A stretch of DNA of 42,683 bases from a virus. The stretch spans positions 1-42,683 of the IMG/VR virus record IMGVR_UViG_3300029620_000016. The stretch is one strand, 5' to 3'. Both the position numbers and the translations under genes were made by a program. Positions 1 to 42,683 of this stretch are shown here, piece after piece (the stretch's first letter is position 1; each line of letters starts with the position of its first letter). The notes under the pieces were generated by a model. It did no database searches. It saw only the letters and a program-made list of their open reading frames with translations, and was not told the origin of the DNA.

Positions 1-99
1 TGTCGGCATTTTCCACTTCCTTTCATTAATATTTTATACTAAAATTTCAATAAATTAAATAGTTTCTTCTTTTTTAGGATTTGATAAAACGTGCATCCA
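1..99. repeat. Terminal direct repeat, copy 1. Identical to 42585-42683, so it is the circular-closure overlap of the contig.
   Basis: Compared base by base: tgtcggcattttccacttcc...ataaaacgtgcatcca is present at both ends, 99 of 99 identical. Confidence 0.95.
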
Positions 100-351
100 A
101 TCTTCACGTAAAACAGATGTATAGTTGCTTGGTGAATCGTAAATTCCAAGAACTGCAATTATTGAATAATTACGTTCTTCCGCTGGGATTTCTTCATCTT
201 CATTACTGTAAAATACGTGAGTATCGTCAGCGTGTAATACTCTTCTAGTTCTTGTTGTACCATCTGACATAGTTATAGTTTTGGTTTCAAGATATAAACC
301 TTCTTGACCTTCTACCGGTGTCCATGTTGGGTCGATTGTAGTTGTTATCAT
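55..351 (-). CDS. Hypothetical protein (98 aa), part of the late operon
   Basis: The ORF tiles directly after the LRR gene on the same strand. No motif recognised. Confidence 0.5.
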   Translation of the reverse strand: MITTTIDPTWTPVEGQEGLYLETKTITMSDGTTRTRRVLHADDTHVFYSNEDEEIPAEERNYSIIAVLGIYDSPSNYTSVLREDWMHVLSNPKKEETI

Positions 352-363
352 TTTAATTTCCTC

Positions 364-1413
364 CTATTTCAATGTCCAACCTTTATTAGTCGCTATTTGT
401 TGATCTTCTTCCGTGAGTTTAGCTAAGTTAGTACTACCCATTGTGAGAGTTTGAGTAGATGTAACAGTAGCACAGTTGTTTAAAATCTCGACTAGTGCTT
501 CTTCTGTGAATAATGTTGAATAACTAATGTTAAACTTATAGTTCATTCCATACGCATGAAAATAACTTAGTTTAGAACAATTATAAAACGTATTGTCAAA
601 AGCATTATAGTTATTGCCCTCTAACTTAATAGCTGGTATACCTTCTAAACTTGAACACATATAGAACATTTTGCTAAACCTAATTTCATCAACTTCTACA
701 CTCATACCACTAAAGTCAAATGCAGGAATACTTACCAATCTTGAACAATTATAGAACATTCCACAACCACTTTGTAATTTACTAAAGTCATATAAGGGTA
801 CGGTGGTTAGTTTAGTACAATTGTTGAACATATATTGTGCATAAATAACGTTTTTTGTATTAAATAAAGGTGCTTCTACTAAATTTGAGCAACCGTTAAA
901 TATGTTATTTACTTTTTCAACATTAACTGTATCGTTAAAGGGTATTAAATCGTTTAACGTTGTACTTGTATTATATGAAAACCATTGGTTCATACTCTTA
1001 GTGGTATCTAATAAAGTCTTTAACGTACTTGTACCGCCTCCACTTTCAAGCGTTCCAGTTACGCCTAAAATGGTAGTATCTTTTTTAATATTTTCAGCTT
1101 TAATATTACTATCAATAGAACTTGTAACGGCATTAATAGTAACTTTGCTTAAACTATCATTTCCAGCATCAGGTGTAACTACTTGTTGCTCGGTTGTCGG
1201 AGTAACAGTCTTTTCTTGTAATGTAGGATCAATCGATATACCACCCACTAAAGTTTTAATATCTTCAACTAGTGCTTTGTTTTGATTAACTAACTCAGTA
1301 TTTGTATCGACTAAATTTTCACTTAATGGATCAATACAGCCACTCGGTAGTTTAATCAGTTTGTTGTCGATAGTCATTAATTTTCCATTAATTGATAAAT
1401 ATTTATCTGACAT
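364..1413 (-). CDS. BspA-type leucine-rich-repeat protein with an N-terminal fibre-like module. Putative receptor-binding or adhesin protein.
   Basis: The C-terminal half holds roughly 23-aa repeats (IFNGCSNLVEAP, MFNNCTKLTTVP, MFYNCSRLVSIP, MFYMCSSLEGIP, TFYNCSKLSYF). The N-terminal part has TVTPTTEQQVVTPDAGNDSLSKVTINAV...AENIKKDTTILGVTGT, a module shared with ORF 41511-42593. Confidence 0.7.
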   Translation of the reverse strand: MSDKYLSINGKLMTIDNKLIKLPSGCIDPLSENLVDTNTELVNQNKALVEDIKTLVGGISIDPTLQEKTVTPTTEQQVVTPDAGNDSLSKVTINAVTSSIDSNIKAENIKKDTTILGVTGTLESGGGTSTLKTLLDTTKSMNQWFSYNTSTTLNDLIPFNDTVNVEKVNNIFNGCSNLVEAPLFNTKNVIYAQYMFNNCTKLTTVPLYDFSKLQSGCGMFYNCSRLVSIPAFDFSGMSVEVDEIRFSKMFYMCSSLEGIPAIKLEGNNYNAFDNTFYNCSKLSYFHAYGMNYKFNISYSTLFTEEALVEILNNCATVTSTQTLTMGSTNLAKLTEEDQQIATNKGWTLK

Positions 1414-1416
1414 ATG

Positions 1417-2415
1417 TTATACCTCGAACGGAACTAGCAACACAACTATGATGGTTTCATCAATATTAGTTACTGAAAAAGTTAATTTATGGGTTGTAGT
1501 ATTATAAAAATTTGGCACATATGCTCCAGTACCAGAATCTAAATTATTTATTGTAAATATTCCACTATTAGATTCTCCAGATGCGCCAGCACTACTAATT
1601 TGGTAATAATAATATAAACCAGGGTTAGGAAGAGTTACTGAATAACTGGTAGGGTCTGTTTCTGAATTAAATTGTCCAGTTATTTTTTTGCCAGTATTTC
1701 TAATATTACTAATTTCATCAGCAGTTAAGTCTAAAGCTGGAATTTCATCAGATCCAACTGCGCTTGTTTCAGTAACAGCGATTTGAACTGTAAAACTTGT
1801 ATTATTGTTAAATATAAAAACTAAATTTCCATTCTGGTCTTTACTTAATCCAGTAACAATAGCACCTTCCGCCATTAATTGCCATTTAGTAGTGTCACTT
1901 GGTAATACTCCAGTTATTTCAGTGCTACTAGTACACATATAAGAAGAATAGTTATAATATACAATATTTGGTCTTTTATATGCTTTTGTGGAGTCATATT
2001 CACTGATATAAAGCCCATTTAATATAGCTTTAGCTTGAAGTTCTATTTCTTCAATTTCAGCTATTTCTTCATTGCTTGGTTGAGTGTAATTGGTTGGTTT
2101 TAATCTAGGAATGATTGGAATTGTAATAGATTTGATTGTTTTATATGTCAATCCACTATTTGTATAGATATAAGCTAAAATGTCATATTTTTCACCTAGA
2201 AGTGTATTAGGAATTGATACTTCACAAGTTCCATCATCTTTAAGTACACCTTGAACCGCTAAGGCTTCAAGTGATTTCTTATTACAAAAATGTACTTTTG
2301 GAGTAATAGATGCAAAATCAATACCACTTATTACAAGTGTTTGATAAGAGTCCCATTGGTAGAGGTTTTCAGTAGTTAAATCGTTAATTGATTCATTAAA
2401 TTCAGCTTTTATCAT
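1417..2415 (-). CDS. Hypothetical structural protein (332 aa)
   Basis: Its start overlaps the end of the MuF-like gene and it sits in the late operon. No catalytic motif recognised. Confidence 0.5.
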   Translation of the reverse strand: MIKAEFNESINDLTTENLYQWDSYQTLVISGIDFASITPKVHFCNKKSLEALAVQGVLKDDGTCEVSIPNTLLGEKYDILAYIYTNSGLTYKTIKSITIPIIPRLKPTNYTQPSNEEIAEIEEIELQAKAILNGLYISEYDSTKAYKRPNIVYYNYSSYMCTSSTEITGVLPSDTTKWQLMAEGAIVTGLSKDQNGNLVFIFNNNTSFTVQIAVTETSAVGSDEIPALDLTADEISNIRNTGKKITGQFNSETDPTSYSVTLPNPGLYYYYQISSAGASGESNSGIFTINNLDSGTGAYVPNFYNTTTHKLTFSVTNIDETIIVVLLVPFEV

Positions 2416-3337
2416 TTGTTATCCTCCAAAATTCTTTTTTAAATTCTTCATAATCTTCTTTGTTTTTAAATTCCATAAGTTCGTTATCTTCACCATTCAT
2501 TTTGGTAAATGATTTACCAAGATTCCATTTTGCTCTTTGCAAGACTACACAACGGCAGTTAATATCTTCACTTGGAATTCCAAAGCCACCAGGATACATA
2601 GCTTCATCACCATCAGCATTTTTAAATGGTTTATCAATATCAACTATTTGACCATCTAAGAATCTATGATTTGGTCTAGTTTTTCCATCAAGCGTTGAAT
2701 CCCATTCTTTAACAATATTAGCACCTTTTTTCTTAGCTTCGGCTTGTGCATTGTAAGTTGATTCTTGGGAAATTCGATGTCCTTCAGTTCTTGCTATTCT
2801 GATAGAATTGTTGTAAGTATTTTGGCTAGCATTTTTAATTAGGCTTGCTATTTGTTCGTATGAATAAGCTTGACTTATTCCACGTGATATCTCACTCCTA
2901 ATTATACGCTTTAAATCTTTAATTTCAATACCTAAACTATCATATAAGTTCTTTGATAACTTAGTATTCAATTGAATAGCTTTTACCACTTGCTCTTGAT
3001 CTATTGGGAATATTAAAGGTATACCTTGATTTTGTAAATCGTATAAAGTACCAACCCAAGACTCTTCATAACATTTAGTTAAGTATTCACTGATAGTTTG
3101 AAAGTTTTGGGTGTGCAATTGGTCTAGAATAGTTTCTATTTGTTTTTTTAGGGCTTTTTGATATTCTACCTGATAAATTATACTTTGTAAGTTTTGCGTG
3201 TCTGTACGAGCTTGTAAATCAGCTATTTTAACCATTATATCTTGGAGTGCTTTTTCATAAGTCTTAGTTATTTCTTTAATAACTTCAGCTTCATTTTTTA
3301 AAACTTGGAATTGAACTCTTTTTTGGTATTTGTTCAT
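2402..3337 (-). CDS. Minor head / head-morphogenesis protein, SPP1 gp7 (MuF-like) family
   Basis: It lies immediately downstream of portal. The C-terminal signature is WDSTLDGKTRPNHRFLDGQIV...INCRCV. Confidence 0.8.
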   Translation of the reverse strand: MNKYQKRVQFQVLKNEAEVIKEITKTYEKALQDIMVKIADLQARTDTQNLQSIIYQVEYQKALKKQIETILDQLHTQNFQTISEYLTKCYEESWVGTLYDLQNQGIPLIFPIDQEQVVKAIQLNTKLSKNLYDSLGIEIKDLKRIIRSEISRGISQAYSYEQIASLIKNASQNTYNNSIRIARTEGHRISQESTYNAQAEAKKKGANIVKEWDSTLDGKTRPNHRFLDGQIVDIDKPFKNADGDEAMYPGGFGIPSEDINCRCVVLQRAKWNLGKSFTKMNGEDNELMEFKNKEDYEEFKKEFWRITNDKS

Positions 3338-3339
3338 GG

Positions 3340-4761
3340 TTATTCACCAGCCAATAACTTTTGCACTTCTTGATTTAATTCAGCTTCACTTTTAGGTAGT
3401 TTATCTTTGATTTCTTCATAATCAATATCAAGTACCTTACAGATCTTTTGTAAAATAGTTTCCTTATCGATTACTTGAGCGAGATTAAGTAATGTATTAA
3501 TTTCAACCGCTTTAGTATCAGCTTCAACTTTTTCAATGTTAGCATTATCAGAAGCATTTGTCATAACTTCACGCTCAAATTCAAAGTAGACATCCTTTAA
3601 TGAATATGCAGTTTCATTACCAGTTGAGTTAATTTCATCAAGTACAACTTGTACTATTTTTGATAAAAAAGCTCTTAATTGCTTTTCAAACTTATTACAT
3701 TTTAGATCCAACAAAGCATATCTTGATTTAATTACAACATTAGTGATATTTCCATCACCTAATTGGCAACTATTAAAACCCATACCAAATCTATAAATGT
3801 TTTTTTCATCAAGTTCAAGTTTTGCAACTCTTGCTTGATATGGAATATCAACTGTTTTAATGTCTACATTTCCACCTTCACCAACTCCGAGAGTCTTTTT
3901 AGTTTTAATATTCATTTGCAATTCATCCAGGTTGTCACCTTGGAATCCACTTACTGCATAAATAGGAAAGTCAAAGTCTTGAATATTGTTAGATAATCCA
4001 CATGCCATTAAATCATAGTCATCAATTAATGGTTTAATTGGGTCTAAATCTGAAACTTCAAACTTATTATTTTTTAGTTTGAAGAATGGAATGTAACCTA
4101 AAGAAGCACCGAATTCCTTACTTTTTGTCTCATAAACAATATGAGGTCTAGGATTTAATTCAACCGATCCATCAATAGTGAGTTTGCCATCTCCGTCTTG
4201 GACAAAATAACTAACATATTCTTTATCCCATACCTGGATTTTGGTTATAAGATTGTGATTCTTTCCAATACGTTCAACATAGTAATAGATAACATATTCA
4301 CAATTATCATCACTTTCAGTCTTTCTGACTTCAACAACGTTTAAAGAATCAGCGTGTAAAAACTTAGTTATACCTTCAGCCGATTTATAAGCGTACATAT
4401 AACCAAATCCACGTGATTTACAATCAGTTCCAGTGTTGACTAATTCATTAATAAATTCAGCACCAAAATATTTATCTAACTCATCTTGAAGCTCTGGAAT
4501 ATTAGATTTGACAATCTTTTCACCACTAAACATGTATTGAACACATTGGTCAACCAATTCAGTGAAAAAAGGATGTGATATTTTGATATTACTTCTATAT
4601 TTGTCTTCAACTAAGTTGCCATCTGTATCATAGTAAAACATTCGATAATTTTTAATATCATGAATTCCACGATAATATTCATCACCTTTTTTGGCTTTAG
4701 TTTTGTTCATTGAAGTTTTATCATTTTCAATTAGTGTTTTAATTTCTTCTATTTGTAGCAT
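3340..4761 (-). CDS. Portal protein (SPP1 gp6-like)
   Basis: 473 aa, between TerL and the MuF-like gene. The N-terminal GDEYYRGIHDI...SNIKISHPFFTELVDQCVQY pattern is typical of SPP1-type portals. Confidence 0.8.
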   Translation of the reverse strand: MLQIEEIKTLIENDKTSMNKTKAKKGDEYYRGIHDIKNYRMFYYDTDGNLVEDKYRSNIKISHPFFTELVDQCVQYMFSGEKIVKSNIPELQDELDKYFGAEFINELVNTGTDCKSRGFGYMYAYKSAEGITKFLHADSLNVVEVRKTESDDNCEYVIYYYVERIGKNHNLITKIQVWDKEYVSYFVQDGDGKLTIDGSVELNPRPHIVYETKSKEFGASLGYIPFFKLKNNKFEVSDLDPIKPLIDDYDLMACGLSNNIQDFDFPIYAVSGFQGDNLDELQMNIKTKKTLGVGEGGNVDIKTVDIPYQARVAKLELDEKNIYRFGMGFNSCQLGDGNITNVVIKSRYALLDLKCNKFEKQLRAFLSKIVQVVLDEINSTGNETAYSLKDVYFEFEREVMTNASDNANIEKVEADTKAVEINTLLNLAQVIDKETILQKICKVLDIDYEEIKDKLPKSEAELNQEVQKLLAGE

Positions 4762-4775
4762 CTTTTACCTCATTT

Positions 4776-6143
4776 TTAATATAACCATTGCCCTATTGGT
4801 TGGTTGTGTTCATAAACACCTGTAACGGCATCTGGACAGTCATCATGTGCGTTTTTACCTTCTTTTTGATACCTTATCATCATATCCGCAAATTCTGGAT
4901 ATTTGTCAATCCAGTTATGAGGATAAAATACGTGAGCCATAACTGAGGCACTGTTTGAAAATATTCTAGCTTGCTTATTTTCGCTTTGATGAAACCATTG
5001 AATATTTGTATGATTGTTGTCTAATTTTTTGCATTCAGTTTTTACATTTCTTGCAAAACTTCGACCACCATTATTAGATTCTATGATTGCAGTACCAACT
5101 TTATCTTTAGTTAGCATTTTTGCCACCATTGGTTCAGTTACTTCCATAGGCTCTTTAGTACAAACTATATCAATTATGTAATAATCTTCACCTACAACTA
5201 AATAATCTATTGAGCATAAATAGTCTTCTCCAGTATCGGCAGTATCAGTGTAATTAAGAATATATTTATAATTCTTTGGCAACTCAGTATAAGTTTTAAA
5301 TTGAGTGTATAAACGACCTTTAATATCGATTGGCTCTTGTTGATAGTTAGCTTCAACTATCTCTTTACTCATGGACTTAGTTTTAAATAAGAAATCTTCT
5401 TTGTTTAAAATTTCATCGCATAGCATTGAACCATCTTCTTGAAGTGCTTTATAGTTAATATGTCGGCAAGGATAATTATCTAATATATATCCAGCTAAAT
5501 CTTTCTTAGCCCACCTAGTCATAATTATAATTAATTTAAAGCCACTTTCAGTACGTGATAGCATTGTATCCGTAAACCAGCTTATATGCTTATTCAGCGT
5601 GTTTTCGTTGAATGCTTCTTCACTTGACTTAATTAAGTCATCTATAATCATAATGTTACAACCAAACCCAGTTGCAGTACCATTTGGAGAAGTTGCTAAG
5701 TAATTTGTTTGTTGTGAACCTTCCAAAGCCCATTTATTAGCGCTTGATTCACCACGTTTAACTTTTGTATTAGGGAATATATCAGAATAAGATAATATAC
5801 CTTGCGTTTTTTCTTCAAGAATTGCATCACGGACTTGTTTAGCAAATGTCATTGACAGTGTTTCATTGTATGATCCAGTCATAACTTTATTGTGAATTGA
5901 CTGACCAAACAACCATTTTACGAATTGTGTAGCAGTTCTAGACTTGCCATGTCTTGGTGGTAAGTTAATTACCAGGATCTTTTCATCTGATTCATAGAAA
6001 TTTTGAAGCTGATGGCACATATCTTTTAAGAATGGTCTTGATTCTTTGTAAAAGTCTGAAGCGGTTAATTTACAAAAATCCCAGAAATCTCTACGTGCTA
6101 ATTCTAATTTAGCTTGGTAGATTACTTCACTTGGAATCCCCAT
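4776..6143 (-). CDS. terL: Terminase large subunit
   Basis: Walker A-like LPPRHGKSRT, Walker B IMIIDDL and a C-terminal nuclease-like acidic region. Its start overlaps the end of the upstream small-subunit ORF. Confidence 0.85.
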   Translation of the reverse strand: MGIPSEVIYQAKLELARRDFWDFCKLTASDFYKESRPFLKDMCHQLQNFYESDEKILVINLPPRHGKSRTATQFVKWLFGQSIHNKVMTGSYNETLSMTFAKQVRDAILEEKTQGILSYSDIFPNTKVKRGESSANKWALEGSQQTNYLATSPNGTATGFGCNIMIIDDLIKSSEEAFNENTLNKHISWFTDTMLSRTESGFKLIIIMTRWAKKDLAGYILDNYPCRHINYKALQEDGSMLCDEILNKEDFLFKTKSMSKEIVEANYQQEPIDIKGRLYTQFKTYTELPKNYKYILNYTDTADTGEDYLCSIDYLVVGEDYYIIDIVCTKEPMEVTEPMVAKMLTKDKVGTAIIESNNGGRSFARNVKTECKKLDNNHTNIQWFHQSENKQARIFSNSASVMAHVFYPHNWIDKYPEFADMMIRYQKEGKNAHDDCPDAVTGVYEHNQPIGQWLY

Positions 6144-6558
6144 TATTAATAAGTTCCCTTAATTCCTCAGTAGTTAAGTCTTTTAAAGGATTTTTTACTT
6201 CAGCATTTACATTTACATTTTCGCTTGGTTTATCACCAATAGAATCACGGATATACATTGCACTCGATAGATCACCATTTAAAGCTCTTTGGACTTGTCT
6301 TAATTGAATTGCTTCATTGACTGTTATATTCTTACCTTTTAAACCTTTAAATGATTTTATTTCTTCGATATCAGCTTCTTTACGCTTGTCTAAGGGCATT
6401 GCTAAGAATATTTCAAGTATTTCCTTAGTACGTTTTTTGGCTCTCTTAACTTCCCCTGATTTTATACCACCTTTAGATGAATTGGCTTTTCTTTCTTCAG
6501 CAGTAAAGGTATTTCCAAAATTCTCAGGTGGGTTTCCTCTACTTGGTTTAGTAACCAT
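6127..6558 (-). CDS. terS: Putative terminase small subunit
   Basis: 143-aa basic protein whose end overlaps the TerL start. The call rests on position. Confidence 0.55.
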   Translation of the reverse strand: MVTKPSRGNPPENFGNTFTAEERKANSSKGGIKSGEVKRAKKRTKEILEIFLAMPLDKRKEADIEEIKSFKGLKGKNITVNEAIQLRQVQRALNGDLSSAMYIRDSIGDKPSENVNVNAEVKNPLKDLTTEELRELINNGDSK

Positions 6559-6566
6559 AATATCAC

Positions 6567-6695
6567 CTACTTTCTTTTATTAGGTTTTTTGACTGTCTTT
6601 TTAGTATTAGTTGGTCTAGGTCTTGTCCCATTCATCTTGTTAGCAGTTTCTCTATTCATTTTTTCAAATAATTTGTCTAATTCTTTGTCAGTCAT
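6567..6695 (-). CDS. Mini-ORF, 42-aa Lys/Arg-rich peptide (MTDKELDKLFEKMNRETANKMNGTRPRPTNTKKTVKKPNKRK)
   Basis: Translated by hand; it is below the ORF-track size cutoff. A GGAGGA SD overlaps the stop of the upstream ART-like gene, 9 nt before the ATG. Confidence 0.45.
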   Translation of the reverse strand: MTDKELDKLFEKMNRETANKMNGTRPRPTNTKKTVKKPNKRK

Positions 6696-6709
6696 CGTTT
6701 CTTATCCTC

Positions 6710-7498
6710 CTACCATTTATTACTTCCAGCTTTAATTGTTTTACTCATTGTAATAGCATTTCTACTTAAAATATTAAAATAACTATTTCCAGCGTCAATT
6801 ACATTGTATCCTTTAGCCATAGCATAAATACTAGCTTGTGAAGCTCTATCACATTTAGATAATGCTTTACCTAACTTTGAACCACTACTAATTTCACGAG
6901 AAACACCATTAACAGCACTTCTATAACTAATCACTTTAGCATTAGAATTTAATTTAGCTCTAATGACTGCGGTTCTTTTAATATTACCTTTAGTATTTCC
7001 ATAATAACTTGATTCAGCATAATCATTAGCAAAATAAATACCCCTACCATAAGCCGAACCACCGCTATCAGATACTCTGGTAACTGAACCACGCTGGACT
7101 TGTGATGCAATTGTGTCGGCATCCCACCTCATTCTATTTCGAGTATCGTTAACTGAGTTGACTGTTCTAAATAGTTCAGTTCCATTCATTGTATCAAGCA
7201 CATTATCATCGACCAATTGAGGCTTATCGTTTAGCCCTAAATTATACGTGAATTTTTGAAAATCATTATCCGCTAAAAATGCTGGTACATCTTGAGAAGC
7301 TAAATTTGATATTGCAGTAGCCTTTTGATCATCTGTCATTTTCATAAAATTATCATAATTAGCACTAAAAGCTTGAGCTTGTTGAGTTGTATCAACTTGA
7401 GGTTGTTGTGCTTGAGAATTGGATTTTTGTGTAGCTGCATTAACATTTGGTGCTGATACCCCACCAGTCCTCTTTCCCCCACGTGATGATTTAGCCAT
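6710..7498 (-). CDS. Putative ADP-ribosyltransferase-like protein (PARP-type GxGIYFA motif) with an MAKSSRGG leader
   Basis: SAYGRGIYFANDYAESSYYG resembles the PARP-catalytic GKGIYFAD strand. The N-terminus MAKSSRGGKRTGGVSAPN is paralogous to ORF 7629-8375. The catalytic triad is not fully assignable by eye. Confidence 0.45.
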   Translation of the reverse strand: MAKSSRGGKRTGGVSAPNVNAATQKSNSQAQQPQVDTTQQAQAFSANYDNFMKMTDDQKATAISNLASQDVPAFLADNDFQKFTYNLGLNDKPQLVDDNVLDTMNGTELFRTVNSVNDTRNRMRWDADTIASQVQRGSVTRVSDSGGSAYGRGIYFANDYAESSYYGNTKGNIKRTAVIRAKLNSNAKVISYRSAVNGVSREISSGSKLGKALSKCDRASQASIYAMAKGYNVIDAGNSYFNILSRNAITMSKTIKAGSNKW

Positions 7499-7614
7499 TA
7501 CTTACCACGCTTCACTTTCTTAGTGTTAGGCTTTTTTACAACTTTTATTCCAGTATTACCGTTCCATCTATCATAATCTTTAGGGCTTGTTTTTGTTTTA
7601 GCTTTTGTATTCAT
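7498..7614 (-). CDS. Mini-ORF, 38-aa Lys-rich peptide (MNTKAKTKTSPKDYDRWNGNTGIKVVKKPNTKKVKRGK)
   Basis: Translated by hand. An AGAGGTGA SD lies 6 nt upstream of the ATG. The stop overlaps the next start as TAATG. Confidence 0.45.
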   Translation of the reverse strand: MNTKAKTKTSPKDYDRWNGNTGIKVVKKPNTKKVKRGK

Positions 7615-7628
7615 ATTTTATCACCTCT

Positions 7629-8375
7629 TTAAAATGTTTCAACATCTAGAACGATTCTTGGTCTTGAACCTTTATTTCTAGGTGTCGCATATGACCCATC
7701 ATAATGAATGCCTATAATTCTTAAATTAGTCCCCTTATTCATTACAATTTCGCTTTGGGCTTTAGCCCCAAATATAACTTTACTAGTACTTGATGCCTTA
7801 ATATTCATTACAACTTCTCTACCACCACCTAAAGGTTGCCCTGGTGCAAATGGTGATTTCTTAGCGTTATATGACGTACTCATATAAGCTGTTGTCTTTA
7901 ACTCAGTGCCAATTAACTTAGATTGCAATTGTGAATCACTCAATTTTGAATAATCACTTATACCGCACTTTTGTAAAATATCATCATGGCAATATCTTAC
8001 TAAGTTAGTGTCTTTACCTAAGTCATGCATACCATTTTGTAAATTATTATTAATCCATTTTTCAGTTGCATTTAAAGGTAAACCATTATCTAGTTTATAA
8101 TTCATTGATTGGGAATAAGAATAACCTTGACTATCGATTGCATCGGATATATACATTTTTTGAGCTGATACAAAGTCAGGATCTTGATATGAATCAGCGT
8201 TAGCACTTATGATTGCACTTGCATCATTGTCATCCATATTTTGATATGATCTAGTTTGAGTTGTGTTTAAATTTCCAGTTTGTTTAGCTGGTGTATTAGA
8301 TTGGGCTATTGAAGCTCCTTTACCTGGATTCGGTGCAACTCCGCCTCTTCTTCCACCTCTTGAACTTTTAGCCAT
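7629..8375 (-). CDS. ADP-ribosyltransferase, R-S-E (C3/VIP2/Alt-like) clade, with an MAKSSRGG leader
   Basis: Ordered motifs are NLVRYC (Arg), AYMSTSY (STS) and AQSEIVMNKGT (QxE). An upstream YSYSQSMNYKL is also present. Confidence 0.7.
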   Translation of the reverse strand: MAKSSRGGRRGGVAPNPGKGASIAQSNTPAKQTGNLNTTQTRSYQNMDDNDASAIISANADSYQDPDFVSAQKMYISDAIDSQGYSYSQSMNYKLDNGLPLNATEKWINNNLQNGMHDLGKDTNLVRYCHDDILQKCGISDYSKLSDSQLQSKLIGTELKTTAYMSTSYNAKKSPFAPGQPLGGGREVVMNIKASSTSKVIFGAKAQSEIVMNKGTNLRIIGIHYDGSYATPRNKGSRPRIVLDVETF

Positions 8376-9396
8376 TGTTCCACCTCTTACTTGTAAAACT
8401 TTCTATATATTCTATGTTGCCTTTTAAGCCATCTACTTTGCTTCCATAAACAAGTATTTTGCTAGGCTTTAAAGTTTCAATCATTGTGTTATATTCACGC
8501 TTGAAATACTCTTTTAATTCTTGTGAATTAGTCCACATACTCGATATAGCAACTATTCCACCTTTAGGTTCACCTTCAAGGTAAAATTCAAGTGAACGTT
8601 CATCCGTTGAAGCTCTTATGCATGGGATTATATTTACTCCACGTTCTTGAAGATACTTAGCCACCCAATGTTTACGATAATGATTAAATATTTGCGTTGC
8701 TAGTGGCATATCACCATAAGGACTAAAATCTGGTGCAATCACTGCCCCATATTCAGATAGTTTCTTTACATATGCATCTGGATTATTCCAAATTCTAATG
8801 AATTGATAATCATCAATAAAGAAATGCACACCCTTGTTTTTATTTGGTGTTTTATCAGATAATACACAATTAAATCCGATCCACTCGGTTATTTCAGGTA
8901 TGTTATAGATTGGTTCTAGCTCTGGTATATCATATTTACCCACCCCATGGTATTGAGCTATTTCTAAGTTTAAAATATTTGCGACTCGTTTTTGAGTCTT
9001 AGCTTGTTCTTCTTTGTGTTCTTCTTCCTCATCCACAAATTCAAATCCGAATTGTTCCATATCCAGGTTGATATCTTCCAATTCTAGTTCTATCATATCC
9101 CAGTCAAACTCGGATTCGGCTACTTTGTTATGAGCTAAAGTATATGCTTTTCTTTGTTCATCGGTGAGATTATCCAAGCGGATGCAAGGGACTTCAGTCA
9201 TGCCTAACTTTTTACAAGCTAGATATCTACCGTGTCCCTCAACGATTATATTGTCTTTCCCCCATATGCCTATTGGATCATTCATTCCAAATTCCCTAAT
9301 TGAGTTCATTATTTGTTCAATTTGTTTCTTTGGATGCTTTTTAGCATTGTTTTTGTATGGGGTTAACAAATTTATATCGATATTTTCTATTTTCAT
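8368..9396 (-). CDS. ParB-like N-terminal domain protein fused to a DUF4417-like C-terminal domain
   Basis: The N-terminal roughly 115 aa (NAKKHPKKQIEQIMNSIREFG...VEGHGRYLA...EQRKAYTLAHNK) is paralogous to the N-terminus of ORF 14251-15417. The C-terminal VHFFIDDYQFIRIWNNP...APDFSPYGDMPLATQIFNHYRKHW pattern matches my recollection of DUF4417. Confidence 0.65.
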   Translation of the reverse strand: MKIENIDINLLTPYKNNAKKHPKKQIEQIMNSIREFGMNDPIGIWGKDNIIVEGHGRYLACKKLGMTEVPCIRLDNLTDEQRKAYTLAHNKVAESEFDWDMIELELEDINLDMEQFGFEFVDEEEEHKEEQAKTQKRVANILNLEIAQYHGVGKYDIPELEPIYNIPEITEWIGFNCVLSDKTPNKNKGVHFFIDDYQFIRIWNNPDAYVKKLSEYGAVIAPDFSPYGDMPLATQIFNHYRKHWVAKYLQERGVNIIPCIRASTDERSLEFYLEGEPKGGIVAISSMWTNSQELKEYFKREYNTMIETLKPSKILVYGSKVDGLKGNIEYIESFTSKRWNNG

Positions 9397-9560
9397 TTTT
9401 GTTAGTCACCTCTAACTTACTTTTTACTTACTAAAGAATGGAAGACCAATGAAGGAGGTTAGCGAACATCAGTCTTCCAGATAGAAAGGAGATACAGCAA
9501 GGGTGAAAAACTTACTAAAACACCCTTACGAGCTAATTATATACTTTTAATAAAAAATAT
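9397..9560 (-). promoter_or_regulatory. Long structured 5' leader of the late operon
   Basis: Two hairpins are visible: tGGAAGAC-N25-GTCTTCCa (9439-9479) and AAGGGTG-N15-CACCCTT (9499-9527). The leader lies between the promoter-like element at 9561-9590 and the ATG at 9396. Confidence 0.35.
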
Positions 9561-9590
9561 ACAATATCAACAAATATCAACTTTTGTAAA
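9561..9590 (-). promoter_or_regulatory. Promoter-like conserved 30-mer, copy A, upstream of the late operon
   Basis: The minus strand reads TTTACAAAAGTTGATATTTGTTGATATTGT. It matches 18641-18670 at 25 of 30 positions. Possible -35 TTTACA and -10 TATTGT. Confidence 0.4.
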
Positions 9591-9592
9591 CA

Positions 9593-9616
9593 AAAAAGAC
9601 TAGAAACTAGTTCTAG
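9593..9616 (-). terminator. Weak candidate terminator after the late-activator gene
   Basis: CTAGAA-ctagt-TTCTAG hairpin overlapping the stop codon, followed by TCTTTTTT on the minus strand. The stem is only 6 bp and AT-rich. Confidence 0.3.
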
Positions 9617-9915
9617 CCTTGATTGTAAATATTCAATAATTCTTTTAAACCTTTGATATGTAATGCATGTATCCACTGGCGTGATACTTTCATTTTCTTA
9701 GATATTTCTTTAAAACTAAAGCCATTGATATATCTTAGCATCATGCACATTCTAGCGCTTTTATCATCAATCTTGTGTATGTTGATTCTTAATTGCATCA
9801 CACGTTCAGTTAAGTCATTCAAATTAATATCATCGTTTAATTTTTTAAGTGAATAAGAATACACATCATAAGTGAGTGCATCATCCAACAATCTTTTCAA
9901 CTCTTTCTCAGTCAT
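9613..9915 (-). CDS. Putative late-gene transcriptional activator with a sigma-70 region-4-like HTH, in a RinA/ArpU-like position
   Basis: C-terminal HTH FSFKEISKKMKVSRQWIHALHIKGLKEL. It sits just upstream of the packaging operon. I moved the start to the ATG at 9915 because the GGAGGA SD lies inside the TTG-extended track ORF. Confidence 0.55.
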   Translation of the reverse strand: MTEKELKRLLDDALTYDVYSYSLKKLNDDINLNDLTERVMQLRINIHKIDDKSARMCMMLRYINGFSFKEISKKMKVSRQWIHALHIKGLKELLNIYNQG

Positions 9916-9939
9916 TATTAATCCTCCCAAATTTGAAAA

Positions 9940-10162
9940 GGTAAGGGTTGGAGTTGCTATATTATATATTTATTATTATTTATTATTTTATATATTTTTT
10001 ACTAATTTTTACTATTTTTTCATTAAAAATATATAAATATAAAAGAAAATCGCCTCTTAACTCCAACCCTTACTTTTTTGCCAAAAAAACCAGTTATAAT
10101 CGCATTTTTTGCGGTAAGGGTTCATTGATTTAACACTTACCAACACTTACCCAACACTTACC
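9940..10162 (-). repeat. Cassette C1: decamer-flanked 103-bp AT-rich core. It is the inverted paralogue of 23109-23332.
   Basis: Read on the minus strand: 3x GGTAAGTGTT, 11 nt, CCCTTACC, 39 nt (A6..T7..A6), GTAAGGGTTGGAGTT, 103-bp AT-rich spacer, AACTCCAACCCTTACC. The arms at 9941-9955 and 10059-10073 form a perfect 15-bp inverted repeat. Confidence 0.85.
9961..9966 (-). promoter_or_regulatory. Candidate -10 (TATAAT) inside cassette C1, facing the late-activator gene
   Basis: The minus strand reads aaaTATAATatagcAACTCCAACCCTTACC. No good -35 is seen. Confidence 0.3.
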
Positions 10163-10178
10163 TTTTTAAGATTTTTGA

Positions 10179-10237
10179 GGTAAGAGGTAAGGGTTAAGGT
10201 AAGGGTTGGTAAGGGTTTATAAGCACTAACCCTTACC
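10179..10237. repeat. Extra decamer array flanking C1
   Basis: GGTAAGA, GGTAAGGGTT x3 (starts 10186, 10198, 10208), then an inverted AACCCTTACC at 10228-10237. Confidence 0.85.
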
Positions 10238-10257
10238 GCTAAAAGTGTTATATTTTG

Positions 10258-10434
10258 TTATAAATTACACCATAAAATTATAAATACTATTTCAAAAAAT
10301 ATAGATGGCAAAAGTGATAATCCACTAACACCAACTGCATCATCATCAAAACGATCATGTCTAATAATAATCCATAGATTAAATAAAATTTCTATTGCTT
10401 GGAATATTGTTGCAATAATAACTAAGTATTTCAT
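10258..10434 (-). CDS. Small predicted membrane protein (58 aa, two hydrophobic segments)
   Basis: Translated by hand: MKYLVIIATIFQAIEILFNLWIIIRHDRFDDDAVGVSGLSLLPSIFFEIVFIILWCNL. ATGA start/stop overlap with the upstream ORF. Confidence 0.4.
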   Translation of the reverse strand: MKYLVIIATIFQAIEILFNLWIIIRHDRFDDDAVGVSGLSLLPSIFFEIVFIILWCNL

Positions 10435-10613
10435 AGCATAATATATCCTCTCTTTTTAGCTTCATCCCATTCTTGTTTAAAAAATACATCTTCACTAATT
10501 TGAATAATTCCATAACAATCATATTTCCATTTAACTTTAACCACTTCCATACCTTTATGGGTAAGGTAGTTTTCACTATATATTTCTTCGATATAATATT
10601 CTAATAAATTCAT
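10431..10613 (-). CDS. Hypothetical protein (60 aa)
   Basis: Its start overlaps the primase stop. Preferred over the overlapping alternative-frame ORF 10379-10576. Confidence 0.45.
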   Translation of the reverse strand: MNLLEYYIEEIYSENYLTHKGMEVVKVKWKYDCYGIIQISEDVFFKQEWDEAKKRGYIML

Positions 10614-12514
10614 TTCACAAACACACTGTATACCTTTCCATCAATTTTTCGTTGTGTAGTTTTCAGTTCAAACACCTTGCATAACCTCTTACTGAAGCTG
10701 TACTTATTGAGCGCTGATTGGCTACCAGTAAGTGAGCTAGTGTATCTCAAATACACCTCTTGAGATGTTTTGTTTTCAAAATCTTCAACATCTAAACCAT
10801 TAATAAATTGTAAGAAGTTATCATTCTCTATTTCATAATCTTTTAACTGTTCAACACATTTATTTGATTCAGTAAAAGCGTTATGTTCAAGAACTCTCTT
10901 TAGTCCCTCAATACCAATTTTAATGAAATACTCCAAACAAGGTTCTTCAAGTAATTCATACTTAATAAATGGTCTATAATCTGGGTCATCCTTGGTAAAC
11001 TTGGCATCACAAGGGATTATTACAAGTCTTCTAATAACTGCTCCAGTCTTATCACGCATCTTAGGTATTTCATTAGCACTAAAAGTAAATTTAGTATAAG
11101 GATTAAACTCGAATGGATCTAACCCTTTACGCTCAGCTTTAACCCTATCTCCAGTAACTAATTTTTTAAATATAGCCACTGCATTACCAGATAAGAATTC
11201 ATCTCCGATATCATCACCAATATTGGCTAACTTGCCACATAACATAGCAGTGTTAAATCTATCTCTAAGCTCTGATATATCAAGCGCCGAAGTGTTTTCA
11301 TAGCCTAATATAACATTCATTACATTTAAGAATGTAGATTTACCGTTGGATTTATCTCCAGTAAATATAAAGGCTTTACCTAATTCATTTCTTCTATAAA
11401 AGTTATAACCGATATATTCCTCAAATAATGCTCTAACTTGTTTATCTTGGCAAGCTATCTTATTTAAAGTCTTATCAGCTAGTTCACTATATGCATTCGG
11501 ATTATAGTCATGAGGGATTTTGTTAGTAATTACTATATCAGGAGTGTAAGATTCTAAAGTATCAGTAACTAGATTATAAATGCCGTTGTTAAAAGCTATA
11601 TAGTTAGCATTGGCTACCTCTTTAACTGGAGCTATAAGTTCTAGGTATTTAAGCACTTCTTTTCTTTGAGTATCTTTTAAATTAGGAATTAATTCAATCA
11701 TGGCTTTTTGAATTTCCTCATATCCATATTGATAATATCCATCTTTATAGATGTGTAACGCACCATTTACTTTGTAAATATGCTTCTCACTTTGTAAGTA
11801 GCGTGCGAATCGGTCAAACAAAAACGTTGTTTTATCAAAAAATATTGGTTTCTCAAAAGCACCATCCCTAAGTATTGTGTCTAGCTCCGAATCACTCAAT
11901 GGTTTTTCCAAAATATATTTATTAATGATCCTTATACACTCTCTAGCTTCTTCTTTAGTAAATCCATTTGATTGTAATGTAAGAATATAGTTAAATAGTT
12001 TTTGGTTTCTTCCATCTCCTTCATTGAGATTTATAAAGTCATTGTTTGAAACATAACTAAGCCACTTAGGACACGTATCATACTCGGCTTGGGGGTCTTT
12101 ATCCCACAAGACAAAACGCTCCTTATTATCGATTTTAAGCACTTCATATGAGCTTGTACCAACTTTGATATCACTAGGTATTCCACAAGCTAGCGTTTTA
12201 TCAGTAATACATTTTTTATGTACTTCATTATTTTTAAATAATAAATGTATACCACCTCTTGATTCATGGATACGACAGTTAAGCTGTAAATCTTCAACTA
12301 TATCAAGTAATACATCTGATATCTTTCTACCTCTAATCTTGCCATATTTATCATCTATATCAACTAATACAGTGTTATCATTGAGAACTCCAGCGTATTC
12401 TGGTAAGTCTTTAACTTGATCATAAGTTAATAAGTCTTTATTTTTAAACTTCATAGTGGATTTTTTATCTTTGGTGATAATAAATCCACGGTAGAATTCT
12501 TTTAAGTTCATCAT
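10610..12514 (-). CDS. Bifunctional prim-pol (AEP) primase / P4-D5-type SF3 helicase
   Basis: N-terminal AEP motifs VLVDIDD and ESRGGIHLLF. C-terminal Walker A FTGDKSNGKSTF. 634 aa, adjacent to the polymerase. Confidence 0.85.
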   Translation of the reverse strand: MMNLKEFYRGFIITKDKKSTMKFKNKDLLTYDQVKDLPEYAGVLNDNTVLVDIDDKYGKIRGRKISDVLLDIVEDLQLNCRIHESRGGIHLLFKNNEVHKKCITDKTLACGIPSDIKVGTSSYEVLKIDNKERFVLWDKDPQAEYDTCPKWLSYVSNNDFINLNEGDGRNQKLFNYILTLQSNGFTKEEARECIRIINKYILEKPLSDSELDTILRDGAFEKPIFFDKTTFLFDRFARYLQSEKHIYKVNGALHIYKDGYYQYGYEEIQKAMIELIPNLKDTQRKEVLKYLELIAPVKEVANANYIAFNNGIYNLVTDTLESYTPDIVITNKIPHDYNPNAYSELADKTLNKIACQDKQVRALFEEYIGYNFYRRNELGKAFIFTGDKSNGKSTFLNVMNVILGYENTSALDISELRDRFNTAMLCGKLANIGDDIGDEFLSGNAVAIFKKLVTGDRVKAERKGLDPFEFNPYTKFTFSANEIPKMRDKTGAVIRRLVIIPCDAKFTKDDPDYRPFIKYELLEEPCLEYFIKIGIEGLKRVLEHNAFTESNKCVEQLKDYEIENDNFLQFINGLDVEDFENKTSQEVYLRYTSSLTGSQSALNKYSFSKRLCKVFELKTTQRKIDGKVYSVFVK

Positions 12515-14226
12515 ATTATTACTCCAAAATCATTAAGTCTTTTCTTGGCTAAATCTATGTAATATTGTTTATCTAATTTATTTGGGATTTTAGTATCCTT
12601 GATATCTCCATTTAAGATAAACATTTGCTGAGGGGTATTAGCAAACTTCTCTAGTGTAGCACTGTTTTCTTTCATCTTGCCAATATACCCATCAGTCGGA
12701 TCAATAGAAGCAAATACTCTAAATGTTCTATCAGATAAAAACTTAGTTGGTCTATCGTCTGTATACCCAATCCCACCTACTTTATATTTACTAGATACCC
12801 TAACTATTTTTTGGAACTGGATTAAATTAGTACATTCATTAATAGTTTTTTCTACTGGGATATTATAAGCCATATAATTAACTAAAGCTGTGTTTAATAT
12901 TGGTAAGTCATTGTCTAACCTGGATGCTTCTTTAACATAAGCACCTTTACGCTCTAGCTTGTTATCAGTATCTATGAATATATAATTGTTTACATCTTTT
13001 TGATAGATTTCTTTAATATAATCAAATCCTAATCCCATACCAGTTCTACTTTCCCACTCATAGCAAATATCATCAACTTGGTTAAATGCATAATCCGTAT
13101 CAGGAATTCTAAGGATTAAACCATCAGTGTTGGATTGTATTAATTCAAATCCATCTATAACCTCTAATTTTTCAATTAAATCAAGTAATAGAAGCTGACC
13201 ATTAATACAAACGTTATTGGCTTGTCTAGGGTCATACGCTGGATTATATTTATCTTTACAGATTCCATAAGTACCATTTAAGACGATCTTATATGGGGCT
13301 TGTTCTTTCTTTTTACCTTCTTTTTTAAGTTGAACACGCTTATCATAGATTTCTTTAAACTTTTCAGGATGCTTACAATTTCTAGTTAATAAGTTGTATT
13401 TAATCATTAAACTTGGATAGTAAGAAATAACATCAACGTGGATTATTAAACCTTTACCATGATATTTTTCTTTTGCACCGTGTAAGCCACCCCAACCAAA
13501 TACATGTGGAACTCCAGCTACTTCTATTTCAAGATTCTTTGTGTAATCCCCTTTGTTCTGCATGAACCAATCTTCAACATACGAATACTTAGATAATCTA
13601 AGCGTTGGAACTATTGATATATCCCATTCATCATTTCTTTGTTGTGGTTCACATTCTAGGATTAAAGCACTCATTTGAGCCTTTGTTTTGGATATGTTGG
13701 ATATGTTTAGATTAAAGGTTTTAATTAAGTCCATAGCGCTATTAAAATCGTTTATACGCTCAATAAATACCTCTATTAAGTTATCAACATCATCTTCACA
13801 ATAACCGAATGTTTCTTTAACTTCTTTAGGCGTAAGCGGTCTTTTAATATCGAATGGAACTGAGGTTTCATGGATATTATTGCCCATATAACCTTCAAGT
13901 TGTTTTAAACTATGCATTGTAGTCATTACATCATAGTTTAATACTGGGAACTCTCTCATCATCGAATTAAACTGCCATCCAGATTTTCCTTTTACGATTA
14001 TCCAATCATTCATTTTCTTAGGGTTAAAGCCACAAAGAATTGATTTTAATATGAATTGGTCATAACCTCTAGAGTTATAACCACACCATATATCGTTTTT
14101 GTTTTCATTGTAATATTTAAGTAAAGCTTCATTATCATTATGAATTTTAGTTGTAGTTCTTGTTTCTGGATTTTTGAGTACAACTAACCAGTCATACTCG
14201 AATACTTCAAAATCATAAAATATCAT
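12511..14226 (-). CDS. Family-B DNA polymerase with a 3'-5' exonuclease domain
   Basis: Exo motifs FYDFEVF, GYNSRGYDQFIL and YCEDDVDNL. Pol motifs HVDVISYYPSL (A), KIVLNGTYG (B) and QSNTDGL (C). Confidence 0.8.
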   Translation of the reverse strand: MIFYDFEVFEYDWLVVLKNPETRTTTKIHNDNEALLKYYNENKNDIWCGYNSRGYDQFILKSILCGFNPKKMNDWIIVKGKSGWQFNSMMREFPVLNYDVMTTMHSLKQLEGYMGNNIHETSVPFDIKRPLTPKEVKETFGYCEDDVDNLIEVFIERINDFNSAMDLIKTFNLNISNISKTKAQMSALILECEPQQRNDEWDISIVPTLRLSKYSYVEDWFMQNKGDYTKNLEIEVAGVPHVFGWGGLHGAKEKYHGKGLIIHVDVISYYPSLMIKYNLLTRNCKHPEKFKEIYDKRVQLKKEGKKKEQAPYKIVLNGTYGICKDKYNPAYDPRQANNVCINGQLLLLDLIEKLEVIDGFELIQSNTDGLILRIPDTDYAFNQVDDICYEWESRTGMGLGFDYIKEIYQKDVNNYIFIDTDNKLERKGAYVKEASRLDNDLPILNTALVNYMAYNIPVEKTINECTNLIQFQKIVRVSSKYKVGGIGYTDDRPTKFLSDRTFRVFASIDPTDGYIGKMKENSATLEKFANTPQQMFILNGDIKDTKIPNKLDKQYYIDLAKKRLNDFGVII

Positions 14227-14250
14227 AATGTTTTATCCCCCTTTCTGTTA

Positions 14251-15417
14251 TTACCCATTGAGTAATACACCTTTACTTCCCGTCATATTCTCCCAACGAT
14301 TTATTATAGTATCAACGTATCTTGGATCTAATTCCATTATTCTAGCGTTACGGTTTAATTGTTCACTTACCATTAGAGTTGTACCGCTACCTCCGAATAA
14401 ATCTAATACTATATCACCTTTTTCAGTACTATTTTTCATTTGATATGCGAATAAATCTAAAGGTTTCATAGTTGGATGCAATTCACTTTTACTTGGTTTA
14501 TTAAACTCTAATACAGTTGTTTGCTTTCTATCACTATACCAGCTATGACTAGCACCATCTTTCCAACCGTATAAGCAAGGCTCGTGTTTCCACTGATAAT
14601 CTTGTCTACCCATAACCATTACATTTTTATTCCATATTAAACATTGTCTAACTTTCCAATCAACTTCTTTACAAGCACTTCTAAAGTTATAACCCTCACT
14701 ATCAGCGTGCCATATATAAAATGATGCTCCATTTTTCATAACGTCATTAGCATTACTAAATGCATCTGTTAAAAATCGCTTGAATTGACTATCTTCCATA
14801 CTATCGTTTTTTATTTTAAGTGAATCTTTAGTTTTACCCTCATAATCAACGTTGTATGGAGGATCAGTTAGCAATAAATCGGCTTTGTCATCATTCATTA
14901 ATTTTTCGACATCATCTGATATAGTTGCGTCTCCACACATCAAACGGTGGTTTCCTAGCTGGTATATATCACCGTATTTAGCTTTGGGTTCTTCTGGAAC
15001 TTCAGGTACTTCATCTTCTATCACTTTTGGTTCTTCTTCATCAATTGACAAATCGAATCCAAAATCCATCATATCTATATCAACAATAGAATTTAATTCT
15101 TCAGCTAATATTTCAAAGTCCCATTCACTCTCAGCACTTTTATTGTGAGCTAGTGTGTAGGCTTTCCTTTGTTCTTCACTCAGATGATCCAATCTGATTA
15201 TTGGGGCTTCTTTATAACCCAATTTCTTTAAAGCCATTAATCTTCCATGACCTTCAATTATTAAGTTATCTTCTCCCCAAACTCCTATTGGGTCGCACAT
15301 CCCAAATTCTTTTATGCTGTTTGCTATTCTTTTAACTTGTTCTTTAGGATGCTTTTTTGCATTTTTATGGTATTTCTTTAAATCATTGATATTTACATAT
15401 TCAATTTTTAAATTCAT
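14251..15417 (-). CDS. ParB-like N-terminal domain fused to a DNA methyltransferase (N6-adenine or N4-cytosine, DPPY type)
   Basis: ParB-like N-terminus (NAKKHPKEQVKRIANSIKEFG...IEGHGRLMA...EQRKAYTLAHNK). Catalytic LLLTDPPYNVDY, with the SAM-binding DLFGGSGTT at the C-terminus. Confidence 0.85.
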   Translation of the reverse strand: MNLKIEYVNINDLKKYHKNAKKHPKEQVKRIANSIKEFGMCDPIGVWGEDNLIIEGHGRLMALKKLGYKEAPIIRLDHLSEEQRKAYTLAHNKSAESEWDFEILAEELNSIVDIDMMDFGFDLSIDEEEPKVIEDEVPEVPEEPKAKYGDIYQLGNHRLMCGDATISDDVEKLMNDDKADLLLTDPPYNVDYEGKTKDSLKIKNDSMEDSQFKRFLTDAFSNANDVMKNGASFYIWHADSEGYNFRSACKEVDWKVRQCLIWNKNVMVMGRQDYQWKHEPCLYGWKDGASHSWYSDRKQTTVLEFNKPSKSELHPTMKPLDLFAYQMKNSTEKGDIVLDLFGGSGTTLMVSEQLNRNARIMELDPRYVDTIINRWENMTGSKGVLLNG

Positions 15418-15452
15418 AAGATAAAAACTCCTTGTGTTTGTATTTTTGATAA

Positions 15453-15484
15453 ATAAGGGTTAGAGTTAACACCCTAACCCTTAT
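15453..15484 (-). terminator. Perfect 11-bp-stem hairpin between early genes; a possible attenuator or terminator
   Basis: ATAAGGGTTAG-N10-CTAACCCTTAT. On the minus strand only a weak TTTAT tract follows. The arms contain the TAAGGGTT core of the decamer family. Confidence 0.35.
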
Positions 15485-15491
15485 AGTTTAA

Positions 15492-15929
15492 TCATTTGTT
15501 TTCTTTTTCAATAATCTCCTTAGATTCTTCTTGAGGAATGGGTTTATGGATTTCTTCGATTTCATCTTTAGTCAATTTAAAATCAAATAGTTTAATTACT
15601 TTTTCAAAGAACATTCTGTATTCACACTCTTCAATAACCTTTGGCATATTTAATTCTTTAAGTCTTAAGATTCTTTTAGCGTATATTTCCAATAAACCAT
15701 ATCTATTGTAAGCCTTAAGTAAATTTGATTGAACGTTATTAAAATCTGTTTCATAAAATTCTCTATATTCTTTAGGAATTACATCCATCATATTCCAGAT
15801 CGATTCATATCCTGGAACTGTCATGCAGTAATATTCATAAACCTTTTGCTTTTTTTCATCTTTGAAGGTTCTCTTAGTTGAACTCTTTTCACCAAAGATA
15901 TTTTTCAATAACCTTTCTTCTAGTGCCAT
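15492..15929 (-). CDS. Hypothetical protein (145 aa)
   Basis: Early-operon ORF. No motif recognised. Confidence 0.5.
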   Translation of the reverse strand: MALEERLLKNIFGEKSSTKRTFKDEKKQKVYEYYCMTVPGYESIWNMMDVIPKEYREFYETDFNNVQSNLLKAYNRYGLLEIYAKRILRLKELNMPKVIEECEYRMFFEKVIKLFDFKLTKDEIEEIHKPIPQEESKEIIEKENK

Positions 15930-15932
15930 AAA

Positions 15933-16400
15933 TTAGTCCTCGAAAATTTCTTCAATTTCGTATGTAATATAACCTTTTCTGTTAACGCCATAGTTTAATG
16001 CGTATGACAACTTTTGTTCTTCACAAGCTTCAGCAATATCCATTAACATACCATTATATTGAGCATAATCTTCAAATTTGATTTCAACCCCAGTATCAAG
16101 CGATTCTAAGAACTTGTTCATTATTTTGATTTGGAATCCTTGAGTTATAACTTGGTTCATAAATATAAGTTGCCATTTATATTTACCTTCTTGAACTTTG
16201 AACCACAATGTAGCCATTGGATCACCATTTTTAGTTGCTTTAACTTCAGCTTTTGTTAATTTAACTTCATATGTGTCATTAACTGGTACTTTAACATAGT
16301 TACCGCCTGGGTTATTAGATGCTTCTTTTATATCTTCTTTCAATCCATCTAAATCAATTGTTTTGTTCCATTTTTCGAATATAGCTTTGTTTTGTTCCAT
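15933..16400 (-). CDS. Possible DUF669-like ssDNA-binding protein
   Basis: Size, position next to an AAA_24-type ATPase, and the pattern YEVKLTKAEVKATKNGDPMATLWFKVQEGKYK. This is a weak recollection-based call. Confidence 0.4.
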   Translation of the reverse strand: MEQNKAIFEKWNKTIDLDGLKEDIKEASNNPGGNYVKVPVNDTYEVKLTKAEVKATKNGDPMATLWFKVQEGKYKWQLIFMNQVITQGFQIKIMNKFLESLDTGVEIKFEDYAQYNGMLMDIAEACEEQKLSYALNYGVNRKGYITYEIEEIFED

Positions 16401-16416
16401 TTTTATTTCTCCTTTA

Positions 16417-16740
16417 TTATTTAACTAAAATTCTTACACTGTCTTTTTTGACAGTTTCTTTTGGATAATCTTTTAAAAGATCGGCATATAATTCAGGTTC
16501 ACTTTCCGCAAATGCTCTTAAATCAACACTCACTGTTGTTGAACCTTTAACAACTGAAATTGTTACGTATTCATTCTTAAATTGAGTAATACCATAATCA
16601 CTCATAACTTTTTGTAAGTTCTCTCTAGCTGTTTTTTCTAAATTGGATAATCTATCTTGTTCTTTTTTTAAATTAGATAGATCTTGCATAAATACTAACG
16701 CTTTACTTTCAAATAAAGCCAATTCATTTTTTTCTTTCAT
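16417..16740 (-). CDS. Coiled-coil protein (107 aa), in a Gp157-like position
   Basis: I trimmed the track ORF 16417-16902 to the ATG at 16740. That ATG directly follows the stop of the upstream gene and has a GAGGTG SD. The longer version overlaps the upstream gene by 160 nt. Confidence 0.45.
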   Translation of the reverse strand: MKEKNELALFESKALVFMQDLSNLKKEQDRLSNLEKTARENLQKVMSDYGITQFKNEYVTISVVKGSTTVSVDLRAFAESEPELYADLLKDYPKETVKKDSVRILVK

Positions 16741-16741
16741 T

Positions 16742-18580
16742 TTAAGCACCTCTAACTCTTCTAACTCTTCTGACTGGAGTTTCTTTGGCTTCAGCTTCAA
16801 CTGGTGTAGCTGCTTCACTACTTTGTTCTTGAACTTCAACAGGTTCAGCTTCAACAACTGCTGTTTCAGTTCTAGATTTACGTGTTCTACGTGCTGAAAC
16901 ATCTTCTACTGGAGTAACTATTCCAACGGATGTATCTTCGGAATGAGCTTGAACTTCTTCAACTTTTGGTTCAGGATTACCCACCACTCCATAAGCTGTA
17001 CTCATGGTTATTTTACTTGGTTGAGTAATCTCTTCCTTAAACTGTTCAGTATGAGCTTTTCTAAACTCTTCAACCTTATTCATGTGAGCTGTGTTAGGTT
17101 TTTGAGCATTTAAAGCTTCTTTATAAACTCCCATTAATGCTTCCCAACTTAATGGACATTCAGTAGTTTTAAGACCTTGTAAACGACCGCCACCAAACAC
17201 TACTTCATTTTGTTTGAATGTTAATTTTCTTGTTCCATCGCTTTCAACAACTAGTCTAGCGACTAAATCGACCATACCAGCGATTTTATTTCTTAATTTT
17301 TCTTGTAAATTAGGAGTAATAGCAGTGATCTTTTTATCCTTGGACATGATATCTCTGGAAGTGTCTTCATGTGATAACAATATAATGTTATAAGGTAAGT
17401 TAAGTAATCTTTTAATATTTCTCAAAAATTCAGAACGAACTATATCATATGCTCTAAATGAATCATCACTTTCATGTGTCCAACCATTTTTATCACACAT
17501 ATATACACGGCAATAGTCGTACTCATCTTCTAATAAATCAACTACGATAGTTTTAAATTCCGAACCTTTTTCTAGTTCTGTAATAGCTTCTGTAAAAACT
17601 TCCCAAGCGTATTTACGCTTTGTAATTCTTCCTGTGGTGGTTACTTCATCTTTAATTGCTAAACGTGGCATAGTGACATATTTAACATTTCCATCACTAT
17701 TTAAGTTAAGTGGTGTATCAGACTTATCAGCTAATGTAGTCTTACCACTAAATGGCGCTCCATAGATCCATATTTTGACAAAGTTGCTTTGAGCAATAGC
17801 AACTCTACTCGTACTTGGTAAATTCATATTTTTTTCCTCCTTTATGTTTAATGAATCTCCATTTATACAATATTCTTTAAATTCACACCAATCACATAGT
17901 CTTGTTTTGTTTTTGGGGTATTCTTTAGAATTTGTAATTTGATTTGTTAAGTTAAGATATGATTGCAATTTTTCTTCATCATAAGGAACTTCTTTGACTA
18001 GAATTTCAGTTGAATTAAGCATTTCAATAATACGCTTTCTGAATTGAATCAAGGTTTCATTTAGTTTTTGTCTAGGTGCAATTTTTGGAATAAAGATAAA
18101 TCCAAGTTTTGAAACTTTAATTCCAAGAACTTTTTCAGAATAGTATTTATAAACATGTAATTGTTTTGACACCATGTATCTGTCAACTGAATTTGAGTAC
18201 TTAAAATCAATTATTCCATATGTTCCATCACCTACTGGATATAAATAATCGATATATCCAATAAATGTTTTGGTTTGAATTTTTACTTCATGTTTTCCGT
18301 TTGGGTAATATTGTTCAAGAATTGTTTTAACTTTTGGAATTAAATATTCAAGCTTAATAGCTTCTTCGATATGCTTATCAGTAATGATTGGATAAGAATT
18401 GTAATATCCTTGAATTGCTTCCTTGACGGTAGTTTCAATGCCTTTATGAAGTGCTGTTCCTAATGTTAAAGGTGAAAGTGGATCATAATCATCATAAGTT
18501 TTTAGCTTATCAATGTACCTTAACTTATATTGATAATTGCAGTTGGAGTAGCATTCTACTCTTGAATATGAGAATTGCAT
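16742..18580 (-). CDS. Fusion of a Cas4/RecB-like PD-(D/E)XK nuclease, an AAA_24 (Sak4-like) P-loop ATPase and an acidic/basic disordered tail
   Basis: N-terminus: SYSRVECYSNC, IIDFKYS and the Cys cluster CDWCEFKEYC. Middle: Walker A IYGAPFSGKTTLAD and Walker B IVVDLLED. The start is placed at MQFSYSR (18580). Confidence 0.7.
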   Translation of the reverse strand: MQFSYSRVECYSNCNYQYKLRYIDKLKTYDDYDPLSPLTLGTALHKGIETTVKEAIQGYYNSYPIITDKHIEEAIKLEYLIPKVKTILEQYYPNGKHEVKIQTKTFIGYIDYLYPVGDGTYGIIDFKYSNSVDRYMVSKQLHVYKYYSEKVLGIKVSKLGFIFIPKIAPRQKLNETLIQFRKRIIEMLNSTEILVKEVPYDEEKLQSYLNLTNQITNSKEYPKNKTRLCDWCEFKEYCINGDSLNIKEEKNMNLPSTSRVAIAQSNFVKIWIYGAPFSGKTTLADKSDTPLNLNSDGNVKYVTMPRLAIKDEVTTTGRITKRKYAWEVFTEAITELEKGSEFKTIVVDLLEDEYDYCRVYMCDKNGWTHESDDSFRAYDIVRSEFLRNIKRLLNLPYNIILLSHEDTSRDIMSKDKKITAITPNLQEKLRNKIAGMVDLVARLVVESDGTRKLTFKQNEVVFGGGRLQGLKTTECPLSWEALMGVYKEALNAQKPNTAHMNKVEEFRKAHTEQFKEEITQPSKITMSTAYGVVGNPEPKVEEVQAHSEDTSVGIVTPVEDVSARRTRKSRTETAVVEAEPVEVQEQSSEAATPVEAEAKETPVRRVRRVRGA

Positions 18581-18640
18581 ATTTAAGTATAGCCACTTCC
18601 TTTTGATTTGATATTCATATTTCCTCCTTTCTAGTATCAA

Positions 18641-18670
18641 TTAATATCAATTAATGTCAACTTTTGTAAA
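18641..18670 (-). promoter_or_regulatory. Promoter-like conserved 30-mer, copy B, upstream of the recombination genes
   Basis: The minus strand reads TTTACAAAAGTTGACATTAATTGATATTAA. It matches 9561-9590 at 25 of 30 positions. Confidence 0.4.
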
Positions 18671-18690
18671 TTCATTATAATAAATGTTAC

Positions 18691-19104
18691 TCAAAGTGTC
18701 AATAGTTTTTCACACAAACTTTTAAATTGTTCAAAATCCCAAACTGGTATGTGTTTATATTCAGGATAAGTGTTTTTAATCCAATTGGTTAACTTTAGTT
18801 TAGTGTCATATTTTTCAACTAGTATAAATCCAATGGATGATTTAGTGATCAAATCTAAATTCTTAAGTTGTAACAAAGATGGTTTCCCATTAGGTGCTTT
18901 GAGTTCAGCTTCAATAGATGTTCCGTGTAGCACTATATGCATATCTGGTAATCCAGACTTTGCAAACTGCCCACCTCCCCAACGTTTCTCCCAATATCCT
19001 GTTATCGGTTCTTTGAGCTGTTCTTTTGGAGTTCCAAAGTTATAACAACCTATGGATTCCAAGTAGTTTTTTACTTTGTTTTCAAATTGTTTTTCTTGAG
19101 TCAT
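18691..19104 (-). CDS. VRR-NUC / PD-(D/E)XK nuclease
   Basis: GLPDMHIVL...IEAELKAPNGKPSLLQLKN gives a D...ExK...Q motif. 137 aa, near an SNF2 ATPase, which is a common pairing. Confidence 0.6.
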   Translation of the reverse strand: MTQEKQFENKVKNYLESIGCYNFGTPKEQLKEPITGYWEKRWGGGQFAKSGLPDMHIVLHGTSIEAELKAPNGKPSLLQLKNLDLITKSSIGFILVEKYDTKLKLTNWIKNTYPEYKHIPVWDFEQFKSLCEKLLTL

Positions 19105-19454
19105 TAATTAGATTCATCCTTTTTCTTAAAATATTCAAGTACTTGATTAGTATTTATAATATATCTTGGTATAATATCGAAATTATAAGATTTTATATAA
19201 TCCACAAGTATATTAGCTTGTTTCATTAAATCTTCATGAGTTTTAGTTTTATATGAGCTAGTACTAAAACTATATTTATTTAATTCTTTTGAAGTGCTTA
19301 AAAGCTCACCTTTATAATTAGTTTTCAATAATAATTTATTTGTTTCTGTAATTATTTCGGTCAATTCTTTTAAATTGTTGGCTAGTATAACACATGGTCT
19401 ATAAATGTTATTTAGACTATCATAAATTAACAAATTTGTTTGATAACCTTTCAT
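19104..19454 (-). CDS. Hypothetical protein (116 aa)
   Basis: Early-operon ORF abutting its neighbours. Confidence 0.5.
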   Translation of the reverse strand: MKGYQTNLLIYDSLNNIYRPCVILANNLKELTEIITETNKLLLKTNYKGELLSTSKELNKYSFSTSSYKTKTHEDLMKQANILVDYIKSYNFDIIPRYIINTNQVLEYFKKKDESN

Positions 19455-19648
19455 TCTGTATATTCCACCTCCATATCAAATAATTCTTTAAATCTTGTTT
19501 TGTAAAAGTTTTTTAGTGTTCCGTAAGATTTACCAGTTGCTAGATTTTTGATTTCTATATCGTCTCTTTCCCACATTTTATCTGGAATAAAACTCGCTAA
19601 TACTACTATAAAGTTGATAATATCTTCACTCTTTTCAATTCGTTCCAT
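19451..19648 (-). CDS. Hypothetical protein (65 aa; start uncertain)
   Basis: The ORF overlaps the upstream ORF by 43 nt. An internal Met (DKMWERD) is an alternative start. Confidence 0.4.
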   Translation of the reverse strand: MERIEKSEDIINFIVVLASFIPDKMWERDDIEIKNLATGKSYGTLKNFYKTRFKELFDMEVEYTE

Positions 19649-19857
19649 TCTATTAATGTCAGCCTTTCTCCTTCATCAATATACATGTCCCAATGAGTAG
19701 TGGCTTTTGTTTTACAAAGCCTTGTAGAATAAGTTTTCGTTTCCGATGGTGTTACAATACCTTCTATAGTTTTGTCTCTTATTCCCCATTTTGTATGCTG
19801 TTCGTAAGTTATTTTTATTTTCTTACCACTTAATCTCTTTACTTGTGTTTCAGTCAT
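19606..19857 (-). CDS. Hypothetical protein (83 aa)
   Basis: Early-operon ORF. Confidence 0.5.
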   Translation of the reverse strand: MTETQVKRLSGKKIKITYEQHTKWGIRDKTIEGIVTPSETKTYSTRLCKTKATTHWDMYIDEGERLTLIEWNELKRVKILSTL

Positions 19858-19868
19858 TTTTCTATCGA

Positions 19869-19988
19869 TTATCTCCTTAATTCAACAATTAAACCAATAA
19901 TTACAACAACTATCATAATGATGATTATACCAAATGCAATATATCGACAAATAACTGATATATTTGTCCCCTCATTCAACCAATCCAT
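19869..19988 (-). CDS. Mini-ORF, 39-aa single-pass membrane peptide (MDWLNEGTNISVICRYIAFGIIIIMIVVVIIGLIVELRR)
   Basis: Translated by hand. TAATG overlap with the SNF2 stop. Confidence 0.35.
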   Translation of the reverse strand: MDWLNEGTNISVICRYIAFGIIIIMIVVVIIGLIVELRR

Positions 19989-21235
19989 TATTTCATTTCC
20001 TCCTTAAATAAATCTTCCGTGTAGTTCTTTCGTTGATCGAGTGTGTTATAGATACTCCATTCAATACCGCTAATCAACTTATAGTAAATACATTTATCAA
20101 TAGTTCCTATTCTGTGGATTCTTTTCTTGGATTGTTCATACAACTCACTGCTCAAAGTTGGACTAAAATAGATAATCTTATTGCATTTTTGCAAGTTATG
20201 CCCCATTGAACCACTTTGATATTGGCACAGTGTAATTGAGTTAGATTCGTTCTCATAAGCTGTTTTATCCTTAACCTTGCCATTGATATAGGATATCGGT
20301 CTATCTTCAGGAATAACGCTTTTAATAGCTTCTAACTCGATATCGAAGTTGTAAAAAATAATAAGTCTATCTTGAGTGGATTCAATTAAATCTTGTAAGG
20401 CTTGAATTTTATCAGGATTATATGCACTCGATAATTGTCTTGCATATAATAACTTATTAAGAGTTGTATCACCGACTAGCTCTTTACCATCTACTTCAAC
20501 TAAAGAGTGTTTCATAAAATCTTTATAAAGTTTGGTTTCTTTAATTGCTTTAGTAATAAATCTTTGTTCTGGTAAGTCCATAACTTCATCCGTTCTTTTA
20601 AAGAAACATCCGTGTTCTCTTAATTTTCTTTTTAATCGTTCAACATTTTTATATCCAACGATTTTTGGAAATCCATCTTCAGTATAATCATATATACAGT
20701 ATTGCCTTTGAAATAGTTCTTTAGAAATACTCCATCCAAGTAAATGAATTTGAGATAATAGATTTTCATACTTTCCACCGACTGGTGTTCCAGATAATAA
20801 AATTACATTGGTAGGATTAAGTTTTTTTAGAATAAATTTTGAGCGTTTAGATGTGTCATTTTGAATTAGGGATGATTCATCTAGCATGAGTGTAAAGTCC
20901 GTTAGAGTGGCTAATTCAGGTCTACGCCATATAAGGTCATAGTTGATAATACCAACCATTCTAAATGAAGTCACATGCAAGAACATATTTAATTCATTAT
21001 TATCTGTTAAATCTAAAGTGCATATAAGTGGTTCTTTATAGTTCTCTTTGAAGTGATTCATCCAATCATCAACTTTTGACTTTTGACAGACAACTAAAAT
21101 GTTTTTGTGTAGACTTACAGCTTTTTCAGCACCTATGTAAGTTTTTCCAAGACCCATATCATAATAGTACGCCACCTTAGTTAAACCTTTAGATTCTTCA
21201 AGTACTTCAGCTTGGTGTGGCAACAATTTAATCAT
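19988..21235 (-). CDS. SNF2-family ATPase/helicase (early-region copy)
   Basis: MGLGKTYIG (motif I), LMLDESSLIQN (II), LLSGTP (III), QSKKRIHRIG (VI). Confidence 0.8.
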   Translation of the reverse strand: MIKLLPHQAEVLEESKGLTKVAYYYDMGLGKTYIGAEKAVSLHKNILVVCQKSKVDDWMNHFKENYKEPLICTLDLTDNNELNMFLHVTSFRMVGIINYDLIWRRPELATLTDFTLMLDESSLIQNDTSKRSKFILKKLNPTNVILLSGTPVGGKYENLLSQIHLLGWSISKELFQRQYCIYDYTEDGFPKIVGYKNVERLKRKLREHGCFFKRTDEVMDLPEQRFITKAIKETKLYKDFMKHSLVEVDGKELVGDTTLNKLLYARQLSSAYNPDKIQALQDLIESTQDRLIIFYNFDIELEAIKSVIPEDRPISYINGKVKDKTAYENESNSITLCQYQSGSMGHNLQKCNKIIYFSPTLSSELYEQSKKRIHRIGTIDKCIYYKLISGIEWSIYNTLDQRKNYTEDLFKEEMK

Positions 21236-21763
21236 TTAAGATACCTCCTTTTCTTTTTTACATGAAAACATTTCAGTACACTTACCATTTCTATATGCAC
21301 ATAACGGCACTAAAACATTTTTCATATAAGGTGCAACTTTAATAACCTCTTTAACTATTAGTTGCATAACTTCTCTTGTTTCCTTACTAGCTTGATTACA
21401 AAGCCGTTTATGAGCCATTTGCATTAACTCTTGAGCATTTATACTCATAATGTGTGAAACAAGCTCTCCTTGCCCTTTTTGACTACGTGGAATAGGATTA
21501 TTAGTTCTATCATCCCTTTGAGTTTGGACATAATGATTCACACCTATATGATGCCTTACAAAATGGACACTCACCCAATATGGAATCTCCATTTTTATTC
21601 CAAACCACAATTCTCTAATAGGACTATGTTCAGCTTCAACTAATTTCTCAAGCCATTCAAGTGTAGGTTCTTTTGTTGTTGATTTTCCAACAGTGTTTAA
21701 ACAACATTCTTTACACCACCACAAGTCAACATGCGATGGAAACTTTAATACTTCAACTTTCAT
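21236..21763 (-). CDS. Truncated, motif-divergent ThyX-like (flavin-dependent thymidylate synthase fold) protein
   Basis: AEHSPIRELWFGIKMEIPYWVSVHFVRHHIGVNHYVQTQRDD aligns by eye to the ThyX HGHExPxEH...RHRxxSxxxxSxRY block. NAQELMQMAHKRLCNQASKETREV aligns to ThyX NARSLMNFLNLR..AQWEI. Only 175 aa. Confidence 0.55.
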   Translation of the reverse strand: MKVEVLKFPSHVDLWWCKECCLNTVGKSTTKEPTLEWLEKLVEAEHSPIRELWFGIKMEIPYWVSVHFVRHHIGVNHYVQTQRDDRTNNPIPRSQKGQGELVSHIMSINAQELMQMAHKRLCNQASKETREVMQLIVKEVIKVAPYMKNVLVPLCAYRNGKCTEMFSCKKEKEVS

Positions 21764-21765
21764 TG

Positions 21766-21957
21766 TTAGTCCATCTCTATTTTGTCGATTAACACACTTA
21801 AATTTGTAATATGAGTTTTAATAGCATTTGAATATCCATATAAATATTGAACTTCTTCCTTGTCGTTAAAATTAGTATATAAAACTTCGTGTGATACTCC
21901 TTCATTGCATAAATCAATTAAATGTTTTAAATCATTAATAATTTCTACTTTTGTCAT
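21766..21957 (-). CDS. Hypothetical protein (63 aa)
   Basis: Early-operon ORF. Confidence 0.5.
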   Translation of the reverse strand: MTKVEIINDLKHLIDLCNEGVSHEVLYTNFNDKEEVQYLYGYSNAIKTHITNLSVLIDKIEMD

Positions 21958-22102
21958 TTATGTACTCCTCCAATTTATCTTTTCTAATTTTAATTGAGCC
22001 TATTTTAACAGCTTCTAAATTTCCCTTTTTAATTTCATCATAAACAAAATTACGATTTACTTTTAACAATTCAGCTACTTCGCTGACTGTGTACAATAAC
22101 AA
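21935..22102 (-). CDS. Excisionase/MerR-type HTH DNA-binding protein (55 aa, TTG start)
   Basis: Translated by hand: (L)LLYTVSEVAELLKVNRNFVYDEIKKGNLEAVKIGSIKIRKDKLEEYI. A GAGGAGG SD lies 7 nt upstream. It is below the track size cutoff. Confidence 0.5.
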   Translation of the reverse strand: MLLYTVSEVAELLKVNRNFVYDEIKKGNLEAVKIGSIKIRKDKLEEYINDKSRNY

Positions 22103-22104
22103 AT

Positions 22105-22308
22105 CTATTCCTCCTCAAAAAATAAAGTCCAGTCAAAACCTAAATAGTTTGCGATGGCTTTGGCACTTCTAATTGATGGCTTTATAAGTCCAATTTCAAT
22201 AGAGCCAATTGTGGATCTAGTGATAATACCTAATTCATCAGCTAGTTTTTCTTGAGTTATTCCAGCTTCTTTACGTTTTGAAATCATTAATTTAACGCCT
22301 TTTGTCAT
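22105..22308 (-). CDS. Cro-like XRE-family HTH regulator
   Basis: HTH ITQEKLADELGIITRSTIGSIE. I moved the start to the second Met (MTKGVKL) because GGGGGTGA within the longer track ORF is its SD. Confidence 0.7.
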   Translation of the reverse strand: MTKGVKLMISKRKEAGITQEKLADELGIITRSTIGSIEIGLIKPSIRSAKAIANYLGFDWTLFFEEE

Positions 22309-22322
22309 CTTTTCACCCCCTT

Positions 22323-22487
22323 TCATTGAATAATCTTTTCAATATGTAAAATACCTAAAAAACGTTTAATGTTTTCAAGAGTATTACATCTTTTAGGAAT
22401 GTTTACGAAAGTTTTTCCATCTAATTTTTTGATAACAAAATAGTTATCGTTAGATATGCAGTCAACTATATACTTTTGTGTGTTCAT
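22323..22487 (-). CDS. Hypothetical 54-aa protein, first gene of the early leftward operon
   Basis: Translated by hand: MNTQKYIVDCISNDNYFVIKKLDGKTFVNIPKRCNTLENIKRFLGILHIEKIIQ. A GGAGGCACAATC SD region lies upstream. Confidence 0.4.
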   Translation of the reverse strand: MNTQKYIVDCISNDNYFVIKKLDGKTFVNIPKRCNTLENIKRFLGILHIEKIIQ

Positions 22488-22544
22488 GATTGTGCCTCCT
22501 TGTATATGTTTTTTTAACTGTCACGTGTTATTCGCAATAACCCC

Positions 22545-22573
22545 TTGACAGCTTTTATTATACCATTTACAAT
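22545..22573 (+). promoter_or_regulatory. Rightward promoter for the cI-like gene
   Basis: TTGACA (22545-22550), 17 nt, TACAAT (22568-22573). Confidence 0.55.
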
Positions 22574-22584
22574 GACATTGTCAA
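22557..22584 (-). promoter_or_regulatory. Leftward early promoter, interleaved with the rightward one
   Basis: Minus strand: TTGACA (22584-22579), 16 nt, TATAAT (22562-22557). Confidence 0.55.
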
Positions 22585-22609
22585 TAACATTTGTCAAAAA
22601 TAGTGACAA
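22573..22609. promoter_or_regulatory. Candidate operators (TGACA/TGTCA palindromes)
   Basis: TGACAtTGTCA at 22573-22583 and TTGTCAaaaatagTGACAA at 22591-22609. Further half-sites lie at 22519 and 22546. Confidence 0.45.
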
Positions 22610-22650
22610 TTTTAAAAATATTAGTTGGGTTTTGAAAGGTGGTGATAAAT

Positions 22651-23109
22651 ATGGAAACCAACAAAAAATTACAAGAACTAAGAAAACTCAAGGGTTATAG
22701 TCAATCAGAGCTAGCTAACTTAGTCGGTGTATCCAGAAGTGCAATTGCTGGATATGAAAATGGTTACACTCAACCAAGCTTAGAGATACTTTGCAAGTTA
22801 TGTGAGATATTCGACATATCCATAGATTCATTAATGGATTTTGACAACATAAATCCTCATAAAGATAAAGTTTTAAAAAGGTCAAATATAAGAGCTATCA
22901 AACCTAAAAAAGTACGTAAAGATAGATCAATTGAAATTAAACAAGTTGTTGTTATAGAAGTAGATAAAGTTTTAGACAATCTATATGAAGAAATGATTAA
23001 AGCCCACACAGTCAGTATCAATAAAAAAGATTTAACTAAGGAACAAAAAGAGTTTGTTTTAAAAATAATCAAAAACACTAACCAATTACTAAATGAGCTT
23101 TATGCTTAG
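22651..23109 (+). CDS. cI-like XRE-family repressor with no recognisable S24 peptidase domain
   Basis: HTH YSQSELANLVGVSRSAIAGYENG. It is divergent from the cro-like gene. Start moved to the ATG at 22651, with SD AAAGGTGGTGA. Confidence 0.75.
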   Translation: METNKKLQELRKLKGYSQSELANLVGVSRSAIAGYENGYTQPSLEILCKLCEIFDISIDSLMDFDNINPHKDKVLKRSNIRAIKPKKVRKDRSIEIKQVVVIEVDKVLDNLYEEMIKAHTVSINKKDLTKEQKEFVLKIIKNTNQLLNELYA

Positions 23110-23332
23110 GTAAGGGTTGGTAAGGGTTGGTAAGTGTTATTTTGATAAACCCTTACCTTAAAAAAGCTAGATTTCATCGGACTTTTTACGAAAAAGGTAA
23201 GAGGTAAGTGTTAATAGTTAATTTCTTTTATATATTATTTATAAAATTATTAAATTATGGAAATCATTATAATGAATACATATATAATATAAATAATAAA
23301 GAAATATATAATAGTAACTCTTACCACTTACC
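23109..23332 (+). repeat. Cassette C2, the inverted paralogue of 9940-10162
   Basis: GGTAAGGGTT, GGTAAGGGTT, GGTAAGTGTT, 11 nt, CCCTTACC, 39 nt (A6..T5..A5), GTAAGAGGTAAGTGTT, 103-bp AT-rich spacer, AACTCTTACCACTTACC. The segment lengths match C1. Confidence 0.85.
23307..23312 (+). promoter_or_regulatory. Candidate -10 (TATAAT) inside cassette C2, facing int
   Basis: aaaTATAATagtAACTCTTACC, homologous to the C1 arrangement. Confidence 0.3.
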
Positions 23333-23400
23333 TTTTTTATCAAAAATCGGACTTTTTAGCTTAAAAAGGCTAAAAATTGACTAAAAATATCATTTTTTAA

Positions 23401-23472
23401 GGTAAGAGTTTGTATAAAAAACACTTACTTTAACCCTTACCGAACACTTACCAACTCTTACTAACACTTACT
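23401..23472. repeat. Decamer array abutting the int ribosome-binding site
   Basis: GGTAAGAGTT at 23401. Then five AAC(A/C/T)CTTAC(C/T) units starting at 23420, 23432, 23443, 23453 and 23463, spaced 10-12 bp. Confidence 0.85.
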
Positions 23473-23494
23473 TTTAAGGAGGTTTTAATAAAAA

Positions 23495-24607
23495 ATGGCA
23501 CAAATATCAACACGTAAGAGAGGTAATACATGGGAGTATAGTTTTGAAATAGCATCTGTTGATGGAAAACGTAAAAGAAAATCAAAAGGTGGATTTAGAA
23601 CTAAAAAAGAATGTTTAGAAGCTGGAACTAAAGCTAAAGCTGAATATGACAGTTGTGGAACAGTTAATAATGAAACAATGATGTCAGTTAGTGACTGGTT
23701 AGATATTTGGTATAAAGATTGTATTGATAAAAGATATAAACCAGCTACTAAAGAAACTTATAACTCAGTTATTAGACAGATAAAAAGACAGTTTGGTAAT
23801 TATAGATTAGCTTCTTTAACACCACTTGCAATAAATAAATGGTTCAATGAGTTAATTGATGAAGGTTATGCTACTAGTACTGTTAGAAATGTTAGAAGAA
23901 TCTTAAATGGAGCTTTAAATTATGCATATCAAATGTGTGTTATTAAAGAGAATCCATGCTCTAGAGTTAGAATTAAAACTTCAGATTCAGAAAAATTTAA
24001 AAATACATTAATAGTTACACCTGATTTATTTGAAAAGATATTAAAAAAATTTGATACTAAAGTAACTTATTATAGAATACCATTTCTTATTGGTTGGTTC
24101 ACTGGTATGAGAGGTGGTGAAGTATTAGGTTTAACTTGGGATGATATTGATTTTGAAAATAAAACTATTCATGTATGTAAAACTCAAACATGGGCATTTA
24201 ATCAAATTCATATACATTATCCAAAGACACCAAGATCAGTACGTGATATAGCAGTTGGAGATAAGCTTATAAATGAATTAAAAGCCTGGAGAGAGGTTCA
24301 AATAGACAACGCTAATAAATTAGATATGGAAGCTCCTAAATTCATTTGTACAAGAAATAATTTAACATTATTAAGCGTTATTAATTTAAGACACCAAAGT
24401 ATGTCAGTTGCTAGAGAATTGGATATAGATTTTCACTTTCATTGTTTAAGACATACTCATGCTACACTGTTAATAAAGAATGGAGTATCTGTTAAAGAAG
24501 TTCAAGCTAGATTAGGTCATACATCTATACAAACAACATTAGATATTTATACTCATATTAAAGCATCTGAAAGTATAAAATCAGTTGATGTTTTTGAAAA
24601 TTTTTAA
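23495..24607 (+). CDS. int: Tyrosine recombinase / phage integrase
   Basis: N-terminal SAM-like domain. Catalytic residues in GMRGGEVLGLTW (R), HCLRHTHATLL (H-x-x-R) and LGHTSIQTTLDIYTH (H...Y). Confidence 0.9.
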   Translation: MAQISTRKRGNTWEYSFEIASVDGKRKRKSKGGFRTKKECLEAGTKAKAEYDSCGTVNNETMMSVSDWLDIWYKDCIDKRYKPATKETYNSVIRQIKRQFGNYRLASLTPLAINKWFNELIDEGYATSTVRNVRRILNGALNYAYQMCVIKENPCSRVRIKTSDSEKFKNTLIVTPDLFEKILKKFDTKVTYYRIPFLIGWFTGMRGGEVLGLTWDDIDFENKTIHVCKTQTWAFNQIHIHYPKTPRSVRDIAVGDKLINELKAWREVQIDNANKLDMEAPKFICTRNNLTLLSVINLRHQSMSVARELDIDFHFHCLRHTHATLLIKNGVSVKEVQARLGHTSIQTTLDIYTHIKASESIKSVDVFENF

Positions 24608-24641
24608 TGTTGACAAATGGTAGACAAATTAACAGTAATAC

Positions 24642-24694
24642 AGCCTCGAAATAAGTAATTAACTTATCCCAAGGCTTAAATTTACTTTTCTTTT
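24642..24694 (+). terminator. Weak candidate int terminator
   Basis: AGCCT..ATAAGT-aatta-ACTTAT..AGGCT interrupted hairpin (24642-24676), followed by a T-rich tract. Confidence 0.3.
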
Positions 24695-24928
24695 ATATTT
24701 AAGTAGATTAATAACTAAGAGTATTCAAGTGTAACTAAGTGTTGAAATAATAAGTGTTACAGTTAATATATTATATTCTATTATCATTATATGTATTCAT
24801 TATTAACTTGCTGATTGTTGACAAAATGTTGACACTATGATGTGTAACATATTACATTTTGTTAGCAGTCAGCTCTTTTTTATTTTAATTTTAATTATCA
24901 GAAAATTAAAAATATTTTGAAAATGTTA

Positions 24929-24957
24929 TTGACACTGACATTTTAAAGAGCTAAAAT
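24929..24957 (+). promoter_or_regulatory. Near-consensus sigma-70-type promoter of the plus-strand island
   Basis: TTGACA (24929-24934), exactly 17 nt, TAAAAT (24952-24957). It lies 28 nt upstream of the first island ATG and its AAAGGAGG SD. Confidence 0.65.
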
Positions 24958-24985
24958 ATCGGTGTAATCAAAAGGAGGTTACAAA

Positions 24986-25600
24986 ATGACAACATTATTA
25001 GTAAATTTCACTGAAAGCGAAAAACAAGGAAGAAGATTTATTTATACCGATTACAAAGATGTGGTGGTATATAAGGAAAAAGAAAATGATAAAACTGTAT
25101 TTGTTAAAGAAGTTAATCATAGAAAAAATTTATCATCTTTAAATATTAGAATTGAATTAGATGGAAAAAGAACTAAAGAAGAATTATTAAAAGCTATTAA
25201 AAGAAGAACCCAAAAATATGAAAGAGAACAAAAAGCTAAAGAAACAATGATAAAAAACGATTTCAAAAAAGCTTTAAATATTACTAAATTGTCTAAAAAA
25301 TATGAACAATTATTAAGTATCTATGAAAGAATTTATAACGAAGAAAATCATAATGGAATAATTAATATTCTTTCTTCTTTTAAAAAAATTAACAAATCGC
25401 CTTATTCTTCATCGTTTTATGATAGTGATGATATTGGTTGGGATTCTAAACCTGAAGGCTCATTAAGATTGTCCGACCATTGGAACTTTTACTCTTGGGG
25501 AGAACAACACTGTTGCTTAGATAGTACTAAAGAATATACTCGAAAATGGTTATTATGCCAATATAATAACGGTGTTTATCACGTAGTTAAAGAACTTTAG
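24986..25600 (+). CDS. Hypothetical protein (204 aa) with a Lys-rich helical middle and a Trp/Cys/His-rich C-terminal domain
   Basis: Strong SD (AAAGGAGG). C-terminal LRLSDHWNFYSWGEQHCCLDSTKEYTRKWLLCQY. No family recognised. Confidence 0.55.
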   Translation: MTTLLVNFTESEKQGRRFIYTDYKDVVVYKEKENDKTVFVKEVNHRKNLSSLNIRIELDGKRTKEELLKAIKRRTQKYEREQKAKETMIKNDFKKALNITKLSKKYEQLLSIYERIYNEENHNGIINILSSFKKINKSPYSSSFYDSDDIGWDSKPEGSLRLSDHWNFYSWGEQHCCLDSTKEYTRKWLLCQYNNGVYHVVKEL

Positions 25601-25618
25601 TAGAAAGGAGAAAATAAA

Positions 25619-25888
25619 ATGACAACTAAAGAATTTATGACTTTACCTTCAAACTCTGATAAAACTTTTTTTAAAAGTCATGTCACGGCTGTTGAAACTT
25701 TGAATTTATTAGAGAAAAAAGGAATCGAAAACATTAAAATTTATGATTATTTCATGGATTTTATTTATGAAGGTAAAATTAGAGAAGCGTATCGCTTTTT
25801 AAACGATATGTATTTGGATGATGAAACGAAAGGATGTATTGTTGGTTGTTTTAAAAATACCAACGCTTCAATTTATATAGGTATTTAA
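25619..25888 (+). CDS. Hypothetical protein (89 aa)
   Basis: SD GAAAGGAG. Island operon. Confidence 0.5.
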   Translation: MTTKEFMTLPSNSDKTFFKSHVTAVETLNLLEKKGIENIKIYDYFMDFIYEGKIREAYRFLNDMYLDDETKGCIVGCFKNTNASIYIGI

Positions 25889-25890
25889 AA

Positions 25891-26100
25891 ATGTATTACG
25901 ATAATCTTGGAAAACTTTTATTAAATCTCATTTGCTATTATAAATTAGCTGATGGAGAATTAATCATAATTGAAACTAAAGAAGAAACTTACTTAGAAAA
26001 GACAATTGTTAAAGCCGTAGAGCGTTGTGCTGGTTTATACTTGTTTGATTGCCCTTGTAAAGTGGTAGTTGATAAAAATATTTGGATTAAAATTTTATAA
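25891..26100 (+). CDS. Hypothetical protein (69 aa)
   Basis: Starts 2 nt after the upstream stop. No clear SD. Confidence 0.45.
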   Translation: MYYDNLGKLLLNLICYYKLADGELIIIETKEETYLEKTIVKAVERCAGLYLFDCPCKVVVDKNIWIKIL

Positions 26101-26112
26101 AGAAGATGCGAT

Positions 26113-26502
26113 ATGTGGAAAAATATTCAAATTAACAAACAAAATATTAAAGCTGAAACTATGAAAGCAGTATTAATCCAGATGCCACACAATTCAAATT
26201 ACGATGGTTTCAGTTTCTGGCATCCTTCAAAATTAGTAAGAACTGGCTACAATTCAAACGCTTTAAGTATTGGTTATAATGATGATTTTACTTTTAAATT
26301 AATTAAGCAGGGTAAAGGTAAATATAATTCAAGAGATATTATAGCTGAAGAAGTAATAGATGTTGAAGAATTTGAAGAAGCTTTTGGAGTAATGAATGAA
26401 AATATTACTGCCCCTCATACAAAAAATATTTATGAAACTCATAAACCAGCTCCACTGGAAGTAAAAGAAGTTTCAGTATTGGATGAATTAAAAGATGAAT
26501 AA
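26113..26502 (+). CDS. Hypothetical protein (129 aa)
   Basis: Its end overlaps the SNF2 start by 8 nt. Motif AVLIQMPHNS..FSFWHPSKLV. No family recognised. Confidence 0.5.
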   Translation: MWKNIQINKQNIKAETMKAVLIQMPHNSNYDGFSFWHPSKLVRTGYNSNALSIGYNDDFTFKLIKQGKGKYNSRDIIAEEVIDVEEFEEAFGVMNENITAPHTKNIYETHKPAPLEVKEVSVLDELKDE

Positions 26503-27709
26503 TCAAGAAATTGCCTTTGAGAAACTATCTAAGTTAAAAGTCGGTGCTTTGTTCATGGAAATGGGCACTGGTAAAACAAAAGTTGCACTTGATTTGATAG
26601 CTTCTAAAAAAGATAAAGTTAATTACATTCTTTGGATTTGCCCATTTTCAATTAAACAAGAAATCGAACAAGAACGCCTAAAATGGCATCCTGAGCTAAA
26701 AATAGACATTATAGGTGTTGAAACCATTTCACAAAGTAGTAAAGAATACTTAAGAGTTTTCAACAAAGTAATTGAATCAAAATCATTCATTGTAGTGGAT
26801 GAAAGTCTTAAAATTAAGAACATGAGTGCCAAAAGAACTAAGCGGATACTTAAGCTTGGAAGCTATGCCAAGTACAAGCTTATCTTAAATGGTACACCTC
26901 TATCAAAAAATATCCTTGATTTATACCCTCAAATGGAATTTCTCTCCCCAAAAATACTCAATATGTCTATTACTCAATTCCGAAATCAGTATTGCGAATA
27001 TTACCTTCAAGGAAGACTTAAAAACAAGGTTAAAAAACAATATAACATTGAACATCTAGTTTCACTTATAAAGCCCTATATATTTGATAGTAAACTAGAT
27101 CTTGGCAAGGATAAAACTTATCACAAAATAAATTACTCAATTGAAGACTTGGAAGAATATGAAAATATTAAACATAACTTCCTTGGATTTGATAATGATA
27201 TGGCATTCTTCTCTTTAGTTACACTGCTCCAGAAGCATTACTGCACTCAAAAAAGTAGACTTGAGCTAATAAGAAAAACAATAGATTCAATCGATGGACA
27301 AGTGATAGTATTTGTTAAATATCTGGATAGTATCCCTAGTGAAGAAACTCATAAGATTATTGGTGAAATGAACGATTCTAAAAGAGATATTATCATCCAG
27401 GGATTTAGAGAAGGTAAATTTAAAACACTGTACATAACTTATGGTTGTGGTTCATTCGGATTAAATTTGCAAAATTGCCGAAACATTATATTTGCTGATC
27501 ATACTTTTGACTATTCTCAACGAATTCAAGCTGAAGCTAGGATATTTAGAATCGGTCAAGAATATGATGTAAATTACTATGATATGAATTGTAATTGTGG
27601 ATTGGACAAACTTATCCGTGGGTGCTTAAATAAAAAAGTTAAATTACTTGATGAAGTTAAAGAAGAAATTGAAAAGAAAGGAGTTGAAGAATGGCTAAAA
27701 ACTATTTAG
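26495..27709 (+). CDS. Minimal SNF2-family ATPase (island copy)
   Basis: MGTGKTKVA (I), IVVDESLKIKN (II), ILNGTP (III), QAEARIFRIGQ (VI). 404 aa with no accessory domains. Confidence 0.75.
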   Translation: MNNQEIAFEKLSKLKVGALFMEMGTGKTKVALDLIASKKDKVNYILWICPFSIKQEIEQERLKWHPELKIDIIGVETISQSSKEYLRVFNKVIESKSFIVVDESLKIKNMSAKRTKRILKLGSYAKYKLILNGTPLSKNILDLYPQMEFLSPKILNMSITQFRNQYCEYYLQGRLKNKVKKQYNIEHLVSLIKPYIFDSKLDLGKDKTYHKINYSIEDLEEYENIKHNFLGFDNDMAFFSLVTLLQKHYCTQKSRLELIRKTIDSIDGQVIVFVKYLDSIPSEETHKIIGEMNDSKRDIIIQGFREGKFKTLYITYGCGSFGLNLQNCRNIIFADHTFDYSQRIQAEARIFRIGQEYDVNYYDMNCNCGLDKLIRGCLNKKVKLLDEVKEEIEKKGVEEWLKTI

Positions 27710-28965
27710 ATAAAAATGTATATCAGTTAGCACTAGAACGTATAGCTTATTTATTTAATGAGTTTGACAATGTTCTAGTTGCTTTTAGCGGTGGAAAAGA
27801 TAGTAGTGTATGCCTTGAGCTATGTTATGATTATGCTAAGGAAAATGGCTTATTAAATAAATTGTCAATGTATCATCTTGACTATGAAGCTCAATACCAA
27901 ATGACAACTGATTTTGTGGATGAAACATTTAAAAGATATCCGAATATTAAAAGATATTGGCTTTGTTTACCGATTAAAGCTCAATGTTGTACTAGTATGA
28001 CAGCTGGATACTGGATTCCATGGGAAGAATCTAAAAAAGCTATCTGGGTTAGGAAAATGCCTACATATGATTATGTTATCAATCAACATAATTGCCAATT
28101 TAATTACCATGGTTTTGATTATGATGTTCAAGATAGATTTTGTGATTGGTTTAAATCAAAACACGGTAAAACAGCCGTTGTAATAGGAATAAGAACGGAT
28201 GAATCATTAAACCGATTTAGGGCAATAGCAAGTGACCATGCTATTAAATATAAAGGCAAATCATGGATTAATGGAAATAAAGCTTACCCTATTTATGATT
28301 GGCACGTTCAAGATGATTGGATATATTTTGGAAAGTTTGCTAAGCGATACAATAAGTTATATGATTTGTACTATCAAGCTGGGCTAAGCGTTGACCAAAT
28401 GAGAGTAGCAAGTCCATTTAATGATTGCGCATCAAACACTTTAAAACTCTATAAGGTTATTGATCCAAATAACTGGGGAAAGATGATTGGTAGAGTTAAC
28501 GGTGTTAATTTTACCGCTATTTATGGTGGAACTATTGCTATGGGATGGAATAAAATAACTAAACCTAAAGATTTCACATGGAAGCAATATTGCTATTTTT
28601 TGCTCAACACTTTGGATGAAAAAACAAAGCAACATTACTTAAACAAATTAAACACTTCAATTAAGTTTTGGAAAGATAAAGGCGGTTGTTTAAGCGATGA
28701 AACAATTAAAGAATTGCAAAAAGACAACATTAATTATATAGATAAAGGCTATACCAGTAATTATAGTACCAATAAAAAAGTAATTGCATTTAATGACTAT
28801 TTAGATGATACAAATGTAACCAATTTTAAAGAATTACCAACATATAAACGTATGTGTATTTGTATAATTAAAAATGACTATTATTGTAAATATATGGGCT
28901 TTAGCCAAACCAAAAATGAAATAGAGAAAAGAAAGAGAGCTATAGAAAAATATGCAAAATTATAA
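27691..28965 (+). CDS. PP-loop ATP-pyrophosphatase of the PAPS-reductase / DndC / IbrA-like family
   Basis: PP-loop VAFSGGKDSSV near the N-terminus. IGIRTDES. Long C-terminal extension, as in IbrA-type proteins. Overlaps the SNF2 gene by 19 nt. Confidence 0.8.
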   Translation: MAKNYLDKNVYQLALERIAYLFNEFDNVLVAFSGGKDSSVCLELCYDYAKENGLLNKLSMYHLDYEAQYQMTTDFVDETFKRYPNIKRYWLCLPIKAQCCTSMTAGYWIPWEESKKAIWVRKMPTYDYVINQHNCQFNYHGFDYDVQDRFCDWFKSKHGKTAVVIGIRTDESLNRFRAIASDHAIKYKGKSWINGNKAYPIYDWHVQDDWIYFGKFAKRYNKLYDLYYQAGLSVDQMRVASPFNDCASNTLKLYKVIDPNNWGKMIGRVNGVNFTAIYGGTIAMGWNKITKPKDFTWKQYCYFLLNTLDEKTKQHYLNKLNTSIKFWKDKGGCLSDETIKELQKDNINYIDKGYTSNYSTNKKVIAFNDYLDDTNVTNFKELPTYKRMCICIIKNDYYCKYMGFSQTKNEIEKRKRAIEKYAKL

Positions 28966-29464
28966 ATCACCAGTTTACAATGTTAAAGCTGTACCAATAG
29001 AAAAAATTCAAGCAAATGCTTATAACCCCAATCATGTCGCCGTGCCAGAAATGAAGCTTCTTTATAAGTCAATTCTTGAAGATGGATATACTATGCCAAT
29101 AGTGTGTTATTATCTTAAAGATCAAGATAAATATGAAATTGTAGATGGATTCCATAGATATAGAACAATGCTGGAACACAAGGATATTTACGAACGTGAA
29201 AATGGATGTCTTCCAGTAGTTGTAATTGATAAAGATTTATCCAATAGAATGGCTTCAACCATCCGCCATAATAGAGCTAGAGGTTCACATTCGATTGAAT
29301 TAATGACTAATATAGTTGCTGATTTAGTTAAGAGTGGAATGTCGGATGCATGGATTATGAAAAATATAGGTATGGATGCTGATGAGCTTCTGAGGCTGAA
29401 GCAGATAAGCGGATTGGCAGAGTTGTTCAAAGACAAGGACTTCAGCAAGGGATGGGATAAATAG
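28952..29464 (+). CDS. ParB/sulfiredoxin-fold protein, IbrB/DndB-like
   Basis: IEKIQANAYNPN, VDGFHRYRT and STIRHNRARGSH motifs. 170 aa. Overlaps the PP-loop gene by 14 nt. Confidence 0.75.
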   Translation: MQNYKSPVYNVKAVPIEKIQANAYNPNHVAVPEMKLLYKSILEDGYTMPIVCYYLKDQDKYEIVDGFHRYRTMLEHKDIYERENGCLPVVVIDKDLSNRMASTIRHNRARGSHSIELMTNIVADLVKSGMSDAWIMKNIGMDADELLRLKQISGLAELFKDKDFSKGWDK

Positions 29465-29683
29465 ATGAAAACAACTAAACGGCAACAAAAGTTTCTAGAT
29501 AAGCTATATGCAAACTATACTGACACAAATAACATATACCCTAAGAGTATGAGCGATAGCGAGTTTATAAAACTTATCACGGATTATTTTCTAGGCGAAG
29601 ACTACTATATTGCTAGCCCTGTGTCACAAGGACAAGCAAATGTGATTATTGCTATAGAAATTATAAGGAGTAATAGACACTGA
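29465..29683 (+). CDS. Hypothetical protein (72 aa), last gene of the island
   Basis: Starts immediately after the ParB-like stop and ends at a TGA just before the terminator. Confidence 0.5.
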   Translation: MKTTKRQQKFLDKLYANYTDTNNIYPKSMSDSEFIKLITDYFLGEDYYIASPVSQGQANVIIAIEIIRSNRH

Positions 29684-29696
29684 CCACTGAGAAAAT

Positions 29697-29730
29697 AAGC
29701 CCTAAAACAAACGTTCTAGGGCTTTTCTCT
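29697..29730 (+). terminator. Rho-independent terminator of the island operon
   Basis: AAGCCCTA-N12-TAGGGCTT stem (29697-29724), followed by TTCTCT. Confidence 0.6.
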
Positions 29731-29865
29731 TAGCATCTCGAATAATAACTCTATCAAGCGTTCTAAACGCTCTATGCGTTCTTTATCACTCATACAATCA
29801 CCTCATTTAGATTTTAGACAAAAATAAAAAAGCTTAAACCAATTGTTTAGGACTTTTTTATTGTA

Positions 29866-29890
29866 CTAAAAAGTCCAGGGCTTAACCTGG
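29866..29890 (-). terminator. Terminator of the late operon
   Basis: Minus strand: TCCAGG-ttaagc-CCTGGA followed by CTTTTTA. An alternative overlapping hairpin is GGACTTTTT-N9-AAAAAGTCC (29849-29875). Confidence 0.5.
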
Positions 29891-29939
29891 ACTATAAGGA
29901 GAAAATACGACAAATAACTTATATACACATTATACTCTT

Positions 29940-30251
29940 TTATTTTTTAGATTCAATATTTTTAGTTTGCTTTTTAGCGTATTCTTCAATTTTATCAAAA
30001 GCCTTTTGAACCAACTTTTCAATAAAATCTCTGGTGAATATCATTTTATACGGAGCTGGAACTAAGGAGTAGAGATCATCAACTACACGCTTCATTTTCT
30101 CTTTTCCATCAACTCCAGCTATTTCAGCATCATTAATACTACCACTTATACTGGATTCTAATTTTGCTTTAATTTTAAAATAATAAGTAAATAGTGTTAT
30201 GATAACACCTAATACGACTAATACGATATTAATTATTTCACTTGTATTCAT
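29940..30251 (-). CDS. Putative holin (LL-H-like, single N-terminal TM)
   Basis: N-terminal TM IINIVLVVLGVIITLFTYYF. GKEKMKRVVDDL pattern. Last gene of the late operon, next to the XhlA-like gene. Confidence 0.55.
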   Translation of the reverse strand: MNTSEIINIVLVVLGVIITLFTYYFKIKAKLESSISGSINDAEIAGVDGKEKMKRVVDDLYSLVPAPYKMIFTRDFIEKLVQKAFDKIEEYAKKQTKNIESKK

Positions 30252-30252
30252 T

Positions 30253-30561
30253 TTATAACCCCCATCTGCTTAATAAATAACCTAACAATGCTCCTACAAG
30301 CGTTGTTATAATAATGCTAACTACTTGCTCCCAACGTTTACTTGGTTTGCTTTCCAGCTCGGTTAATCTTTTACCTTGCTCTTCTTGTTTTTTATTCATT
30401 GTGTTCATATTAATAGCTAATTCTTTAACACTCATAGCAAGATCATTAATAGCTTTAGATTGCTCTTCAACTTTATCCATTCTGTGTTTAAGGGATTTAA
30501 TGTTATCTTCATGGTTTGTTAATGTTTTAGTTATTTTAATTTCATCTATATTATTTTCCAT
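30253..30561 (-). CDS. xhlA: XhlA-like lysis-associated membrane protein
   Basis: Coiled-coil N-terminus plus a C-terminal TM VVSIIITTLVGALLGYLL, which is the architecture of PBSX XhlA. Confidence 0.6.
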   Translation of the reverse strand: MENNIDEIKITKTLTNHEDNIKSLKHRMDKVEEQSKAINDLAMSVKELAINMNTMNKKQEEQGKRLTELESKPSKRWEQVVSIIITTLVGALLGYLLSRWGL

Positions 30562-30571
30562 AATCGTTCCT

Positions 30572-31225
30572 CTAAGTTGTAATCGTAATTAATTCAAGCG
30601 GATAGTTTGAGAAATATCCCCATTCATTAGTTGCGACTTGATCAGCAACAGCTCTAAAGTATTCACTATCAGAAGTACCTATTGTACCTTGATTTGGGAA
30701 TGCGTTTAAAACTAACTTGATGCTATTTCCACTTATATTATAAGATGCTCTAAATGTTTTTGCACTACCATTTGTATCGATTACTCCAGTTTGTGACTCA
30801 TCGTTGTATCTGTTGAATACATGACTTGACACAATACACATATTATTAGGAAGTTTAGTAATGCTAAAGTAACCATCATTTGTATTGCTGAAGCATACTA
30901 GAGAAGTAAAAGTTACACCTACACTGCCCATGGCTAAAGTGACTTCATTTGGATAAACTAGTTCTCCATCATCATTTTCAGTTGGCTCAGGAACACTAAC
31001 ACTAAATCCACTAAAACTACCAGCTGTTATAGATTCACTAATTACTGGTATATCACCACCACTACCACCAGTTGGAATAGATAAGATACATTGTGCTAAA
31101 TTGGCTGAATTCTTATTAGTTGGTATAGAAGTTGCTTTTTTGGTAACACAAGCGTTGTATGCATTACTAATATTTGATTTAAGGCTATTTATAGCTGTTT
31201 CTAGACTTGTTAAATCGAAACTCAT
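30572..31225 (-). CDS. Hypothetical tail-distal protein (217 aa)
   Basis: Follows Tal. The N-terminal LETAINSLKSNISNAYN...ILSIPTGGSGG pattern resembles the fibre-protein N-termini elsewhere in this genome. Confidence 0.45.
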   Translation of the reverse strand: MSFDLTSLETAINSLKSNISNAYNACVTKKATSIPTNKNSANLAQCILSIPTGGSGGDIPVISESITAGSFSGFSVSVPEPTENDDGELVYPNEVTLAMGSVGVTFTSLVCFSNTNDGYFSITKLPNNMCIVSSHVFNRYNDESQTGVIDTNGSAKTFRASYNISGNSIKLVLNAFPNQGTIGTSDSEYFRAVADQVATNEWGYFSNYPLELITITT

Positions 31226-31229
31226 ATAT

Positions 31230-32657
31230 TTATACTCCTTTAATCAAATTTGCCAGTGTATTGAATGCACTTTGAACATCACTCTTTAATGCGTATTTTG
31301 ACAAATCAGTATCACTACCAGTTCCTTTTTGGCGGTTAAAGAAATCTCTAGTCTTGTTGTCAAACTCATTATTTTTTACATAATCTTTTAACTTATTATC
31401 ATAGTCCTTAAATTTGTTATCATAATCTTTAAAGTTATTATTATAATCATTAAACTTTTTGTCGTAATCATTGAAAGTTTTATCTGATTCATCAATTTTT
31501 TTAGAAGCTGAACTATTGATATCTATTGATATTCTGTCTTCATCACCTAATACGATTGTAGTTTTGTCTGGCTGATTTAAGTTAATAGTCATTTTTTGAA
31601 CGATCATATAATTATCATCCAACTTGTGAACTGAACTATAAACTCTTACTTTTTGTCCTACTCGGAATGATTCGATATTAACATCCAACAAGTGTAAATC
31701 AAAGGCATTTAATTCTATGTTTTTGGCTAACTTTTTATAATAGTTAAGTTGTTCTTTAGCGTTTTTAACTAATTGCTGAGTGTCTTTTTCGACTCCATCC
31801 CACACTAATGCTTTAAATATCTTGCCATATTTTTTGACTGCTTCTTCATCATAAATATAATCAGTATCTTTTTTATGCTTAATAGTTCCATCAGTAAAAT
31901 CTTCAACCTCTGTAATATCCAGCTTGTACTCAACTTTCTCTTCATCCTTACCATCAGTTTTGACCGTTGCACCTAAAGGAATAATAGCTGTGGCTATTTC
32001 TTCCCCTTTAATAGTTCTGGTTAAAGTTAATAAGTTTTTGCCAAATTGAATTATTTGGTTATTAACTGATAATTGTTTAGAAGTGAGATAATCTAGATAC
32101 TTAATATCGTCATGGATTCTTGGAATTAAATAGGTGTGATTAAATGTATTAATTAAATCATCATTTAAAGTTGCCAGTGTATCATCATAAGAAGATATTT
32201 TATAGAATGTTTCAGAAGAATCAACCTCAGTTACAGTGCCTACATGGAACTTTTTATAATCATCTACTTGAGAGTTATGTATATTAATAATATCAGTTAG
32301 ATAGTCTTTAATTTTAGTATTACCTTTTAGTGAATATGATTTGGCTCTTTGAACTGAATCAAGTAAGTATCCTAACATACCTTCACAAGAGATAGTTTTA
32401 AAATTATAGATATCAGTTTCATCATTAAGCACTCTTCCACAAAATATTACATCACCATCTTGGACTAAATAAACCTCCGATAAATGCTTTTTTATATCAT
32501 TAAAATATGGATGAGTGGGGCTAATTTTAAAGGTTAATGAACCAGTTTTATTAAGTTCTACCTCGCATACAGCGTTTGCAACTTTTAAATTATTACTCCT
32601 GGAATCGTGAATTACAAGCCGTTCACCATCTCTATTATCGATGATTATTTGATACAT
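31230..32657 (-). CDS. Tail-associated (Tal-like) minor structural protein
   Basis: Directly after Dit. The N-terminal domain pattern is MYQIIIDNRDGERLVIHDS...LTFKISPTHPYF. The C-terminus has heptad repeats. Confidence 0.75.
   Translation of the reverse strand: MYQIIIDNRDGERLVIHDSRSNNLKVANAVCEVELNKTGSLTFKISPTHPYFNDIKKHLSEVYLVQDGDVIFCGRVLNDETDIYNFKTISCEGMLGYLLDSVQRAKSYSLKGNTKIKDYLTDIINIHNSQVDDYKKFHVGTVTEVDSSETFYKISSYDDTLATLNDDLINTFNHTYLIPRIHDDIKYLDYLTSKQLSVNNQIIQFGKNLLTLTRTIKGEEIATAIIPLGATVKTDGKDEEKVEYKLDITEVEDFTDGTIKHKKDTDYIYDEEAVKKYGKIFKALVWDGVEKDTQQLVKNAKEQLNYYKKLAKNIELNAFDLHLLDVNIESFRVGQKVRVYSSVHKLDDNYMIVQKMTINLNQPDKTTIVLGDEDRISIDINSSASKKIDESDKTFNDYDKKFNDYNNNFKDYDNKFKDYDNKLKDYVKNNEFDNKTRDFFNRQKGTGSDTDLSKYALKSDVQSAFNTLANLIKGV
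31350..31481 (-). repeat. In-frame 21-bp tandem repeats encoding (K/N)F(N/K)DYD(N/K) heptads
   Basis: The protein reads TFNDYDK KFNDYNN NFKDYDN KFKDYDN KLKDYVK NNEFDNK. Confidence 0.8.
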
Positions 32658-33301
32658 TATAATTCACCCCCTTGGTAGACGATTGTTGCAACTCCACTAC
32701 CTTTGAAGTGCAAAGTGTTTACTCCTTCTTTTATGAATAAATCAGGAATTTCATTCTCTCTATTAGCTTTTAAATTTCTTTCTTCACCATTAACAACTAT
32801 GGTCATATCATTGGTAACTTTAATTATTGGATTAACAGTCATTCGTTTTCCATGAATTTTAACATATGTGTCACCGCTAATATTAGCATTACTAATGCAA
32901 TTAGCGCTCGTATATTTGAACGGATCACAATCACATTGAATAACTATTTTACCAACTCTTTTATCACTTACCCATTGATTTATTTGGCATCTTCCAACAT
33001 AATAGTAACTTTCATCACTATCTAATGTGATTTTTAATTTTTTTCCATGAAGATAATTAGCTATTTCAGTAACTAAATCGTTAAATTCTTCATAGTTGGT
33101 TGTCATGGTAAATTCAAACTCAAGAATTCTATTGTTAAATTTAATTTCACCGCATAGAACTTCTGAGGTATCAATTACCCCATCTGCTCCTTCAACATCT
33201 ACACTTGAAGTTTTGGGGGTCGGGAGTCCCAACGCTTTATTAGTTAGGACTAATCCCCAATCATCATATGTATGTTTAATTCCAAAAGTTATTCCATTCA
33301 T
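32657..33301 (-). CDS. Distal tail protein (Dit)
   Basis: Directly after the tape measure. N-terminus MNGITFGIKHTYDDWGLVL...VDVEGADGVIDTSE...FNNRILEFEF is typical of siphovirus Dit. Confidence 0.8.
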   Translation of the reverse strand: MNGITFGIKHTYDDWGLVLTNKALGLPTPKTSSVDVEGADGVIDTSEVLCGEIKFNNRILEFEFTMTTNYEEFNDLVTEIANYLHGKKLKITLDSDESYYYVGRCQINQWVSDKRVGKIVIQCDCDPFKYTSANCISNANISGDTYVKIHGKRMTVNPIIKVTNDMTIVVNGEERNLKANRENEIPDLFIKEGVNTLHFKGSGVATIVYQGGEL

Positions 33302-33304
33302 AAC

Positions 33305-35416
33305 TTACCCCCTAAATCTACTTTTTCCATAGGCTAAGTCTCCTAGTTTAGTGTCCATTTTTGAAGCCATAGCACCGACTAATTGACCGCTATCTAGCAC
33401 TATTTGTTGGTTCATATTGTCTTTTATATCTGGTAAATAAGTACTTAATAAGTTGATTAATTTATCAAAGTAGTAACTTAACTCATCTACTTCATTTTTA
33501 ACGGCTTCAGATACATACTCTTGAAGTGTTGAAATTGGGGTAATTGCTTCAGCTCCAGCTTCTCCACCAACCATAGCATTGCCAGTTGTTGGATTATACC
33601 CAAAGGCAGTTGGCTTGTTCATAATACCACCCTTAGCATACCATTCAACACCTATTCTTGGCATACCTTGGCTAAACCAGTCAACTGGATTTAATGATCC
33701 ATCAACTGTGAAATGTGGTAGTTTGAATATTGATCTAAACCAATTACAGAAGTCATTCCATAAGTTTGAGATATTATCAATTACATTACCAAAGAAGTTT
33801 CTAATTGAATCAAAGTGTTTAGCAATTTGTTTAACTGCTGTTCCAAAAGGATTGACAATAAATCCAATGATAGTTTTCCAATTGTTCTTAAAGAAGCCAA
33901 TTACATCTTTAAATTTGGATTTAATACCATCTAGTACGCCACCCATTAGCTTGAATCCAGCTTTTGTAAGTTCTCTAATTCCATTTAATAAGCCCTTTAC
34001 TAATGCGCCAATAATTTCTATATCAGCTTTTAATATATTAGGTATAGCTTTGATAATACCCCCAATTAAAGCTAATATGATTTTAAATCCAACATCAATA
34101 ATAACTCCTAAATTATTAACTATTGTATTTACAAGAGCTTCAATTATTTTCGGTACATAATCAATTAATTTAGGTAATGCCTTTACTAAGCCTTCAACTA
34201 AAGCCAATATTAATTGTAATGATACATTTATGATTAAACCTAAATTATTCATCAAAGTATCCACAATTTTAATGACAACATCTACAATTATTGGTACTAA
34301 AGTTGGTAAAGCTTCAACCAATCCTTGTTCCAATCCAACTATTAATTGAATACCAGCGTCTATAATCAATGGTAGATTTTCTATTAATGCTTGAGTAACT
34401 GTTAATATACATTCAACCGCTAAAGGCACAAACTCTGGTAATAACTTAACTATTGCGTCAATTACTTTAGTGATCAACTCTGTAAAAGTTTGAATAAGTG
34501 TAGGTAGCATTTGACTAATTGCATCAATCAAAGCATCCATAACCGTTGGAAGTACTGCCACCATGTTATTAATAACTGGTATAACGTTTTGGACTGCTCC
34601 ATTAATACCTTTAGCCAAGTTATCTACTAACTTTTTCATATCAGCATCAGGATTGCCTAAGCCAGCTATAAAGTTTTGCCATGATGCGCTTAATGAGTTG
34701 AATGAACCTTCGATAGTTTCTCCAGCTTCTTTTGCGGTTGTGCCTGTAATACCTAAATCTTGTTGAATAACGTGGATGGCTTGATAAACATCATCCAAGT
34801 TGGATATATCATACTTGATACCTGTTAATTTTTCGGCATCAGCAAGTAAACGCTCCATCTCGGTTTTAGTACCACCATAACCAAGTTTTAAGTTATCTAA
34901 CATGGTATAGTTTTGCTTTGAAAAACCTTGATAAGCGTTTTGGATATCTTGCATATGAGTACCCATTTTGTTAGCGTTATCTGCCATATCACGGATAGCC
35001 ATATCCGCACTATCACACGCTTTTTCAGTATCACCATCAAGGGCTTGTAATAATGAAGCACTAAAGCTAGTAACTTGCTCCATGTAAGTATTGGCATCAA
35101 TACCAGCTGTTGTATAAGCGTTATTAGCGTTATCAATGACCTTTTGAGCTGAGTCTTTGAATAAAGTTTCAATACCACCGATTGATTGCTGTAAACGCCC
35201 ATATGAAGATGAAACGTTTTTAACTAATCCAACTGCTCCAGTAGCGACCGCTCCAGTAGCAACTAATACTCCCTTGCCAACTGTTTTAGCAATTGAGCCT
35301 ATTTTACTAAGTTTACTTGAAGTATTTTCGGCTTCATCACTTACATCTGTTAATTCTTTTTTAGATTTTGCAACGCCCACTAAAGCAAGCGTTCCGAATA
35401 TTTTAAATAATTCCAT
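33305..35416 (-). CDS. Tape measure protein
   Basis: 703 aa, long helical/hydrophobic repeats, located after the chaperone pair. Confidence 0.85.
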   Translation of the reverse strand: MELFKIFGTLALVGVAKSKKELTDVSDEAENTSSKLSKIGSIAKTVGKGVLVATGAVATGAVGLVKNVSSSYGRLQQSIGGIETLFKDSAQKVIDNANNAYTTAGIDANTYMEQVTSFSASLLQALDGDTEKACDSADMAIRDMADNANKMGTHMQDIQNAYQGFSKQNYTMLDNLKLGYGGTKTEMERLLADAEKLTGIKYDISNLDDVYQAIHVIQQDLGITGTTAKEAGETIEGSFNSLSASWQNFIAGLGNPDADMKKLVDNLAKGINGAVQNVIPVINNMVAVLPTVMDALIDAISQMLPTLIQTFTELITKVIDAIVKLLPEFVPLAVECILTVTQALIENLPLIIDAGIQLIVGLEQGLVEALPTLVPIIVDVVIKIVDTLMNNLGLIINVSLQLILALVEGLVKALPKLIDYVPKIIEALVNTIVNNLGVIIDVGFKIILALIGGIIKAIPNILKADIEIIGALVKGLLNGIRELTKAGFKLMGGVLDGIKSKFKDVIGFFKNNWKTIIGFIVNPFGTAVKQIAKHFDSIRNFFGNVIDNISNLWNDFCNWFRSIFKLPHFTVDGSLNPVDWFSQGMPRIGVEWYAKGGIMNKPTAFGYNPTTGNAMVGGEAGAEAITPISTLQEYVSEAVKNEVDELSYYFDKLINLLSTYLPDIKDNMNQQIVLDSGQLVGAMASKMDTKLGDLAYGKSRFRG

Positions 35417-35425
35417 TTGATCCTC

Positions 35426-35740
35426 CTAATTTTGAGGTTGGAAATTGCTCAAAATTTCATAAGATTTTTTAACGGTTGTTTTAGCTTCTTCCACATTCAT
35501 TTCATCAGTTTGAGCATCTTGATCATGAATTTTTGAAGTGAATTCAGAAAATGATTTATCATAAACTTTATGTAGCCATACATTAAGCTCTATATCTTCA
35601 TTATTTTTTTCTATTAGTGTGTCGATAAAACTTGATAACATATCATTTTCAATTAATTCATCTAATAATGAAAATGGACTTGAGTATCGTTTAAATACCA
35701 AGTCCCAAAATTCATTACATCCTAGTTGAATGATTTTAAA
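35426..35740 (-). CDS. gpT-like extension of the tail assembly chaperone, reached by a -1 frameshift
   Basis: The -1 frame is open from the slippery site through 35426. The track ORF 35426-35701 begins only at a TTG. Confidence 0.55.
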   Translation of the reverse strand, partial: FKIIQLGCNEFWDLVFKRYSSPFSLLDELIENDMLSSFIDTLIEKNNEDIELNVWLHKVYDKSFSEFTSKIHDQDAQTDEMNVEEAKTTVKKSYEILSNFQPQN

Positions 35741-36117
35741 ACAACCTTGATAAAATCCACGAACTCAGGCATTTTAATTATTGTTATTGCCATTTCCATA
35801 AATTCAGCTGGAGGCAAATTTTCAATTTCTTTAACTTTCAAACCGCTTAAATTAGACATAAACTTTATTAATGGTTCTTGAATATATTCAAGCTTTTCTA
35901 AAAGTAAATCGCAAACTGAAGTTACCACCATAAGTCCGACTTTTTCATAATTAACATCAGCATTACCTTTTTTAGATTTAGCTAATGTTTTGATTTCTTC
36001 TAATTCTTCATTATTGAAGCAGTTATAAATATTTTTAACTCCAATAGTTTTTAAAATTTTACTGGCAACAAATAAATCAGTCGCCTTTGGTTTTCTCAAT
36101 GTGTATTCCATAATCAT
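35722..36117 (-). CDS. Tail assembly chaperone (gpG-like)
   Basis: 131-aa acidic protein between the major tail protein and the tape measure. Confidence 0.65.
   Translation of the reverse strand: MIMEYTLRKPKATDLFVASKILKTIGVKNIYNCFNNEELEEIKTLAKSKKGNADVNYEKVGLMVVTSVCDLLLEKLEYIQEPLIKFMSNLSGLKVKEIENLPPAEFMEMAITIIKMPEFVDFIKVVLKSFN
35734..35740 (-). other. Candidate -1 programmed frameshift heptamer T TTA AAA
   Basis: Minus strand: GTT GTT TTA AAA TCA TTC AAC TAG. The X XXY YYZ pattern sits 4 codons before the gpG-like stop. Confidence 0.5.
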
Positions 36118-36136
36118 CCTCCTAGTTTATTTTCAC

Positions 36137-36727
36137 TTATGATCTTTTTGGAAAGTAAATGTGGTATGGTAAAGTTGTAAGAGATTGACTGGCATCGGCA
36201 TGACACTCAAATGTGTATTTACCTACACCTTCTTCTTTATTTTTGCCTTCTAATGATAAACCACTTGTGCAAAGTGCATTATCTAAAATTACAATGATAT
36301 TTTTACCATCTAAAGTTTCACCAACAAAAGCGATATTTTCCCAATAGTCACCTTCAGCAATAGCATCTTTAGATTCGATTACATCAAAATTAGTAGAATC
36401 AGCACTAGTTCCATCTTTACCAACGACTGCTGACTTGATTAAATCCTTAGTTAGTTCTAAGAAGTTAACTTCAAGTGTGGCGGTTTCTCCAACTTTACGT
36501 TTAAAATCTTTGATTGCGACCGTAGATCCATCAGGTTCAACTGAATAAAATTCTGGTGTGATTGTTAATGTTGAGCCACCTTTAGTTGCACCAACACAAG
36601 ACTCATCGAAGTTCCAAGAACCACTACCATCTGAAGCAGTATATTTTAAACCTTTATGGATTGTACCAGCTCCAAATACAATGTTTTGAACTGTTGTACT
36701 TGAAACACCGTTATTACCTTTTTTCAT
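36137..36727 (-). CDS. Major tail protein
   Basis: 196 aa, immediately upstream of the chaperone pair. Strong SD. Confidence 0.65.
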   Translation of the reverse strand: MKKGNNGVSSTTVQNIVFGAGTIHKGLKYTASDGSGSWNFDESCVGATKGGSTLTITPEFYSVEPDGSTVAIKDFKRKVGETATLEVNFLELTKDLIKSAVVGKDGTSADSTNFDVIESKDAIAEGDYWENIAFVGETLDGKNIIVILDNALCTSGLSLEGKNKEEGVGKYTFECHADASQSLTTLPYHIYFPKRS

Positions 36728-37095
36728 TAATTATCCTCCCACAAATAAATTGTGAATTTAATTTGAATTCGTTTAATGTTGGCTATTTCAATTGGAATAG
36801 TTATTGTACTATCATAACTAATTACGATATAACCACCATCACATTTAATTTTTTTAGATTGTTTATATTCTTTTTTAAGTTTTTCAGCATATGTATATAA
36901 ATTAGAATAAGTTTCAACATCTTCACCAGTTAAAGTGAATGAAAATTCACTTTTACCATCTTCATATGGGCTTTCTACTTCATCAAGTTCGCCAACAAAG
37001 AATGGAAGTTTAACATTACATTCCCATTTATCATACGCATAAGGTATTTTAAGCTGTTCTAGCTCGTTTTTAAGAGTTTTTAATACATTTATCAT
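36727..37095 (-). CDS. Putative tail completion / tail terminator protein
   Basis: Position only (122 aa, between the gp10-like and major tail genes). Confidence 0.4.
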   Translation of the reverse strand: MINVLKTLKNELEQLKIPYAYDKWECNVKLPFFVGELDEVESPYEDGKSEFSFTLTGEDVETYSNLYTYAEKLKKEYKQSKKIKCDGGYIVISYDSTITIPIEIANIKRIQIKFTIYLWEDN

Positions 37096-37514
37096 AAGTC
37101 TTTGAATTGTTCCTCAAAATAGCTCTTAACGCTGTTCTTAGTGGTGTTAAATGCACGTTGTAACGCTTTACGTGGCTTTTTACCACTTGTCCTATGCCAT
37201 TTACCTTCTTCATCTCGATAAACCCATGGAACGTCTTTTCTACCATTACCATGCTGGGCGTAAATACCAGTTCCGAACTCTTCCCATATAGCATTATCAT
37301 AATTAGAACCAACATAGGCTTCACATTTCTTAGAATCTACTTTATGTTCCCAACTAGCTTTTGTTTTTCCAGTTTTAACCTTGGTATTTTTCTTAGTTTG
37401 GCTTTCAAGTTCTCCGATAGCTTCTTCCAATGCGTTTTCAACCGCTTCATCTAGTACATTACATACTTTATCTAGCTTTATATCAATTTTTATATTATTT
37501 TGCATTTGTAACAC
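37092..37514 (-). CDS. HK97 gp10-family head-tail joining protein
   Basis: GKTKASW...VGSNYDNAIWEEFGTG pattern and position. Confidence 0.6.
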   Translation of the reverse strand: MLQMQNNIKIDIKLDKVCNVLDEAVENALEEAIGELESQTKKNTKVKTGKTKASWEHKVDSKKCEAYVGSNYDNAIWEEFGTGIYAQHGNGRKDVPWVYRDEEGKWHRTSGKKPRKALQRAFNTTKNSVKSYFEEQFKDL

Positions 37515-37833
37515 CCAGTAAGTTCAATGTGATTTCTAAATGGTCGTGAATTTCCATTGGGTCATCTATGAATTTTACTTCATAAATTCTATTGCTAATT
37601 TTGAACCTACACTGAGTAATATCAAGATCTCTTATATCTGGATTGTAATCAGAAATGAATACATGAGTTGAATCTTCTGTTTTAGTTTTATGAGAATAAG
37701 TAGAAGTGCCACTTGACAAGTCTAACCAACCATTTAATGTATATTTGTCAGTCCAAGCTAACACATTCTCCCCTAAATCATTAGTGGAGGTCGTTTTAAC
37801 TTGGATAGTAGCTTTTAAATTACCACCAATCAT
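37495..37833 (-). CDS. Head closure / head-tail adaptor protein
   Basis: 112 aa. Pattern KATIQVKT...GWLDLSSG...RFKISNRIYEVKFIDDP. Position. Confidence 0.55.
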   Translation of the reverse strand: MIGGNLKATIQVKTTSTNDLGENVLAWTDKYTLNGWLDLSSGTSTYSHKTKTEDSTHVFISDYNPDIRDLDITQCRFKISNRIYEVKFIDDPMEIHDHLEITLNLLGVTNAK

Positions 37834-38369
37834 AGGAAGTTCCTTGACGCTTTAGTGTATTTTTTTAAGCCTGTAAACAAATGAATTGGATAGCCGTTAT
37901 ATGAGTTTTGGTCGTTTTGTGAGAAATAACTTACTGAGTGTCTACCAATCGATTCACTTTGGATTCCCATTTTAGAACCAAATTGTTCATCCCATTTAAG
38001 GATATTAATTACCATTGATATGATATCTTGAGGATATTCCACCTTAGTTATCGTACATTCTTCACAATCGAATAAGTCCTTGTCCAATTTAATTTTATTT
38101 GCTGTAATTTCTTCAATTAAATATAAACCATCATTTACTTTAGAATTAGTTATTTGAATGGTGTCCCCTACTTTTAAGTAAGGGGACATACCAATCAAAT
38201 AATTGTCAACTGAGGGACATTTAATTCTAATATTTCTGTTTTGAAAATTATTATTTGTTTTACTTCTAATAAGCGATTCCAACCCATCGAGTTTAGCTTG
38301 TACTAGCTCTGTTGGAGTGTCTGCAAACAAATGATAGTAATCAACCACTTCTTTAACACTAACAATCAT
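37830..38369 (-). CDS. Head-tail connector (gp6-like) protein
   Basis: First gene after the capsid gene. Position-based call. Confidence 0.45.
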   Translation of the reverse strand: MIVSVKEVVDYYHLFADTPTELVQAKLDGLESLIRSKTNNNFQNRNIRIKCPSVDNYLIGMSPYLKVGDTIQITNSKVNDGLYLIEEITANKIKLDKDLFDCEECTITKVEYPQDIISMVINILKWDEQFGSKMGIQSESIGRHSVSYFSQNDQNSYNGYPIHLFTGLKKYTKASRNFL

Positions 38370-38398
38370 TTTATCCCTCCAATTTTTAATACTTTTTA

Positions 38399-39388
38399 TT
38401 AAGCTTTAAACTTAGCTAAAACTACTTTAGCACCATTTGTTAATGCAACACCATAGTACTTAGCTGTTGTAACATCATGTTGTTGCTTCTTTGGAAGCCA
38501 TTCACTATCAGTTTGAGTATCTTTCTTTAAGAAGATAGTTAAAGCTGGTAATTCATCTTCTGTGTATTCAGTTTCAGCTGAATCTGGTTCAAGCTTAATA
38601 ACTGGACATACATAATATTGAGAACCTTTGGCAATTGCTTTAAGACCATTGCCAACTTCAAGTTTAACAGTTGGATCAACTTTAGCTTGATATTCAGCTA
38701 AGTTTGAAGCATCAATAGTAACTGTACTACCTGATTCAACTTTTTCATAAGTAACAAGTCTAACTTTCTTGGACTTTTTAACCCAAGCACCAGCGATTTT
38801 ACCAATAGAACCGTTAACTGCAACACCAGCTTGGTATTTATCAGCTGAGATAAAGTTACTATCTTTTAAAAGTGTAGCTTCTTGACTTGGGTGGATAAAC
38901 ATAACTTTATCAATTCCATCTTCTTCATCTTCAAACTTACAATTGGCATCAACAATACCACTATAAGAGATGTTAGATGTACCTTCACCAGCTACCATAG
39001 TTGCTTTATAAACTGCTTCTAATACATCGTTATCAACTTTACCAGCAATAGATTTAGCTAATTGAGAACCAGCTTGTCCAACTGGGTCGCCATAACCAGA
39101 GTTAATAGCTTCTTGAGTAATTGATACCGACTTCATAGCCTTTTTGATTGTAAAAGTTGTGCTAGAAGCTGTCATTTGGGTTGGTGTAACTTCAACACCT
39201 TCAGCAACATCTTCAGCATCACCAATATAATTCCAAGATGGTACTGTTTTTGTATCCCCTGGGACACCAACTAAAGTTGTATCGACTTTAGCATATGGTG
39301 TTAATTTTAATAGTGCTTCAATTTTTGCATTGAGCATATCACCCATGACTTGTGGGTTGATCATTTGATCCATTTTTGTAACTGCCAT
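38399..39388 (-). CDS. Major capsid protein
   Basis: 329 aa, directly after the scaffold gene, strong SD. Confidence 0.75.
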   Translation of the reverse strand: MAVTKMDQMINPQVMGDMLNAKIEALLKLTPYAKVDTTLVGVPGDTKTVPSWNYIGDAEDVAEGVEVTPTQMTASSTTFTIKKAMKSVSITQEAINSGYGDPVGQAGSQLAKSIAGKVDNDVLEAVYKATMVAGEGTSNISYSGIVDANCKFEDEEDGIDKVMFIHPSQEATLLKDSNFISADKYQAGVAVNGSIGKIAGAWVKKSKKVRLVTYEKVESGSTVTIDASNLAEYQAKVDPTVKLEVGNGLKAIAKGSQYYVCPVIKLEPDSAETEYTEDELPALTIFLKKDTQTDSEWLPKKQQHDVTTAKYYGVALTNGAKVVLAKFKA

Positions 39389-39407
39389 AATTTAATTTTA
39401 CCTTTCA

Positions 39408-40028
39408 TTAATTTTGTTTTGTTAATTCTTCATATGCCTCTCTATTATCGTTGTATAATTTCAAGCGTTCATGATAATTCATTTTTTTGAAATCATCCTT
39501 AGTAACGCTTTTATCACCATCCGAATGAGGGATTTTAATTTCTTTTATACTTGGCTTAACATTAGAAAATTGTGTTGGTAACTGAACTTTCAAGTCATCT
39601 AGTAACTCTTTAGTTCCAGTTAAGTTACCTTTATCATCAAGTTTTAATTCAGTTCCTTTTTCTTTAATTTTAAACTTAACATAATCCACATCTTGAACAT
39701 TAGCTTCTAATAGTACTCTATCCAAAGCTGATTCAAGTTTTTGTTCTTCGTTAGCCTTTTTTAAATTAGCGATTTGAGTTTCATAGTCTTTAATCTTACC
39801 TTGTAATTCTTCATTACCTTTATTACCTTTTTGTAATTCATCGATTAAAGCTTGAGACTTTGCCAATTCTTGTGCGTTTTGCTCCGATTCCAATTTAAGT
39901 TTGTTATATCTAACATCCATGTTTTCCTCACTTGCAAGGTAAATCTTATTGGATTTCATGTCTGCTGAGATTTTAACAATCTGTTCATCAGTTAATCCTT
40001 GAGCTTTTAAAACTTCTGTAAAATTCAT
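39408..40028 (-). CDS. Scaffolding protein (GP20/DUF4355-like)
   Basis: 206-aa coiled-coil. N-terminus MNFTEVLKAQGLTDEQIVKI. Immediately upstream of the capsid gene. Confidence 0.7.
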   Translation of the reverse strand: MNFTEVLKAQGLTDEQIVKISADMKSNKIYLASEENMDVRYNKLKLESEQNAQELAKSQALIDELQKGNKGNEELQGKIKDYETQIANLKKANEEQKLESALDRVLLEANVQDVDYVKFKIKEKGTELKLDDKGNLTGTKELLDDLKVQLPTQFSNVKPSIKEIKIPHSDGDKSVTKDDFKKMNYHERLKLYNDNREAYEELTKQN

Positions 40029-40143
40029 TTAATAGTCCTCCATACAATTTTTACGTGTTATGTCACGATTTGAATTTTTTAATTGAACTAGTTTTAACGA
40101 CTTTTCTTTGTCGATTTTTATTAATAGTATTACTACTAATTAA

Positions 40144-41514
40144 TCATTGTTTTGTTCCATTACCTTCTAGCCAAGTGAGTAGGTCGCCAGTAGGTGCGGT
40201 TGAGAAAGTGATTGTGCGGTATGCTTCACTAGTCCACACATGGCTGTTAACTTCATATACATTCGTTGTTCCGTATACCAAATATGCAGCCTTTGGACTT
40301 TCGAAATTATAGCTAAATTTGCTGTACGAAGTTCCATTTGACGTAAAGTTAATATCGTGTGACCAACTTTTAATTCCAAAGATTAAGTCTGCATTCAACA
40401 CCCAAGTTTCGCCTGTACTTGGTTCTTCACTGCTTGATTTTTCAAACACAACTCCACCATCCAAATAAAACTTACTTACTTCATTTCCGTTGTAAATAAC
40501 CTTTTTAACATTGTTATAAGTAACCCCAAAAAGTGGAATGTTATAAATAGTTTCGCTAGTATCTATTGCTAATTTTAGATATTTACCATTGGCAAAATCT
40601 AAATCAGTTAAGTTATATTTAGATTTATCTTCATCATCAATTAAAGCGATAAATTCATCTTGAGTAACTAACGTATCACTACTGCTTGCATAATCTTCAT
40701 AACTAAATGTTGCACCATTCCATATTCTTCTTGAATCATTATTTGTAAAGCTTGATGTTTCAGTTAAATATTTACTACATGAGGAACAATTAGTACTATT
40801 CGTTCCACTTATTGATACGGCACTAGCACAATAATTGTGTGTACTACTATAAATGTGAGGACAAAATCCACCAATATTAAAATACTGTTCTTTGGTACTC
40901 TCTTGCACGGCTATTGTGCCAAAAGCAAAACATCTATATAATTTGGTGTATCTTGAATACCCAATAAATCCACCCACATATATGCTTCTAGTAGAGCCAG
41001 TTATGCTAATATTCACATTACTTATACAATCTTTAAATGTCATATAATTAGTGTCGCCATAGCACGAACCAATAAAGCCACCGACACCTCTAAAAGCATA
41101 TTGAGTGTATAAATAATTATGTGTAATATTCATAGTGCCCTGTACTGATACATTTTCAATTTGTGGTGCTTTATAATAAACTCCACCAGCTAAAATACCA
41201 GTACAGTTGTTATAACCAGTTGAATTAATAGTTGCATTTTCAAATACTAGATTTTTAATAGTACAATCACCTAACATTCTAAAGAATCCAACCAAGTTAT
41301 TATCATAAGTAGAATTAATAGTAATAGTCATATTTTTAATTTTGTGACCATTACCATTAAGAGTTCCATTAAAACTTACATTAACATCTTCTGGTGTTCC
41401 AATAGGTGTCCATTTTTCTAAGCTTGATAAGTCAATATCACAACCTAACTCATAATCGGCTGTTAAATCGTTTTGGATTGCTTGTAAGCCTTCAACAGTT
41501 GTAATAGTTATCAT
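40144..41514 (-). CDS. GLUG-motif beta-helix-like repeat protein; putative fibre or adhesin
   Basis: N-terminus ITTVEGLQAIQNDLTADYELGCDIDLS...FNGTLNGNGHKIKNMTI. Repeated GG(F)IG motifs (GVGGFIGS, YVGGFIGY, NIGGFC). Confidence 0.6.
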   Translation of the reverse strand: MITITTVEGLQAIQNDLTADYELGCDIDLSSLEKWTPIGTPEDVNVSFNGTLNGNGHKIKNMTITINSTYDNNLVGFFRMLGDCTIKNLVFENATINSTGYNNCTGILAGGVYYKAPQIENVSVQGTMNITHNYLYTQYAFRGVGGFIGSCYGDTNYMTFKDCISNVNISITGSTRSIYVGGFIGYSRYTKLYRCFAFGTIAVQESTKEQYFNIGGFCPHIYSSTHNYCASAVSISGTNSTNCSSCSKYLTETSSFTNNDSRRIWNGATFSYEDYASSSDTLVTQDEFIALIDDEDKSKYNLTDLDFANGKYLKLAIDTSETIYNIPLFGVTYNNVKKVIYNGNEVSKFYLDGGVVFEKSSSEEPSTGETWVLNADLIFGIKSWSHDINFTSNGTSYSKFSYNFESPKAAYLVYGTTNVYEVNSHVWTSEAYRTITFSTAPTGDLLTWLEGNGTKQ

Positions 41515-42593
41515 GAGGATGCCTCACTTGTTGTAATAGTTAATGTTCCAGTAGTGGAATCAAAAGTTACGGTTGGGGTAATAGCTTCATAAGTACCAGT
41601 TACACCACCTATATTAATGTCTTTTTTAATGTTTTCAGCCGTTAAAGTGGATGGTTTAGTAATGGTTACTTGAGATAGTGTTTTACCGCTTGTGGGAGTG
41701 ATTACTTGATTACCACTTGCCATTGATAAATCAACCGTCTTAGTCTCTTCAACTGGTGCTGGCACGTTTACCACTGCACTAGCATAATTAGTTACATCAT
41801 ACGTTCCATTAGCTGTTATGTCTAAACTTCCAGTTGGAGTAATTCCATTACTTGTATATGTGCCAGTAACTCCACCGATATTTACACCACTTTTAACATT
41901 TTCGGCAGTTAAATTTGGAAGCCCCAGAAGTGTATAATTTTCACCAGCGAATACAATTCTATTTCCATCACCTTCAAAGTCAATATTGTTGTTATATTCA
42001 ATTATTACTTCAGGTTTATTGGTTGGGGTATTTATATAAATGTCAGTGTATTTTGAGGGTAAGCCACTACCAAGTGTTATCATTGTGTCAGTTAGAGTTA
42101 CACCTGGTAAATCACATGTATGAGTACCAGTTAATTTAACACCATTTACATATGCAGTCTTTCCACTTAATATGTCTGATTGTGTAGCATTTGCGTCTGA
42201 AGTATCAACTTTAGATCCACTTGAGCCACCACTCATAGAACTGAGTGTATTTTTTATACTGGTAAGTTTTGTGTTGGTTTGTGTTAAGGTTTCATTATTT
42301 GTGTTTAAATTTACATTAATTGCATCTGCGATTTTAGTAGAAATTGTTAATGTATCAGCTGTTAGTACGTTATATGAAAAAGTGTTATCTGTAAAAGGAA
42401 TGTTTCCAAGATTTGATGAGGTTATGGATTTTATAGCATATCCAGTTTTTAAAGTTACTGAAAAATTAGAAGTGCCTAAAGGAACGGAACTAATTTGTCC
42501 GCTAGTTGTGAAATACATTTCAACTGGGATTGATATGTCAACTTGCTCTACGCCAGTATCAAAATTAATTTTTAACTTTACTAATGTCGGCAT
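41511..42593 (-). CDS. Fibre-like protein with three copies of the '..ENIK..INIGGVTGTY' module
   Basis: SDILSGKTAYVNGVKLTGTH, LTAENVKSGVNIGGVTGTY and LTAENIKKDINIGGVTGTY. The same module type is in ORF 364-1413. Its first 9 nt recur at window positions 1-9. Confidence 0.6.
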   Translation of the reverse strand: MPTLVKLKINFDTGVEQVDISIPVEMYFTTSGQISSVPLGTSNFSVTLKTGYAIKSITSSNLGNIPFTDNTFSYNVLTADTLTISTKIADAINVNLNTNNETLTQTNTKLTSIKNTLSSMSGGSSGSKVDTSDANATQSDILSGKTAYVNGVKLTGTHTCDLPGVTLTDTMITLGSGLPSKYTDIYINTPTNKPEVIIEYNNNIDFEGDGNRIVFAGENYTLLGLPNLTAENVKSGVNIGGVTGTYTSNGITPTGSLDITANGTYDVTNYASAVVNVPAPVEETKTVDLSMASGNQVITPTSGKTLSQVTITKPSTLTAENIKKDINIGGVTGTYEAITPTVTFDSTTGTLTITTSEASS

Positions 42594-42683
42594 TTTCCAC
42601 TTCCTTTCATTAATATTTTATACTAAAATTTCAATAAATTAAATAGTTTCTTCTTTTTTAGGATTTGATAAAACGTGCATCCA
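42585..42683. repeat. Terminal direct repeat, copy 2. It duplicates the 5' end of the 41511-42593 gene, the intergenic region and the 3' end of the 55-351 gene.
   Basis: Identical to bases 1-99. Confidence 0.95.

Follow-up and report, generated by a model that had tools for sequence, protein, structure and literature searches.

In P4, the elements ori and crr are reportedly separate cis elements that carry the same repeats. The P4 repeats are octamers. P4 crr does not duplicate ori, being made up instead of a pair of direct 120-bp repeats that lack an origin-like core. The origins of SaPIs contain repeats located just downstream of rep around an AT-rich center, with no fewer than two on either side, which run in opposite directions and are read by a C-terminal winged helix; the sequence of these repeats is element specific and is matched to the C-terminal domain (PMC9371898). 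The initiator of SPP1 binds two short, distant regions, oriL and oriR, with comparable affinity, and in each of these regions, repeat boxes lie beside an AT-rich unwinding element (PMC5737612). This initiator, G38P, is an unrelated replisome organizer that needs a separate loader and helicase; oriL is located inside gene 38, and neither of the SPP1 origins is tied to integrase or late-regulator genes. SPP1 oriL/oriR and P4 ori/crr are precedents for one initiator acting at two distant sites, but neither is a colinear duplicate located beside int.

Here, we describe two repeat cassettes, C1 and C2, in the genome of a temperate phage and present the case that both are probably iteron-type origin elements, the repeats of which would be read by the C-terminal winged helix of the phage primase-helicase. 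The DNA that was analyzed (the window) is a stretch of 42,683 nt, positions 1 to 42,683 of the IMG/VR record IMGVR_UViG_3300029620_000016. Its ends are identical over 99 nt (1-99 and 42585-42683), indicating a circular assembly of a 42,584-bp genome, with a G+C content of ∼31%. The late genes are encoded on the minus strand from 9915 across the junction to 29940, such that the late operon spans the junction, and the early and replication genes occupy the minus strand from 22487 to 10258. No tRNA genes were found in the window, and neither was any Rfam family, so that a known RNA was rejected as the identity of the cassettes. GC skew was set aside as evidence for an origin because it tracks gene orientation.

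Several other features of the genome were recorded. Between int and the lysis genes lies a variable accessory island (24986-29683), much shorter in the phage represented by contigs L001 and L083, that encodes an SNF2-like helicase, a PAPS-reductase/DUF3440 protein with a ParB_N partner, and a homolog of the anti-Thoeris protein Tad8 (29465-29683). Two adjacent late-region genes on the minus strand (6710-7498 and 7629-8375) share the N terminus MAKSSRGG... and resemble paralogs. Repeats of a separate motif, TTGATATT, occur on a 10-bp phase (4 matches versus 0.44 expected): one set, at 9563-9580 on the minus strand, follows the terminator of the late-regulator gene (9620-9596) and precedes the late operon, and another, at 18633-18660 on the same strand, lies ahead of a 632-aa early gene. 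L001 retains the motif (12585-12615), and these repeats may serve as late or middle promoters or as binding sites of an activator.

The proposed initiator, a primase-helicase of 634 aa, scores 182 bits against TIGR01613, the C-terminal model of the P4-family primases (curated cutoff, 108.7), and its helicase region matches that of SaPI5 PriRep5 (PDB 7OLA, the identity of which was confirmed) with an E value of 2e-35. Judging by these matches, the protein is a P4-family primase and SF3 self-loading helicase homologous to PriRep5. A profile built from the last 120 residues matches the C-terminal domain of PriRep5 (residues 672-747; E = 0.0015) and, weakly, the RFX winged helix (E = 0.65). A single-sequence AlphaFold model of the C-terminal domain shows a helix-helix-strand-strand arrangement at low confidence (pLDDT of 44).

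The two cassettes are located ∼13 kb apart. C1 separates the end of the early operon from the late-activator gene, and C2 the end of the repressor gene from int. C1 is found 373 nt past the stop codon of the primase-helicase gene, with two small open reading frames (ORFs) in between; C2, 10.6 kb upstream of the start of that gene, extends from the last base of the repressor stop codon to the int ribosome-binding site. Along the minus strand, C1 consists of an extra repeat block, a tandem block, a 39-nt segment of A and T tracts, a left arm, a core, and a right arm (Table 1). In both cassettes, three tandem decamers are followed by 11 nt and then CCCTTACC, and the arms differ in length by a single nucleotide between C1 and C2 (15 versus 16 nt on the left and 16 versus 17 nt on the right). 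The core of C1 is flanked on each side by one clear and one degenerate repeat. C2 also contains an inverted repeat, I1, with 60-nt arms that are 72% complementary. The repeat units are 10 nt long and are set on a 10-bp phase, although the invariant part might be shorter (GTAAG). The inverted appearance of the cassettes follows from the divergence of their transcription units, to which both are oriented in the same way. The 39-nt segments of the window fold no better than shuffled sequences (z = −0.3 and −0.7), whereas the one from L083 does (z = −4.6); the segment may act as a terminator or hairpin.

Table 1. Positions of the two cassettes, their parts, and the adjoining genes in the window, with the single cassettes of two GenBank phages
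Feature	Position	Strand	Description
Late regulator gene	9613..9915	-	Sigma-70 region 4-like; adjoins C1 downstream
Cassette C1, putative origin-type element	9940..10237	-	11 oriented GGTAAG(G/T)GTT repeats
C1 extra repeat block	10179..10237	-	1 forward decamer, then 4 reverse
C1 tandem block	10113..10162	-	3 head-to-tail decamers, 11 nt, 1 inverted decamer
C1 three tandem decamers	10162-10132	-	
C1 39-nt segment	10112-10074	-	
C1 left arm; right arm	10074-10059; 9955-9940	-	Inward-pointing repeats flanking the core
C1 AT-rich core	9956..10058	-	103 bp; ∼9-10% G+C; putative DNA unwinding element
Primase-helicase	10610..12514	-	PriRep-like, P4 family, 634 aa; D5_N, DUF5906, SF3 helicase
Primase-helicase C terminus, putative winged-helix domain	10613..10837	-	∼75 residues; PriRep5 profile match and covariation
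cI-like repressor	22639-23109	+	
Cassette C2, putative second origin-type element	23109..23472	+	14 oriented repeats
C2 tandem block	23109..23157	+	3 head-to-tail decamers, 11 nt, 1 inverted decamer
C2 three tandem decamers	23109-23138	+	
C2 39-nt segment	23158-23196	+	
C2 core flanks	23196-23212; 23316-23332	+	2 forward repeats; 2 reverse repeats
C2 AT-rich core	23213..23315	+	103 bp; ∼9% G+C
C2 extra repeat block	23401..23472	+	1 forward and 5 reverse decamers, against the int ribosome-binding site
Tyrosine integrase (int)	23495..24607	+	Adjoins C2 downstream; Arm-DNA-bind_4 domain
Wanderer cassette	L324 (NC_054985.1) 38523-38783		Repeats GTAACAGA; absent from annotation
PI-Sepi-HH2 cassette	L325 (MT880871.1) locus 14701-15000		Repeats CATAAGACA, 9 copies; absent from annotation

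The pairing of the cassettes is well beyond what shuffled sequences produce. With at most one mismatch, GGTAAGKGTT occurs 32 times in the window, compared to 4.38 ± 2.1 times in shuffled versions (none of 100 shuffles reached 32), and 24 of the 32 matches fall within the two clusters. Global alignment of the reverse complement of C1 with C2 gave 73.5% identity over 238 columns. The 103-nt spacers, which are free of decamers, aligned with a z score of 4.3 relative to dinucleotide shuffles, none of 3,000 of which reached the observed score; for the 39-nt segments, the z score was 3.3, with 4 of 2,000 shuffles reaching the observed score. Thus, the colinearity put forward in the original prediction stands up to formal alignment. 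The layout of segments that it laid out was recovered element by element, including the spacer of exactly 103 nt in both copies and the end of C1 24 nt before the ATG at 9915; it left out, however, the extra repeat block of each cassette, and that of C2, next to int, falls beyond its coordinates. The suggestion that the conserved segment lengths reflect a constrained nucleoprotein geometry appears reasonable. A megablast search of both regions against GenBank phages returned no match, and the exact 20-mer of the tandem decamers was absent from IMG/VR.

Cassettes of this kind are common among relatives of the phage. A scan of IMG/VR with the 634-aa primase-helicase identified 80 relatives, about 45 of which have a repeat cluster 0.05 to 2 kb downstream of the primase gene; in L001, the distance is 38 nt. 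Across the clade, the layout consists of tandem repeats, forward repeats, an AT-rich core of ∼80 to 105 bp with conserved edges, reverse repeats, and then the next gene, with a repeat sequence that is specific to the phage (GGTTACGGTT, GTTACAGTT, TCTACGGTT, GGTAACGGTT, and CACAGATG, among others). The original prediction turned in part on whether related phages keep both copies, and they do: the L001/L083 phage, the primase of which is 90% identical to that of the window, carries both cassettes in the same places, with the repeat GGTAACAGTT in both, and a distant relative also has both copies, with GGTTACGGTT. The repeats of the L001/L083 phage are of the GTAAC type (11 and 12 copies), compared to the GTAAG type in the window (11 and 14 copies); both cassettes have changed repeat type together. 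The order repressor-cassette-int, that is, a cassette in the position of C2, recurs in at least 19 related loci. An E-type C2 was seen in contig L316, and a repeat-pattern search for the L013 phage gave its C1 alone.

Two phages in GenBank, Paenibacillus phage Wanderer (NC_054985) and Staphylococcus epidermidis phage PI-Sepi-HH2 (MT880871), encode primase-helicases that are 42 to 45% identical to that of the window, within the same gene order, and each contains one cassette of repeats and an AT-rich core directly after the primase gene. Judging from this arrangement, these cassettes are probable origins that are missing from the records. Neither phage has a cassette before int, where gaps of 77 nt and 46 nt leave no room for one. 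The copy downstream of the primase gene thus appears to occupy the ordinary position of a PriRep-type origin, whereas C2, a complete second copy between the repressor gene and int, seems to be the novel part and to be specific to the clade of the window. No account of a second copy of the origin next to int in phages of this kind turned up in a literature search.

Several contigs show variant arrangements. Comparison with L284 and L064 shows that a C2-type cassette in L280 (12100-12440) is mosaic and has a left half matching the C2 of another phage, a right half matching a C1, and a breakpoint inside the AT-rich core, which indicates that C1-type and C2-type copies exchange sequence. In the contig designated L276, L053, or L302 (IMGVR_UViG_3300029716_000068), which starts inside a cassette beside the repressor gene, the order primase-cassette-int replaces primase-cassette-late regulator; because the contig starts inside a repeat, this junction may equally be a misassembly. 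In L169, int and the late-regulator gene diverge from a single cassette. These two arrangements are either rare recombinants between the copies or repeat-induced misassemblies. Finally, in two compact loci, L131 (IMGVR_UViG_3300029537_000161) and L195 (CAJSZV010000031.1), int, the repressor gene, and the primase-helicase gene are found within ∼3 to 5 kb, without a cassette before int; L131 has a single cassette after the primase gene. Both may be satellite-like relatives.

To identify the protein that the repeats follow, repeats and proteins were compared across ∼130 related loci. The repeat sequence tracks the last ∼35 to 60 residues of the primase-helicase, although common ancestry is a partial confounder of this covariation among lineages. 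Two loci that are ∼95% identical over 16 kb, L013 and L031, offer a much closer comparison. Each carries 7 to 8 copies of its repeat, GGTAACGGTT in L013 and GGTTACGGTT in L031, and every copy differs consistently between the two (GTAAC versus GTTAC). Residues 1 to 600 of their primase-helicases are ∼100% identical, and only the last 34 differ (76% identity); the DNA between the diverged tail and the diverged repeats, as well as that on both outer sides, is 98 to 100% identical. The two loci also differ in a 176-aa ORF upstream of the primase gene, for which the window has no counterpart. Among ∼28 types of C terminus, V or A occupies position 14 after the FSK anchor where the repeats are GTTAC or CTAC, and Q, C, T, or P where they are GTAAC or GTAAG, without exception; this position would lie in the wing of the putative C-terminal winged helix. 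G and A variants at position 6 of the repeat are mixed inside single cassettes, indicating that this specificity switch is soft.

The other proteins considered as readers of the repeats were rejected. A given late regulator can accompany different repeats, and a given repeat different late regulators; one class of repeats accompanies two unrelated types of integrase, which do not match each other at an E value of 1e-5 or below, and at least three types of small terminase; the same repeats are found with repressors that are 43 to 100% identical, and the cI/cro operators, of the TTGTCAAT type, are unlike the cassette decamers in sequence; and no diverged ParB gene is present within 16 kb in L013 and L031. 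Of the binders listed in the original prediction, the comparative data single out the C terminus of the primase, and the repeats do not follow the cI-like protein, the Cro-like protein, or the integrase.

A bipartite replication origin is the closest of the three roles initially proposed, in view of the initiator family, the layout, and the covariation of the repeats with the primase tail. Also in favor of the origin reading are the conserved position of the cassettes, their joint switching of repeat type, and the recurrence of the C2-type copy. Like SaPI5 PriRep5, the phage protein combines helicase and C-terminal domains in a homologous initiator; C1 is positioned, as in SaPIs and PICIs, just downstream of the initiator gene, and both cassettes share with those origins an AT-rich center flanked by inward-pointing repeats. 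The differences are that the SaPI and PICI repeats are 6 to 12 penta- or hexanucleotides whereas the phage cassettes consist of 11 and 14 units of 10 nt; that C2 does not lie next to the initiator gene; that SaPIs are satellites whereas the element described here is a full temperate phage; and that the phage has a second complete copy 13 kb away, beside int. As in P4, with ori and crr, two cis elements carry the same repeats, but the phage elements are colinear paralogs, each with its own AT-rich core. Counted against the origin reading are the 10-nt units on a 10-bp phase, compared to 5 to 6 nt in SaPIs, the distance of 10.6 kb between C2 and the 5′ end of the initiator gene, and the GenBank relatives that manage with one cassette where the window phage has two.

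Under the origin reading, the early operon would produce the primase-helicase after induction or infection, and the C-terminal domains of this protein would attach to the decamers flanking the 103-bp core. Two hexamers would load in a head-to-head arrangement and carry out core melting, priming, and unwinding. C1, just past the initiator gene, would be the canonical origin, and C2 a full paralogous copy, kept under selection to bind the same initiator, that would serve either as a second firing origin or as a cis-acting initiator-binding site. As the initiator changes, the repeats of C2 change with it, whereas the remainder of the cassette drifts, which argues for selection on initiator binding at C2. 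The role of C2 may be that of a second origin, of a site for initiator titration or handcuffing, of a control site, or of a gate on int expression.

The other roles considered for the cassettes each explain part of the data. If they were paralogous promoter/operator cassettes, as originally suggested, the cores would contain the promoters of the late-regulator gene and int, and a single DNA-binding protein of the phage, which might be the primase-helicase in a regulatory capacity, would use the decamers as operators, perhaps with looping. The last repeat of each cassette does abut the ribosome-binding site of a regulatory gene, 8 to 37 nt from the downstream start codon in both cassettes and across the clade, a feature that a pure origin need not have and that gives a hint of some function in transcription; the cassettes keep a fixed polarity with respect to transcription, and there is a conserved TATAAT-like block at the right edge of the core. 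However, a consensus sigma-70 promoter directed toward the downstream gene is present in neither core, whereas the cI/cro region has near-perfect divergent promoters (12/12 and 11/12 matches to the sigma-70 consensus), and the repeats track the tail of the initiator and no transcription factor. Furthermore, in the GenBank relatives, a cassette follows the primase gene but none precedes int, and the layout fits a published type of origin (PMC9371898). A role as promoters and operators is therefore unlikely, although initiator binding may have a secondary regulatory effect. The third role proposed at the outset, that of inverted sites at which recombination would flip the early segment of 12.9 kb, draws on the inverted orientation of the cassettes, the long similar stretches that they share, the exchange of C1-type and C2-type segments inside the core of mosaic cassettes, and the one contig with a primase-cassette-int junction. 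But this junction, which begins inside the repeat, the signature of a repeat-induced assembly break, was seen in only 1 of ∼60 loci, no dedicated invertase gene is present, the cassettes do not behave like sites of an integrase, and the repeats track the initiator rather than a recombinase. Inversion would also put the late regulator downstream of the repressor gene, resulting in its expression in lysogens. As a programmed switch, inversion is unsupported and very unlikely.

In their size of roughly 230 bp and their tandem and inverted 10-bp sites, the cassettes resemble bacteriophage lambda attP. Given this resemblance, the arm-binding domain of the integrase, and the location of C2 next to int, the decamers could be arm-type sites of the integrase and the AT-rich core the crossover site. 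Against this assignment, an integrated relative (L191, on a 174-kb contig of a Lachnotalea metagenome-assembled genome) retains an intact cassette flanked by the repressor module and int, and host genes (uracil-5 methyltransferase and PcrA) begin 133 nt after int; the attL/attR split expected of attP is absent from this relative, which stands in here for the phage itself. A scan of genome contigs with the window integrase yielded no close relative (best match, 38% identity). Moreover, C1 is far from int, only the C1-type cassette is present in Wanderer and PI-Sepi-HH2, and, as noted above, the same repeats coexist with two unrelated types of integrase. Identity with attP is hardly credible on this evidence. 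Still less credible is a function as pac/cos packaging or parS partition sites, bound by the small terminase or a ParB-domain protein. The phage encodes three ParB_N-domain proteins, the cassette is located ∼0.5 kb upstream of terS in some relatives, and L013 and L031 differ in a linker segment of terS; yet the same small-terminase allele is found with five classes of repeats, in addition to the converse pairing and the lack of a diverged ParB gene described above, and terS of the window lies 3.4 kb away from C1.

The origin reading leaves room for regulation by the initiator itself. It is possible, but rather doubtful, that the initiator acts as a developmental timer that occupies, and then fires from, both cassettes, gating the late activator and int, in which case the second cassette would serve regulation and not extra initiation. 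If so, late transcription, as well as excision or integration, would be tied to the start of replication, a coupling that can be likened to that of SV40 T-antigen at its origin.

The location of the probable origin, so far unannotated in the records examined, was placed from sequence alone, and the placement covers a large clade of temperate phages of gut and rumen Clostridia along with relatives from Paenibacillus and Staphylococcus. L013 and L031 are natural near-isogenic specificity swaps that tie one putative wing position to one base of the repeat, providing a testable recognition rule for self-loading SF3 initiators. The duplication of the cassette leads to contig breaks and possible misjoins in metagenome assemblies, which matters for virome catalogs. 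A single cassette would be of a known kind, and it is the conserved second copy beside the integrase gene that appears unusual; it raises the question of why a temperate phage would keep two origins that bracket its early region.

Follow-up and report, generated by a model that had tools for sequence, protein, structure and literature searches.

Several described systems pair a DNA-modifying enzyme with a protein of the ParB superfamily, as DndB is paired with DndC and DpdB with DpdA (PMC10853773, PMC12839542). In Dpd, the DNA-modifying TGT DpdA works with the ParB-like NTPase DpdB, and an SNF2-like protein, DpdE, belongs to the restriction arm (PMC12839542). BrxP of BREX type 4 is a PAPS-reductase-domain protein, and DrmD of DISARM is an SNF2 protein, accompanied by a methylase (PMC12839542, PMC12914056). 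Fusions of ParB to a methyltransferase in phages and plasmids are thought to be anti-defence (PMC12704722). The locus described here shares one two-protein family with E. coli IbrA/IbrB, the genes being adjacent, overlapping and in identical order in both. Sandt et al. (2002) reportedly found that E. coli IbrAB activates prophage eib gene expression, a regulatory phenotype. We know of no biochemistry for IbrAB, in either the E. coli or the window version.

The window analysed here is the whole 42,683 nt of a virus record. Its island consists of eight plus-strand ORFs: p204 (24986-25600, 204 aa), p89 (25619-25888, 89 aa), p69 (25891-26100, 69 aa), p129 (26113-26502, 129 aa), an SNF2 protein (26495-27709, 404 aa), IbrA (27691-28965, 424 aa), IbrB (28952-29464, 170 aa) and a Tad8-family protein (29465-29683, 72 aa). 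The junctions are, in order, gaps of 18, 2 and 12 nt, overlaps of 8, 19 and 14 nt, and a 0 nt gap. A recount of the ORFs returned the coordinates and overlaps given in the preliminary description, and the motifs that it listed (GTGKT, DESLKIKN, LNGTP, QAEARIFRIGQ, AFSGGKDSSV, DGFHR and RHNRARG) can all be read in the translations. That description also saw the eight ORFs as one self-contained system, which they are not, since only p129, SNF2, IbrA and IbrB are conserved together. Compared with the sister phage (L004/L005), which is 86-94% identical to the window in DNA sequence and otherwise colinear, p89 plus p69 and the 72 aa ORF are exact gene-sized indels. The island is very probably a mosaic phage accessory operon, in which a core of four genes (p129-family, a dedicated SNF2, IbrA and IbrB, as components 1 to 4) recurs across many phage lineages and is joined by exchangeable cargo (p204, p89, p69 and the Tad8-family gene).

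Family searches of the island proteins were made in Pfam, PHROG, NCBIfam and PADLOC. The 424 aa protein matches DUF3440 (6.1e-87) and PAPS_reduct (3e-13), both above the Pfam gathering scores, and phrog_2302 (1.4e-106), and is 31% identical to E. coli IbrA over its full length (E 6e-71). It has an N-terminal PAPS-reductase-like ATP pyrophosphatase domain followed by a C-terminal DUF3440 domain of 190 aa. Foldseek matched its AF2 model to the FAD synthase PAPS domain, APS/PAPS reductases, CysD and FMNAT, then NcsA, TilS and LarE. Across 60 homologues FS.GKDS, C92 (100%) and C389 (98%) are conserved; these are the only two near-invariant cysteines, and the 3-4-Cys Fe-S signature of DndC and NcsA is absent. 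The 170 aa protein matches ParB_N (1.2e-07, above the Pfam gathering score) and phrog_2159 (2.2e-84), and is 48% identical to E. coli IbrB (E 6e-50). It carries the motifs DGxHR and RHNRARG and, at its C-terminus, a conserved helical region that is HTH-like, with an HTH_23 match in the homologue P0345. No other protein of the cassette is as conserved as IbrB: its mean identity over 57 homologues is 77%, compared with 56% in IbrA and 46% in SNF2. At E <= 1e-3 the IbrB family numbers 2055 representatives. Some homologues are interrupted by inteins within the conserved DGY|TQP motif. Judged by sequence, the two proteins are true homologues of IbrA and IbrB; Pfam, identity to the E. coli proteins and the fold search thus agree with the earlier assignment of a PP-loop/PAPS-reductase enzyme and a ParB/Srx protein.

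The 404 aa protein matches SNF2-rel_dom (8.8e-15) and Helicase_C (1.1e-10), again above the Pfam gathering scores, and phrog_62, 'DNA helicase'. Among solved structures its best match is the Sulfolobus Rad54-like protein 1z63 (2.2e-19), and across 32 homologues the motifs GxGKT, DES..IKN, LNGTP and Q...RI.R.GQ show 95% conservation or more. It is predicted to be a minimal SNF2-family ATPase/translocase, of a clade dedicated to IbrAB. The p129 protein matches phrog_27058 (3.4e-32), and its family, for which 160 homologues were found, comprises two subfamilies that are remote homologues of each other (hhalign probability 96%, E 2e-9). In 55 of the 82 non-redundant loci with room upstream, the gene immediately preceding SNF2 belongs to this family. 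The AF2 model of p129 has eight strands and one helix (pLDDT 78.7); it had no match in the PDB, and its matches in BFVD were to uncharacterised phage proteins only. The small p129 protein is thus β-rich in the model and, by its gene position, the conserved partner of SNF2.

Recurrence of the SNF2, IbrA and IbrB trio, proposed earlier as a synteny check, is evident. IbrA is present at 78 of 82 SNF2-clade loci, and at 59 of the 60 viral loci with flanks of at least 2 kb. This linkage spans SNF2 identities of 29-95% and is kept through three gene orders (79, 4 and 4 loci) and in the Fusobacterium phage phiFN37, where the cassette lies beside deazaguanine DNA-modification genes (ParB-like, DpdA-like TGT and preQ-transporter). 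IbrA and IbrB are adjacent in 49 of 50 loci, and tandem paralogous IbrAB pairs are present in some. In phages of Bacillota, Fusobacteria and Bacteroidota alike, IbrB sequences remain 70-85% identical. Roughly half of all IbrAB loci are without SNF2; these lie inside replication modules, beside a PD-(D/E)XK nuclease, DUF6291 and a Toprim-DnaB primase-helicase, and in some the nuclease follows IbrB. In the S. thermophilus phages D4276 and CHPC877, which are virulent, the cassette is immediately downstream of acrIIA5. The latter is a validated anti-CRISPR gene, and D4276 has been described as virulent (PMC6060171). The cassette is absent from many close relatives, and among S. thermophilus phages it occurs with or without SNF2 at one locus; in dairy phages it lies beside cro/antirepressor genes, in the post-lysis or lysogeny-replacement region. 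No non-coding target motif is common to the 51 non-redundant loci, and the neighbourhoods hold no conserved gene for a sulfur donor, such as a cysteine desulfurase or a sulfur carrier, or for any other co-substrate enzyme. No description of the SNF2–IbrAB linkage was found in the literature. The cassette is a good experimental lead, for which D4276 offers a workable genetic system.

Membership of Dnd, BREX-4, DISARM, Zorya or the partition ParB proteins was considered for the cassette and rejected, the Dnd and BREX-4 tests being negative. The E. coli IbrAB loci inspected are in degenerate islands and have neither an SNF2 nor a p129-family gene, whereas the window pair is part of a four-gene, SNF2-linked phage architecture. 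With Dnd the cassette shares a PP-loop ATP pyrophosphatase of the PAPS-reductase lineage and a DGxHR-type protein of the ParB superfamily, the target in Dnd being DNA (PMC10853773). The only defence-library matches of IbrA are to the PADLOC DndC models (5e-8), but it scores 23 bits against the DndC equivalog cut-off of 290. The cassette also lacks DndA, DndD, DndE and the conserved Fe-S cysteine triad, and differs in having DUF3440 in IbrA, an SNF2 partner and a phage location. The Dpd cluster likewise includes an SNF2-family helicase and pairs a modifying enzyme with a ParB-like NTPase, and DpdE HMMs are among the best PADLOC matches of the island SNF2 (2.3e-16), although these are partial and cover generic SNF2 motifs only. 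Unlike Dpd, the window has no TGT or preQ0 pathway, and the candidate modifying enzyme is the PP-loop protein.

BREX-4 and DISARM are also conflict systems, in which large ATPases or SNF2 helicases accompany a DNA-modifying enzyme. However, IbrA matched no BREX-associated model in the PADLOC scan, the cassette has no PglZ, BrxC or BrxL, and the island SNF2 scores 42 against the DrmD equivalog cut-off of 950. These are host defence systems, whereas the cassette is carried by phages, virulent ones included. The ParB-methyltransferase fusions resemble it in coupling ParB/Srx to a DNA-modifying enzyme in mobile elements, but there the functions are fused and the chemistry is methylation; in the cassette the proteins are separate and the modification chemistry is a proposal. 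One such fusion is in the window itself: the gene at 14251-15417, earlier called a methyltransferase, does have that domain, but in a ParB_N plus N6_N4_Mtase fusion.

The first of the cargo genes, p204, had no match in Pfam, PHROG, NCBIfam or PADLOC, and its homologues are confined to a few loci (L004/L005, 79%; L015, 38%; L002, 36%; and L126). Its slot, directly upstream of the p129-SNF2 pair, is that of AcrIIA5 in D4276 and CHPC877. It is a variable cargo gene. It shows no homology to AcrIIA5. The two small ORFs p89 and p69 (25619-26100) lie in an insertion: the sister phage lacks 25607-26110. Neither had homologues among more than 150 related loci, nor family matches in the four libraries. 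The 72 aa ORF matches Pfam PF25189 (Tad8) with 66.8 bits (1.4e-18) against a cut-off of 27, aligning with positions 2-60 of the 76-position profile. Tad8 is an inhibitor of type II Thoeris (Yirmiya et al. 2025 Cell, as cited in PMC13243611). Like other Tad proteins, the product is a small phage protein; its tie to Tad8 is that of sequence-family membership alone. The gene is an insertion after the stop codon of IbrB, ahead of the terminator, and 29465-29689 is missing from the sister phages. None of the IbrAB or SNF2 loci examined has a homologue, while other phages do have homologues, at the IbrAB-free loci L051-L056, where they lie in early gene sets close to dUTPase and ArdA. Rather than a member of the interlocked system, as first described, this ORF is predicted to be independently mobile anti-defence cargo.

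The reading favoured here, tentatively, is that the cassette covalently modifies phage DNA in an ATP-dependent reaction assisted by a translocase, and that this serves counter-defence; we infer every step. IbrB, as an NTP-binding ParB/Srx protein with a C-terminal DNA-binding-like region, would engage DNA and recruit or activate IbrA. The PP-loop of IbrA, using ATP, would adenylate a target oxygen, in a backbone phosphate or a base carbonyl/carboxyl, and a nucleophile would displace the adenylate on the target. C92 and C389 would fit a persulfide relay leading to thiolation, with other substitutions possible. SNF2 and p129 would translocate on dsDNA, spreading the modification along the genome or clearing bound proteins for enzyme access, and phage DNA modified in this way may then evade nucleases of the host or other defences that sense DNA. 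In the temperate phage analysed here, the cassette would occupy a moron locus, with its own promoter, and would have picked up the Tad8 gene, thus placing two unrelated counter-defence functions in one transcription unit.

Conservation of the catalytic motifs (SGGKDS in IbrA; GxGKT, DES and motif VI in SNF2; DGxHR and RHNRARG in IbrB) is consistent with a modifying role. The replication-module setting of SNF2-less IbrAB and the deazaguanine genes next to the cassette in phiFN37 point towards DNA, the Dnd and Dpd pairs and the ParB-methyltransferase fusion in the window are precedents for a ParB-like partner of a modifying enzyme, and presence in virulent phages speaks for a benefit to the phage. 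Tandem IbrAB paralogues, IbrB inteins and the fast divergence of p129 and SNF2 suggest an arms race. Anti-defence genes flank the cassette in two unrelated phages, as seen from acrIIA5 in D4276/CHPC877 and Tad8 in the window; such neighbours are, however, guilt by association from two phage lineages. Also on the other side, the proteins nearest to IbrA in structure have small-molecule substrates (FMN, sulfate, PAPS), its two near-invariant cysteines fall short of an Fe-S signature, and the neighbourhood survey found no conserved sulfur-donor gene near the cassette. Translocation would not be essential to the chemistry, because about half of the loci have no SNF2. To our knowledge, modification of any kind has been demonstrated for no IbrAB, and eib activation is the only experimental phenotype of the pair.

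That phenotype gives rise to an alternative, in which IbrAB and an SNF2 remodeller form a regulatory or anti-silencing module, activating phage or prophage transcription by displacing repressors or nucleoid-associated proteins, or by modifying a regulator. The E. coli pair bears the annotation 'co-activator of prophage gene expression', the window proteins are its true homologues, the cassette adjoins cI/int here and cro/antirepressor genes in dairy phages, and the IbrB C-terminal region is HTH-like and conserved. Stripping or repositioning proteins bound to DNA is a classic activity of SNF2 enzymes. Simple activation would, however, need neither an intact PP-loop adenylating site nor two conserved cysteines. 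The lack of a common target motif in the 51 loci, the high identity of IbrB across phages of three phyla with differing repressors and nucleoid proteins, and the presence of the cassette in replication modules also argue against it, and this explanation is considered unlikely.

A replication or recombination accessory, with IbrB nicking or binding DNA, IbrA adenylating DNA ends or a cofactor, and SNF2 remodelling forks or branch-migrating, would account for that location in replication modules and for the phrog_62 match. Inteins, as found in IbrB, favour replication and repair proteins. ParB/Srx proteins can also be nickases (PMC5512222). Such a role is improbable, given that a complete replication set is already encoded elsewhere in the window, with a D5-like primase-helicase, a PD-(D/E)XK plus AAA_24 protein and a second SNF2. 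The latter (19988-21235), noted in the preliminary description, was confirmed and shares 25% identity with its counterpart in the island. The cassette is moreover accessory, being missing from many close relatives and keeping or lacking SNF2 at a single S. thermophilus locus, and its post-lysis or lysogeny-replacement location and variable cargo are typical of accessory genes rather than of a replication core.

Quite improbable too is prophage defence or superinfection exclusion, by which a cassette expressed in the lysogen would mark or attack incoming foreign DNA. PAPS-reductase-type enzymes do occur in Dnd and BREX-4 (PMC12839542, PMC10853773), and the moron position, the near-consensus promoter, the orientation opposite to the late genes, the nuclease after IbrB in some SNF2-less loci and the weak, partial HMM matches of SNF2 to ZorD, DpdE and DrmD would all suit such a role. 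Yet DrmD, ZorD and DndC equivalog scores are 10-40 times below their cut-offs, PADLOC matched IbrA/IbrB to no system beyond weak DndC similarity, and the SNF2-containing architecture has no conserved nuclease or toxin effector. The operon partners are anti-defence rather than defence genes, and the cassette is kept in the strictly virulent D4276 and CHPC877, which form no lysogens (PMC6060171). Of the earlier proposal of a modification or defence island, a nucleic-acid-directed function is still the most plausible part, whereas defence of the lysogen is weakened by these virulent phages, where the cassette lies beside acrIIA5. An auxiliary metabolic role, boosting host assimilatory sulfate reduction in infection, follows the PHROGs/GenBank label ('phosphoadenosine phosphosulfate reductase; moron, auxiliary metabolic gene') and the APS/PAPS reductase-like fold, but is highly improbable in view of the 17-23 bits scored against NCBIfam CysH and PAPS-reductase cut-offs of 165-254, the extra DUF3440 domain, an obligate ParB/Srx pairing, often with a DNA translocase, that is senseless for sulfate assimilation, and the absence of other linked sulfur-assimilation genes from the neighbourhoods.

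The island is, as first noted, the only long plus-strand block in the window apart from a cI-like HTH repressor gene (22639-23109) and the integrase gene (23495-24607), which are the only other real plus-strand genes. The label 'lysis genes' given in the preliminary description to the right-hand neighbours is borne out in part: these are an XhlA-like 'hemolysin' (phrog_937) and a small membrane protein, and no endolysin was recognised. A non-coding spacer (24608-24928) separates the integrase stop from the island promoter and has direct repeats (TGTTGACAAATGGTAGACA / TGTTGACAAAATGTTGACA) and a 20 nt inverted repeat (24810-24829 / 24854-24873). From its position downstream of int, it is probably the attP / integrase arm-site region, in which case the island would be at the end of the prophage opposite int. 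Operator sites common to the spacer and the cI-cro region were not above chance.

The promoter and terminator described earlier are both in place, with some reservation. The sigma-70-type site on the plus strand (24929-24957, TTGACA-17-TAAAAT, 11/12 match) is the top promoter-like site of the region, and a strong Shine-Dalgarno sequence, AAAGGAGG, lies between it and the first ORF. It is suggestive only, because the region has 43 such sites against 39 +/- 5.6 expected in shuffled sequence, which is no excess. The G+C-rich hairpin at 29697-29724 (12 bp stem, 5 G-C pairs, 4 nt loop) was called on the minus strand by the scanner, yet TTCTCTT follows it on the plus strand; it is thus plausibly a bidirectional terminator common to the island and the converging late/lysis unit. 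A second hairpin is present at 29872-29893, nearer the minus-strand genes.

The island at 24986-29683 of the window consists of eight plus-strand ORFs: p204, p89, p69, p129, SNF2 (404 aa), IbrA (424 aa), IbrB (170 aa) and a Tad8-like ORF (72 aa). Its coordinates, gaps, overlaps and motifs were re-read in the sequence and are all as the preliminary description gave them. Four of the genes, p129 (26113-26502), SNF2 (26495-27709), IbrA (27691-28965) and IbrB (28952-29464), form a cassette that recurs in other phages, and the rest of the island is cargo.

The 424-aa protein matches the Pfam families PAPS_reduct (PF01507, 3e-13) and then DUF3440 (PF11922, 6.1e-87), both above the gathering scores, which bears out its earlier placement among the PP-loop/PAPS-reductase proteins. 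It aligns over its full length with IbrA of Escherichia coli (31% identity, E 6e-71), as does the 170-aa protein, which has a ParB_N domain in Pfam, with E. coli IbrB (48% identity, E 6e-50). The gene order is the same in E. coli, where the partner gene is called 'IbrB-like domain-containing protein' in RefSeq, and in the window ibrA and ibrB are co-oriented and overlap by 14 nt. These alignments establish genuine homology of the two proteins to the E. coli pair.

The AlphaFold2 model of IbrA has a mean pLDDT of 78.6 and exceeds 90 over most of its N-terminal domain. The solved structures closest to it are the PAPS domain of FAD synthase, APS/PAPS reductases, CysD and FMN adenylyltransferase, with NcsA, TilS and LarE further down the list. 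Since these alignments span only about 220-300 columns, which is roughly as long as the PP-loop domain at the N-terminus, the PDB explains nothing of the C-terminal DUF3440 region. Searches for solved structures by sequence returned none for IbrA or the Tad8-like ORF, and only weak Noc/Spo0J matches for IbrB. Across 60 homologues of IbrA the PP-loop FS.GKDS is kept, and the only conserved cysteines are C92 (100%), C389 (98%) and C99 (87%). In the homologue alignments the catalytic motifs are kept in SNF2, IbrA and IbrB alike, with mean identities of 77% for IbrB, 56% for IbrA, 46% for SNF2 and 44% for p129. IbrB is thus unusually conserved.

Some IbrB homologues (P0325, P0351) carry a LAGLIDADG-type intein exactly within the conserved DGY|TQP motif, marked by a Cys at the N-junction, a LAGFLDGEG block and HN|T at the C-junction; another, P0345, has a LAGLIDADG_2 Pfam match, and P0247 is a fused tandem IbrB-IbrB. 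The long homologues are therefore intein-bearing or tandem IbrB proteins, and no informative enzyme was found fused to IbrB. IbrB was also rejected as a partition ParB: it scores 23 on TIGR00180, whose cut-off is 58.45, and the island encodes no ParA. A search of 51 non-redundant loci for a parS-like site, in the form of a conserved non-coding palindrome, gave none; k-mer sharing there reflects coding conservation only.

The 404-aa protein matches SNF2-rel_dom (PF00176, 8.8e-15) and Helicase_C (PF00271, 1.1e-10) in Pfam. Its motifs I, II, III and VI are intact and at least 95% conserved in homologues. The best solved relative is a Sulfolobus Rad54-like enzyme, and SNF2/Rad54 structures match down to 2.2e-19. 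By sequence, the protein is a minimal SNF2 ATPase. The p129 protein matches only PHROG 27058 (function not assigned). Its model is confident and β-rich, with no PDB neighbour (best E 0.2) and only uncharacterised phage proteins in BFVD. Its family comprises two remotely homologous subfamilies (hhalign probability 96%, E 2e-9). Weak Pfam matches to NrS-1 primase-polymerase domains in p129 (head, E 0.027) and p69 (HBD, E 0.063) are probably due to chance. A few p129 homologues have a precomputed PF22761 match.

The linkage of these genes was surveyed from both sides, and the neighbourhood counts rest on about 160 loci. From the IbrA side, 50 viral or phage loci and 19 genome loci were considered. 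IbrA and IbrB are adjacent in 49 of the 50 viral loci, and the sole exception over both sets is an incomplete contig. From the SNF2 side, a search with a profile of the clade retrieved at least 556 viral stretches. The linkage set contains 82 loci, 80 kept from the profile scan and 2 from an earlier single-sequence scan, with SNF2 proteins 29-95% identical to that of the window. IbrA is present in 78 of these and IbrB in 75; where at least 2 kb is available on both sides, IbrA is found in 59 of 60. Among non-redundant loci the order SNF2-IbrA-IbrB occurs 79 times, IbrA-IbrB-SNF2 four times and SNF2-IbrB-IbrA four times, and in Fusobacterium phage phiFN37 the order is IbrA-IbrB-p129-SNF2. The linkage of SNF2 and IbrAB therefore outlasts gene rearrangement.

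A gene of the p129 family lies directly upstream of SNF2 in 55 of 82 non-redundant loci with room for it. Beyond this family, no additional conserved neighbours (sulfur donors, nucleases, methylases) were found in 113 non-redundant loci, in which other recurrent small neighbour proteins have no Pfam match. Two architectures can be distinguished: p129-like - SNF2 - IbrA - IbrB, carried by phages and prophages of Bacillota and of some other groups, and IbrA-IbrB without SNF2, often inside a replication module. The survey shows that the pairing of IbrA with a ParB/Srx protein is obligate and that the pair has a dedicated SNF2 clade and small partner. SNF2 and p129 are a dedicated accessory of IbrAB, on which IbrAB is not always dependent. 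In 6 non-redundant loci (L016 at 8286-8666, L067, L086, L141, L159 at 7746-8183 and L160) a GNAT acetyltransferase gene lies between IbrA and IbrB; it may encode an enzyme that assists the pathway, or be no more than cargo.

The four-gene form is visible in the GenBank phages phiAQ113, CR28, D4276, CHPC877 and S. equinus phages. A full-text literature search found no paper describing or characterising phage IbrAB or its SNF2 linkage. On that search, the SNF2-linked form of this biochemically uncharacterised family is undescribed; the window is one more example of it, with Tad8 as its particular feature.

The eight ORFs had been read as one system. The sister phages of the window (L004 and L005, IMG/VR contigs), which are colinear with it at 86-94% DNA identity, reveal a mosaic instead. 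The differences are indels that each match genes exactly in size: both sisters lack 25607-26110 (p89 and p69) and 29465-29689 (the Tad8-like ORF and 6 nt), and in both the stop codon of IbrB abuts the terminator region. The 72-aa ORF had been counted among the translationally interlocked genes. Its exact absence from the sisters, and the lack of a Tad8 homologue in more than 150 related IbrAB or SNF2 loci, show that its 0-nt junction with IbrB is a scar of cassette insertion rather than a sign of shared function. In three other phages the small ORFs downstream of IbrB are unrelated and not Tad8-like, so this position can be seen as a variable slot.

For the 72-aa ORF Pfam gives PF25189 ('Type II Thoeris inhibitor Tad8') with a score of 66.8 bits (cut-off 27, E 1.4e-18, profile positions 2-60 of 76). 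The same match is present in all five non-self homologues returned for it, as well as in the JGI gene call of the window itself, and on this sequence evidence the ORF belongs to the Tad8 family. Citing Yirmiya et al. 2025, PMC13243611 describes Tad3 to Tad8 as proteins of phages whose binding targets are the TIR or effector proteins of Thoeris. Elsewhere, in unrelated phages, Tad8 homologues lie in the early gene set with dUTPase and ArdA close by and IbrAB absent. In the JGI call (P0121, 29465-29698) the TGA stop is translated as Trp (...RSNRHWPLRK), which gives a product of 77 aa. Homologues stop where the TGA lies, and code 11 gives clean reading frames in the remainder of the window; the contig is low in GC, and the longer call looks like an artefact of calling genes with code 4. 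For p204, p89 and p69 there is no family match in Pfam, PHROG, NCBIfam or PADLOC. The p204 gene occupies a slot equivalent to that of AcrIIA5 in phages D4276 and CHPC877, and is therefore a positional candidate for an anti-defence gene.

The island lies in a temperate siphovirus-like genome (G+C about 31%) with nearly all of its genes on the minus strand. The other real plus-strand genes are those for a cI-like repressor (22639-23109) and a tyrosine integrase (23495-24607). The spacer of about 380 bp 3' of int has direct repeats, TGTTGACAAATGGTAGACA and TGTTGACAAAATGTTGACA, 208 nt apart (24608-24873), and a 20-nt inverted repeat (24810-24829 and 24854-24873). It is likely to be the attP or integrase arm-site region. 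If so, integration would place the island and int at opposite ends of the prophage, with the island flanked by the att site and the late genes, and the classic moron locus named in the preliminary description would hold. The promoter-like sequence TTGACA-17-TAAAAT (24929-24957) has an 11/12 match to consensus; shuffled sequence contains sites of this kind no less often than the real one. A 12-bp hairpin (29697-29724) sits between converging transcription units and could act as a terminator for both. A TTGTCAA-type operator common to the cI-cro and island promoter regions is not enriched (43 observed against 35.5 +/- 5.8 expected), and a link between the spacer repeats and the cI-cro operators is unsupported. 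No near-identical DNA was found among GenBank phages and a search with the portal-like protein gave no useful relatives; the closest genome matches are gut or rumen MAGs whose binning is mixed and probably unreliable.

In Streptococcus thermophilus phage D4276 (L080, 2484-6265), acrIIA5 (D4276_028) abuts the p129-like gene 029, which is followed by SNF2 (030), IbrA (031) and IbrB (032). The arrangement in CHPC877 (L003, 2984-6768) is identical. D4276 is described as virulent and its acrIIA5 is a validated anti-CRISPR gene; in phage D1811 the gene downstream of the same conserved gene is acrIIA6, so that a second anti-CRISPR occurs at that position (Hynes et al., PMC6060171). Two unrelated phages thus have the cassette in one operon with a member of an established anti-defence family: in D4276 AcrIIA5 lies upstream of it, and in the window Tad8 lies downstream. 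In phiFN37 (L078/L081, 71.5-78.6 kb of the record) the cassette is followed by one opposite-strand gene and then by genes for a ParB-like protein, a TGT and a queuosine-precursor transporter. Going by the annotation of the record, these ParB-like, TGT (DpdA-like) and transporter genes presumably have the composition of a module for 7-deazaguanine modification of DNA; a few kb beyond them comes a third ParB-like gene.

Tandem paralogous pairs, IbrA1-IbrB1-IbrB2-c2-IbrA2, are found in four IMG/VR loci (L007-L010, about 7001-11050 in locus coordinates), which suggests that the pairs have non-redundant specificities. Taken with the AcrIIA5, Tad8 and phiFN37 contexts and the virulent carriers, these pairs favour a phage-serving, DNA-directed function during infection.

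PP-loop enzymes adenylate a substrate oxygen, after which a nucleophile displaces AMP, and members of the PAPS-reductase clade handle adenylyl-phosphate or adenylyl-sulfate anhydrides. SNF2 enzymes translocate on double-stranded DNA. Among ParB/Srx proteins are NTP-dependent DNA binders, nickases and phosphotransferases. Enzymes that modify DNA repeatedly have one as a partner, as in DndB-DndC, DpdB-DpdA and the ParB-methyltransferase fusions (PMC10853773, PMC12839542, PMC12704722). From this domain content and the contexts of the cassette, the best reading, held tentatively, is an ATP-dependent covalent modification of DNA by IbrA that is guided by IbrB, aided by SNF2 and p129, and serves immune evasion. 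IbrB would bring IbrA to DNA, where IbrA would carry out the modification, with thiolation as the leading guess in view of its two near-invariant cysteines. SNF2 with p129 would extend access along the genome, and nucleases or DNA-sensing immunity could thereby be evaded.

Three points speak against covalent modification by IbrA, besides the E. coli phenotype taken up below: we know of no modification ever demonstrated for IbrAB, no gene for a sulfur donor or other co-substrate is linked to IbrAB in 113 non-redundant loci, and the cysteines conserved in the 60 IbrA homologues appear to hold no Fe-S signature, such as the 4Fe-4S cysteines and Cys dyad looked for from Dnd. The cassette is composed like DndBC, DpdAB (with DpdE) and DISARM-type systems, in which a modification enzyme and an ATPase are paired, but by the family tests it belongs to none of these. 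IbrA scores 23 bits against the DndC equivalog TIGR03183 (cut-off 290.4), and its PADLOC match to DndC is weak and partial (5e-8, 30 bits). DndD (an ABC/SMC-like ATPase), DndE and DndA have no match among the eight island proteins in PADLOC, NCBIfam or Pfam, and no cluster of Dnd partners is conserved across the 113 non-redundant loci. For SNF2, DISARM DrmD (42.3 against 950) and Zorya ZorD (39.6 against 1500) score far below their equivalog cut-offs and have no partner genes in the island; the PADLOC matches to the defence helicases DrmD, ZorD and DpdE are limited to the generic SNF2 motifs of far longer profiles. BREX type 4 was likewise rejected: IbrA has no BREX-associated PADLOC match, the island has no PglZ, BrxC or BrxL, and the matches of SNF2 to BrxHI and BrxHII are weak (3.6e-4 and 6.3e-3). 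A broader claim, that the cassette represents an unrecognised, translocase-coupled class of phage-encoded DNA-modification machinery, is somewhat less probable than the best reading. In such a class, PP-loop adenylation and substitution, perhaps with sulfur or another group and on base or backbone, would be guided by a ParB/Srx NTPase and spread by SNF2, protecting phages broadly against restriction and other defences that sense DNA.

The alternative that survives best is a regulatory or anti-silencing role. Sandt and colleagues are said to have found in 2002 that IbrA and IbrB activate expression of the prophage eib genes in E. coli. To our knowledge this activation of prophage genes is the only IbrAB phenotype, and it was counted against the modification reading. 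A regulatory role nevertheless appears rather unlikely. A part as an accessory in replication or recombination is less probable again. It would suit the SNF2-less pairs of the replication modules, whose neighbours include a PD-(D/E)XK nuclease, DUF6291 and a Toprim-DnaB primase-helicase. Prophage-encoded defence, the second of the functions first proposed for the island, has if anything a slighter chance, since the contexts argue against a host-protecting system. A sulfur-assimilation AMG, the usual annotation of the family, is most improbable, given the obligate ParB/Srx partner and scores for CysH/PAPS reductase of 22.9 against 165.1 (TIGR00434) and 17.3 against 254.2 (TIGR02057).

Overall, the observation in the preliminary description was confirmed and its interpretation is partly supported. 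The family itself is large. One word-limited search found more than 6,500 clusters of IbrA-type 'PAPS reductases' in phages at 90% identity, and an IbrB search gave 2,055 representatives at 50% identity. These genes are usually annotated as auxiliary genes of sulfur metabolism (AMGs) or as a 'co-activator of prophage gene expression'. The pairing, the dedicated SNF2 and the AcrIIA5 and Tad8 neighbours recast them as a DNA-directed conflict module. If the chemistry is a new DNA modification, it would be a new phage route past host immunity and a possible enzymatic tool, and a widespread misannotation would be corrected; if that modification is coupled to a translocase, thousands of phage 'PAPS reductase AMGs' would be explained. 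The presence of the cassette in culturable, virulent S. thermophilus phages (D4276, CHPC877), with well-characterised hosts and defences, makes this directly testable. Specialists in phage-host conflict may not be surprised; the cassette is still a well-delimited and widespread candidate for a new DNA-directed counter-defence mechanism. The window also shows how, in nature, an anti-Thoeris gene of the Tad8 family has been taken up as a cassette the size of a gene.

Other genes of the window, all on the minus strand, deserve mention. The 'separate methyltransferase' at 14251-15417 is a fusion of ParB_N with an N6_N4 DNA methyltransferase (phrog_498, 2e-166). This phage therefore has two ParB/Srx-domain proteins, each coupled to a putative DNA-modifying enzyme. 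Unless two genes have been merged by the TTG-start call, a 632-aa ORF of the recombination module (16742-18640) is an unusual fusion, of a PD-(D/E)XK/Cas4-like nuclease domain with an ATPase domain of the AAA_24 (Sak4-like) type. Beside the island are genes for a small membrane protein (29940-30251; phrog_15303, function not assigned) and an XhlA-like 'hemolysin' (30253-30561; phrog_937), and the genes for tape measure, Dit and tail protein lie at 31230-35416. No endolysin is recognisable between them (29940-31225). A 217-aa ORF without any family match (30572-31225) may be a novel lysin or tail component. A 175-aa ORF (21236-21763) matches only the C-terminal 40 residues of ThyX (Thy1), and the segment 21252-21753 is missing from the sister phages L004 and L005, which makes it another gene-sized indel.
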